Assembly (NCBI GenBank): GCA_904063045.1
Contig: CAJFCJ010000012.1
Location: 2,740,335-2,804,334 of the forward strand
DNA: 64,000 bases
Reading direction: 5' to 3'
Source of the DNA: Dimorphilus gyrociliatus
Lineage: Eukaryota > Animalia > Annelida
In this document: positions 1 to 64,000 of the stretch, piece by piece
How the letters are laid out: every line of letters starts with the position of its first letter
Numbering within the stretch: the first letter of the stretch is position 1
The notes under the pieces: model-generated
Seen by the model: the letters and a program-made list of their open reading frames with translations, nothing else
Told to the model about the DNA's origin: nothing
Databases searched by the model: none
Made by a program: the position numbers and the translations under genes

Positions 1-1398
1 TGTATTTCTGTGACATTGGCCTTTCTTAGTGATGATTTCTTTCCAATATATTTCTCCAATCTATTAACTTCTTTATTTGAAATGATCTTGTATTTTGTAT
101 CCTCTATTATTTTATTGTCAGCATAATTAGAATTTGTAAGATCAGTTCTAAGTAAGTCATATTCTTTCTGGGGTACCAATACTCTGGTACCAGGACCACC
201 ATATCCTTTGATATATCTGTCTTGGTAAGGTAAATCCATTATTGCATAGTTGGGGCAGGAAAAATATCCTCCAAGTTTTACACATTCCACATTATGGGAA
301 ACTATTTTCCATGGTGAAACATGGCCTAGAAGACTTTGGCCTTTTTCTGGATTAAATATAATGATTGAATCCAAAGTTCTACAAAATTTTTGTTTAATAG
401 AACAGTCTTCTAAATATTCCAAATTTGTGGTTATTTTATCTTGACTTGGATTCCAATAAGCCTTGCCAATTTGAAGGATTGTTGTAAATTCTTCCACCAC
501 TGTGGTTCTTGCCATTTGTAATTTGGTCCTTTGTTTTCATTATACATAAGAAGTTTGCCTTTTTCAATTAGGTTTTGTCCATTTAAGGTTTTGTGTGTGT
601 ATAGCATTGTTCTGCATTGTTTTTCACTTAAGGCAAGTGTTTGTTTTCAATTCTGTGTTTCTTTGCTCCAAAAAAGTAATGAGTGTAGAAATTGATTCTT
701 CTTTTCACTAACACTTGACAGCTTGAATTGCCAAATTGTCAGCTTTAATTTCATAGATGTTAGCTACAATTTTGATCATTTGTTTAGTTTCAAAGGTACA
801 TACTGGTTCATCTGCTAAATCAAATGATTGGTGTACTTGTTGTCCCTTGACAAAACTGTACTGATGGTAGCATTCTTACAGTTATGTTTGCTTTTGTTAT
901 GGATACATTTGCTTGGACCAAGTTTAAACAGCATATTGCTAACAGTGTATAAATTATTGATCCTCTGATAGGAAGCATTCCACCATTTGTTTGGTGTTTC
1001 CTTACTGTCACTGTGTTAACTGTTATAGGTTGTTTGTTAGCTAGTCTTAGTCTACTAGCATGATAGAATTTTCTTTTATCTGCCAATATTTGTAATTCAT
1101 ACAAACATTTTGTAGTATCTGTAGCAGTTACAAGATATGGTCCACTCCATTTGCTTGTATTTATTCTGTTCATTCCTTGACCAATGTTTTCATTTCTTAT
1201 GTGTACCCAATCACCAATTTTGTAAGTTGGAGGTTTTCTTGTAATAGCTTTATTAACTCTATCTCTATATTCCTTCTTTTTTAGAACAGATTTGCAAAGT
1301 GCTGTTGCTCTAATTCTTCAAGTTCATGTTTTCTATCAAATAAGAATTTTGTTGTTGGTTCTAATCTTGGAACTTCCATTAACAGGTCTAAAACATTT
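1..1398 (-). pseudogene. Integrase C-terminus, internal signal peptide and Env ectodomain (copy 1), broken by homopolymer indels
   Basis: KWSGPYLVT IN tail, IIYTLLAICCLNLVQA hydrophobic segment, then YFFGAK..SEKQCRTML; colinear with 28544-30330. Confidence 0.85.
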
Positions 1399-2409
1399 CT
1401 ATTCTTCAATCCCAAATAATATTTCATGTGGGGTTTTGCCAGTGCTTCCAACTGGAATTTGATTTAAACATGTCTGAATTAATGGTAACTGTCTTGTCCA
1501 ATCTGTTAATTGTTCCATAACTACATGTTTATGTAGTGCTCTACGAATTTCCAAATTCTTTCTTTCTACCATTCCATTACTTTGGCTATGGAATGCTGTT
1601 GTTTTAATTTTTCGTATTCCCATTGATGTCACCATTTCTGTAAAGATTTCCCCAAGAAAATTCCTTCCTTGATCTGTGAGAATTTCTTCTGGGATACCAA
1701 ATATTGGGAAATAGTTGAAAAACAAATGTTTAGAAATTTCCTCAGCTGTTTGAGTTTTTAGAGGGAATATGTTGGTAAATCTGGACATGTGGTCTATAAT
1801 GACAAGTATATACTTGTAAGAATCATGTCCAGTCAGAGGTCCCATTATGTCCATAGCTATTCTTTGCATTGGTAAAGTTGGGTGAGGTGTTTCAACCAAC
1901 AGATGTTTGTTGCCTGGTGCTCTTAATTGCTCACAAAATTTACAACTCTTTATGTGATCTTTAATTGTTTTCTTTAGCTTTGGGTGCCAGAAAGCTTGCT
2001 CCAAAGTGTGAATTGTTATGTCTACACCATAGTGCTCAAATAGTTGATGTTGATGAATTTGTCCAAGTAAGTTGGTTAGAGTTGATAGTGGAATTACAAG
2101 TAGTGGTTGACAGCCATTTAGATACCATACAAGGTCTTCTTTTACAAACATAGATTCAATAAAGTTTCCATATTCATTCAAAGACCCATTATCAATGTTT
2201 TCTCCTTCCAATTTGTCTACAACTTTCATTAGTGGAGTATCTAATACTTGTTCTCTATAGAAGTTTATTTCAACTGGTGTGATTTTTAGTTTCATAATCT
2301 GGGCTTGGATTTCAGTTATGTCTTCATCATAATCATTGTCTAGATTGTCATCTAAACAATCATCTAATTCTTCTAAGTCCTCTGTATCAATATAAAAGCA
2401 TTTAAGCAT
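1399..2409 (-). CDS. Integrase (HHCC + DDE core), offset from RNase H by a 1-nt frameshift in an A-run near 2448
   Basis: H..H...CKFC zinc motif, AMDIMGPL, ILTDQGRNF, GMVERKN; the IN frame is open upstream of the ATG to about 2458. Confidence 0.95.
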   Translation of the reverse strand: MLKCFYIDTEDLEELDDCLDDNLDNDYDEDITEIQAQIMKLKITPVEINFYREQVLDTPLMKVVDKLEGENIDNGSLNEYGNFIESMFVKEDLVWYLNGCQPLLVIPLSTLTNLLGQIHQHQLFEHYGVDITIHTLEQAFWHPKLKKTIKDHIKSCKFCEQLRAPGNKHLLVETPHPTLPMQRIAMDIMGPLTGHDSYKYILVIIDHMSRFTNIFPLKTQTAEEISKHLFFNYFPIFGIPEEILTDQGRNFLGEIFTEMVTSMGIRKIKTTAFHSQSNGMVERKNLEIRRALHKHVVMEQLTDWTRQLPLIQTCLNQIPVGSTGKTPHEILFGIEE

Positions 2410-2423
2410 ATCCTTTCTTTCTG

Positions 2424-5400
2424 CTAATTGGGGAACTGTATTGCCATTTTGTTTTCTTCATTTAATCTTTCCTTAAGTAAATTACGAAAATCAATTACTT
2501 CATCAGTTTCACCAATTCTTGATATCCAGTCTGCTCTATTAGTTCTTCCTGGTATGTATATTATTTCAAAATCCATATCCATAAGTGCCATCACCCATTT
2601 AACAGTACTTGTATTCAGTTTGTTTTGTACAAATGTTTGTACCAAATTTTGGTGATCAGTGTAGAGAAAAAATTTCTTATACTGTAGATAATGGGAGAAT
2701 TTTTGTACTGCCCAATATACTGCAAAAGCCTCTTTTTGATAAGCTGCATATCTTAGTTGTGTATTGATTAGGAGCTTGGAAGCAAAAGAAATTGGTTTTC
2801 TTATTTTCTTTCCATCTTCTTCCCATTCTTGTTCTAGAACTGCACCAACTGCATAATTAGAAGCATCTGTTGTTAAATAGAATGATTTAGTAAAGTCTGG
2901 CAGTTGAAGGATTGGGGGCTCTGTCATTGCATTCCTTAGTGTTTCATAAGCTTCCTCTGCTTTTTTTGTCCATTTCAGTTTTTCTGTCTTTTGGTGTACT
3001 TTTAATAATTCTCTCAAAGGTTTTGTGATTTTTGCAAAATCTTTAACAAATCTTCTATAATAACCACAAAATGCCACAAAACTCAACAGAGTATTTGCAA
3101 ACATAGGTAATTTGGCATCTTTTATTTTCTGAATCTTTTCAGGATCAGTTTCAATACCATTCTGTGTAATTCTATGACCAAGGAATTGAACTGATTCTTG
3201 TAAGAATGCACATTTGCTCAGTTTAATTCTGAAGTCTTTTTCCTTGATTCTTTCCATAAGTTTCTGTAGAGCTACAAAGTGTTCTTCCAATGTTTTGGTA
3301 AAAACTATAATATCATCCATATAATTAATGCAGAAGTTTTCCAATCCATTAATAACAAAATTTGCCATGATATAGCTGAAGTGTGAAGGTGCATTTGCCA
3401 AACCAAATGGCATGCGGTTGAATTCAAATAAACCAAATGGTGTAATAAAAGCAGTTTTCTCCTTATCTTCTTCTTTAATTGGAATATGATGAAATGCACT
3501 TGTTAAATCCAATATAGAAAAATATTTGTGGCCTCCTCCAAGCTTATCAAATAAATCTTCCTGATGTGGGATTGGATAACAATTCTTTTTTGATTGCTTG
3601 TTAAGTTTTCTGTAATCCACACACATTCTTAATGTTCCTTCTTTCTTTTTCACAAAAACAATGGGTGAAGCCCATTGGCTTTTGCTTGCTCTAATTAGAC
3701 CATTTTCCAATAATCCATTTAATTGATCCCTGCATTCCTGCTGTTTGTTGGGTGGCAATCTGTATGGTCTTTGTTTGAAAGGCTTTATATCTTCCAATAA
3801 TTCAATTGCTATTGGTGGAACATCTGGTGAACCAATGTCATTCTGATTTGTAGCAATAATATCTTCATAATTCTTTATCATTTCTTTTAATTCTTCTCTG
3901 TTCTTGTCAAGATTATTTTTGGACACATGTAAATAATTGTCAATTTCTAGTGTATTTGAATTAATATTGTGTACATTTTGATTAGACAAATGTTCAAATT
4001 CAATACTTTCCAACTGTAATTCTTCAATTTCAGGAGTTACTGGATTTTTCTTTTGTTCTTTTTCGACTTTGATAGTTATTCCATCTTCTAATTCTATGTA
4101 TTGTGGTTTCATTTCCATTTCCATAGCCAAGTCTTCAGTTTCTTCTTCAGAGGAATTTATGAGAATAACTGAGTCATTGTCAGACTTAGGTATATTTCCA
4201 GTCTCTTCATCAGATGAGTCTATAACCATTATGGAATCATTGTCAGACTCAATTGTGTTACTGGTCTCTTCTTCAGATGAGTCTATAACAATCATTGAAT
4301 CATTATCAGGCTCAGTTATGTTATCAAGCTCTTCCTCAGATGAGTCTATAACAATCATTGAACCATGATCAGAATCAGTTGAATCACTAATTTCATCTTC
4401 AGATGAGCTTGTACCATTGATTATATCCAAATCTGAGTCTGGGCTGTGATCTGATTCAATACTTGTTTCTGTATCATAATTTTCAGAAGTACTGGAACTT
4501 TCATCTGTGCCATAATTGCTATTTGAATCAAAACCATTGAATCCCTCATAAACTATGCTTGAACCATGAGTGTTGCTTGTATCATAGCCAGTATCTGGAT
4601 CAGTAACTTCCATTTCTGAGTCCACACTATCTGAAACTTCAGATGGAGTATCAAAAACTTCAGATGGAGTGTCAGAATCTTCAAAATACTGTCCCATCAT
4701 TCCAACAGTTACTTTTTTTACACTGCCTTGTTTTCCAAATTTTGTTTGGTGATTTTCGTTATATTGCAAAAACTTTCTAACTGGTTGTCCTTTTCTGATA
4801 AAGAATGGAAGAGAAACTTGTTTTGTTGCAAAATCAATAAGAGCTCCAGCATTTTCTAAGAAATCACAACCAAGTATTATAGCCATATCTAGTTTTTCCA
4901 TAATAAAGAATTCTTGTTCCATAATTCTTCCATTAAATTGAATATTCAGTTTTGTTTTTCCTTTTGTCTTTAAAGCATTTCCCTCTGCTGAAGTGATGAT
5001 TGGTAAGCCAGTAGTTTCTTTCTTGATGAATTTAGAATCCATTAACCTGATTTCTTTTTCTGTAATAAATGACAAAAGTGCTCCTGAATCACATAAAGCA
5101 ATAACCTCTCTTCCATTATGATTTTTCATTCGAAATTGGAAATCTTTTCTGCCTTTTACCAAAGAAGTACACTTAAAATGTGCGATTTTCTCTTCTTTGA
5201 GATTAAATATTGCCATTCTTCCTTTAGAAATTTCAGTTTCATTAGGTTCATCAGGTCCAACATGTATTAGTCTGTTAAAGCTGCCTTTTTCATTATTTCC
5301 TGCATTTCCATTTCTTTGTTGTTGAAATCTATTTTGAGAAAAAGGTTTAAATGTATGTTCATTTTGATTTGAGTTACTCTGATTGTTGTCAAATCTCCTT

Positions 5401-6332
5401 TTGTACTGTTTGAATTCATTTTCGCTTTCTTTTCTTGCATTATCAAAAAATATTTCTGCTCTTTTTGCCAATTTAATATACTGATTAACTGAGTTAATCT
5501 TTCCATCTTTTTCCACATGATTAACAATTTTTCCTTTAAGACCATTCCTGAATACAGTTAACAGTTGAAGTTCTCTAACTCTTTCAGTAACACAAGCCAT
5601 TTCAGTAGTATTGAATGGTAGGAATTTTTCCACAAGTTCTTTACTTCTTCTAACAAAACTTTGGACAGTTTCATCATTGAACTGTCTCAATCTATCAATT
5701 TCTTTTTTGTAAGCCATAGGATCTGGATTAAATTCTTCATCCAATGCATCCCAAATTTCATTTTCATTTGCCATGGAGGGTAAACTTTCAATAACATCTC
5801 TGGCTCTTCCAGTAGTGTATTTTCTCAGCATTCGAACTCTTTTCTCTTCTGTATCCCAAAGGTTTAATTCACAAGCTGTTTGAAAGTTCCTCTTAAAGGC
5901 CCAAGTATCTTTGCTACCAGAATAGGGTCTCAGCAAAGTAGTATTAGGTTTCTCATTAGCATCAATTAGAAGACTTGCAATTGTCTTTTCCAAAGCATTA
6001 TCTTGAATGCCATCATAACTGAATTTTGGTTGAGTAGGATCAGGATTAACCATACCTTCAGGAATTGTAGCTGCCCCAGTTATCAAATGGTACTTTAAAA
6101 AGCTATTACCATCAACTTTGGCTCCACTACTTTTAATTCTCAACATTAATTCATTAATTTTTGAAAGATACTCATCTACTTCCTTGGCTCTGGCTTTGTC
6201 ATTCTCATAAACCAAAATAACATTCATTGAAGTAGCATTGTGGGCTGTCGACTGCGCCATATTTGTACTTTGTTGTATTGTAATTGTAGGAATTTCTGGT
6301 TCGTCACAACTGTAATCGTCCTTTCCAATCAT
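2424..6332 (-). CDS. Gag-protease-RT-RNase H polyprotein (no gag/pol frameshift)
   Basis: Capsid-like LLRPYSGSKDTWAFKRNF..., protease ALCDSGA, RT LRMCVDYRKLN and YMDDIIV, RNase H TTDASNYAVGAVLEQ and TDHQNL; no CCHC knuckle seen. Confidence 0.97.
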   Translation of the reverse strand: MIGKDDYSCDEPEIPTITIQQSTNMAQSTAHNATSMNVILVYENDKARAKEVDEYLSKINELMLRIKSSGAKVDGNSFLKYHLITGAATIPEGMVNPDPTQPKFSYDGIQDNALEKTIASLLIDANEKPNTTLLRPYSGSKDTWAFKRNFQTACELNLWDTEEKRVRMLRKYTTGRARDVIESLPSMANENEIWDALDEEFNPDPMAYKKEIDRLRQFNDETVQSFVRRSKELVEKFLPFNTTEMACVTERVRELQLLTVFRNGLKGKIVNHVEKDGKINSVNQYIKLAKRAEIFFDNARKESENEFKQYKRRFDNNQSNSNQNEHTFKPFSQNRFQQQRNGNAGNNEKGSFNRLIHVGPDEPNETEISKGRMAIFNLKEEKIAHFKCTSLVKGRKDFQFRMKNHNGREVIALCDSGALLSFITEKEIRLMDSKFIKKETTGLPIITSAEGNALKTKGKTKLNIQFNGRIMEQEFFIMEKLDMAIILGCDFLENAGALIDFATKQVSLPFFIRKGQPVRKFLQYNENHQTKFGKQGSVKKVTVGMMGQYFEDSDTPSEVFDTPSEVSDSVDSEMEVTDPDTGYDTSNTHGSSIVYEGFNGFDSNSNYGTDESSSTSENYDTETSIESDHSPDSDLDIINGTSSSEDEISDSTDSDHGSMIVIDSSEEELDNITEPDNDSMIVIDSSEEETSNTIESDNDSIMVIDSSDEETGNIPKSDNDSVILINSSEEETEDLAMEMEMKPQYIELEDGITIKVEKEQKKNPVTPEIEELQLESIEFEHLSNQNVHNINSNTLEIDNYLHVSKNNLDKNREELKEMIKNYEDIIATNQNDIGSPDVPPIAIELLEDIKPFKQRPYRLPPNKQQECRDQLNGLLENGLIRASKSQWASPIVFVKKKEGTLRMCVDYRKLNKQSKKNCYPIPHQEDLFDKLGGGHKYFSILDLTSAFHHIPIKEEDKEKTAFITPFGLFEFNRMPFGLANAPSHFSYIMANFVINGLENFCINYMDDIIVFTKTLEEHFVALQKLMERIKEKDFRIKLSKCAFLQESVQFLGHRITQNGIETDPEKIQKIKDAKLPMFANTLLSFVAFCGYYRRFVKDFAKITKPLRELLKVHQKTEKLKWTKKAEEAYETLRNAMTEPPILQLPDFTKSFYLTTDASNYAVGAVLEQEWEEDGKKIRKPISFASKLLINTQLRYAAYQKEAFAVYWAVQKFSHYLQYKKFFLYTDHQNLVQTFVQNKLNTSTVKWVMALMDMDFEIIYIPGRTNRADWISRIGETDEVIDFRNLLKERLNEENKMAIQFPN
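4138..4430 (-). repeat. 63-bp (21-aa) coding tandem repeat, 4 units plus one partial, in the acidic PR-RT spacer
   Basis: MIVIDSSEEE / MIVIDSSEEE / IMVIDSSDEE / VILINSSEEE at a 21-aa period. Confidence 0.95.
6245..6259 (-). promoter_or_regulatory. Primer-binding site, tRNA-Ser type
   Basis: TGGCGCAGTCGACAG, 4 nt after the LTR CA; resembles the TGGCGCAGTCGG PBS of 17.6/ZAM-type gypsy elements. Confidence 0.8.
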
Positions 6333-7198
6333 TTACCAACTTGCCAAAGTACTGGTCCAAATAGAACCTTTAAAGTTCGTCCACAAATAGTCTAACAAAG
6401 GCAATTTCGGTAGAAATTGATTAACAAAACACCAGTATTTCGTCCAAAGAATATGTATTGAGTAAAATGAGCTTCTAGTTCTAAACAAGCTAGTTTAAAC
6501 AACTAGCTGACGGTTAGAAAACTGAACTATCAACTGTTAATTTCGTAGGGTTTATATACTCTTTTAAGGGTTGATAGTTCACAAATTTCAATGTTCACAA
6601 AAACAAAAGTAACATTTGAAGACAAAGAAAAGTTCTAAATATGGTCATGTTTTTATTGTTTTCCTCTTCTAAATAATAGTTGAATTTCGAAGGTTGGAGA
6701 GTTGCATAAGATGTAACAATTTTAGTAGGACAAGTCCAACAATCAAGAAAACATGTAGATTGTATATTTGACCGTTTTTATATTCTACCTTAATAATGAT
6801 ATTCAATTGATTGAGTTAGTAAATTTAGCATCAGCATATAAGGAGGAAGTATATCTGATTAATGCATGTTAAAAAGAACAGTATTGTGTATACAATACTG
6901 TTGAATAGTGAATATAATCTAACCTTAGAATTTAAGCATAATTGATAATTAATTGAACTAGTTTTAGTTCGAAATCATAAATTTATGGATTAATAAATTG
7001 TAATATTAATGCTAGGTTGCAAATAGCAAATATTCTTTATATAATTCAATAGGTTTTATTACTGCATAATGTGTATGCACTGCCCTATGCGAAACTAGGT
7101 CACTACTGCTTATCTTTATCAGTGCTATCTGCATAGTACAATACTGGTTCAATACTACTTCTCTATTGTAGAATATAGCTGACGAATGTATGTGTACA
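6264..7198 (-). repeat. 5' LTR of element A copy 1 (935 bp)
   Basis: Starts TGTACA and ends AGTACA on the minus strand; same length as and highly similar to 24457-25391. Confidence 0.95.
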
Positions 7199-7376
7199 CC
7201 ACAGCTCCAGATATTCAACAAGAGGAACTACAAGTCCCAACATACTCAACTTTAGAAATTGAAGAAGAAGCAATACCTCTTCAAAACTACCCAACTTTTA
7301 AGAAAGAAGATAACAGAGTCATAGTGACAAGTCCCAGACCTTTTGTGGAAGCAAGGTCTTAAAAGGGTGGGATATC
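7199..7376 (+). mobile_element. Env C-terminal tail and PPT of a related element (family B), truncated by insertion of element A
   Basis: TAPDIQQ...IVTSPRPFVEARS* (stop 7360-7362), purine tract AAAAGGGTGGGA 7361-7372; homologous to the element A 3' end at 25396-25445. Confidence 0.8.
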
Positions 7377-8074
7377 TGTGCACTTAGAAACATCAACATA
7401 ACAATATTTAGATTTAGATATTATAGAACTTTAGAAAGGCTTTTATTTCGTAGCAAGTTTAGAAAGACATTTATTTAGTAGAATTAGATTCTAGAACTTT
7501 AAAAAGACCTTCATTTCGTAGGAAACAGATTCTTTGACCATAACAGATGTTGCATTATGGAATTAACAATGGAACAAACAGTATAGAAAAAATGCATGTC
7601 AAAATTATTACATCTTATTCAAAAACAGATGCCAAAGAGGTAGGCTTGTTTTTGCAGTGCCACATGTTAGCCAGCAGTGATGCAATAGTTTTTCATGTCT
7701 TTGTTATATGTGCATTGTGAGACTGTTACATTTCAACTTCATAATCTTTTGACCAAGTGAACCCAAGCTTTGGTAAATGTATAAAAGGAAATGCATTTCC
7801 TCAGCTTGTCAGTTCAGTTCTTTAACAGTTAACTGGTTGTTTAAACTTACTTGTTTAGAACTAGAAACTCATTTACTCAATACATATTCTTTGGACAAAA
7901 TACTGGTGTTTTGTGGATTAATTTCTACCGAAATTACATTTGTTAAGACTACTTGTGGACGAATTTGAAAGGTTCTATTTGTGTGAGTACTTTGGTAAGT
8001 TGATAAATGATTGGAAAGGACGAATACTGTTCTGAAGAAGCAGAAATTCCTACAATAACAATACAACAAGTACA
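7377..8074 (+). repeat. 3' LTR of family B (698 bp)
   Basis: Begins TGTGCAC after the PPT and ends CAAGTACA; U5 is homologous to LTR A. Confidence 0.85.
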
Positions 8075-8420
8075 TCAATACTAAAAGGAAATAACTCAAA
8101 AGAACAAAAACTAACTTTAAAAGACAAAAGATAGATAGATGAACTGGAAGAAAAAATAACTTTTGAGGGCGGAAAAGTGTTAGCACCTATCTTGTTTAAT
8201 GGGGAAGAGAAGGAATTAGAATGCAACAAATATATGGCGTATAAGAGGTTAGAGGGCTTACAGAAAAGGTCTATGAGAGATGTGCTGTATGAGAGACTGT
8301 ATGACAAAGGCATTATGTATTACCTGGACAAGGGCTTTGCAAAGAGAAAGGAAGAAAATGAGATAATAAAATGATTCATACCATATCATGGCGTGGCAAA
8401 CCCAAATAAGAAAGGGCATA
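8075..8420 (+). mobile_element. BEL/Pao retrotransposon RT-proximal relic
   Basis: MAYKRLEGLQKR...YLDKGFA...*FIPYHGVANPNK matches the Pao ALRRL..L.RR / YLPHHGV..PDK pattern. Confidence 0.7.
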
Positions 8421-8928
8421 TACGAATATAAACATCTCGATCAACAAAGGGCTAAACATCTGTTAAGAAAGTTTGATTTAGATGAAGAATTTTAACTTTT
8501 AGCATTCCATAGATATAGTTGTTTGTTTCATCTATAGAAACTAGAAGATATTTAACTAATTTTTTGTTTAAAATATCTAGATATAGAATTTCCACTAATT
8601 TTCCACAATTTTGAAAACAATCAGAAGGTAAAAATTAACAAAATTATTATATAAAAAATCATTTTAACATTTGAATATTCAAATTCAAAAAAATTTAATT
8701 CTTTCTTTTATAAAAAAAGCTGACAAGTGGTATTATAGAGTATAGTTTTTTCCATATGTTTCTCCAAACTACAAGAACAATTGCAACAGTATTCCAACAT
8801 ATTATTAAATTTGATAATAACATTGAAAACAATAAAAGTACTCCATTAATTCTACATTGACTATTACTCCTCCATTTTGAATCAATTTGCATATATTTAC
8901 CAATATATTTGTAATCCATAAATGAAAT

Positions 8929-9480
8929 TGTACTCTGTTGTATTGTGATCATAGGAATTTCATTCTCGTCCCAACCGTATTTATCTGTACAGCTCATTTA
9001 ATAATACGCCAAAGTACTGGTCCAAATAGAACCTCATGTTCGTCCACAAGTATAAGCAAGTAAATGATATTTGTTCAAAGTTTTATATCAAACTTTCAAC
9101 AGAAAGTCAGTATTTTTCAAATAAGATATGTATTGAATATTCTGAGCTTTTATCTCTAAGCAAGCGGTTAGAAAACTAAGCTAACAACTGTTCAATTCGT
9201 AGGGTTTATATACTTTCTTAACAGTTCACAAATTCAAAGTTTGAACAATGCAAAGTAACGTTTTAACACAATTGAATGTTCTAAAAATGGTTCCACTTTT
9301 AATTGGTTTCATTCATCCTGAGTAATTAGGTCAGATAAATTTAGATGGTCAGCTTCTTTTGTAAGATGCAACAATTTTGGTAACATTCAAGTCAACCATT
9401 GAATGTGGGAAATTGGAACTGGTCCAAAAGTCAACAATAGTTGAGTTTGACCTTTTGATACTCTTTAGCTGGTGACTAAA
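8929..9480 (-). repeat. Partial LTR, family C
   Basis: Ends CAGAGTACA; U5 homologous to LTR A/B; 9110-9480 is matched in inverted orientation by 15220-15540. Confidence 0.8.
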
Positions 9481-9724
9481 GAACTTTTAAGAAATAAGAA
9501 AACTTGATAAAGATATAAAAATTTAAAAAATTACATTTTTCAGATATGAAGCTGTGTATTTTTGTTAAAAGAAGGGTTAGTTTAGGTTTAAAAAAATTTC
9601 CACTTGTAACCAATATGTTAAATTGAAACTAAAGAAAAAACATAATTAACTGACAAGATTTTAAATTTTATAATGTTTTTAGATTCCTTTCCTTTTTAAC
9701 TGTTTTATTGTAATTATTAAAGAA

Positions 9725-11043
9725 TTAATTGAGTATGAAATGTTTTGGTTGTTTTGGAATGATTAAACTTTTAAAATTGATTAGCCAACATTCAACATTG
9801 TTTCTCTTTTGTAATTCAACAAAATTTGTTTCATTATTAATTTTAAGCATAGCAAATTGATTATCTTGAATTGAATCAAGAATGACAATTGATTGTTTTC
9901 CAACATGTCCAATTAAACCACTAAATCTGTCACGTGTTGGTAACAAATTACCAAAGGTAACATCCAAATATTTACCCACTAAAGGATTACTATATTTCTT
10001 AATCATCATACTAAGCTTATTGAATCTATCATTTTTTATCATTATGAAAATATTTTCATTTCTTATAAACATTTCCAGCAAGTTATTGCCATTTTTGTAA
10101 TGAAACATATTTTGCCATGACATTTTATTATGATTTTCCAACTCTATGTCATTGGTATTAACAGTGTATAATCCATGTCCTTGATAAATTTTAATTGAAT
10201 GCATGTAATAATCATTCAATAAAACACCAGTTACTTTTGTATCTGTAAATTTATCTTCTAAAATGTAAATTTCATTTCCAGATTCACCAGTGACATCATA
10301 GCATATTTTGAGGGGTTTGTTGGTGTGGGCATCAAAGACAGTTTGAACAAAATGCGGATCACCACTTACACCTTTAAAAATTCCATATATATAAAAAAAT
10401 TATTAAAAATTAGTTAAAAAAGTGTTGACAAACCATTTTCAGCATCAGGTGTTCCCACTGTTACCAGTTTCCAGTCTGATGGACTATTTTTAGTTTCTCC
10501 ATTTCTTGCAAAAATCTTACCACTTTCATACATTAAATATTTGTTATCCCATTCATTTGCCAAAGGTGAAAAATATTCTTCATTTGCACTAGCTGTAACT
10601 TTAAATACTAGACCATCAATAAATGTACCATAGTAGTCTAAAAATGAAAATCAATAAAACAAAAGTTTAAAACATTCTCAAAAAAATTTACCTTTGTAAA
10701 GCATTACATATCTGCTGCCAGTAGTTTCGAGTGAAAAGTTAATATTGCCACCAGCACTTCTTTTTTTTCGACGTTCATTAGTATTGAAATGATATACGAT
10801 GTAACCATTTGGAGCAATAACACCAGGTAGTCGAACATAAGATTCTATATCTGAATTTTGTGGACCGAAAAAGGATCTTAAATGAATTTCATTAACAGAA
10901 AAATCATATGGGTTTATGGGGTCTAGGTTTTTCAATTCAATCCATCCATTATCAATGTCCAATTCATTGATTATGATATTATCTGCACTTTTTACCTGGA
11001 CATAGAGAGTCAACAATATCACAAAGTTGAAGAAAAACTTCAT
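9725..11043 (-). CDS. Secreted protein of about 400 aa: signal peptide + lamin-tail domain (LTD) + ITI heavy-chain C-terminal-like domain; exons 11043-10692, 10637-10434, 10371-9725
   Basis: Two phase-1 GT-AG introns (54 and 62 bp) give an open frame; IIINELDIDNGWIELKN...VGTPDAEN (LTD pattern); VSGDPHFVQ...ICYDVTGESG (ITI_HC_C pattern). Confidence 0.85.
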
Positions 11044-12489
11044 TTTTTTCTGAGCTATGAAATTTTTTTTGAGATTGCATGAATTTATTACAGGTAAGTG
11101 GCCTTACTTAAGGTGGGGACTTTTTTGAAATATATTCAAAAATTGGCCTTTCTTTCTTTAAAAAAATTATACACATCATTCCTAATTAAATCAGCTGAGG
11201 ATTTGAATGAATAATTTACAAAGAATTATTTCATGGTTTGATAAAAAAATTCAATGAATTCTGAAAAAAAAATTAATATTCATAACAAAATATACATATT
11301 CAAAAACATTTTTGAAAGTGCTACTATACAATATATTAATGTGTTTTTGCACTGTAAAAAGATAATAAAATAAAATTATTTCCATGCAAATACTGTCATA
11401 AAATAGTTTTACTTTTGTTGCAATGACATTCACTCAGAGTGGTGTCATTTAATCATAAGGGGTAAAGGGTAAACCACTTAAGATATTTACAATATCCTAG
11501 CATTTAATAGGCATTAACAGATGATTTAACCTCTAGATTAAAGGTGGAAAATTTCTTGCAAAATTATTTTCTTCAATATGTTTTTACATACTCAGTTATT
11601 TGTTAAGTTATAACAGATTTTGTCTAAAAATTTCACATTAGAAAAACTAATCTTTTTCAATTACGATTGATAGAAAATTTTAGCATGCAAAAGTAATAAC
11701 TATTGGTTTCAGGGAATGCGTACGTGCTTGTATTATATCTCTCTCACCTTTTGTGAGGTAAATTTCTATATATATATATATGTATCTAAAAATAGCTTAA
11801 TGAATATTCAAAATGCAACATTCTTCAAACTCGCAATAATTTGAAGAAATCAATGTTTAGATCTTTTATATTGCTAAAATTCACTATAATAAAACCTATC
11901 TGCTCTCTTTCATCAAGGTAATAAAATTTTTGAATAACATATTTTCTGGTATTGAATATTTTTTCATTGACTAAACTATAAATAACTCAAAAAAATTTTG
12001 TCAATGCCCTGGTCAGCTTAGTGAGAAAGTTCACAAATGTGCTGAGACACTTTGTGAATAATATGTAATACAATGTAATTGCTCTGGTCAGCTTAGTAAG
12101 AAGTTCACAAATATTAATTCAATGTATTTAATACAATGTTCTTTGAAAATGTAATTGATAAGAGTATATAAAACATTTCAAATGCTATTCAAACTCACTG
12201 AATTTCTTAGAAATATTATTGATCTTATCTGTTATGGCTCTCAAGGCACTTTTACAAAACTGAAACCTTTTACTAACTTCATTTAACAAAGAATCTTATA
12301 AAAACTCCATTTCAGATGCTTTATTAAAAGTAGTTAAAGTTTTTCCAGCTAGGAACAAACAGACAACTTGGTTTTGCTCATAAACTTCAAGCTTTTTAGG
12401 TTAATGTGAGTAGTAGAAACCTATATCTACAGTAGTTATTCTTTGCTAAGCTATTCTCTATAATATATTTGCAATCATTTTATATAGCT

Positions 12490-12700
12490 TTGGAAATGTA
12501 TTTCCTTTTATACATTACCAAAGGGTCAATGGCTTACAAAGGTGAAATGTGATGATCTCATGATTCATATGTAATAAAAATATGAAAGATTGTTCCATTA
12601 GAGGACACAAGTAAAATATATTGTTCAGATTAAGACCATATGGCCAACATGAAATACTGCAGGCTTGTCTCATGAGTATCAGCTGCTGATGAATGCTTCT
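12490..12700 (-). repeat. Degenerate LTR-B-related fragment
   Basis: aaatgtatttccttttatacatt..caaag and tgtaataaaaatatgaaaga resemble 13220-13330. Confidence 0.5.
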
Positions 12701-12941
12701 ATTCTGACATAAGTTTATTCTTTTTGGGCATTTTTCTTCTCGCTAACATTATAAAATTATGAATTGTATTTAATTATAAATACTATATGTTTTAATGAAA
12801 GTGACCCACATATTAGTGGACCACGGGCTGTAATGCCTCAAAGTATTGCAGTTTCAACTATACTTCATACAATAATCTGTCACTTTTATTTAGTAGTTAC
12901 TGCTTTGGTAATACATGGCATTCTGGGTGTGTTGACATTAC

Positions 12942-13709
12942 TGTACTTTGTTGTATTGTAATTGTAGGAATTTCTGCTTCTTCAGAACAGTATTTGTCCT
13001 TTCCAATCATTTATCAATTTATGAAAGTACTGGTCCAATTAGAACCTTTCAAGTTCGTCCACAAATAGTCTTAACAAATGTAATTTCGGTAGAAATAATT
13101 CAACAAAATACCAGTATTTCGTCCAAAGAATATGTATTGAGTAAATGAGTTTCTAGTTCTAAACAAGTAAGTTTAAACAACCAGTTAACTGTTAAAGAAC
13201 TGAACTGACAAGCTGAGTAAATGCATTTCCTTTTATACATTTTCCAAAGCTTGGGTTCAAGTGGTCAAAGGATTACAAAGTTGAAATCTGACAGTCTCAT
13301 AATTCTCATGTAACAAAAATATGAAAGACTGCATATCACACATATAAAATATAATCCTAAGATTAGGGCCACATGCCAAACATGTGTCACAGCAAACAGG
13401 CCTGTCTCATCAGCATCTGGTGTTTGACCTGCATCTTTTCCATGTTCTTTGTTCCTTTGTTAATTCCCCAAGTAGCCACCATCTGTTACAGTCAAAGAGT
13501 CTATTTCTTACAAAATAGAGTTCTTTCTAAAGTACTAAAAGCTAACTCTACGAAATAAAAGTCTTTCTAAAGTTCCACCACTATAATTCCTACGAAATAT
13601 AAGTATTTCTATAGTTGCACCAGTCTAATTCCTATAAAATAGAAGTCTTTCTAATGTACCCTTATATCTAAAGTCTAAGTATGGATCTATCATTATATAT
13701 AAGTGCACA
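12942..13709 (-). repeat. Solo LTR, family B (768 bp)
   Basis: TGTGCAC...CAAAGTACA termini; similar to 7377-8074; no PBS; no clear TSD. Confidence 0.85.
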
Positions 13710-13989
13710 GGAAATTACATTACTCAGCAAAAATTTTTGACAACATCATTTATAATACTATTGCTATTGTTAATTTCAGTTTTATCATTTGTAAAAGATA
13801 TAGTACAACATTAATCCTTTTTACCAATTTCTTAATACATATTACTGTTTCTTTGTGCCTCTTCCCATAGGATACTCATAGCAAAAGTCCAATTTGTATC
13901 CATATTTTCATTACATCTACTGATATAAGAAAAGACAACTCCTCAATATATATCTATTATTTATTATTTTCAACAGTTCCCCTATTCTT
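13710..13989 (+). pseudogene. Inverted fragment of a paralogue of GPCR gene 1 (TM4-TM5 exons with intron)
   Basis: GNYITQQKFLTTSFIILLLLLISVLSFVKDI versus GNYITGHKFFTTSFIILLPLLISVFPFLKDI; reverse-complement match to about 17295-17580. Confidence 0.85.
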
Positions 13990-14523
13990 TATTGCATATT
14001 ATATAACTTCTATTATAGTAAAGTTTAACACATATTACACTTGTCTGAAAAAATTACTGAAAAAACTGTTGTTTTTCTGAGGCTGGATTCACTGTTTGTG
14101 ATCCACTTTAGAAAGATGAAGCATTCCACCAATACTGTTTACAATTACCACAAAAGAATTACAGCTACAAGTATTTTCATGTTGGTTGTACCTATGCAAA
14201 AACTTGTCTAAAAACATCTGGGTTGTGCTAAATGATTTTTTCAATATTATATTGCTTAAAACTTTAGTGATATATACAGATATTTAAAACTAGTTATGCA
14301 AAAATTTCATTAAATTTTTAATATTGGCTATTAATATTTTGTCTGAAATATATTTTTATTATTTACATATATTTTTGGTTTTGAAAAGGATATTCAAGAT
14401 GAATTTTTCGTTTTCAAAAGAAAACTGGTTTTCCTTAAAGTAATTAAAAAAAGCCAAGTTGTATAAAGGAGAACAGATTTAGAACTTTTCTTCACTTTCT
14501 CCAGTAACTACAATCAAAAGAAA

Positions 14524-14821
14524 ATGAAATATCTTCTTTTTTCTTGCTTGTTGGTAATGTTAACTTATCAAGCATTCTCTCAACCTGCTGTTTCTCAATT
14601 GCGAAACTTTAATGAGAAGGAAAATACCTTAATGCAAGAATTTCTTCTTAAGAAACTATTTGAAAAGGTGTGGCTTTTTTTAAATAAGTTATAACAAAGT
14701 TAATTGTGCATCTTTTTAGAGAACTTTTTATCAGGAGTGTGTGGCTTGCCATGGTGGGTTTGGTACTAATTGCTCAATGAAAAGGTTTAATTGTTCAAGA
14801 TATCATGGAATAGATTTTTAA
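14524..14821 (+). CDS. Small secreted Cys-rich prepropeptide (81 aa); exons 14524-14667 and 14720-14821
   Basis: MKYLLFSCLLVMLTYQAFS signal peptide, acidic/helical pro-region, phase-0 52-bp GT-AG intron creating a K|R site, then TFYQECVACHGGFGTNCSMKRFNCSRYHGIDF*. Confidence 0.7.
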
Positions 14822-14976
14822 AAGAATACAAGTTGCAGCTATTGTACTTTCTTGAGGCACAATTAACAAATTCTGTTAACTTTTTAATTTAATACAATTG
14901 CCTGATGATTAGTTTGCAAAACTGATTAGCTGGTCAGCTATCCTTAAAAAAGCATATTAAAAAATACTGTTTTGAC

Positions 14977-15540
14977 TGTGCACTTCAGTTCGATATAGAT
15001 GCTCTTTTAGAAAACCATAGACTTAATTCAATACTATTTTATATGAATACATAACAATAGCATTGTGTGCTGGGTAAGCACAATTCTATTATACATATAT
15101 GCTGCAATGCAGGTACGCACATCTGTATATAAAATTCTTGCAAACAAATGCAATGAATTTAGCATTAACTATAGAACTACATTAGTCTTACTTTAATCAC
15201 TTAAGAACATTTATTTAGCCACCAGCTAAAGAGTATCAAAAGGTCAAACTCAACTATTGTTGACTTTTGGGCCAGTTCCAATTTCTCACTTTCAATAGTT
15301 GAATTGAATGGTACCAAAATTGTTACATCTTGCAAAAGAAGCTGACCATCTAAATTTATCTGACCTATTTACTTAGGATTAATGAAATCAATTAAAAGTG
15401 GAACCATTTTTAGAACTTTCAATTGTGTTAAAATGTTACTTTGCATTGTTCAAACTTTACAATTGTTAGCTTAGTTTTTTAACCTCTTGCTTAGAGATAA
15501 AAGTTCAGAATATTCAATACATATCTTATTTTGGAAAACT
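14977..15540 (+). repeat. Partial LTR, family C (U5 missing)
   Basis: Starts TGTGCAC; 15220-15540 is the reverse complement of 9110-9480. Confidence 0.75.
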
Positions 15541-16908
15541 TAGAAAATTAAAGTTTAGCAATTGAGAAACAGGAGGTTGAGAGAATGCTTGATAAGTTAA
15601 CATTACCAACAAGCAAGAAAAAAGAAGATATTTCATTTTCTTTTGATTGTAGTTACTGGAGAAAGTGAAGAAAAGTTCTAAATCTGTTCTCCTTTATACA
15701 ACTTGGTTTTTTTTAATTACTTTAAGGAAATCCAGTTTTCTTTTGAAAACGAAAAATTCATCTTGAATATCCTTTTCAAAACCAAAAATATATGTAAATA
15801 ATAAAAATATATTTCAGACAAAATATTAATAGCCAATATTAAAAATTTAAAGAAATTTTTGCATAACTAGTTTTAAATATCTGTATATATCACTAAAGTT
15901 TTAAGCAATATAATATTGAAAAAATCATTTAGCACAACCCAGATGTTTTTAGACAAGTTTTTGCATAGGTACAACCAACATGAAAATACTTGTAGCTGTA
16001 ATTCTTTTGTGGTAATTGTAAACAGTATTGGTGGAATGCTTCATCTTTCTAAAGTGGATCACAAACAGTGAATCCACCCTCAGAAAAAGAACAGTTTTTT
16101 CAGTAATTTTTTCATACAAGTGTAATATGTGTTAAACTTTACTATAATAGAAGTTATATTATATGCAATATATCTATGAAATAGATAATGTACACTTTGT
16201 ATATAACAGCTATTAGCTAAATATATTTAGAAGGAAGCTTCACAGTATATAAATCCCTACTGTTTTGTATCAATCATTGTATCTTAGGCAAGATCATCTG
16301 TAAACAACCTAAACTTGAATCAGCTTTCTACTTGCCAATTTTGAATGCCAATTTTGTAATTTGTCAATTTCAATTTAACTCAATATAGAATGAAAATGTG
16401 ATCATATTTATAAAAGCTTTATTTATTAAAATGGCTTTCTATTTAAAAACTTTTCAATAATTTTTCCAAAAGCTAAAATATCACTCATTTCTGTAACAAA
16501 ATTCTTTTGAATTAACTCATCATAGGATAAAAAATATTTTCTTTTCATTTCACTCCAATGAATTGACTTTTCTGAGAATTTTCCACTCAATGAAAAGTCA
16601 TTCCTATGTAAAAAAATCAGGGATTTAACAATATGAATTGTGCAGGTCAAAAACTGGAAATTTTGAAAAAAGCTATCTTTAAAAGTTAACTTTTCAAATC
16701 TAAGACATTCTTCCATTTTAACCAGATGATTCAGATGAATATTTTTAAAAACATTCATTGCTAAAAGAAAAATAAATATTAACATTTAAAAAAAAGGAAA
16801 AAGGTGACAAAAACTTTTTCTTTGTATATTTTTACAAAAAATTTCTTCTTTTTTAAATCTATAATTATATTTTTGAATTTAAAAAAACAGTTATTTTATT
16901 TTGAAATA

Positions 16909-19900
16909 TCAAAAACAAAAGTAAAGCAACCTTTTATTTTCTTGTTCTAGTTTTCTATGCCTAAGATAGATTTTAAGTTTCATTAACAATATTAAACTTT
17001 GAGTTGTAATAACACGAAAAGGTAAGAAGAATAACATAAATAACACATATCCTTTTGTTATATTCAAATCCATAAAAAATGATAGAAAACCTAAAAGAAT
17101 TTAAAATGATAGGGAAAAGCAGAAATTAGTAAAGTTTTACCCAAAATTGAAGTGGCTACTGAAACTGCTAAATACAAGCAAGTTATAATAAAAATATGAC
17201 AATTTACAGTTTGTCTTTTTAAATTGGATGATATTTTGTTTCCATTCGAAAAGAATACAACTCTAATGCAAAAGAACATTGATATACTGTTCAAGAATAG
17301 GGGAACAGTTGAAAATAATAAATAATAGATATATATCAAGTAGTCATCTTTTCTTATATCAGTAGATGTAATGAAAATATGAAAACAAATTGGACTTTTG
17401 CTATGAGTATCCTATAGTAAGAGGCACAAAAAGAAACAGTAATGTGTATTAAGAAAATGGCAAAAAGTATTAATGTTGTACTATATCTTTTAGGAATGGA
17501 AAAACTGAAATTAACAATGGCAATAGTATTATAAATGATGTTGTGAAAAATTTATGCCCAGTAATGTAATTTCCATTTGAAAAATTTGTCCTATACAAAT
17601 ATAGTTCATAAATTATTGTTAAATGGATAATTGATGAAAAATATATCAAAAATGACATAAATGTTGAAACAACTTTGCAAGAAATGCTGTTTCTCCATAC
17701 TTCATCATACTCAATGTAGAAATCTTTCAATTTTAAATCCATCAGTGGAAAAATGAATATTACACTTACTTTTAAAAAATCATTAATTGTTGATAAAATT
17801 TGAAAATATTTTGAAATTTTAAAATTTTTTAAAATATTAATGATTGAAAATATGTTTATTATTAAGCCAATTATGCAAACAAACCAAATAAGAATTCGAT
17901 TTAAAAGACTAGCCAATAATCTTGAACACTTTAAAAATTTTGATTCTGAAGGTTGACATTCTATAGAATGATTAATTACATCCCAAATTATGCAGCATAA
18001 TTGAAAACTATCGCTTTGAACTAAATTTAAATATTTCAAATTTTTAAATATAGTTTTGTTTTTATATTTTGGTAAATTTGTGTTATTCAATATTAATTTT
18101 GTAAGTTTTGTTAAATGTTGAAGAGAGAGGAAACTAACATCTTTCAATTTGCATTTTGTCATTTGGAGTATTTTTAATTGGGTAAAAAATTTAAAATGAC
18201 TGTCATTTATTGATTGAATTGATGTTGATGACAAATCTAAGTATCTTAAATATTGACATTGAAGTTTGAATAAAAAGTCTACAGATGTTATTGGATTCTT
18301 TGATACTTTTAAATACTGCAACATTCTTAATTGGCCATTAAAAATGCTTTTTGAAACATCATCAGTCAAATCATTTTGTATGAGTGAAAGGGAAATAAGA
18401 TTTGGTAATGTTTCTACTAAATATTCTTTAGTTTTTAAATTTGAACTTTCAATTTTTAAAATTTTGACAAAATTTGAATTTTCCAGGAAATATATTGGTA
18501 TAGGACCAAATATGGCAATACTTTTAAATATTCTTGTATATTTTACATTTCTTCCAAAATATAATTTAGTATCATGAAATTCACATTGCAATTCAAAAAA
18601 TGATAATTGTGTACAATTTATTATTTGGATATATTCCGGTAAATTACAAAAGAATTCGTCAGTTCCAGTTTCACAATCATAATTTTCATCACAAACTTTC
18701 TCTAATGGGAAATATTTTGTCTGATTTTTACATTTGAAATGACCTTTTGGAAAAAATTCATGGCAATAGTCTTCGTCATCACCCAAATGACAGTGTTTAA
18801 CTTTATCACAAACTAGGTCAATAGATATGCAATAATTTTGCCTATGGCATAGATATGATCCTCTTGGGCAGGATTTTATTGAACAAGCGTATAGCTTCTG
18901 AAATAAATTTGTTTTCGGAAGGCGAAATGAATTTACTGTAAAATAACAATCAGATTCCTCATAATCCTGTTTTTTATCAATTATTTCTTCTTTGCATTTG
19001 CAATCACATTTGCCATCATTATTGTAAAATTTTGGTATGCATTGTCTTCTGCAGTCAAATTGATATTTTCTTTCGCAATCTGTAAAATATTTAAAATATT
19101 TAGTAGGCATATATTTTGAAAAGCAGATATTTTACTTTCTTGGTGAGTACGAAATATTGCGTCATGATTATTACATAGTTCGTCACTATTATCTAAACAA
19201 TTCCTTTCGTTGTTGCAAGCTTTGTCCTTGTCAATGCATTGCAGATTGTGACAATAGCTAAATATTGATTTTTTACAAAACTTTTCTAATGGAAAAATGT
19301 ATTTTTCACTTACTTTTCACATTTGTCCCTTTCTATTGTTAATATGTGTTTTTTTTACAAGTCAAGTGATCAGATGGTTCTATAATTTGAACTTACCACA
19401 AAAATTTTCATCAGAACCATCCTGACAGTCCTTTATAAAATCACACACTCGTTTATAGGATATTGCATCATTTTCAGATGATATGCAATGAAAAGTTTGA
19501 TGTTCATATATTAAACAATCTTCCTCATCTTCGCCATGATAACAATCAATCTTTCCATCACATTTGTCAGCTATATTTAGAAAAATGTTACTCTTGTTGC
19601 AAAAGAACACATTTTCTCTGATATCAAGATTAGTATTATTAACTATGATGTTCAAGTTTTCGAAATTTTCACTCATTTCCTCTTCTATTTTTTATTGAAA
19701 AAAAAGGAAAAGGATTATAATGTTCTTCTTTTGTATTAATACAGACTTTGAATTTTTTGACAAATGGTTATTGAATTTTGGGATTCTGTCTTTTTTTTAT
19801 CACTGTCAAATGATGTTTGATCACATTGCATTGATTCAATTATTAGTGATTCTGCAATTCCCAAGTTATTTCTCAGCTGAATCTAAAGCCCTAGAATATA

Positions 19901-22900
19901 GAAAGAAAATCAATAGAACATGAAAAGTACTTACATTGTAATTTTCAATGTCCGAATCCTTCATTTCATATTTAAACTGGAAGAAAAAAAAGGAAGGAAG
20001 AGGGCAATCAAGATGTTGTATTAAACTGTTTTATTTCAATTATTTCAAATTTACCGGAAATGAATATTGGAAGCACAGAGTTCTATCATCAAAGATATTT
20101 TTAAAAGAAGAAAAATATCCTCTTCCATTCAAGTTTTGAATTTTTAATTTTTCCTGAAAATGGTAAACACTTTTTTAGACAAGATTTTATAGTTGAAGTG
20201 GTATGAAAGAAAATGTTATCAAGTTCCATAAAGGTTTCCCTTACATATTTTGGGATGTGCAAAGGTATGTCAACAGTTAGGCCACTGGTTGTAAAGTAGA
20301 GTTGCCTTCCATAAACATTTCTCTTAATCAAATATGTTGAATATAAATTACTGGATGTTGTTCGAGTAAAACTTGAAAATTTTCCAGATGTCAATATATT
20401 TGATAAAAATGATAATATAAAATCTTTCTCTATATTTGGGAAGTCTGATAATGTTGCATTAAATTTATGACAAAATTGAGCCTTTTCATAAACATTTCCA
20501 ACATTGGTATTATTAAAAATATAGTAGCAAACATTGACAATACTAATGACAAATTGTCCTTGACATTCTAAAATTAGCAAATTTAAAGAAGATAGTTAAA
20601 AATTTTTGAAAAACATACCATCTCTCTTTACTGTTGAACATTGGATAAAATACGGATAGAAAAATTTATACAAGTCTACTCTACAAGCGTTTACTTTATT
20701 TGAATATTGATTTTTTGAATATTACCCTTATGACTCACTTCTTGTACAAATTACAATCTGACACTTTTGTTGCATTATCCCTACATTTTATGGTTTTAAA
20801 CAGAAATTGACCTCTCTTTACCAGAAAATATTCTTTTCTTATTGAAAAATCTTCTAGGTTTTTAACAATTGTTCCAGATTGGAAACCAAAAAATGAGCAG
20901 ATTTTATTCAGTGTGAAACTCTCTAAATATTGAAAATTGTACCAATCTCCCCTCCATATCTGACAATAAAAAAAGTTGTTTAATATTAGAATTTTTACTT
21001 TTGTTTTTTTTATGACCAACTTGAAAATTTCCATCAAATATCTTTAGTTCGTGTTGTTGGTTTACTAATAAATTTCTAGATTTTCCAGTAATTCTAACAG
21101 CTAAATTATGCAGAAAGTAATAAATGAACTTGAATATTGTTAAGTAATTTCATCGTACTATGAGATGGAAATGGCTCGCAAGCTGTTCTAATTCTTATAA
21201 CTGAACGAAGAGGACCTTCTTGTAACAAACATGATTGAAATTCCCCTGAATCTGAGCACTTTGTAAAAGCTGGAAGTTGCTGTAAGAAAAATATTATTGT
21301 CAAATTAGTCATCTTTATTGGTTCACCTATAAGAGACGATGACAAATTTAAAGCCTCTTTTTTTAAATAAACCAGTGATAAAAATAATTTTTGTAAATAT
21401 TTACAACAACTCTAGGTTGAAATTTAGTATTAACACCCAAGCATTTAGAATAAATTGGAGTTTTTAAGAATTCTTTACATATTGCTTTACAATAGTAAAT
21501 AATTATTGAAACATTTGCAAACAGAGGTAATGAAATTCCGTATGATTTTGATCTAACGAAATAATTCCCAATGTGTCTTCCATAAAAGGACAATGTTGAT
21601 ATTTCATATTTATTCATTTCTTTGATAGTAACGAAAGACACATCTTTTAAGAATAATTTGATGGGTTATGTCATTTTCCACAAAGTAGTTAAGGAAACTA
21701 AACCTTGTAATTCATTAAATTTGCATATTAATTTATTCAAATAATTGGCATTGGTTATATTTAGAAAAGTAAATTCAAATTTGAAATTAATGACAACTGC
21801 GTAACTTTGTGATAATTTATTCAAATTCACAGTTGAGCTGATTGAATATTCGCTGGTGTTACAAATTTTTAGGTCACTATCATTTGTCTTCAACATATGA
21901 TAGATTGACTTATTTGTTTTCAAATATAATTCATAAGAATTTCCAGCCAACTTTTTGCTAAATACATCTTTTTTTTTTTAAAAGAAAAACACAAACATTT
22001 AAGAGATAAAAATTTAAATTTCAAAGGAACTACTTACAACTTTCCGTCATTTTAAAACACTTTAGTCTTAATAAATGGACATATAATTTTTGTTTTCTTT
22101 TTCTCTCTGTTCCTTTGAAACTTTTTAACAATTTAAAAAATGTAAAAATTACTTTTTAATTAATGTTTGACTATTATTTTCATTACAATTTACAACATTC
22201 TTTTTTCTTATCTTGATCAAGTATTTTGAAAAATGTCAAGGACTTTTTAAGTTTGTACCTAGTTGCACTAGGAAGAGAATGATACGGGTCAAAACCCATT
22301 AATGAACAAAAAGTATTTGTTATATTTTTTGTAAAACTTGTATAATGCACAAATAAACTTGAATTATGTGTATTCGTTTTAAAGGCAATATTTCCCTCAA
22401 TAGATTTTGCCAATTCAACAGTTTCGCTCATAAATAGCTTTCCTTGTGCTAAATCCAAGTAATGGTCTAAGGAATGTTTCAAAATTAGAAGTGAAATGTT
22501 AAAGTAGAAAGAAAATATACTTTTTGGAATTTTTTTCAGGCATTTCATATTGTAAATATCCGGAAGATAGGAATGTTTTCTTCTAAGAAGACAATCAACA
22601 TTTTTTGGATTTTTAGCATTCCTACAATCTTTTAAGTAGGGTGTATATATTTCCTTATTCATCTTTTAGTTTTTTTTTACAAAAGTAATAAACAAAGTTG
22701 AAGTAAATTAGAGAGAAAGAAAACAAAATTTTTAACTTTTCTACAAACCAAAAGTAAATTTGTAGATTCTTTTTTGCATGAAAATTCTTGAACTCTAAGG
22801 TGAAAATAAAAACAAACAGTTTCGCATGCAAATTCAGATGATATATCCCTATGAAACGCAATTGGAAATGTTCCAATTGTCTTTGAGTGAAAGAAGTATC

Positions 22901-23842
22901 TTCTATGTAAAAGTGATGTTGTAAACCAAAATTTATTCATATACATTTGTGCAGTTTTTGATTTAATTTCAACAATGCTTAAATCTTAAAAAATATTTTG
23001 AAAAATTCTATATTTTCAAGGCCTCCTCATTATTCCCTTTCTTACCTTTCATCTCCAAAAACGAGCATGTCACATGATCCTCTGTGAATTTTCTTGTCAG
23101 AGAGACATTTTTTATCTTATTTTCATAAAATATAATATTTGCACTATAGTTCTGATTGGCTGTAAAATTTAGTTGGTGAGTTTCCAGAAAAAATTTGCTA
23201 TTTGCACAAATTTCATTTTTATATAATTTTGAATTGGATATTGTGTAAATTTTTCCCGGCATTCTTAAGAAAGGTTCAAAATTTCCCCACTGATTACGCT
23301 TGCAGAAAATATCTGAAAAATATTAATATTTAAATGGAAACGAGAGGGAAATGATAGGCGGAAGTGAGTGGAGATAACTCGCACATTTATCCTTAAAGCA
23401 CTTTAAAGTAATAACATATGGAAATTTTTCAAGTTTTTTTTTTGTACTGAAAAAATGGATTATATCTTGTTAATCTTTCACATTTTTTATGTAGGTCTAT
23501 AAATTAACAAAAAATGACTTACAATGTACAGCATTCAGGCTGAGTAGTATTCAACTTAAGGGTATAATATTTGTTTACGTTTCTTGATGCGTTTGTGTAA
23601 GAATAGAATGAGTCATATCCCAATTTTTTGCATAAGTTATTATAAAACGTTTGTCTCTTTTTCCAATCATACTCTAGGTAATATTTTCGTTTTTGCTTTC
23701 TTATAATTATCTTGCTGTATATAAAATGTGTATCGTGGTTACTCCAGGCATCGAGCGATACCTTCCATTGAGATGAAAAACTAAATTCTTTGGTGAGTGT
23801 TGTAAAAAAGAGCAGAATCATATTGAACTGAATGAAGCCCAT
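16909..23842 (-). CDS. GRL101-type LDLa-LRR-7TM receptor, gene 1 (multi-exon; long SRCR/lectin-like ectodomain)
   Basis: Signal-peptide exon at 23842; LDLa repeats (CDGKIDCYHGEDEEDC, CDFIKDCQDGSDENFC); LRRs and TM1-4 in 17470-19110; TM5-7 exons 17405-16909. Internal exon boundaries only partly resolved. Confidence 0.85.
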
Positions 23843-24248
23843 TTTACTTTGCTAGTGTTTACTAGTCTTTTAGACAAATGAAAGAAATGCTCTTATTGTA
23901 TGAACGTTTCTATATACATTCATTATTGTTAACTCACCATATTTTCAAAGCAATAAATGTAATGTAAAAACTCTTTGTATGATTGTATACTCTCATTACA
24001 GTAACATTCTCATTGCTATCGTGTTTCCTACTCTTGAAAAATATATTTATTGCTCAGTCCTTTCCCCATTTAATTTTTATTATTCTTAAAAAAAAACAGC
24101 TTTTCTACATCATTTGGAGAGTTTAACATAAGATAAATTCTTTCATTTCTCTCCCCTCCAAGATGTGAATATGTTATATAAATACTATCTCATAGTATGA
24201 GCTAAACTGATGTTTAGGGAAATCCAAAATGGAAAAACTCTTGTTAAC

Positions 24249-24340
24249 TGTACTTTGTTGTATTGTAATTGTAGGAATTTGTTCTTCTCCTGAACAGTAT
24301 TTGTCCTTTCCAATCATTTATCAACTCACCAAAGTATTGG
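24249..24340 (-). repeat. LTR U5 fragment (family B-like)
   Basis: Ends CAAAGTACA and carries the ATG ATT GGA AAG GAC cassette. Confidence 0.8.
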
Positions 24341-24456
24341 TATATCCAATATGATTACATTGTTCTCTAATTAGATTACAATCAACAAAAACTGAGTCCA
24401 GCGCATATGAATGCTAAACCCTAATCCTAACCTAACCCTTGTCTCTGTTTAATCTT

Positions 24457-25391
24457 TGTACTTTGTTGTATTGTAATTGTAGGAATTTCTGGTTCGTCAT
24501 AATTGTAATCGTCCTTTCCAATCATTTACCAATTTTCCAAAGTACTCACACAAATAGAACCTTTAAAGTTTGTCCACCAGTAGTTCAACAAATATAATTT
24601 TGGTAGAAATTAATCAACAAAACACGAGTATTTCATCCAAAGAATATGTATTGAGTAAAATGAGTTTCTAGTTCTAAACAAGCTAGTTTAAGCAGCTAGC
24701 TGACAGTTAGAAAACTGAACTATCAACTGTTAATTTCGTAGGGTTTATATACTCTTTTAAAGGTTGATAGTTCACAAATTTCAATGTTCATAAAAACAAA
24801 AGTAACATTTGAAGACAAAGAAAAGTTCTAAATATTCACATGTTTTTATTGTTTTCCTCTTCTAAATAATAGTTGAATTTTGAAGGTTGGAGAGTTGCAT
24901 AAGATGTAACAATTTTAGTAGGACAAGTCCAACAATGAAGAAAACATGTAGATTGTATATTTGACCATTTTTATATTCTACATTAACAATGATATTCAAT
25001 TCATTGAGTTAGTAATTTTAGCATCAGCATATAAGGAGGAAGTATATCTGATTAATGCATGTTAAGTAGAACAGTATTGTATACACAATACTGTTGGATA
25101 GTGAATATAATCTAAACTTAGAATTGAAGCATAATTGATAATTAATTGAACTAGTTTTAGTTCAAAATCATAAATTTATGGATTAATAAATTGTAATATT
25201 AATGCTAGGTTGCAAATAGCAAATATTCTTTATATAATTTAATAGGTTTTATTGCTGTGTAATGTGTATGCACTGTCCTACGTGAAACTAGGTCACTACT
25301 GCTTATCTTTATCAGTGCTATCTACATAGTACAATACTGGTTCAATACTACTTCTCTATTGTAGAGTATAGCTGACGAATATATGTGTACA
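24457..25391 (-). repeat. 3' LTR of element A copy 2 (935 bp)
   Basis: Same termini and length as 6264-7198; preceded by PPT AAGGAGTGGGA. Confidence 0.95.
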
Positions 25392-25446
25392 AACATCCCA
25401 CTCCTTAAAGACCTTGCTTCCACAAAAGGTCTAGGACTTGTGACAA

Positions 25447-26091
25447 TTATGTTATCACCACTTTTTCTGAACATAGTTCTATTTCTTCTGGTTCAGCTGT
25501 TGGAGCTGAAGGTAATCTTTTTGTTTTTGTCAATAGTTTAGACAGTCTGGTAAATTGAACTCTTTTCAGTTTTTTCTTCCAAATAAAGTAAATGAAGAAT
25601 CCAATTCCAATCAAGAGTATAATTGGCAGAAGTGTGTCTATTAGTATTTTGAAAGGTTTTCTTATCCACAAAGAAAATAAATGTTGTGCTGGTGACAAGG
25701 CTGCATTAATTCCTAAATCATTTGCAAAGTTAATATGCTCTCTATGCTTAGTCAACATATCCTGTATGTATTCCAAAACTTGTTGTATCTGATAACACTT
25801 GAACACTTTTTAATTCTGTACATGTATTGAGGGTTGTTAGATCTCCTAACTATGTACTATGGGTTCCATGTTTAGATCCAAGTATTGTTGGTAGTTGAGG
25901 TGATAGTGGTGTAAGTAGGGCTATCATCTTGTTTCTCATGATAAATTCTTTGCATAAAAGTTGTGAAACTTGTTTAAAAACTGTTTGTAAATTTCTAAAA
26001 TTTTTGTCAATATTGTTTAACAGTGCAGCTGTTCTTATGGCATCTTTTATATTTATTTGGTGTGATTCTGGAATCTCTATGCTTTCTAATT
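25447..26091 (-). pseudogene. Env C-terminal part: helical region, TM anchor and cytoplasmic tail
   Basis: VSQLLCKEFIMRNKMIALL...*LGDLTTLNTC; TM LLPIILLIGIGFFIYFIW followed by KKKLKR; contains a stop and a probable deletion or frameshift. Confidence 0.8.
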
Positions 26092-28534
26092 GAATAGGGG
26101 TGAAACCGTACCTGGGTGAAACCATACCCATTGAGGGTGAAACTGTACCCATTGAGGGTGAAATCGTACCTTGGTGAAATCGTACCTGGATGAAATTTTA
26201 ACTGTCAACATGAGAAAATCAAAAAATGAAATAATTAATTTATTTGTTTTAACAAATATGTGATATACAAGTACCAGTTTTTTTCAGGTCAGCCATTTTG
26301 AATTTGTTTGTTGATTACTTGATAAGAGAATCTTGAAATAGTATTATAAATATTTGTTTTAAAGTTTTCTGCTGCTTTTGAAATAATAAATTAAACATTT
26401 CAAATCTGCACATTTTGAAATATGGCAATCAAGTGCAAAAATTGCAAACTTACAGTTTATGGAAGACAGAAGAGAAAATTCTGTTTGCCATGTAATGAGC
26501 TTCTTCATGAAAAATGTATCATCAGTAAGAATTTTGTAATTCATCTGGTCAATTGTAAATATACAATTACTTCCTTTCAGATTCCAGGCTGTCAGTTTGT
26601 CTGGATTGTGAAAAAAGACAGTGTCTTCTTCAAATGACAAGACTAGAAGATCAAGGAATGAAAGAAAGAGTTGCAATGGATGAGAATGAAGATGAAAAGA
26701 TTGATGAAGAGACAACAGATAACAGAAAAGGTGATGATCTTAGAGATTCTTATACAAATAATGATGAAATATCATCAGTCAATGCTGTTGACACTTTCCA
26801 AGAAGTTATGGATAATGATTTTCAAATAATTAGTGGTGGAAGTCAACTGGGAAAGGACATTCTGATACACAATGGATTTTCATTCACACTCAAGGCTAAA
26901 ACTTCTAAAAGTAGCATTTGGGTGTGCAGTAAAAGAACTAAAAAGCAGAGATGTCCTGCAAGAATTCGCCAACAAGGAAATTCATTTATAAAGGGAAGCA
27001 AAAAACACATTCATGGAGCCAATCAAAGTTTATCATCCAATATATCAATCAGGAAAGATTTAAGGGATATGTGCCTAACTGACACACATTCAAGTGGAAG
27101 AAGATTAGCAGAAACAGTTCTGTTGAAACACCAAGAACAAACTGACTCTGCCAAATATTGACTATTTGAAAAGAGTTGCAAATTTTACCAGACAGAAACT
27201 TAGGCCTAATGAACCAAAAGAAGTGGACTTTGATTTAAATAAGAATTTCATTCCTGATGATTTCTTAAAAGATGACATTTATGAAAACAACAATAGAATC
27301 TTGATTTTGGCCACAAATCATCAGCTTGATTTACTTGGTAAATCAAATCATTGGTTTATAGATGGAACATTCAAGATTGTGAAAGATCCATTCTATCAAC
27401 TAATATCTATTCATAGCTATGTGAAAAAGAATGGTGCAATGAAACATGTTCCCCTGGCTTTCATTTTTATATCATCAAAGCAAAAAAAATATTATAAAAA
27501 GGCATTCAAGGTATACATTTTAATAGTTCATTAACAATTTTTCTGATACCCAATTCACACTTCAGAGCATCAGAAACTTGACCTCAATATCACAGCCTGA
27601 GAAAATAACAATGGATTTTGAGATGAGTTTGTGGAAAGCTGTCTCTAAGATCTATCCAGAATCAGAAATTCATGGTTGTGTTTTCCACTTCACCCAGGCA
27701 ATCTATAGAAAAATTCAGGTACAAGATATTAATAAATATGATACTTTTCAACTTTTAATAAATTCTCTTTTTAGTCTCTTGGCTACTCTGGAAGATATAT
27801 GGAGAAAGGAGAGGACTGGAGAGACCTGAGGAAGTTGATGGCTTTACCTTTTCTGCCTGCAGATATTATTACTCCTACATTTTTTACCTTGAAGAGTCAG
27901 CTGGAAGAAAAGAGAAAATTTTCAGACTTGCTGGAATATTATGAAAATACTTGGATTTTGAATTCTACTTGGAAACCATTGAATTGGTCAATATTTGGAT
28001 TATCAATAAGGACTAATAATAGTATGGAAGGATGGCACAATAGAATGAATAATAAAGTACAATCAAAAGGATCATTCTATTTGTTGATTGATGAATTGAA
28101 AAGAGAGGCTGATTTGGTTTGTATTTACGAAAAACTTCTCTCTGAGAAGAAGATTATCAAATATCAGAGAAAAAAATATGGTGATATAGAGAAGAAAATA
28201 TTTGAAATCTGGGATGATTATAAGCTTGGAAGGATATTAGCTGATGAATTATTAATCCAGACATCTTATATTTATACTCCATAGTTGCTATTATCTATTC
28301 TTTTCTTTAGTTAACTTATAGTATAATACCTCTTCAATACATGCATTATCATATTTTTTTCATTTCTATATGAATCAACAATAACAGTTTTACTTGGTCA
28401 CAGCAAGAGATTCACCCACAATGGGTACGATTTCACCCTCAATGGGTACGGTTTCACCCTCAATGGGTATGATTTCATCCAGGTACGGTTTCACCCGGGT
28501 ACAGTTTCACCCAGGTACGGTTTCACCTGTCACC
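26092..28534 (+). mobile_element. Mutator-like (MULE) DNA transposon with tandem-repeat TIRs and a 9-bp TSD
   Basis: TSD TTTCTAATT at 26083-26091 and 28535-28543; inverted terminal arrays of GGTGAAACCGTACC(CATTGAG/TG) units. Confidence 0.95.
26422..28284 (+). pseudogene. MULE transposase (PHD-like finger + FLYWCH + DDE), 3 introns (about 26525-26580, 27511-27565, 27719-27775), one frameshift near 27150
   Basis: CKNC..CLPC..HEKC..CLDC; LIHNGFSF...WVCSKR...CPA...HIH; WFIDGTFK, MDFE..., GCVFHFTQA, RTNNSMEGWHN. Confidence 0.9.
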
Positions 28535-28543
28535 TTTCTAATT

Positions 28544-31124
28544 ATTTCCTCTTCCATTTGTGATTTATTGGTTTTCTTTGTAAAAGTGTATATTTTCCAT
28601 TTTCTGTATAAATTTGAAATTGTGTATCTTTTGGGCTTTGATACCAAATGTTCATGTTTGGAAGTGGGTTGAAAGTAACTGGTTTTTTGTCCAATTCAAA
28701 ATCTTGTGATCTGACTAGTCTGGCAGGTTTTAGCTTTGCTGTTTTCAGCATTTTTAGTATGTATTTGTTGTTAATATCTGGAGAAATAATTTCTTTGACA
28801 AACCAAGTCCTCACTAATGGTGTTGCATGATTTTTTATCAGCATATGGTAAGTTTTGTCGTCATCTCTATACCAATCATTATATGTTAAAATATCCTGTA
28901 TTTCTGTGACATTGGCCTTTCTTAGTGATGATTTCTTTCCAATATATTTCTCCAATCTATTAACTTCTTTATTTGAAATGATCTTGTATTTTGTATCCTC
29001 TATTATTTTATTGTCAGCATAATTGGAATTTGTAAGATCAGTTCTAAGTAAGTCATATTCTTTCTGAGGTACCAATACTCTGGTACCAGGACCACCATAT
29101 CCTTTGATATACCTGTCTTGGTAAGGTAAATCCATTATTGCATAGTTGGGGCAGGAAAAATATCCTCCAAGTTTTACACATTCCACATTATGGGAAATTA
29201 TTTTCCATGGTGAAACATGGCCTAACAGACTTTGACCTTTTTGTGGATTAAATATAATAATTGAATCCAAAGTTCTACAAAATTTTTGTTTAATAGAACA
29301 GTCTTCTAAATATTCCAAATTTGTGGTTATTTTATCTTGGCTTGGATTCCAATAAGCCTTGCCAATTTGAAGGATTGTTGTAAATTCTTCCACCACTGTG
29401 GTTCTTGGCCATTTGTAATTTGGTCCTTTGTTTTCATTATACATAAGAATTTTGCCTTTTTCAATTAGGTTTTGTCCATTTAAGGTTTTGTGTGTGTATA
29501 GCATTGTTCTGCATTGTTTTTCACTTAAGGCAAGTGTTTGTTTTTCAATTCTGTTTCTTTGCTCCAAAAAAGTAATGAGTGTAGAAATTGATTCTTCTTT
29601 TCACTAAACACTTGATAGCTTGAATTGCTAAATTGTCAGCTTTAATTTCATAGATGTTATTCACAATTTTGGTCATTTGTTTAGTTTCAAAGGTACATAC
29701 TGGTTCATCAGCTAAATCAAATGATTGGTGTACTTGTTGTCCTTGACAAAACTGTACTGATGGTAGCATTCTTACAGTTATATTTGCTTTTGTTATGGAT
29801 ACATTTGTTTGGACCAAGTTTAAACAGCATATTGCTAACAGTGTATAAATTATTGATCTTCTGATAGGAAGTATTCCACCATTTGTTTGTTGGTTCCTTA
29901 CTGTCACTGTGTTAACTGTTATAGGTTGTTTGTTAGCTAGTCTTAGTCTACTAGCATGATAGAATTTTCTTTTATCTTCCAATATTTGTAATTCATACAA
30001 ACATTTTATAGTATCAGTAGCAGTTACAAGGTATGGTCCACTCCATTTGCTTGTATTTATTCTGTTCATTCCTTGACCAATGTTTTCATTTCTTATGTGT
30101 ACCCAATCACCAATTTTGTAAGTTGGATGTTTTCTTGTAATAGCTTTATTAACTCTATCTCTATATTTCTTCTTTTTTAGAACAGATTTGCAAAGTGCTG
30201 TTGCTCTAATTTCTTCAAGGTCATGTTTTCTATCAAATAAGAATTTTGTTGTTGGTTCTAATCTTGGAACTTCTATTAATAGATCTAAGACATTTCTATT
30301 CTTCAATCCAAATAATATTTCATGTGGGTTTTGCCAGTGCTTCCAACTGGAATTTGATTTAAACATGTCTGAATTATTGGCAATTGCCTTGTCCAATCTG
30401 TCAATTGTTCCATAACTACATGTTTATGTAGTGCTTTGCAAATTTCCAAATTCTTTCTTTCTACCATTCCATTACTTTGGCTATGGAATGCTGTTGTTTT
30501 CATTTTTTGTATTCCCATTGATGTTACCATTTCTGTAAAGATTTCTCCAAGAAAATTCCTTCCTTGATCTGTGAGAATTTCTTCTGGGATACCAAATATT
30601 GGGAAATAGTTGAAAAACAAATGTTTAGAAATTTCCTCAGCTGCTTGAGTTTTTAGAGGGAATAAGTTGGTAAATCTGGACATGTGGTCTATAATGACAA
30701 GTATATACTTGTAAGAATCATGTCCAGTCAAAGGTCCCATTATGTCCATAGCAATTCTTTGCATTTGTAAAGTTGGGTGAGGTGTTTCAACCAACAAGTG
30801 TTTGTTGCCTGGTGCTCTTAATTGCTCACAAAATTCACAACTCTTTATATGATCTTTAATTGTTTTCTTTAGCTTGGGATGCCAGAAAGCTTGCTCCAAA
30901 GTGTGAATTGTTATGTCTACACCATAGTGCTCAAATAGTTGATGTTGATGAATTTGCCCAAGTAAGTTGGTTAGAGTTTGTAGTGGGATTACAAGTAGTG
31001 GTTGACAGCCATTTAGATACCATACAAGGTCTTCTTTTACAAACATAGATTCAATAAAGTTTTTATATTCATTCAATGACCCATTATCAATGTTTTCTCC
31101 TTCCAATTTGTCTACAACTTTCAT
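28544..31124 (-). pseudogene. Integrase-Env region of copy 2 (three ORF-track pieces joined by small indels)
   Basis: ORFs 30303-31124, 29545-30396 and 28542-29567 overlap in different frames; the indels differ from those in copy 1. Confidence 0.9.
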
Positions 31125-31164
31125 TAGTGGGGTATGCTCTTTTAGAATCCATTAATTTGCCCCA

Positions 31165-31240
31165 CAATGAAAAAAAGAAAGAGATAATAAAATGGTTCAT
31201 ACCACATTATGGTGTGGCAAACCCAAATAAAAAGGGCTAC
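31165..31240 (+). mobile_element. BEL/Pao RT-proximal micro-fragment
   Basis: EIIKWFIPHYGVANPNKKG, nearly identical to 8360-8420. Confidence 0.6.
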
Positions 31241-31484
31241 GCAATTCCGCTTCACATTTGAATTGTGGATCATCATAAACGAGTTTTTTGGTAAGGTGCC
31301 ACATGTTCTCAATTGGACTGAGGTCAGGGCTCTTTTCTGGCCAATCAAGAGGATGGATGTCATTCATTTGAAAGGCTCTTTTGGTTGTCCTAGCAGTATG
31401 GCACCAAGCAATATCTTGCTGGAAGATGTACTGCCTCTCCATTTTAGCTGATATATCTTCTATTACAAAAAGAACATTTTCCAC
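31240..31484 (-). mobile_element. Tc1 (DD34E) transposase fragment
   Basis: FQQDIAWCHTA...LDWPEKSPDLSPIENMW. Confidence 0.9.
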
Positions 31485-31984
31485 AACACAAAAATAAGAT
31501 AAAAAATATTTTTAGCTGTATTTAGATGGAAATTTATAAATGTATATAATATATATTTTTAAAATATAAAGCAATAAAAGTGCATGGATTATTTGAAAGT
31601 TTATTAAAATTTCTCTGATGACGTATGTAATAAAATATGACCGGATGTATTTCGTTCCTCCTCTAAAGAAAATTCAATTACATAAACGTGTCAATGTTTA
31701 TTAAGAAAAATTTAATTAATACAGTATAGTGATATTGATAATAGAATCAATGTTTTTCTCGTCGTTTTTCAAAGGATTAATTCATTTTTTTAAAAGATTA
31801 CATCAATTAGATAACCTGGTTGCTGTAAATACAAAATTTAGGATAGAAAGTAGGCAAGAGCTTTACTTTTCATCAACAATTTAACAGTTTTGAGATTTTT
31901 AATTCGTAAATTATCGTTATTGATAATGCTTTCTAAACAAATCAATATTGTCATTTATCTTCATATTCTAACAGAAAGCTGATA

Positions 31985-32520
31985 TTGTGGCTTTGCCATA
32001 TGGAGAATTTGAAAAGGATAGAAACATTGTTAGTTAAGAAGGTGTATGAAGAGAATTACCACGCTCTATTGGCCAAAATGAGGGCAATCCTTAGGGAGAC
32101 ACACTGGGTGCTGAAGGAGATAGCGATGATAAGAAATGTTATACAGAGTGTGACAGATAGGCCGGAGAGAAGCTACCAGAAAAAGAGCAATGACCTTGGA
32201 AAATGGCTCGAAGTGTTTGAATACATCAGGATTGACGGTTGTGGGCCTTTCAAATTGAAAAAGGGTGGCAAGGCCTATGTGCTACTCCTCATCTGTCTGC
32301 AGAGCAAGATGGTGAGGCTTGAGATAAAGGAAGGTTTCGGTGCAAACTCCACCAAGCTGGCATTGGAAAGAATATGATCGGGGAGAAAGTTCTTATCTCA
32401 GACAAACTTAAGGCATGACATTGCACAAGTAGATAGCCACAGTCCTAGTCAGAGATCCTGCCAAGTCACAATTGCTTGGAAAGAAAAAGTAGGATCGGGA
32501 CGAAAAGACGAAATTTATCA
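31985..32520 (+). mobile_element. BEL/Pao integrase relic
   Basis: LRETHWVL...FEYIRIDGCGPFKLKKGGKAYVLLLICLQSKMVRLE...ALER. Confidence 0.8.
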
Positions 32521-33688
32521 GAAGAGCAGGCAAACTTTTGTTTTTGGATGAATGGAGAAACTATGTCATGTGTCACCTGAAGAACATTGCTAGCCATTTC
32601 TTTGTGGGCAATAGAGATTTCGTCCATTGCGAAGTTGGGAAAGGAACAGGAAAATTAAAGAGATGCTTGCTTGAAATGTTACATTTGACAAAATACCAGG
32701 AAAATTTAGTAAACTGTATTACCTTTGACAAAATATTATGAAAGATCAGCTGTTGATCATGTGTCCTGAGATTTAGACACAAACTCATTTGGCTGTAATT
32801 GAAAAATTCAGGTAGAATAAGAAAAAAAATCAGAGAATCAGTTAGCCCTTAACAAGGAACTTTACTATTAGACTTTGTAACATCCTAAAAGTAAAGATGA
32901 ACTAGGACATATATCCAACTGTAAAATGATGGTTGAATGTTGTAGACCATTCCCATATCCTACCCATATCAGTGAGCGATATTTGAAGAGAAAGTAGAAT
33001 GTTGACATTGTCAACAAAATAGAAAGACCTAGTCCAAAAATCCTAATCCTAAATTGAAAAGTTGTGATTTATTGCAGATAGAAACTTTATTGTTAGTGAA
33101 AATCACAAAAATTTGTTAGTTGTACTGATTTTACCAAAAAGCTTAAAATATGTTATTTGTAACTATGACAAACTATTCAAATTGTTTCCTTTTCTGTAAA
33201 ATCTTTCTTAGAATAATACCAATGGAGCAGATATCTTTGAATTCGGTTTCCTGTGTTTTTTGTTGTATATTCGTGATGCAGAAGTGAAAAAGGTTTCTTG
33301 AATGCTAATATAGCAACAACAAGAACATCATGATATGACTAATATATTAAATGAGTATTAAATAACTGACTTGATAATAGATATTTTCAATTGAAACTTT
33401 ATCAGCAAATGAGAAATTGTAGTTATGTAAATGATGAATTGCTTTAAAAAGTTGTACAGTACAGTGGTAATATCGTGTATTTTGATAAAAGTGTCTATTA
33501 ATCTTTAACTGAGTATATTTAAACTTTAATTCACGCATAATCAAGATATTATATCTTTTTTCTTGAATAAATGCAATAACTAAAAAATTAATGAAAAATT
33601 TTTTAGTGTAAAATCAAAGAAAGTAACTTTGTTTTTATTTTTACATCTTTTGTAAAGTTCATCAGAATGACATTTTAGTAAATTTTGC

Positions 33689-36600
33689 CTATATTATAAT
33701 AAATATATGACAATATAATATGAATTTAAATTCAGTATAAATACAAAACCTCTTTTGCATTGATAATATTGTCATATTTTGAATTTGGGTATAAATATCA
33801 ATAAATGATAATGTAAATGGATTGAGTACTGAATTAATTGAAACTAAGACAATTGTTATCCAACTATTTCTATCAGTTTTTAAACTAAAAGTTGGATTTG
33901 TAATTGATAATATTCCTAAAATTGAAATTGGTACCCACACTAATGCATTTGAAAATGATAGAATAATTGTTGTCTTTCTAAGTTTTCTGCTTTTAGTTTC
34001 TTTTAGAGTTGATTGAGTGCTTGATGAGAATTTGATTAAAACAATAATACGTATATAAAATATCGTAATTAAAACACTTAAAATTGGTATGAATACTCTA
34101 AATATTACAAAGAAATAGATCATTTCTCCATTGTCTTCATTTTCATTAGTTTTTATTTGTATGTTAAAACAATTTGGTGTTTGACCATGAGGATTCTATT
34201 AAAATAAAATGAAAGCAATATTTCTATATATGTACTATATGTACCTTATTAATTGCAAATGGTAGTGTTGATACTAATAGACAAATAGAAAATAGGCTTA
34301 GAATAATTGAGTTGTTTTGTAAATGGACAAAAGGTTGTTGAAACGGTTTTCTAACGACTTCGTAGCGTTCAATACTTACGAGCAGCATACAAAGCGATGA
34401 CATTATTAAAGAGAATGTAAACATTGTTCCAATAGTTGCACAAAAGCTACTCTTTCTCCAATATTCATCATTTTCCAGATAAGTATCAGAGAAATATATG
34501 TCAAATATACATATTGAAAGTATATATAAAGATGTTAAGAAATCACTAAAGCATAGCAGGAGACGGTAATTTTTTGCAAAACTTCCCCACAGTAATAATA
34601 CAATTATTGAGAAAACATTTGCAAAACAACCAAAAATTGCCATTGTCCAATAGATTATTTTTTTTAAACTTGAATCTAATAATCTTGAACATGTTCGATA
34701 AATGTTAATTGACGGTTGACAGTCTACGTAATTTCCTATATTTTCCCAAAAAAGACAACATAAAATAAAGCTTTTCCCTTGAATGATTTGTATATATTTT
34801 AGATTTCTTTTAATGAATGATGATGATAATTGTGGTAGATTTGTGTTGTTTAGGTAGAGTTTTTTCAAATTTTGAAGAGAAATGAGAGCGTTACGATCTA
34901 TTTTCTTTATAGAACTGTACTCAATTTTTAATACTTTTAACAGTTTAGTATTGTTTAAATCACGTTCATTGATATAATCGAGTTTTGATGACGAAACGTC
35001 GAGTGAATAGAGATGACCACATTCTAATTTATTAAGAAATGATAATGAAGCAATTTGATTATTTACCAAACTAAGACTTTGAAGTAGTTTTAATGGTTGA
35101 TTTAAAATGAACGAATTTTCCGTAATTCCGTTGTTAACGAGCAATAAATGAATAAGATTAGGAAAATATTCTCTTCCAAATGTAAAATATTTCCAACTAT
35201 TTCTAATTTGTAAAACATTCAATTCTCTTGAATTTTCAAAGAATGAATATAGATTTAAGCCAGATACTTTTAACAATTTAATACTCTTAAAATTTTTAAT
35301 TAATCCTTTATTTAATTGATATAAATTCAAATCGTTTGTTGTAAAATTACATTCCCAAGAGAGAAATGATAATTCATTACAATCGGAATAATAAATCTCT
35401 ACTGTTGGTTGACATAAGAATTCGTCACTTCCGTTTGCGCAATCGATAATTTTATTGCAAACTTTTTCAATCATTATATATGTTTCCTCATTTTTACATT
35501 TAAAAAAGCCTTTTGGTCTAAAATTAACTAAAAAAAAAACAAATAAACAAAAACAGGAAAGAAGAAGAATATTTTGCCAATTTTTCTAAATTTGTATACA
35601 CTGGTATAACAAGTTTTTTTCTTACCACAATCATATTCGTCATCACCTTGCATACAATGATTTATTCCGTCGCAAAGTTGTTGAACGCTTATACAATAGT
35701 TACTCCTATGACATAAGTATTGTCCATTTGGACATTTACTCCTATTGCATGGATTAATTATACGATTGAGATCTGTAATTTGAACTCCAAGAGAGGAAGT
35801 TCTAAAATAGCATTCGTTTGAAAAGTCAATAAACTCCGTACTCGTCTCATCCGCAAAGTTATTGCAATCGAGTTTTCCATCGTTAAAAAGTTCATTTGAT
35901 ATACATATACTTCCGCAATCAATTTGATAATTAGGCCTACATGCTAAATAAAAAAGAACATATAAAAGAATTTAAATAGAAAATACCAAAGTGTTAATTG
36001 TTTTTATTAATTAACCTTTTTCAAAATCTTTTACTAAAGCATTTTTATTTTTACAAATTTCATCAGTTGTATCGAAGCAATGTCTCTCACTATCGCAAAC
36101 AAAAGTTGAGTTGACGCATTGTTCATTCTTACAGGATCTAGGGATAAAAAAATATGTAAACAGAATAAAAGAACAAAAAAATATCAATTAATCAGAAATT
36201 GAGAAAGTTCATATGCTTTTTTGTGTTGAATTTGATGCGTAAATTGACAATCATTTATTTTCTACTTACACTTGAAATTCTGAACATTCATCGTATTCTA
36301 GAAATAAATAGGTTAAAGATTTTTCTTTTGAATCATTTTAACTATTCCTAACCACATTCTTCTTCATCGGAACCATCTGAACAATCCTTCATAAAATTAC
36401 AAACTAATGAGAAGTGTATTACTTTGTCATTTGAATGACATTTAAAGTGAAATGGTTTTATATTTTGACAATTTTCTTCATCATTCTTCATGGTACAATC
36501 ATCTTTTCCATCACAAACTGCAATGTAATTTATATATATTCCATCGTTCTCGCAGCGAATACAGTTTTCCGGAATCTTTTGGAATTTATCATAAGTTAGT

Positions 36601-39600
36601 AAATCAACAACTGGTATATCCGGTTCTAAAATAAGAAGTTAGATGAAGAAAAATAGAAAAAAAGAATTATATTACTCGGTAAGGTTTGACAAACTACAAT
36701 ATTTGAGATTGGTTGTTCACAATCATAATTGTTGAGTTTGACAAAAATCTCGGGCGAAAATTCAATTTGCTACAAAATATTTTAAAAATATGACTAATTT
36801 TTTTTTTGGACTCTAAAAATTGGAATATTTCTAACCAGAGTATCATAACTATAACATGAATTTTTCTGGAAAACAGAGCTTACTGTTCTCCATGAAGACA
36901 GTGACAATTTGTTATAGTTTCGTAAACGAACAGTTCGTTCAAGCTGTATACAAGACAAATTCAATTAATACAAAAATGCCTTTATTATAAATTTAATCTA
37001 ACCCTGACAATTTCAGGGTTTGGAAAATCCATACCAGTTTTGAAAAGATTATTGTGAAAACTACAAAATAGAGATGAATTTTCCTAAATTGTTTTTCTTA
37101 CTTACTTTCGACCTCATTTGATGTGGTATACTCATACTCAAACCACTAGGAGAAACGTAAATATTCTGCAATCTCTTATTTTGTACTTTTTTAATATCTA
37201 TTTGGAAAAGTAGAGAAAGAAAATTTTCAAATTATTCTTCTTACTGTTTCTTTTTATCTTTTAATAATTTTCAATTACTTACAGAAATAATTACCAATAG
37301 TAGATTCAATGAAATCGGACATGATGTCATCAGAGTGAATTATTGATTTAAAATACATGATGACAAATATATTATCAAATGTTGGAATATCTGGTAAAGT
37401 TTCATTTCTCTTTACGCATAATGTTTCCATTTCAATTATATTTTTATAAGATAAGCTATTTATATGTGTAAATGAAAAACAAATATCATAGAGCGAAATA
37501 ACAAATTCTCCAATACAACCAGTATTATTTCTAAATGAACATTCCAAAAAATAAGGAAACCACATTGGTCTTTGGCTAAAAAAAAGAAGATACAAAAGAT
37601 GAATATAAACTTATAAAACCTTCTTTTATTTTTTTATTACAAACACTTTAGTTTCAAATGAACAATTGTGAAGAGAAGTTGCATTTCTACTACAACTAAT
37701 TGTTTCATATAGCTCGATGATTTTTTTCTCTTTAAAGATGATATTTAACATTGACTGATTTGGATCTTTAACTATAGTTCCATAAGTAAATCCAAAAAAT
37801 GTACATAATTTTATGGATTCAAATTGTTTAATATATTTAAATTTACGCCATTCTCCAAAATGCAATACTTGAAATAATCCAGTAAAAGAAGTAAAATTAT
37901 GACTTTTATTGGCGTACAGTACATGTTGATATTCATTTGTTAATGTCATATCTAATAGAATAGTATGGGCAAAAAAAGTGGGTCAATACCTTGATTATAT
38001 ATTAGATAAGATTGGATAATTTCATACGCTTTGCTGTAATTTTAAAACGGCTTAACTAATATCATGGATGGTCGTTACGCCCACATTTGCTATAGAATCC
38101 TGTCTCGGAGGATATGAAAATTTGGACAAATTCAAAAAAGAGTTTGGGAATTTTCTCAACAGAAAATCATGCTATTTCTACTAGAATAGTATAGACCTAC
38201 TTCTAACAAATGGCAGACATGTATAGACAATGGAAGGGAATAGCACAAAATATAACTGTTAATTGTTTCAACAGTAGACTATAGACTATCATATTGAATA
38301 ATACAGCGTATGAAATTTTAACATCATTTCTAAACAGAATGACAATTGAGAATATTTTACTTAGTTCTGCTCGAGATTCTTCACAAATTGGATTATATAC
38401 ATTTACAGTTAATCTCCTAGTATGCACTTTTAAATCACATGAATTTTCCATTTTAGATACATTTTCACACAAAAACATATGAGGTTCATCCTGGGCAAGT
38501 AGGAAGGAAAAAAGAAAAATTCGAAATCTATTACAGTGTTGATCATTATTTGATATTTACATTTATGAATATCTTTTCAGAGAAACATAATGAAGGAGCA
38601 GACAACAATGACAATTCATTGCATATCACTTTGCAAGCTACATATTTTTTTACTTTAAGTATAAATAAAGTATTTATAGAACCAAACGTTTTTGATTCAT
38701 AGTAATAGTCTCCAATAGTTTTAAATCTTTGTTTCAATTCAAAATGGCTGTCTTTATTGTTTTTTAACTTTTTTAATTTTATATCTATTTTATAAATTAA
38801 AATCATGTAAAATTTAAAAAGTTGGCAAAGTGTTAGAATATAATATTAAAAACCTTCTAATTGAAAAAATGTACAATTAACTCTCGTAAAATGTTCAGAT
38901 TGTGAATCTGATATTATTGAAATTTTCTTATTTATTAAGACATTACCAGAGATATTTATAGAATTTTCCAATGTTTTTTGATAAATGAATAAACTACTAT
39001 TACAAATTTCATTTTTTTTGATAGTTTTATCATAGAAAATATTAAAACTATTCTGTTGATATCTTAAAAATGGTAGATAAAAATTTTTCTGAACTTTAAA
39101 TGTAAACTTGTCTATAAAATATTTTATATTATATTCATATTTTTAAAATAAATATTCCATATTTACATGAAAAGTCTTTTTTAAAACACTTCAGTGTTGA
39201 TCCTTGTTCAGTTGTTGAATTCTCTAAAACACTTTGAAAAAAATGTAATAAACACATTTCTATTTATGTTAATCATTTGTTTTCATATACTTACATAATA
39301 CAGCATGAATCCATAATTGGTTTTTTGATGGATACTACTAATTGGTTATTTTCTTTTAATTTTGTATATCTTAACAATGAATGAAGAAAATCGTATCCCA
39401 ATAATTTACAAAAATGATTTGTTGCAAGAATATTTAATTTTGAATATTTAAAATAACGAAAAGTTTCTTCATTGTTGGCTTTAAATTTCAAAATTCCAAT
39501 AACAAAACTTGAAGTATTGTTAACAATTTCAAGTGATAATTTACCGTCAATAATATTAATATATCTAGCTGAATTTAAATGAGATATTAGCATAAATTTG

Positions 39601-40908
39601 AAAAATAATGTTTAAATTACCAAATTTAGCTTTTGTTTGGCATTTAGTATATATAACATTAATTGGTATTTCTTTATTATAAATTTTGTAAAAGCAGCCA
39701 TTAATTTGGTTATTTTTTAATGTACAATTTGTTAATATTGGATAAATAGACTTTTGAATGAAAAGAAAAGCAAGTTAAAGTCAAAAAAAAGATAAAAAAC
39801 AACTGTTGAAAATAACTTGAACCTTTTGTAAGATTGTTTTATGTTTACAAATTTTAGAAACCTTATTATTTAAACTATATTGACATATATATTGACAAGC
39901 AATAATTGGTTGTATATTATTTTGAAAACCAACTGGAAATATTTTCAATGATTTTGTTAAAAAAAATTGTAAATGATCCGGATATCTTGCGAAATAAGTT
40001 GTATATATTACATCAATGTTCCTTTCAATGACTTTAATGTCTTAAAATATTTTAATTTTAATTTTAAAAAAATAATTTAAATTTATCTTATTTTTTTTTT
40101 TGAACCATTCAATTCCATATATGTGCATTTTTGAACAGCTTCAGTATCTGTTAAAGTTGTGAATTTTTTTCGAATAGCTCTCTTTCCATCAAGTGATAAA
40201 ATAACAGCTTTCTTATTCATAAATTGATAATTTAAGTTTGTATCTTCAATACTAAAAAGAGATTTGTTACAAATTTCACTTCTTATCGATTGTGAAATTT
40301 GAATAGGATAGACTCTATTATTCCGATGTTTGAAATATAATACATAATTATTAAAGTCGCTCATAACTGTAAATATATCTATAAATATAAAATGAAAGAA
40401 GATACATTTTTTTTAGAAAATGAAAACAAAATCAATATACAATCAATAGATTTTTTGAAGCATTTTAACAAAAGAACTTGACGTCTTTGACAAGTCAATT
40501 CACTATAACTGTATGAAAAATTTTCAATTATTTAAATATTAAAATTTAGAAAAAAATTATTAATCACTATTGGCAACAAGTTCCATTGTCATACAGTTTT
40601 ATTTTCATACAAAAACCTTCGATTTTATCTCTTCCGCTTAACGAAAACGAATTAAATGAATCGAAATTTAAATCTTTGCATACTTTATTCAACATCCAAG
40701 ACTCATAAAAACTATAGACGAATGTATTAACATCCACTTCGCTTTTCACTTGTACTTCTCCAAATATATATATTTCCGTTTCCTCTATGGGTTCAATATG
40801 CAATTTTGCACCATCCAAAAAATAAACAGTTTTGAAACATAGAATTTTCAATAATTGGGAAAAGAAATATAAAGAGAAAAAACTCCAACGAGAATTGGTT
40901 AACATCAT
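33689..40908 (-). CDS. GRL101-type LDLa-LRR-7TM receptor, gene 2 (5' exons may be partly decayed)
   Basis: LDLa exons about 35580-36720; LRR and TM1-4 in 34224-35474 (SIERY); TM5-7 in 33689-34123 (VLNPF); N-terminal modules homologous to gene 1. Confidence 0.8.
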
Positions 40909-42164
40909 TACTACACAAATGATCTTAAGTAAAATGAACTTTTATTAAAAGCAAAATCTTCTCAACTTTTAAATTCATTCATTTAAAAACAAATTTAAAC
41001 TGATTAAACACCAAATAAATTGAATTATAAATGATATAGGACTAGCGTATTTTCTTTCTTTCTCTTGATATTATATAACAGTTGAATGTAATTTAAAGGA
41101 TACTTAGGATAATAAGAATACTTGTATTCCATGTAGTAACAGCATTAAATCAATAACATTCCTCTTTGACATAAAACTAACATTTTATAAGAAACACATT
41201 TCTACGGCTATTAAATGTGTTTTTTATGCGTTTGATTCAAATCCTAGTCTGACCTTTGACCTAACCATCATTTCACAATTCTTTACCAATTTCACTATGA
41301 AGCTAAACATAGCTCTGAAATTTTTAAATGTATGTCATGTTTATAGCCTTGAACCTTAAGGCAAATATTGAAATGTCTATTTTAGGTTATAAAATGAGTG
41401 AACATGTATAATTAACGTCAACAAGAACTTTCATTAATTTATTAAAACAAAATAAAAGCTTAAAACAGATATTCAATTGTTCAAAGTAGAAAGATCTTTT
41501 GAGGAGTTTAAATAGAAATATTTTAATGTTTAAAAATCTAAAAGAATGGAAAGAAAAAGGTAAAGGACACAGTTGAAATATTAAAAATATTAAAAATATC
41601 AGAAGAATCTACGTAGATTAATGTATAATAGGAAATAGTCCTACATGTGTGTGCGCGCGTCTGTGTTTGTGTATGTGTCTGTCTGTCTGAGAGAATTGAA
41701 TATTTGTTTGAAATTTCCAAGATTACATAGGGAAGAGAGTGAATTTGTCTGTATTACACGTTCTTTAATATATTCAATATCTTGTAGAGACTTTCAAAAT
41801 TCATGCAACAACTCAGATAATTCATTTCCGCTCAATTTTTCATAACATTAATATTTATTGTTTTGAAAGACTTTTTGCTCATTTTTTGACGTGTTCTCAT
41901 AGAAAAAGCTCTCTTTTTTCTATTAATTACGCAATGAAACTAATAGGATTATTCTTAATCTTGACTTTAGAAAGTTGCATCTTTTGTGGTATGTTCAATT
42001 GTATTTCTTTTTTTATTTAACAACTGCAAAAGAGAAATAAATCCATTTATAGAGAAGATATGCTCGGGTGAGAATGATTGTGAATTTTATGAAAATTGCC
42101 AAGGAAACATTTGCAGCTGTGATAAAACATTCGGTTTAGGAATCTGTGCAGATGGTAAATGAAA

Positions 42165-42370
42165 GAGATTGAACAAAAACGGCCGTAAATTAAATATTTG
42201 AAGGTCAAATTTCAGGCTGGGAAATGGTTAGGGGAATAAGATAGCTATTGATACGTACTTAGGATGGTCCCATCAAAGGAATAGGAGCATTGAAAAGGTT
42301 TAGGCAAAAACAAGGGCTAGGTTAGTGTTAGGGTAAAATCATAGATCTATGGCCGTTTTCTACCGCATCC
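42165..42370. mobile_element. MITE with TTAGGG-like core (MULE-type family)
   Basis: AAAAACGGCC...GGCCGTTTTC inverted repeat, ggttagtgttaggg core, flanks taaatgaaa/taactaaaa. Confidence 0.55.
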
Positions 42371-42384
42371 TAACTAAAATAAAA

Positions 42385-45300
42385 ATGAATTTTTTTCATT
42401 TTTTATATTTTTAACATTTGTTTCAAGGGGAAAATTTAATTTTTGAACCTGGAAAAACTGCTTCAAGATATTCGAATACTATATATATAGGTTTTACTTT
42501 GGAATATTGTTATAGAATTTGCAAACAAATTAGTCATTTTGAATGCGTTAGTTTCGCACGGCGTGGATACTTTTGCTATGTGTTTCCCAAAGTTGATTAT
42601 CCTTTAATGGATAGTTTACGTACTTCACTATTTATTCTTAAAGGTATGTATTCTGTGTAAAGAGTGGAGTATACAAACAAAAATTGACGACAAAACATAA
42701 AAAATAGACAAAAGATTAGGAGTTTGTGGTGCGAAGAATACTGCAACGCCACCTACCGATGAATGTTTTACCTTCTTAATGAATGACAATGGATGTCCAA
42801 CAAAAAACTTTGAAGCACATCCATACCACAAAGAGATGACTATTGAAGAATTTAGTTCATCAGTGAATCTTAGCTCTCAAATTATACGACAATCAAAATA
42901 CAATAAAACTGTAAAGAATGAATATATCCGACAAGTTTGCTTGGGAAACTCAGGAATTAACATTGAAAATGTTGCCCTACACAAACAGGTTTCACATCTG
43001 GGATATTTTAAAAATCCTCTATATCATCCTACTCATGCTGTTGATGGTTTACGTCTGAGTAATGCCAGCCATGGAACCTGTGTACTTTTGGAAATGTTGG
43101 AAACTGTTCAACCCACTTTAAAAATAATGTTAAATGCATTTCATGCAGTAAGAAAAGTTGTAATTTGGCCAACTAATGAAAATGGTGAGAAAAAAAACTT
43201 GATTATTCATAAATAAATAGTATTACCCCTATTTTGTAGTCTATCAACTATTCTTAATCTACATGCAAGATAGAAATGATACATGCAAAGATAACATTCT
43301 TGTTAAAAACAATACTGAAACAGAAGTTTATTGTTCAGCCACAATGAATAGTCACGATGTTATAAGCATTGAACAAAAATTAAAGTCTCCCCTTTATATT
43401 TGTGAAATTGAGGTTTTTTCAGGTAAAATTAAAGAGAGAAAGTGAGAGAGAGAGAGAGAGAAATGCCTGTTTTTATATATGTTTTGACATGGCAAAGATT
43501 TATCATCCCTTTTTTCTCTTATCAACAGAAAATCTTGCCACGAAAAAGCTATTCCTAACAAAACAGGTTTCACACAATGGCAAACTTAATGATGGATTTC
43601 TCAATAATTATTTGAGTTATTCACTAAAACAAGAAATTTGGATTGCTATTAATCTATTAGCATACTATAATGTCTATGGATTTGATGCTAAAGTTCCGCA
43701 AGCTTATTCCGGAAATTTTGGAAACTTTTATGTAGAAGTATCCAATGATAATCCTAGCTTATTTGAGCATTCAATTGAATCAAAAAAATGTATTGAGATT
43801 GATAATTTCCCTATACAAAGTGAAAATTTTCAAACATTTGGATGTGTTAAAGGAGGTGTTGAAGGTCAATTCTTCAAAATTCTTACCAAATCTGCTTCTT
43901 CTATTCAATTCTCTGCAAATGAGATTGAAATATTTGGAATATATTTAAGATCTTCTGATCAGAAGAATAATAATTTATTGTTTCATAAACCATCTTGGGC
44001 TTCAAGTGTACAACAAAATTTGTATTCAGGTTTCAGATTAACAGATGGAGAGGACAATGCCTATTTCAAAACCAATCTCCAAGCGTATCCATGGTGTAGA
44101 ATAGACCTACTAGGAGTATTTCGAATTAATTCGATGGGTATTATAGGCTGGGTTTCACAGCGTAAGATAACAAAATATAATTAACCAAACGAAGATGATG
44201 AGATGATTTTGTAAACATTTTTTTAGATGCTTCATTATTTCACTTGAGAGGATTAGTATCATATAAATATGATTTCTCTCCACAAAATACAGGGGATAGC
44301 TTTCAAACTTGTTTTATTAATAATATTCATATGTCGCCAAGGGAATATAGAATATGGAATTGCACAATGTCAAATCCAACTGGTCGATATGTAACATTTT
44401 ATTTGCATGCTTCCAGTCAATTACTTTTGCAAGAGGCAGAAGTTTATGGTGAAGAAATTATTAATAATAATTTCTATAATTTACCAATAGTATTGGCTGA
44501 TAGAAATTCAAATAATACTGGTTTCCCATCAATTCCTCATAAAGATCAATTTCCTTCTAAAGCTATAGACAGGCTGCCACACAATATTTATCATGAAGAA
44601 CTTTACTACTCTTGTTCAAGTAATTATCTAGCTAATGGTGAAGAGGGAAAATTTACATTCCATTTGGATAATCATTATCTAATACATCAAATTGTTCTTC
44701 TTTTACGAATTGATTCGAGTAATAACAAAGAACAATTCTCCTCCTCATCAACATTAATTAAAACAGTTTTCTTTTTTCAATAGATGATATTCGAGATGTT
44801 CAACTTGTAGTTGAGAATAATCTCTTTCCCGCAACTCAAAGGCAAATATGCGATTTGCAGACCACTAATAAAGGATATGGTTCTTATCAAGCATTCAACT
44901 GTTCTCTTGTAGGTGATAGAGTATCATTCTATAAAATTGGTGGTAATAATTTATTCTCCATTTGTGAAATATACGTTTTTGGAAGAAAACAACCTTACAG
45001 TTTAAATGGTTATTTTTTTAAACAAATATCTTTTACCAGTTTAGTTAAAGGTTGTTTTTTTTTCACAGAATATGGTAATATGGTTTTGGCAGAAAGAGGA
45101 TTTTCATCATATTCATCAGATATAATATTAAATACTAATTGTAATTTCCATACAAGAGATATTTACATTCAATTTCCAAATAATTACAGATTTACTGCAG
45201 TTGGTTTTACAATAATGACAACTGCAAATGTTATAGATGGTCTAAATATCTATGGAATAGAATACAATACTCCCAATCTTTGTGTACAAGTTAAATATAA

Positions 45301-45778
45301 CATCAAAATTATAAAACCAACAATTTTTACCTTCAATTGTGAAAGTGAAATGATTGCGAAATATATTCAAATTAAGTCTATCAGCTCTTTTTTCCAATTT
45401 TGTAACTTTTTTATTATAAGTAAAGGAATAAGTCAAAATAATCAACAAGGTTCTTTTTTACAAACATTTTTTCATGGATCAAACATTTTTTCTTTCTTTT
45501 CAGATAATTTTAGATTAGAGAATAAAAGATTATTAAAACCTGCTTACAGCTTCTATACAGAAAAAACAAGAAACGCTTTGGAATGTTATCATAATTGTTC
45601 ACAAAATTCACTTTGTGCTGATATTTCGTATAAAGAAGCAAATGCTGAATGTTCATTTAGTATATTTCATATATTGCCTCTTTTTAAGCATGTATTGACA
45701 AGTTCTTCAAACGATTATCAGCATTCTATTTCACAGAAACAGCAGATTGATTCAACTCTAGTTTGTTCAATAGGTTAA
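42385..45778 (+). CDS. PAN/apple + tandem F-type-lectin (FA58C/FTP)-like domains + PAN; multi-exon; in-frame TAA at 42412-42414 in the signal peptide
   Basis: CYRICKQISHFECVSF (PAN); NVALHKQVSH...HAVDG, NLLFHKPSWASS...PWCRIDL (FTP-like); C-terminal ECYHNCSQNSLCADISY (PAN). Confidence 0.8.
43441..43461. repeat. (GA)n microsatellite in a lectin-gene intron
   Basis: Direct inspection. Confidence 0.85.
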
Positions 45779-46444
45779 TGTATAGTTTTTGTGAATATTT
45801 TTATGAATTGTTGACTGTTTCTATTTGACAATACTCTAATGAATGTTATCATACCTACAATTAGCAAATATCTGTTTAATGAATCTGCTGTTGCCGTCTT
45901 GGATGAAATTTTTTTTAAACCACGTTTATTCCATAGATTATTGAATTACTTTTGTGATTTTGGGAAAGATACCCCATTTTTAACAGTTTAACCCTAACTC
46001 TAACCCATCAGTTATCTAAACTTTAAACTACTATGTCTGTTTCTCCCTATCACATTTTTTTTGTGAGTTGTTTTAAAAATTTTTGAGTGGGTTTCTATTG
46101 CAAGATATTTTAATAAATACTATCGTATCAACAATTTGTTGTGTAGAAATACGTATTTCAGGTTTACTGAAATTCCAAAACCTTTTTAAATAAATCTTCT
46201 TATACAATCTTTAAAAGTGTGAAAAACTAACTTTTCTCTTTTTCTTTTCAACTGATTATTTTTTTACTAAGTGATTGCCAAAAAGACGAAAATTTCGTAT
46301 CACTCAGATGCTGAATTAAGAGGATACCTGTTATTATATGATGAACAAGGCAATTCTTTAGAAAAGTTACTTAAGAACTGTTCCAACATAGACAACAATA
46401 ATTTGGTGTCAAATATGTTGGGATTGACTACTTTGAGCCATCAA

Positions 46445-46900
46445 AATTAAAAAGAGCAGGCAAGGCCTATATGTTACTTCTCATCTGCTTACAGAGCTAG
46501 ATAGTGAGGCTTGAGATGAGAGAAGGTCTGGATGCAAACTTCATCAAGATAGAACTCGAAAGGGTGTTAGCAAAACGAAGAAAACCCTTAGTAATTCAGT
46601 TTATTTCTAGACCTTCATATCAATGGCGAAAGGACTCACTTCGAATAGAGCAAAGCCATCTAACCAAGGAAGATTATGGGAAGTGCTTGTGAAGGCAGCC
46701 AAATACTTGGCAAAGCCAATGCTCTACAATCAATGGTCCCACAAAAGGTGATTCACTCTATGGGAATTAGTGAAAAAGGTAGTTAATGACAATCTACTCC
46801 AGCAACGGATGGATAACCCTGGCCAGGTATTGGTGACGCCCAGCTCAATTAGGAGGGAATAAGGGACAATGGAGTGAGAGTAGATGCATGGCAAAATCAC
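46445..46900 (+). mobile_element. BEL/Pao integrase relic
   Basis: Nucleotide similarity to 32250-32380 (GKAY.LLLICLQS..VRLE). Confidence 0.7.
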
Positions 46901-47228
46901 ATGACTTTCCTTAATTTTCTTGCTTGTATTTTGTAATAGGATTATCTTCAAACATATTAATTTTGCTTCTGTATATTTTTCATGAAAACATTTACTTTGT
47001 CTAATTCTTAACCAACTCTAGAGTATTTAACTTTTTTCAATAATTTTCGATGTTTTAACAATATTTCCTTGTATAAAAAGGAACCGCTCTTTAAACAAAA
47101 TCTGCATTGTTCACGTTGCAACTACAACATCTTTGTACTATTACAAGTTCACAGAAACACAACAATATAATAGTAACTCAAATTGTGAAAAAGGTCAAGG
47201 TTAAAAGATCATTTTTTCATATTTTAGG

Positions 47229-49210
47229 TTAAATATTTGAAAAGAAAAGTTGACAAGATAACTGTTGATTAAAATCAAAAAATTTGTCTGTTAAAATAAA
47301 AAGGACAGTCTTATTCAATGTAAAATCTCCAATCCTTTTACAATTCAAAGTCAAATATGTCTTTATGTTTATTTTATTAAATGAACAATTTAAACCAATT
47401 TCTGGATTTTGTTTGGAATTTTTAGAAAAATTTCCATCACTGAATTCATTTAAATTTAATTGTTTTTGAATGAAAGTTAATGGATTAATTATCTTAATCA
47501 TTATTTCTTCATCAGATTCAAACTTTAACTGAAAGAACGAATTCTTTGATTTTCTGGGTACAGTAACATACAAGTACTCATTGAACTTGTTATAGACAAT
47601 TGACATTCTACTATTAGTATTTTTTATTAAAGTAATTTTCCTTCCTCCTAAAGAGAAGATGAAATGTTATGTACAATTTAAAAGCACCAAAAGTAATCAA
47701 ACCTTTGAAATCAACTTTTACATAATTAATAACATTTGGCAATTTATTTTTAAATGTTATATGAGTAATATTAAGCGGAAGTGGAAAAGTTGATTCAATT
47801 ATACCCAATAAAATCACATTGTTATCTTCAATTAAACCAAATTTCACTTGTGTGCATGTAAATTCAAGCCAGAAAAGTTTCCATTCTGAACAATTTAATA
47901 ATTGTTGTAAATGATTAATTATAAGGCTTTTTCTTTCTGGTTTTAGTAATGTCAAAAAAGACTGCCCTATTGTATTGTGAGTTATTGAGCAGATAATTTC
48001 ATCATTGCATTTAAAACTGACTACGAGAGAATTGCACAAGCTGAATAAACTACCTTTCACCTGATATTTAAACTCCTTTAGATTGTTTAAATCCTTATTG
48101 GACAGATGATAAATGACATCATTAGTTGTTTGAATGTTAAAAATACTACTGTCAACATCAGCTTTTGTATAAACATCAATCATTGAAATAGAAAATTTTT
48201 GAACATTGTAAACTTGTAAGATTTTCAAATGAAACCAAAGTTCATTGAATGTACTTGAATAATCTTTGCAATTTCTTTGTATTCCTTGTATTAAATCAAA
48301 TTCTTGGCTAGAGGCAAAGCTCCATTTTACCAACATGCTTTTTATGATTATGTCCTCATTAAATCTTTTCAAGATATTTTTTAATTGAAAATTACAAGAT
48401 AAATTCTTAAAAAAAGAAGATATTTTTACCTTTCTGTTACACAATATTGATTTGGTTTAGCTGAATAGGCAAAAGTAATATTTATATATTCTCCAATGCA
48501 ACCACTAATACATTCTGGATTCCAAAAACTATGGAAACTTGGTTCAAGGGCATTATCACAAATGCCACTAGATGCAGAACATATTGCCCCAATATCGCCT
48601 TTTGAAATGCTTGTATAAATTATATCATCATTTCCATCATCAGCTAGAAGAAATATTTAAAAATTACATTGTTTTGATAATGGAAAATTTGTATTATTAA
48701 ATGTTTACCTGTATAAGAAAATACCAAAATTGAACTAAATCTTATATGATTCATACCACTGTGTCCTTCAAATGGTTGTAAATGAATGTACTCAACAGAT
48801 TCTCCTTGACCATCTTCCAATAGATAACATGTTTCATAACTATCCAATTTATAAATAAAAGTTGGCCCTCTGCTAAAAGTGACATTTAAAAGTTCAATTT
48901 TATACATTTTCGCTATAATTCTTTGATTTAAACAAAATGAAATAATATTGTATGTTTTAAAAAAATTGACTTTAATCCATTGATGAGCGCAATCATCGGG
49001 TGAACAAAAAGATGCCCAACCACCCATAACCAACTGCTTATCTTCAAGAGCATTTTCACAATTATAAGTAAAACTACCAATATAAGGATGATGTGATGAT
49101 TCTTCACAAGTAGCCAAATTATGTCTATAGGCCACATTGAGAAGTTTTGCAAAAGCAGTTACATGGAATGATAAGAAAATAATAAAAGAAGTTATAAAGT
49201 AACTGTTCAT
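47229..49210 (-). CDS. Secreted or surface protein: signal peptide + FA58C/discoidin-like + FAMeT (Methyltransf_FA)-like domain; multi-exon
   Basis: MNSYFITSFIIFLSFHVTAFA; NVAY...GGWASF...QWIKVNF; LNCSEWKLFWLEF...KFGL matches the FAMeT-domain LS..E...FWI.W pattern. Confidence 0.65.
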
Positions 49211-51230
49211 TGTAAATTTCTTATTACAAATGTAAATTTCTTAAAATGTTAATTATTAAAAGCGAGATATTAATTATTTATAATCTAAACACATTAAGTA
49301 GTTGATTTTAGAAATTTTGAATAAGAACTATTTCAATTTGGCTATTGTTAACAAAAAATTCTTTTTTGTCTCAGGGTTTGTTATGTGTAATTATACAATT
49401 TATTATTAATATTCTTTTGCTCATTGTAAATCGAAAAACAGTTAATGTCATTAGAGGAAGGAACTGGTCAACAATAGAAAAAAAATTGATTTTGTTGTAG
49501 CTAACAAGAACTGAGACAAAAAAAACTATATGTTTTATGAATTTTCTTATATTGTAGTTTATTAAACATGTTCAATTTTAAAAAATGGATGTCATGGAAA
49601 ACATCAATAAATTTATTAATAGTGTGAATGTTTAAGTTATTAGAAAATCAATGTTTTCATTGTTAAGAATACAGAAGAACTATCTGAGGCATAAAAAATA
49701 ATTTTTATTATTTTTTATTTTTAAATATGTACATTGTAAATGTGTAGAAAATATTTTAAGCACTTGGTTATTAGCGTTTTCTATGACCCTCTTCCATTCA
49801 CCCTCATGTATTATAGTTGTCTGTTTGTAGGTTTTAATCTCGCAAGGTTTCCTTTTGAAGATGAGTAAGGGATAATTTTTTGTGTGACTTTCAAAATAGC
49901 ATGAAATCCTAAATTCACTCTTTCTACAATTTAGTTTCTGCTAAAAATGAAAACTACCAATGATTGTCCCTAAAAATTATTCAGATGAGTCATCTCTTTA
50001 TTGAAATTTTTACATGTGATAAAAAATTCAATGGGTTTTGACATGAATTTTACAAATGACATTATCTCTTTCATCAAAGGTTACATTGCATAAAATAGAA
50101 ATTCTCTTTTTTAAAATTACAGCATTGAAATATATCTTGTTCAAGAGAGATACGTAGTGGAATTGTAGCTTGACGGGCAAACTGACCTTGAACTGTTTTG
50201 GAACTAAATTTCGAAGCTTATTGTTCATGATTCAATGGTTATTGAGAGTATTGGAAAACAAATACTAAGATTGGTTTCCCTTGGTTCTTTTAGTCTTGAT
50301 TTTTTTCTATTATTATTAGCTAACCTCCTTAGATTTTCCATCTTTGGCAAGCTTTTTTTCACTTTCATTTAAATTTCATTTAAAGGTGATTTGTTGCAAG
50401 AATCAGTTCAATTTGTGAAATATAGGATTACTAAAAATAGTGTCTTAATTTGCAAACAGCATAGTTTACCTAAGGAGAATCAATACAGTGGCATGGAATG
50501 ATACATTTGATAATTTTTGTGATATGGACTCTATCTAAAATATGGGTGTATCGAAAGCTTGATTATATCCTAATCTTCTAGACAAAATTAAGAAAGAACA
50601 ACAAACTACATATTTATTTCATTCAAATTTGCTACTATTTAGAAATTAAAGATCGCTTTTGAAGTATTTTTCTAACAAAATTTCCAAAATCTTCAATATC
50701 TTCATAAATACATGCAATAGAAGAGCTCTTCAATTTCTCTATTGATACAAAATGTTCCCTGGTTATTGTCTATAATGGAAAAGATCATTAGTTAAATTGT
50801 ATTTTCTTTGTGAGAGATTAATTTTGACAAAAATGAAAAATTCATACATCATACACAACAGTTTTCAAGTCAAGTTTCTGATCCAGGCATAATGAATGAC
50901 TGTGAACATGTTCCAATGCTTTTGTTACAGCTTTTATGATAAGTAAATATTTTAAGTTTTTAAACATGTTGCTATTAATTATGATTTCTTCAATAACACG
51001 ATTTCTTTTGATATGAAAAATATGATTTTGATCTGCTCCATTAATGTAATCCAAGACTATTTTTTGAAACAGTGAAAATTAAGATTTAATTTGAGAAATA
51101 TTCTTTTTAATAATTACAGTTAGCTTCTATCTTAGATATCTCTAGTTCAACTCTCAATTGCCTTAAAAAGTAGACAAAAAAAGACACTTCCGGTTAAGAT
51201 GGAAGACTATTAAATAGATAGAATAATATA

Positions 51231-54200
51231 TTACACTTTTTTTTCCCTTCTCCTCTTGGCATGAACGTAACTCTTTGAGATCTGACTTATTATATAAACA
51301 CTTGGATTGACCAGAGAATTTAGTGGTAAGAAGAGGCCAATTAAAAAACTGTAGGCTCTATCTTTCAAATTCAATTTCAAGAATATTGATAGAAAACCTT
51401 GAAAAAGTAGTATTTAGAGAATTTATATAAATGGTATTGTTGAATTGTCTAACTTAATATTGAAAATGGGATGGAACATAAAATATTCGTCACTATAATT
51501 ACAATAACTGTGTTTGAAAGTTTCGTATTTGAAGAAAATCTCATATGCTTCAGTCTAGTACGCGACTGTTTGACATAGATGTATATTTTAATATAACAAA
51601 ATATTAGAATAATATTGAAAATTAGAAAGGCAACTCCAAATGTTAAAAAGGAGTAAATCCACCCTTCCTTGCCAATGTTAAGAATGTTTATATTCAAACA
51701 GATTCTAGTTTTTGAATGAAAATTCTACTTTGAAAGAAGAAAGTAGTAATGAGTAGTTTAAAAATGAATATTCATACATTATACAAAATACTGGGTAAAC
51801 TTGATATTAATGCTGTTAGGGTAACTAATGCTGTTATAACTATGAATTTCCTCTCAAAAAGCTTGATGGAAATGCCATTGTTTAAAACTATTATAGTCTT
51901 TTCAACAGTCATCAATAGTAAACTGCCATTAGAGAGAAAGAAGCCAAACAGAACGATATTTCCCAAAAGTGTGCATGTAAAACTAAATCTCCACTTTTCG
52001 TCAAAGTTTAGATAATCGTTACCAAAATATAAATCTGCTATTAAAATGATTGTTATGTATACTGATGTAAGCAAATCTCCAATGATATGAGTAGTCTGAA
52101 AAGAGATGGTTCCTTTCTCTTTAGTTAGAATTACGAAAATGATAAAATTGGCTGCAGTTCCATACAATCCGTATAACGAAAATATTATTTCCATCAATTT
52201 TGAATTCAAGAGATTTGAACAGGTTTGAAAGGCAACATTTGTAGGTGTACATACAATTTTTGGATTAACATATTTCCAAAGCCAACAACAAATTATAAGA
52301 TACATACTGTGTAATTTTTCAACTTTTCTCAACGATTTTATTACTAAATTCATCCCTCTCAAACTTAAAATTGTTCTATTTAAGTGAATTTCTTTAATGC
52401 TTTTAAGTGAATTAAAGAATTCTCTCCCAATTGATATTAATTTACAATTTGTCATTTTAAATAACACCAATCTATTCAAATTGACAACGTGTTTAAATTC
52501 AAGTTTTACTACTTTGGTGTAAGATATATCCAGAATTTTCAAAGAATAGAAATTGAAATCTCCTAAAAAATTAATATCATTCAAAGGATTGAATGATAAA
52601 TTCAGATAGATTAGAATATTCCTTCTTAAACGTCCAGTAAGATTTTGTAGACTCGCATTGTTTATTATAACATTAATTAAATTTGGATGCTTTGCCAAGT
52701 TAAATTCAAAAATTGGATAATCCTTGATTAGAATTGAAGTTAAAAATGAGGAAAGATTTTGATGGTTTATTCTAAATTTTCCAATTAATGAGAGTTTTTT
52801 TAAGGGAGATTGAATATTTATTTCTGTTATTGAATTGTTTACATTGGCATTTTGCCAACAAGACATTTGGTATGAATAATTCATAATACAATAATGATTC
52901 AATTCATTTAATTTATAACATTGTAATTCATCGCTTCCCATCAAACAGTCAACAATACCATTACAAACTTTTTGAAGAAGTATAAACATAGTAGAGTTTT
53001 TACATTTAAAAAAACCTTTCGGTTTGAAACTTTCTGTTTTATAATTAAATTTTTTAAATGAGAAATTTTCTATTTATTTAAATTTTCACCTTCATCACAA
53101 AAATATTCATCATCGCCTTTGAAACAATGTTTTATACCGTCGCAAACTTGTTCAATTGAAATGCATACTTCTTCACATTGACAAAGCAATTCTCCAGCTT
53201 TACATTTTTTGTTTTTGCAGTTTCTAATTGCGTTAAATGGATGTTGTACTTTTGATCTTAAATTTCCAGTTGAATCGTATTTAATGTTACATAAGTAATT
53301 TGTGAATTGATGACAGATTTTTTTCAGTGCTTTTGAATTATTGTTTCTACGGCAACGCATTATATCTTCATCATCTCCCGAGTCGCAATCTGTCTTGAAA
53401 TCGCATTGGGCATAATCGTAAATTATTTTCTTGTCACAAACGAACAGGTTATTGTCTAAGTAAAGTTCAATTAATCAATTATCTAACTCTATTCTTTAAA
53501 TTAGCAGCAACGGGATTACTAATTGTAAAACGGAGAGATAGATACCTAGATCATTACTAATTTGCATAATATACTCGTAATCTTCGTCACTGCCATCTAT
53601 GCAATGTTCTTCGCCGTCTGAAAAGTGTTCTTTCAATATGCACTGCCCATTTTTGCAATTGCTTTTAGTTGTAAAGAAAAATTAGCATGTCTTAATTAGG
53701 TTTCAATATTTCAAAAAGTTAAAGCTATAGACCTAAAATTTTCTCCTTCGCATATTATTCTTTCTTTAAAATGATAAAAATAACTCAATTAAATGTTAAT
53801 TAATAAGAAAACGCCTTTGAAAATTATGATTTTGATCTTTTGATAAAACTGTGGGCCTATCTAATCTAAAAAGTTAACACAATTACTACAACATTCCCCA
53901 ATTGGTGAGAATCTATTTTCAGGCGTTTTCTTTCTCTATTTTTTTAAATTAGGCAAATTAACCGCAATAGTCTTCGTCAGATCCGTCTTTGCAGTCTTTA
54001 ACATAATTACAAACTTGTGAATAATGAACTCTTTCCAATGAATTAAAACATACAAAAGTATCATTTTCATTAATGTTACAGTTATTTTCATCTTCTTTTG
54101 AAGTACAATCGAAAATTCCGTCACATATATAGTTAATTGATATGCAGAATTGATCTATTTTGCATAAAAAACAACCAGCAGGACAGGTAACCACATCTTC

Positions 54201-57124
54201 TATTGGTAAATAAAAGTTGTTTATCTGTTGATGGACGATTTCTGAAAAGGTGGGAATATTAGAAATATTATTAATGTTTATATATGTGGTTGGGAGAAAA
54301 TAGCCCAGTAGGTAAGAAAAGTTTAGGGTACGATTTTGGCCATCTCTAGACTTTGGAACATCTTAATTTTAATATTTTCCAATTGGTGTAGGGCTAAGCT
54401 ACGGATTAGGAAGCATAAAGTGGAAAGAATCTTGTTGATTTGTGAGTTAGGATTAGGGTAAAACACCAAAAAATTGGCCGTTTTCTCCAATACCCGTTTA
54501 TAAAGTGGTACTTGGGAGTTTATGACAAACGTAATGACTAGTTTTCATATTACAATCTTTTGATTTAAAGTTGGCTTTTGATAATTTATAATAACTTTTG
54601 GGAGGAATTGCTGAAAACGACCGCATTTTTGAATTATTTTAGGAAAAGGTTTTTCAATTAGACACGTGTAAAACTAAGGAATTGAAAATAAGTTCGAAAA
54701 CATGTGGTCGTTTTCAACAACATTGTATTATTTCTATAGTCAAAGAGTAACAGCTTTTAATATGCCAGAATTTGTTTAGTGCTCTCCTCTTTGCAGTTGG
54801 GTAACCGTAATAAACCTCAATATAATGTGATAGACTAACACAATCCTGAAAGAAAATATAAACATTAGATTGATTTACTGTTGGCGAAAGATTTTTCATT
54901 TTGCCAGGAAAGGTTTGAAATTCTCAGTATGTTGATTTGGAAATAGCAATTCTTTAATAAAATTATCAGCAGTTACTTCAATACTCTTGGTTTTCCTGCC
55001 TGATTTCTTGTAAAATTCTAATAATAAAAAGCAAAAGAATATAGTAATATACTTCCAGTGAGTGCTATCTGTCTTATTACTATTATAAAATGAAATAGAG
55101 ACATCATAGCTCCTCACTATTTTATTCATTGCAGCGGCAATTAATAAAATAACAAATGATCTACTACGAGTTGGAAATTCACTTAAAGTTAGGTTTTTTT
55201 CATGGCATATTTCTGCAGTTTCTTCAATTGAGTATCTTATTGGTTCAGCATATACGTAATAGCAGATTTCGTAAATTGATATGGAATTTTCGTCTTTTTT
55301 GCAATCGCTTCCTAAAAAAACAAATCAGTTGGAAAAGAAAAAAGAAACAGAGTTGATTTTTCACACTTTCTTTGCCTTTTGAACATTTCAAGTAGAATAA
55401 AACATGCCTATGATTCTCTCTGAAAAAATATGAATATTAAAACAATAAATTATTAACACTCTGTATACAAATCACAACGTTTTTGTTAACGGTATCACTT
55501 TACATTGCCGTAAATGTGAACTATTGCATTTCATTGAACTGAGTACTATTGTATTAGTTAGGAATATTTGTATTTCAGGCGAATTTTGTAAAGGATTTAC
55601 TATCGTTCCATAATCGAAATCAAAACTTTTACATATGACTTGAACTTCATGATATGAAATTGTTTTGAAATGAGTCCACATATTGTTAAATATCGTTTGA
55701 AATAATCCAGTATATTCACTGTATTCATGTTTATCCCCTTCGAGTAAACTCCCCGCCTCCAACATGTGAAGCTGATATTTAGCATCTTTAAGCGCATATA
55801 TATATATATATATAAATAAATATACAATATGATATTTTCTAAGGTTTTTATACCTCCCCCTCTTTCATTGCAAATAGGATATGCATAATAGAATTTACCA
55901 TTTGCAGGCCAAAAAGGTTTATTTAATTTGCATCCTCTAATTTCATTTTTTATAATTTTACAATTTTCAATGAATATCTCAAATGACCTCATGTACTCTG
56001 ATTCACTATGTAGAAAAGTCAATGTAGATGGTATCAAATTCAACCTTCGACATAATAAATTATTCATAATTATCATGTGATTTTTCTCTAAACTTTTGTA
56101 AGAGCTTGCGAATTTAAAAACACATGGAAAGGTAGATTGGAATAAACTTTTTGATGAGCAAGTAAAAGCTGTCAAAGGGGATTTTGATTTTCCGTATGTA
56201 AAAGTCTTCTCTTTTGATACTTGAAAATCTAAAAAAAGGAAAATATTGGTATAGTAAGTGAGAAAAAACAATACATTTTCCAAAAGGAATCTAAAACTTG
56301 GACGAGTTTATCAAGTTTAGATTAATTGGCTTTGGACTGAAGAAATTACCGTATATTTCATAATAATGACATTTTATTATGGGAAAATGTTCATTTTTAT
56401 CAGTTAAATGTCGAATTTGAATGGAAGAAAAATTTTTGTCAAAGATTGCAAAAGCAGATTTATTTACAAGATGTTCTGGAATTTCAGTAAATTTGAACTT
56501 TATTCTTCCACACAGCGAATTGTTGGTATCATTATATTCATCAGAGTATTTTACCAAATAGAATGAGTTATTTGTATGGAACATCATTGAATATAACACG
56601 TCAGCTTCACTCTCTAATGTAAGGAAATCTAAACAAGTATATACATTTTGATACATTGCACTCTAATCTACAAACAAACTTACAATCGCTGTTCTTTTTG
56701 GTGCACATCAATTGTACAAAATTCCTATTTTTTGAAGTAATACTGCAATGATAAAAAAAGCCATGTTGTTGATCTTTTAAACGCAATAAAGATTTTAGAG
56801 TAGAGCTTACATTTTGCAACATTTTCCACCTTTTATGCGAATGCTTACACCTTTTACATATTTTGTCTCACGGTAAAAACTCACTTCGCCAAAGGCAGAA
56901 GAATAATTCAATTTTTGACACAAGCTAGTACCATTCCATAGAATTTTAGTTTTGTAATCCAGAGGAAGTAGGCTATGGTTATGTAATGTCTTTAGTTTAC
57001 CTATCACGTGTACATTTGTTTCACTTATTATTTGTAGAGAGAGTTGTAAAGATGAAGGTAGCTCCCATTTGACAGCATGTAAACAAGACCAGAAAAACAC
57101 ATATTCTATAATCAACATCGACAT
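51231..57124 (-). CDS. GRL101-type LDLa-LRR-7TM receptor, gene 3
   Basis: Signal MSMLIIEYVFFWSCLHA at 57124; LDLa exons 53070-54220; LRR and TM1-4 in 51772-52989; final exon LPLNSLVNPSVY...RRREKKV*. Confidence 0.85.
54286..54495. mobile_element. MITE with TTAGGG-like core, intronic in GPCR gene 3
   Basis: GGAGAAAATAGCC...GGCCGTTTTCTCC imperfect inverted repeat; flanks gtttatata/gtttataaa. Confidence 0.6.
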
Positions 57125-57557
57125 ACTGAATGAATTGAATTTTTCTAAATAATCATTATCAGTTTCATCTGGTAGAATTGTCTTTTGAAGCAGAACGAAA
57201 TGCATCCGGTCATATTTTATTACACACATCATCAGATAAATTTTAATTAACTTTCAATTGATTCATACACTTTTATTGCTTTATATATTTTTGATTTTCA
57301 TTATTTCCAATAAATTTTTAGCATCCTCACATAAAATATCAGATCTATAATAATAATACAATTTTCTTTCCAATGCCTTCTCTGGAACAAAGCTATCATT
57401 TCTTTTAAATAGTATTGAAATACAAGACAATTCTTCCTTTTTCTTATTTGTTATCAGCTTTTTTTGAATTGAAGCTATTGTATATTTAGAGGCTATAACA
57501 ACAGTTTGAGTCATTCTTTCTCTTCAATTGATTATTATGATGAAACATCAACAAAAC

Positions 57558-57677
57558 GGATACGACAAAAAACGTCCCGAAATGCATGGTTTAACCCTAA
57601 CCCTTAGATGGAACACCCCCAAAAATCCAGAATATCGATTTCAAAAATTTCACTTGGGGACGTTTTCTGTCGGCCCC
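57558..57677. mobile_element. MITE with CCCTAA core
   Basis: CGACAAAAAACGTCCC...GGGACGTTTTCTGTCG inverted repeat. Confidence 0.7.
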
Positions 57678-57829
57678 GAATAAAATAGAGCTTGTCAACT
57701 ATGTTGCGTAATAACTGTTCTCATTGAAATCATTATTATAGCCAAATTTTTAATCCCTTGCTATGACGTTTGATCAAATGTTCAACAGCTGCGTGACCTA
57801 TATTTATTGTTTGAGATATCTCAGCTTGG

Positions 57830-58000
57830 CTTATTATCTCCTATTATCTCTGATTAGTGCAATAACTCTTTCCTTATTTTCATTGTTACTGGCTGTTCTT
57901 GGGTGTCCTTACTTATCATCATCATGTATATTTGCTCTTTCTTCTTTTAATTCTCTAACCCACTTCCTTACTGAACCTTCAGTAATGTTGTATAACCAAA
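57830..58000 (-). mobile_element. Mariner transposase HTH relic
   Basis: SVRKWVRELKEERANIHDDDK*GHPRTA...ERVIALIRDNRR matches the mariner TV.RW...FK.G....D..RSGRP pattern. Confidence 0.75.
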
Positions 58001-58828
58001 GAAAGCTTTCAAATACTTATAACTATCAATTGCAATAACTTGCAGTGATACAAGATAGTGAATAATTACTCCCTACTTTATATCATGATCCAGTTCTTAA
58101 AAGACTTTCATGAAACACAAAAAATTGGGTCAGATTAGGATTTGGATCAAATATAAAAGGAATTGGATGAATATCTCTAGATTAGGCTTAATGTAAAACC
58201 TGCAAAATAAGCACAATTTTACCCATAACAAAAATATACTCATTATCTTAACTAATTATTCATTAAATATTATTATTCATAAATTTTCCGAATCGTTTAA
58301 TAATTTAGAGATTCTTCTAGAAATATCTAAGAACATTTATGTAATTTATTAATTTTTATCTGGGTGATGTCAATATGTAAAGTTGAACAAATCTGCTTAT
58401 ATGTCATACTTTTTTCAATATTCATTGTTCAAACCTTCACATAAAAATTGAAGAAGAATTTCTAGCCTCTGCTAAGTGGATTATAGTTATTCACTTTATG
58501 GAATATTCATATTGGTGTTTCAATATTTCCTTCAATAAATCACCTAACCAATAGCTTTGCCCTTCAGACAAATTACAGAGAGAAAAGTCTACTGTACAAA
58601 GGGATTTTGAACAGCTTTATAATCCTTTGCATATACTTTCCATGCCTTTTCCAAGTTTGTCATTATCGGCTAAATTAATATCCTGTAAATTATGACAATC
58701 TTTCAACAGATCACCAAGCTAGTAACCTTGTTGTTTTTTTAATTTGGTATAACTAAAGTCTAGTTTCAAAAGAGTATTAGATGAATGTTTTAAGCCTATA
58801 CAAATATCCTAAAATACTTCTTGTTCAC

Positions 58829-59034
58829 GGATACGACAGAAAACGTCCACAAATCAGTGCTTTTACCCTAACCCTAACTCAGCCCTTAGCTGTACCTAAC
58901 ATTTCCATTACCCCTAACCCTCAGAACGGACCCTCTCAACTACAAACCAGTTGCTGTTTTCTTTGGCCTAACCATTTCTCAATCCAAATTTTTGTCTTGA
59001 AATTTCTCATTTGTGGACGTTTTCTGTCGACCCC
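58829..59034. mobile_element. MITE with CCCTAA core, perfect 21-bp inverted repeat and 9-bp TSD
   Basis: CGACAGAAAACGTCCACAAAT at 58834-58854 with its reverse complement at 59009-59029; TSD CTTGTTCAC at 58820-58828 and 59035-59043. Confidence 0.85.
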
Positions 59035-59626
59035 CTTGTTCACTGTTGGAGCTTAGATGAACATTTTACTGATTACTGCATTTTTTTAATAGATCAGATA
59101 ACCAGTGGCTTTGTTTTGGAAGTAAAGACCATCCTTGTAAATTAATATTCAATAGGGATCCAGATGACGATTTTAATTCCTTACATATTTTATCAAATCC
59201 CCAACTGAATGTACTAACTAAACTTATGTCAATTTCCCTAATTAAGGGAAAATCAAGTCACATTTAGAAAACTTAATACTCCAAAGAGATTTTGCAGATG
59301 CTTTTAATCCATTGCAGATAAATTTCAAGCCATTGTCTAAACATTGATTATCGGGATTATCGGTTACAAACGAAACCTTCATCCACTTCATTTTTACAAT
59401 CGTATTTCAAGTCGCACAAAAGATTTTTATCAATGCAAAAGGTTTTTATATTATTTTATTAATATTTTTAAATATTAAGTAGTTTCTCATGCTTTTTCCT
59501 TTTTTTCTTCATTTGCAGGTTACAAAATGGAAAAGAAACTTTAAGTTATTTGTTTTTAAATATTTGAATTTTCAATTTAAAAACTACTCAACATTTCAAA
59601 TATTAATAGAAAAACAAATTATGCAA

Positions 59627-61078
59627 TTATACAGAAATGACCGATAGAAGAATGATTAAGTAAAAAATAACTAAATTAATTTCATTGGTTTTTGATGAAC
59701 CACCTGGAAAATAGAAATAAAGTACTGATTGAAAAATGGATGTATCTGAATTTTTAAAACTTACTAGTTGACTTTGAATATGATACTGTTTTGGTTAATG
59801 TATTCCTTTTCTCTTTTACAATATTCCAGGCTGTACATTCATAATCATTTTTACCCTGCCATTCATCTTTAATTACCAGTTTTGAATCTGTTGAAACAAT
59901 TGTACCATTTTTCTGTAGAAATTTGTGATAATTTTAACACAGATTACATAAAAGAAAAACCAAAATGGCTACCATTCTCCATTCATATTTAGGAATAGGA
60001 TTTCCTATTGCTGAACAAATGAGTTCATCTTTCTTAATATCCTTTGCTATATTTATATCTCTAACTTTGTCTAAAATTTCGTTTGGATCATTAAATTCAA
60101 AATCCATTTTTTAAAAAAAAAATAATTCAATACCTACATTCAACTTTAATTTTCACAGGATTTTTACTTTTAAATAAAAGAAAATTATCATTTCCATCTT
60201 TATATAACTTTAATTGACAATAGAAAGCTTCATTATTCATATCCCATGTTGCAATAATAGAACTATTTAACGTAATTAATCCATCAGTATAGGTTATTGT
60301 TGAAAATGAGCTTATCTGTCTATCTTTCATCATAACTTCAAAATTGATACTCGATGAACCCCATAAATTAAATTCACAGATAAAATCAAATTTTTCATCT
60401 TCAACTTGAACAGTTAAAGGATATTTTACAATTCTTAGATCAGAATCTATTTGAAAATTTCATTTAAAAATGACAGTTAACTTATGAATAAAAAACCCTA
60501 TTATTTTAAATTACCATATAAGGCTATTGCAGTTGTCTTAGAATCAGCACTATTGTCATCAGTAACTGTTGCATTTATTATAAAACCATCAATCTGTTTT
60601 GGATGGAATTTTTGTGTAAACTAAATCTATGTTGCATTAAACATTAACTTACTTTTTTTACATTGTTAACTGTGAATAGATAAGTTGAACTTTCTCCGCT
60701 AGGTGTCACCTGCCATCTATTTTTGTAGTAATCAGTAAAATTAGGAGTTTTATAAATTAACTGATTAACATCACTGTAAAGCCTTTCTAATTGAATTCCA
60801 TTAATTTCTATAATTTAAAAAACAAAATTTTTAAAGCAATTTCTCTCTTTTTTGGTGGAAATTTCAATATTTACTGCTGAGACCGTATCGTATATTCAAC
60901 GTTTCACCAAGTTTAGCAACAACCCGACTGGGAGCTTGATAAATTTGTACTGAAAATTATGAAATGTCTAATTATCATCATTACAAATTAAAGAACAATT
61001 TTTACCTCCAGAAATTTGTGTCACAATATTTAACATTGAAAAAATATAGATAACTTTTTTATTAATATTTCTATCCAT
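59627..61078 (-). CDS. GPI-anchored immunoglobulin-superfamily protein (about 3 Ig-like domains; multi-exon)
   Basis: Signal exon 61078-61006; VQIYQAPSRVVAKLGETL; FICEFNLW...FYCQL; ICSAIGNPIPKYEW...YECTAWN; C-terminal SGSS + hydrophobic tail; short GT-AG introns keep the frame. Confidence 0.8.
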
Positions 61079-61161
61079 CTCTTCTATCAAACTTTCAGCT
61101 ACAATTATCTTTGACACTACAGCCTGTTCTTAAAGTTAATACATCTATTTGTACTAAACTT

Positions 61162-61173
61162 TGCGCATGCGCA
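61162..61173. promoter_or_regulatory. NRF1/Ewg-type palindrome TGCGCATGCGCA upstream of the Ig gene
   Basis: Perfect 12-bp consensus about 85 bp 5' of the ATG in very AT-rich DNA. Confidence 0.5.
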
Positions 61174-61536
61174 TAAAAGAACCTTTACACTTTTGATTTG
61201 TAAGCGGATTATTTTTAAATTTTACGAATTGTACGAATAATATAACAGTCAGAGTAGTCCTAATGTTGTTTATAATGTTTGATGATGTACAATAGAGACC
61301 TTCGCACCATTTTAGATTACTTTTGTAAAATACGCCTATTTAAAGATAATGTTATCTGCAAAAAGAGTAATGACTCGATACTGGTATAAAACGCCTTATA
61401 ATATTATCAAATTTTAGCTTAATTGATAGTAGTAATAATGAAAAAAATGAGTCAATAAATATTCCATTTTCTTGGTGTGACAGTAAAAAAATAGTACACT
61501 TTTATATTATAAGCTTTATCTATCTTTTATCTTATA

Positions 61537-61556
61537 TATATATATATATATATATA
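61537..61556. repeat. (TA)n microsatellite
   Basis: Direct inspection. Confidence 0.9.
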
Positions 61557-62807
61557 TCTTTCTTATATCTTTAAAGCTTATCTTTTAATCATTAATTTTA
61601 ACAATGATAATAGTTTTACATGAAGTCTCCTTAGGCCTACACACTTAGAAATGAAGACCTACAAAGACGTTCAGACTTGGTTGCCTCCTTCGAATAATGA
61701 TATAATATTTGTAGAGGAGAGGTGATCAACTGCAAATTGACAATGCTCAGAAATATCTAGGTTAAAGAGAGAGGGAATGAAATTTTTTTCTTTCAATACA
61801 ATGAGTAGTTCAAATATTCAAATAATTGCTTTTTCTCTCTTTCTCTTAAATGAGAGCTATTGTTCTCTGGGTAGATTTTTGTATGTAAAAAACCGGAAGT
61901 GGACTATGTTATCACTTGAAATTTCTTAACACATACAAACAAGCAGATATTTTCGTGAATTTAATAACTGATTGAAACAAAATAAACATTCAACACTAGT
62001 CAATTGTAGCTGGAACAATTCAAAATTAGATGAATGCCTCTAATTCTAAGAAGAAATTTACCGAAATATTTAAAATATAACTTATATCGGAATGTTTTAC
62101 TTTTCAGGATTGTAGGCCAAGTGGGTTTTTATAGTAACATTCTGTTATTATCTATTCAAATCCGAGAGGAGAGCAAATGAATTAACCTCATCTATGATTG
62201 TCCATAGTAGATTAATTTTTAAAGATACCCTTGACCTTTCAAGTTGAATTTTTTTTTCATTTTCACTATTCAAGTATCAATGCTTTTAACAGCTGCAAAA
62301 TTATTCAATAATTCTTTTCTCTAATTTCCGCTGTTCTTTCACTAGTCAACTGTTTCTTCTCGCATGAGTAACGCCCATGTTTTATGTAATTTAATGACAT
62401 TCCAACACATAAACATCTGTTAAATCTGCAAAAGCGGCAAGCGAAAATTCAGTCCCTATCTGGATTGTAGAGATGGCGATAAGGTTGATTAAAATCTCTC
62501 AATAAGTAGGTCACTACCTAAATATATAATAATATTTACCCCGTAGAAGGACTACCGCAAACAGAACATGGCGGTAGTGTTTCCCAATAGTAGCTGTATT
62601 GAATTCAACTAGGTGCACACCAATTTTGAACTTGAAATTAAACTTCAAAATTTTGCCACTTCTAGACGTTTCCTATTTGGCACTTGCTTGGAGTAGTTTT
62701 AAATTTATAGTAAAGGCAACAGTAACAACTGACAAAATGTGAATGATTTCTATATTTAAAAATGTTCATTTTACAGTGACAATAAAAGCAAAAGAAAAAG
62801 TAAATGT

Positions 62808-63701
62808 TTATGTTGAAGATGCTACTCTATTCTTTTTGAATAGTTGAAAAAATGAAAGTTTAATTGAAGAATTACCAATAATCGTTATTATTGGATTAAA
62901 TACAGCTTGAGAAATGATTATGATATCTGATGATCTGACGATTTTAAATGATAAACTTGTTGGTTTTCGATAATATAAAAAATATGTTAAAGAATATAAC
63001 ATCCAAACAGAAGACATTAAAATTAATTGTAGTAAAGTTGCTTTAGAAGACTTTGAAATATTCTTACCTTTCTTTGTCTGTTCTTGAATATGAATTGTGT
63101 GTTTTTTAGCCAATTTCAAAACTTTTAAATGAAGAATTAAAGCTCCAAAAATATTTGGCAGAAAGATACATTGATAAATAAAAAAATATTCATTTTCATA
63201 CACCATAGATCCTTGGCAGATTCCACCTTTTCTATAGCCAAACAATGGAATATATGATGGAAAGAGACACAAGATAAATGTAAGGAGAACGATAAGGATA
63301 ATAATAAAATATGATTTACAATGAGTAAAATATCTATCATAATGAAAAGGATATTTAATCATAATATATCTATAAATAAAACAAAATAACAAGAATATTT
63401 GAGATTCAACATATAAAATAGCTTTTAATAAATAAAATACAACACAAAAAAATGGCATAACCATTTCAAAATTTATGAATAATAATAAATTCGTTTCTGC
63501 AACATTCCAGATTAACGTAAACAAGTCTGCAACAGTTATAGCTGGAATAAATATTATTACTGTTTTCGTAATATTTCCATCTTTCAAAATTAAAAATAGT
63601 ACCAGACTATTTAATATAGTTCCAAAACTGAACAGACAGTAATAGATTGTTGCTAAAACTAGTTCAAAATTTTCATTTTCAAACAAAGTGGTATTATTCA
63701 T
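62808..63701 (-). CDS. Single-exon divergent class A (rhodopsin-like) GPCR
   Basis: Seven hydrophobic segments; GTILNSLV (TM1), VADL (TM2), YRY in place of DRY, FNPII (TM7). Confidence 0.9.
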   Translation of the reverse strand: MNNTTLFENENFELVLATIYYCLFSFGTILNSLVLFLILKDGNITKTVIIFIPAITVADLFTLIWNVAETNLLLFINFEMVMPFFCVVFYLLKAILYVESQIFLLFCFIYRYIMIKYPFHYDRYFTHCKSYFIIILIVLLTFILCLFPSYIPLFGYRKGGICQGSMVYENEYFFIYQCIFLPNIFGALILHLKVLKLAKKHTIHIQEQTKKGKNISKSSKATLLQLILMSSVWMLYSLTYFLYYRKPTSLSFKIVRSSDIIIISQAVFNPIITIIGNSSIKLSFFQLFKKNRVASST

Positions 63702-64000
63702 ATTTGTTATTAGAGAGAGAGACAGAGAGAGAGTGAGAGACGGAGAGAAATTAATTTATTCCTATAATAATAATGCAGATATTATTCATATACATGATTT
63801 TACTTAATGGAAGTCATCTCTTTTCTCTCTGCATCTTTCATAAATGCTCTGTAAATTTATGTTTCCATTGTTGAAACTTTCAACTAAACTGCTGCTCATT
63901 TATGGATATTTATGCAATTTTAGCCTTTCTATTTTTAATTAAACATTCATGTGCCATCAATCAGACAGGTAATATGGAAAGTCATTAAAAGTAGGTGCAC

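What the first reader, a model, noticed from the sequence alone, without database searches (positions are those of the whole stretch)
1..6332. Gypsy retroelement with a single Gag-Pol-Env reading frame: class III-like fusogen joined to integrase through an internal signal peptide
Seen: the indels in copy 1 and copy 2 fall at different positions, so their consensus reads without a stop from the IN core (GKTPHEILFGLKNRN) through the IN tail (KWSGPYLVT), a signal-peptide-like segment (IIYTLLAICCLNLVQA/NVS) and a Cys-spaced ectodomain. The TM anchor and tail lie at 25447-25806. Gag-PR-RT-RH is one ORF. Established: gypsy/errantivirus env is normally a separate ORF expressed from spliced RNA, while single-ORF env occurs in some BEL/Pao elements. 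Inference from manual comparison: AIKC...THYFFGAKKHR...LSEKQCRTML resembles the rhabdovirus G fusion-loop-1 region (C...FRWYG...SVEQC), and LLCKE...LSP...LGDLTTLNTC resembles herpes gB (NP...RMLGDVMAVSTC). This suggests a class III fusogen released by signal peptidase, leaving IN with a transient membrane anchor as in flavivirus capsid processing.
Basis: partly seen in the sequence, partly recalled or inferred. Interest (0 to 1): 0.88.

Follow-up and report, generated by a model that had tools for sequence, protein, structure and literature searches.

The report
Worm retrotransposon with fused envelope gene
This is a young virus-like jumping gene, likely of the already published Dingle family from a tiny marine worm, whose capsid, enzymes and predicted herpes-like fusion protein very likely share one reading frame, so the envelope would have to be cut free from integrase by the host's signal peptidase.

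Summary
Integrase tail, signal-like segment and Env start are stop-free in each copy as it stands. Copy 1 has seven one-base frame breaks. One contig from a public run spans RNase H to mid-Env with seven gaps, two substitutions and a whole-codon net difference, so the breaks look like assembly errors and the family likely has one ORF of about 2,550 codons.

Env is class III by way of homologues. A relative's model matches herpes gB, VSV G, Thogoto GP and GP64. The window's own model failed.

The element is not new. Pol is 82-93% identical to a Dimorphilus gyrociliatus protein, and that genome's Dingle elements with gB-like Env are published (PMC7854359; PMC13524379). I did not find the single frame stated in text for a gypsy element with Env after integrase. 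It is known in BEL/Pao (Atlas virus) and recurs in an unrelated 2,444-aa protein (P0127).

Signal-peptidase release is inferred. A Met directly before the signal leaves a subgenomic env RNA open. Verdict: new variant of a known kind, interest 0.42.

The parts
6264..7203 (-). Copy 1 5' LTR, 940 bp, TG...CA
   Evidence: 94.1% to 24457-25391; ends read
6248..6259 (-). Primer-binding-site-like 12-mer, 4 bases after the LTR; overlaps the likely start Met at 6260
   Evidence: same 12-mer as listed for Dgyr_errantivirus_1
5120..6260 (-). Gag region (by position; no CCHC knuckle, no Gly2)
   Evidence: weak phmmer hits to gypsy Gag regions (P0090 E 2e-4, P0065 E 0.06); no Pfam or PDB capsid hit
4836..5117 (-). 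Aspartic protease (DSG)
   Evidence: Pfam RVP_2 and RVP above cut-off or near it
4141..4407 (-). 63-bp tandem repeat (4.2 copies) in an acidic Ser/Asp spacer between PR and RT
2577..3653 (-). RT (YMDD) and RNase H
   Evidence: Pfam RVT_1 E 8e-35, RT_RNaseH E 4e-30; best solved match Ty3 RT, E 5e-76 and 7e-76
1042..2091 (-). Integrase: H2C2, core and C-terminal tail; copy-1 frame breaks at ~1410 and ~1313; break at ~2451 lies upstream in the RH-IN bridge
979..1041 (-). 21-codon stop-free linker between the last IN motif and the signal-peptide Met; candidate protease cut region (inferred)
910..978 (-). Signal-peptide-like segment, Met at 978, hydrophobic core, small residues at -3/-1 before the NVS sequon
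   Evidence: hydropathy 2.23; Met position; no signal-peptide predictor was available
1..909 (-). Copy 1 Env ectodomain, N-terminal part (runs off the window); breaks at ~844, 709, 643, 510
   Evidence: X read-through scores E 3e-73 against a profile of six outside homologues
29545..30423 (-). Copy 2 natural ORF joining end of IN core, IN tail, signal segment (29806-29874) and Env up to the first fusion-loop region
30329..31135 (-). Copy 2 integrase (copy is 5'-truncated at 31135)
28545..29547 (-). Copy 2 Env middle part, including a ~130-aa stretch shared only with P0122
26093..28544 (+). MULE DNA transposon inserted in copy 2 env (FLYWCH and MULE domains, repeated termini, target duplication)
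   Evidence: empty site in 4 of 4 runs
25797..26092 (-). Copy 2 Env central-helix region (gB-like motif); one in-frame stop at ~25850; deletion of about 390 bases at 25796
   Evidence: 59% to P0122
25447..25795 (-). Copy 2 Env membrane-proximal region, TM helix (25576-25656) and basic cytoplasmic tail
   Evidence: hydropathy 2.68; aligns to P0122 C-terminus
24457..25406 (-). Copy 2 polypurine tract (25396-25406) and 3' LTR (24457-25395)

Best explanation
This is an env-carrying Ty3/gypsy element, likely of the Dingle family, whose active form very likely encodes Gag, protease, RT-RNase H, integrase and a predicted class III fusion glycoprotein in one frame, with Env likely released by host signal peptidase at an internal signal. 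Shown: domain order, LTR/PBS/PPT, and no stop between IN and the signal in either copy. Strongly inferred: copy 1's seven breaks are assembly errors and the ORF is about 2,550 codons (about 1,760 Gag-Pol, a 23-residue signal, about 770 Env). Predicted through homologues: a gB/G-type fold. Inferred and untested: ribosomes on genomic RNA read through IN into the signal. The signal would then bring the chain to the ER, signal peptidase would cut before NVS, and Env would become a type I glycoprotein. Gag-Pol would stay on the cytosolic face, tethered by the signal remnant, until the element's protease cuts in the 21-codon linker and frees IN.
For: Natural stop-free junction in both copies. X3 contig over 1-3081 has 7 gaps for 7 breaks, 2 substitutions and a net difference of one codon; X1 contig over 3232-6271 has no gap. 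All 8 copy-1 segments between breaks are stop-free. Only one strong hydrophobic segment lies upstream of the TM helix, and it sits right after IN. Homologue P0121 (47%) also has a signal-like stretch at the aligned place. The P0123 model matches only class III fusogens in all 32 PDB rows shown (best E 6.5e-7) and in the top 10 VIA rows (Z 8.8-5.3). P0127, a natural 2,444-aa ORF with Gag-PR-RT-RH-IN-chromo-PR-signal-Env, carries a homologous Env (hhalign 97.8%, E 1e-12) and no Met adjoining its signal. Atlas virus encodes a 2,828-residue Gag-Pol-Env without stops (PMC9094657).
Against: An in-frame Met directly before the signal in copy 1 would give a textbook stand-alone signal peptide, and two acceptor-like AGs lie 74 and 141 bases upstream. 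The linker is short, so a stop-free in-frame join has about a 6% chance by composition alone. P0123 is called as starting at its own Met and signal on an 8.8-kb contig, which suggests a separate env ORF in that relative. One ORF gives 1:1:1 Gag:Pol:Env, far from usual particle ratios (recalled knowledge). The window's own Env model failed (pLDDT 41.7), and window pieces hit no fusogen family or solved structure directly. No contig spans the whole ORF, and the stop at ~25850 could not be checked against the runs.
Confidence: 0.55

Rival explanations
1. The frame is single, but working Env comes mainly from a subgenomic RNA (spliced, or from an internal promoter in pol) that starts at the Met before the signal. 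The Env part of the long polyprotein is a by-product clipped off by protease.
For: Met at 978 in copy 1, with the runs' contigs matching copy 1 there. Oikopleura Tor gypsy elements make env RNA by splicing or from an internal promoter in pol (PMC4402516). C. elegans Cer1 (gypsy) has its 3' ORF in frame with a 2,272-aa polyprotein, yet the product comes from a spliced mRNA (PMC10309623). This route would also fix the stoichiometry.
Against: Copy 2 has Ile at that Met, though it is a decayed copy. P0127 has the same layout with no Met next to its signal. With no stop after IN, the signal is made on every Pol chain regardless.
Confidence: 0.3
2. The family is open through IN and the signal but its Env is defective further down, so the fusion is a relic and the element moves as an ordinary intracellular retrotransposon.
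For: The only C-terminal Env in the window (copy 2) has stops, a deletion and a MULE. The stop at ~25850 is unchecked in the runs. IN-tail/signal/Env codons differ 9 non-synonymous to 4 synonymous between copies.
Against: The runs' contigs bridge the MULE and the deletion with lengths that keep the frame. Mid-Env differs 8 synonymous to 2 non-synonymous. P0122 is open across the aligned stop and through the TM. The genome paper modelled a Dingle-1 envelope.
Confidence: 0.1
3. The single frame is an illusion of merging decayed copies.
For: No copy in the window is intact. Logan contigs collapse many copies, their library type is not on record, and they may come from the same strain as the window.
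Against: The decisive junction is open in each copy separately. Copy 1 differs from the X3 contig by 7 one-base gaps but only 2 substitutions in 3 kb, an error-like pattern. A collapsed majority sequence still reflects the recently active form.
Confidence: 0.05

Closest known systems
Dingle (Dinophilidae Gypsy-like elements), Dimorphilus gyrociliatus; PMC7854359
   Same: Ty3/gypsy LTR element with a gB-like protein downstream of integrase (HHpred P>99 in that paper). Window Pol is 82-93% identical over its main blocks to DgyrCDS14407, against at most 45% for other RT hits.
   Different: The text I saw does not say Env is in frame with Pol or discuss its release. Extended Data Fig. 3d shows a six-frame map that I could not view and that may already show the single ORF. 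Identity to Dingle-1 itself is untested.
Annelida_Polychaeta_Dgyr_errantivirus_1 and the HSV/gB-type errantiviruses; PMC13524379
   Same: Same host genome, ENV_HSV type, identical 12-base PBS just after the LTR; ectodomain between signal and TM.
   Different: Listed LTRs are about 630 bp and it carries a chromodomain; this element has 940-bp LTRs and no chromodomain hit, so it is likely a sister family. The paper treats GAG, POL and ENV as ORFs; 'fused', 'single ORF', 'polyprotein', 'in-frame', 'frameshift' and 'splic' have 0 hits in its main text.
Atlas virus and related nematode belpaoviruses; PMC9094657
   Same: One stop-free Gag-Pol-Env polyprotein with a captured viral fusogen at the C-terminus.
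   Different: BEL/Pao RT (YVDN) and a class II phlebovirus-like Gn/Gc; here a gypsy RT (YMDD) and a class III Env.
P0127 (unnamed 2,444-aa protein from a 16-kb metagenome contig)
   Same: One ORF, Gag-PR-RT-RH-IN-signal-Env, with a homologous Env.
   Different: Has a chromodomain and a second protease domain before the signal; RT only about 40% identical; host unknown.
Oikopleura Tor elements; PMC4402516
   Same: Gypsy-related elements in a compact marine genome; Tor3b/4b Env has an F-x-G motif, conserved cysteines and a C-terminal TM.
   Different: Env is a third ORF with its own RNA, spliced or from an internal promoter.
Drosophila errantiviruses (gypsy, ZAM, Idefix)
   Same: Gag-pol-env order between LTRs.
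   Different: F-type Env of baculovirus origin; separate spliced ORF3 (recalled).

Membership tests
Ty3/gypsy (Metaviridae) | Pol order PR-RT-RH-IN | tested here: met
Ty3/gypsy (Metaviridae) | RT-RH closest to Ty3-type enzymes | tested here: met
   best solved match Ty3 at E 5e-76 versus 1e-38 for the next kind; named hits are gypsy/Ty3-type
Ty3/gypsy (Metaviridae) | LTRs with TG...CA, PBS and PPT | tested here: met
   the two LTRs belong to different insertions
Ty3/gypsy (Metaviridae) | Capsid-fold Gag | tested here: inconclusive
   weak hits only; no Pfam or PDB hit
Ty3/gypsy (Metaviridae) | Supported placement in an RT tree | tested here: inconclusive
   quick tree of 50 of 116 usable rows; window on a long branch with no supported group; no reference errantiviruses on hand
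Dingle | Gypsy element of D. gyrociliatus | tested here: met
   82-93% to DgyrCDS14407; host inferred from this match
Dingle | gB-like protein downstream of IN | tested here: met
   through homologues
Dingle | Sequence identity with Dingle-1 | not testable with these tools
   no Dingle sequence or host genome held
Dgyr_errantivirus_1 | PBS 12-mer and ENV_HSV type | tested here: met
Dgyr_errantivirus_1 | LTR about 630 bp | tested here: not met
   940 bp here; the paper's LTR calls need >99% identity and could be partial
Dgyr_errantivirus_1 | Chromodomain after IN | tested here: not met
   no Chromo hit at E 0.1 in either copy, and only 21 codons separate IN from the signal
HSV/gB-type errantivirus (broad sense, PMC13524379) | Gypsy POL plus gB-type ENV with signal and TM | tested here: met
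HSV/gB-type errantivirus (broad sense, PMC13524379) | Cysteine-bridge configuration | not tested
   figure not viewable; window Env incomplete
Class III fusion proteins | Fusion-domain/PH-like fold plus long central helix | tested here: met
   on homologue P0123, 24-29% identical to window Env pieces; mean pLDDT 57, confident part about residues 70-270
Class III fusion proteins | Same fold in the window's own protein | tested here: inconclusive
   model pLDDT 41.7, best Z 3.6
Class III fusion proteins | Trimer and membrane fusion activity | not testable with these tools
   no assay possible; no complex job sent
BEL/Pao (Atlas-like) | Belpaovirus RT and phlebovirus-like class II Env | tested here: not met
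   YMDD motif and Ty3-like RT; class III fold hits
Insect Errantivirus (Drosophila type) | F-type Env in a separate ORF | tested here: not met

The most novel reading that the evidence does not exclude
A widespread but unremarked class of gypsy elements makes its whole particle from one polyprotein. The Env signal peptide doubles as a C-terminal membrane tether for Gag-Pol, replacing matrix and myristoylation, and couples capsid assembly to Env-bearing ER membrane until the element's protease releases integrase. This would be flavivirus-style processing in a retroelement. P0127's second protease, sitting just before the signal, would be a dedicated release enzyme.
Probability: 0.2. Interest if true: 0.72.

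Novelty: new variant of a known kind. Interest (0 to 1): 0.42.

Why it matters
Surveys now list hundreds of gypsy elements with gB-type Env, but how that Env is made and meets the capsid is largely unstudied outside flies and Oikopleura. A young, multicopy single-frame family in a lab-cultured annelid makes this testable with RNA mapping and ribosome profiling alone. If the polyprotein route holds, gypsy elements share the Atlas-type strategy, and annotations that assume three ORFs miss a layer of their biology. The element and its envelope type are already in print.

Tried and rejected
No host genome was held, so other copies could not be counted. No RNA holder was listed, which is no evidence on expression. 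None of the 15 of 24 joints shown looks like a spliced env RNA, but contigs cannot show absence.

Direct searches with window Env gave nothing in Pfam, solved structures, longer proteins (0 of 1,281 candidates) or viral contigs. Metagenome scans gave 0 confirmed of 189 and 0 of 181 pattern matches. A profile search for more Env relatives returned only P0125 itself, 1 of 4,723 candidates. The protein Atlas gave no answer.

Single-sequence comparison with P0112/P0065/P0100 Env was not significant. The profile match to P0065's chuvirus-type Env was weak (5.4%). The window's own fold failed. The RT tree did not place the element. Four in-frame slippery heptamers were set aside, since in one ORF a shift would end translation and poly-A runs are common here.

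Filing it as Dgyr_errantivirus_1 was rejected on LTR length and chromodomain. Filing it as BEL/Pao or a Drosophila-type errantivirus was rejected on RT and Env type.
Full report
Anatomy. The window holds two minus-strand copies of one LTR element. Copy 1 runs from a 940-bp 5' LTR (7203-6264, TG...CA) through a PBS-like 12-mer (6259-6248) into a long coding region that leaves the window at base 1. Copy 2 begins inside integrase at 31135 and ends with a polypurine tract and a 3' LTR (25395-24457) that is 94% identical to copy 1's. Pfam places protease, RT, RNase H, integrase zinc finger and core in gypsy order. The RT-RH's best solved match is Ty3.

The junction is real without any merging. Copy 2's ORF 29545-30423 reads from the end of the IN core through the IN tail, a hydrophobic segment and about 90 residues of Env. 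Copy 1's ORF 820-1317 reads IN tail, signal and Env start. Across this stretch the coding frame has no stop, while the other frames have 13-14 in both copies. The 8 indels between the copies are at 8 different places.

The breaks in copy 1 look like assembly errors. Copy 1 has seven frame breaks (~2451, 1410, 1313, 844, 709, 643, 510), and all eight segments between them are stop-free. I laid contigs of 4 of the 7 listed runs. Five breaks appear as one-base differences in the 12 of 28 indel rows shown: four of them in 4 of 4 runs, one in 3 of 4. One X3 contig covers 1-3081 with seven gaps, two substitutions and a net difference of one codon, so RNase H and mid-Env are in one frame in it. An X1 contig covers 3232-6271 with four substitutions and no gap, and X2 and X5 pieces bridge the stretch between. 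Seven single-base gaps against two substitutions is the pattern of long-read error (inference). The published assembly of the likely host is PacBio-based; I did not determine whether the window comes from it. Limits: contigs collapse copies, library types are not on record, the runs cover two studies and may share the window's strain, and no piece spans the whole element.

Copy 2 is decayed. All 4 runs skip the 2,452-bp MULE at 26093-28544 and differ at copy 2's two breaks. Three of 4 hold about 390 more bases at 25796, and 3 of 4 differ by 13 bases in the tail. These lengths keep the frame. An in-frame stop at ~25850 could not be checked, because only 40 of 202 substitution rows were shown; homologue P0122 is open across it. 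Adding the spans gives roughly 2,550 codons, with the signal near residue 1,765.

Env is class III, shown through relatives. Window pieces hit nothing directly. A search of 1.84 billion representatives gave 5 hits at 23-47% identity. A profile of six outside homologues scores the X read-throughs at E 3e-119 and 3e-73; the best of 200 shuffles scores E 0.22. P0123 and P0126 hit the rhabdovirus G fusion-domain family over the YFFG.K region, and P0122 and P0127 hit the herpes gB family weakly over the LLC.E...GDL region. The P0123 model (mean pLDDT 57; 213 of 469 residues under 50) matches only class III proteins in the 32 PDB rows shown: gB, Bourbon/Thogoto/Dhori GP, VSV and Mokola G, GP64. In BFVD its top hits are glycoproteins of negative-strand RNA viruses. 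In VIA the top ten rows are all class III, from 2gum Z 8.8 (191 aligned, rmsd 39.5) to 4d6w Z 7.5 (189 aligned, rmsd 7.0) and down to 5.3. TM-scores are low (0.2-0.3) because domains are mis-docked, so this shows fold class, not a nearest viral donor. The window's own mid-Env model failed.

Identity and prior art. The closest RT hit by far is DgyrCDS14407 of Dimorphilus gyrociliatus, 82-93% identical over its main blocks. That genome's paper names its most abundant transposon Dingle and reports a gB-like Env (PMC7854359: passages, section 13 and supplement searches seen; figures not viewable). A survey of 1,512 elements finds gB-type Env widespread in gypsy elements (PMC13524379: abstract, section 5 part 1, section 6 part 2, section 14, passages, and parts or searches of supplements seen). 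It lists Dgyr_errantivirus_1 with the same PBS but 630-bp LTRs and a chromodomain. This element is therefore best filed as a Dingle-type, gB-type element, probably a sister of the listed one.

Is the single frame in print? For BEL/Pao, yes: Atlas virus (PMC9094657, passages). For a gypsy element with Env after IN I found no statement. Searches returned 0 papers, one search returned two HERV papers, and searches returned nothing on point beyond the papers above (listings only; PMC12440569 passages). Term look-ups in the survey's main text were blank. The library misses subscription papers, and the Dingle six-frame figure may already show it. The layout recurs: P0127 is a natural 2,444-aa ORF with a homologous Env after IN, and P0065 and P0100 carry a chuvirus-type Env in frame upstream of Pol. 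Earlier scan notes report the latter layout in flatworms (unchecked).

Mechanism. With no stop after IN, every Pol chain carries the signal and Env; this follows from the sequence. The simplest route is ER targeting by the internal signal, signal-peptidase cleavage before NVS, and protease release of IN in the 21-codon linker. Late internal signals in viral polyproteins and the flavivirus capsid-anchor parallel are recalled knowledge, not tested here. The main rival is a subgenomic env RNA using the Met at 978, with precedents in Tor (PMC4402516, passages and section 15) and Cer1 (PMC10309623, passages). The two routes can coexist. I put 0.55 on the polyprotein route as the working source of Env, 0.3 on the subgenomic route, 0.1 on a defective Env and 0.05 on artefact.

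Verdict. A real feature in a known family. The single frame is a modest, testable addition. Interest 0.42.

Noticed in passing
window 7201-8074 (+): An env-tail-like stretch, a purine tract and a sister LTR (87% to copy 1's LTR over only the last 265 bp) lie head-to-head with copy 1, so copy 1 looks nested in a sister element. More sister-LTR pieces are at 12942-13574, 8929-9382 and 24249-24341.
   Followed up: partly
window 25509-25568, 26524-26581, 27508-27564: Run X5's contigs skip 55-58 bases with GT..AG ends on the + strand: twice in the MULE's sense direction and once antisense to the env tail. This would fit RNA-derived contigs and an antisense spliced transcript, but the run's kind is not on record.
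   Followed up: no
window 28545-28950 (-): A ~130-residue stretch of Env before the central helix is shared with P0122 but absent from P0123-P0126; no fold was found for it.
   Followed up: partly
P0127 residues 1533-1720: A chromodomain and a second aspartic-protease domain sit between integrase and the Env signal in this single-ORF relative.
   Followed up: no
window 4141-4700 (-): A long acidic Ser/Asp spacer with 63-bp and 21-bp tandem repeats separates protease and RT, kept in frame.
   Followed up: no
window 17470-19131, 33689-35971, 51772-53474, 62808-63755 (-): A cluster of host LDLa-LRR-7TM receptor genes surrounds the elements.
   Followed up: no
window 42701-45778 (+): A run of ORFs with an F5/8 type C (galactose-binding) domain.
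   Followed up: no
window 31197-31511 (-): A short ORF that reads like a Tc1/mariner transposase end (label recalled, not tested) abuts the truncation point of copy 2.
   Followed up: no
P0022 (DgyrCDS14407): This annotated host protein appears to be a gene-model chimera that splices pieces of this element's pol and env onto an unrelated N-terminus.
   Followed up: partly
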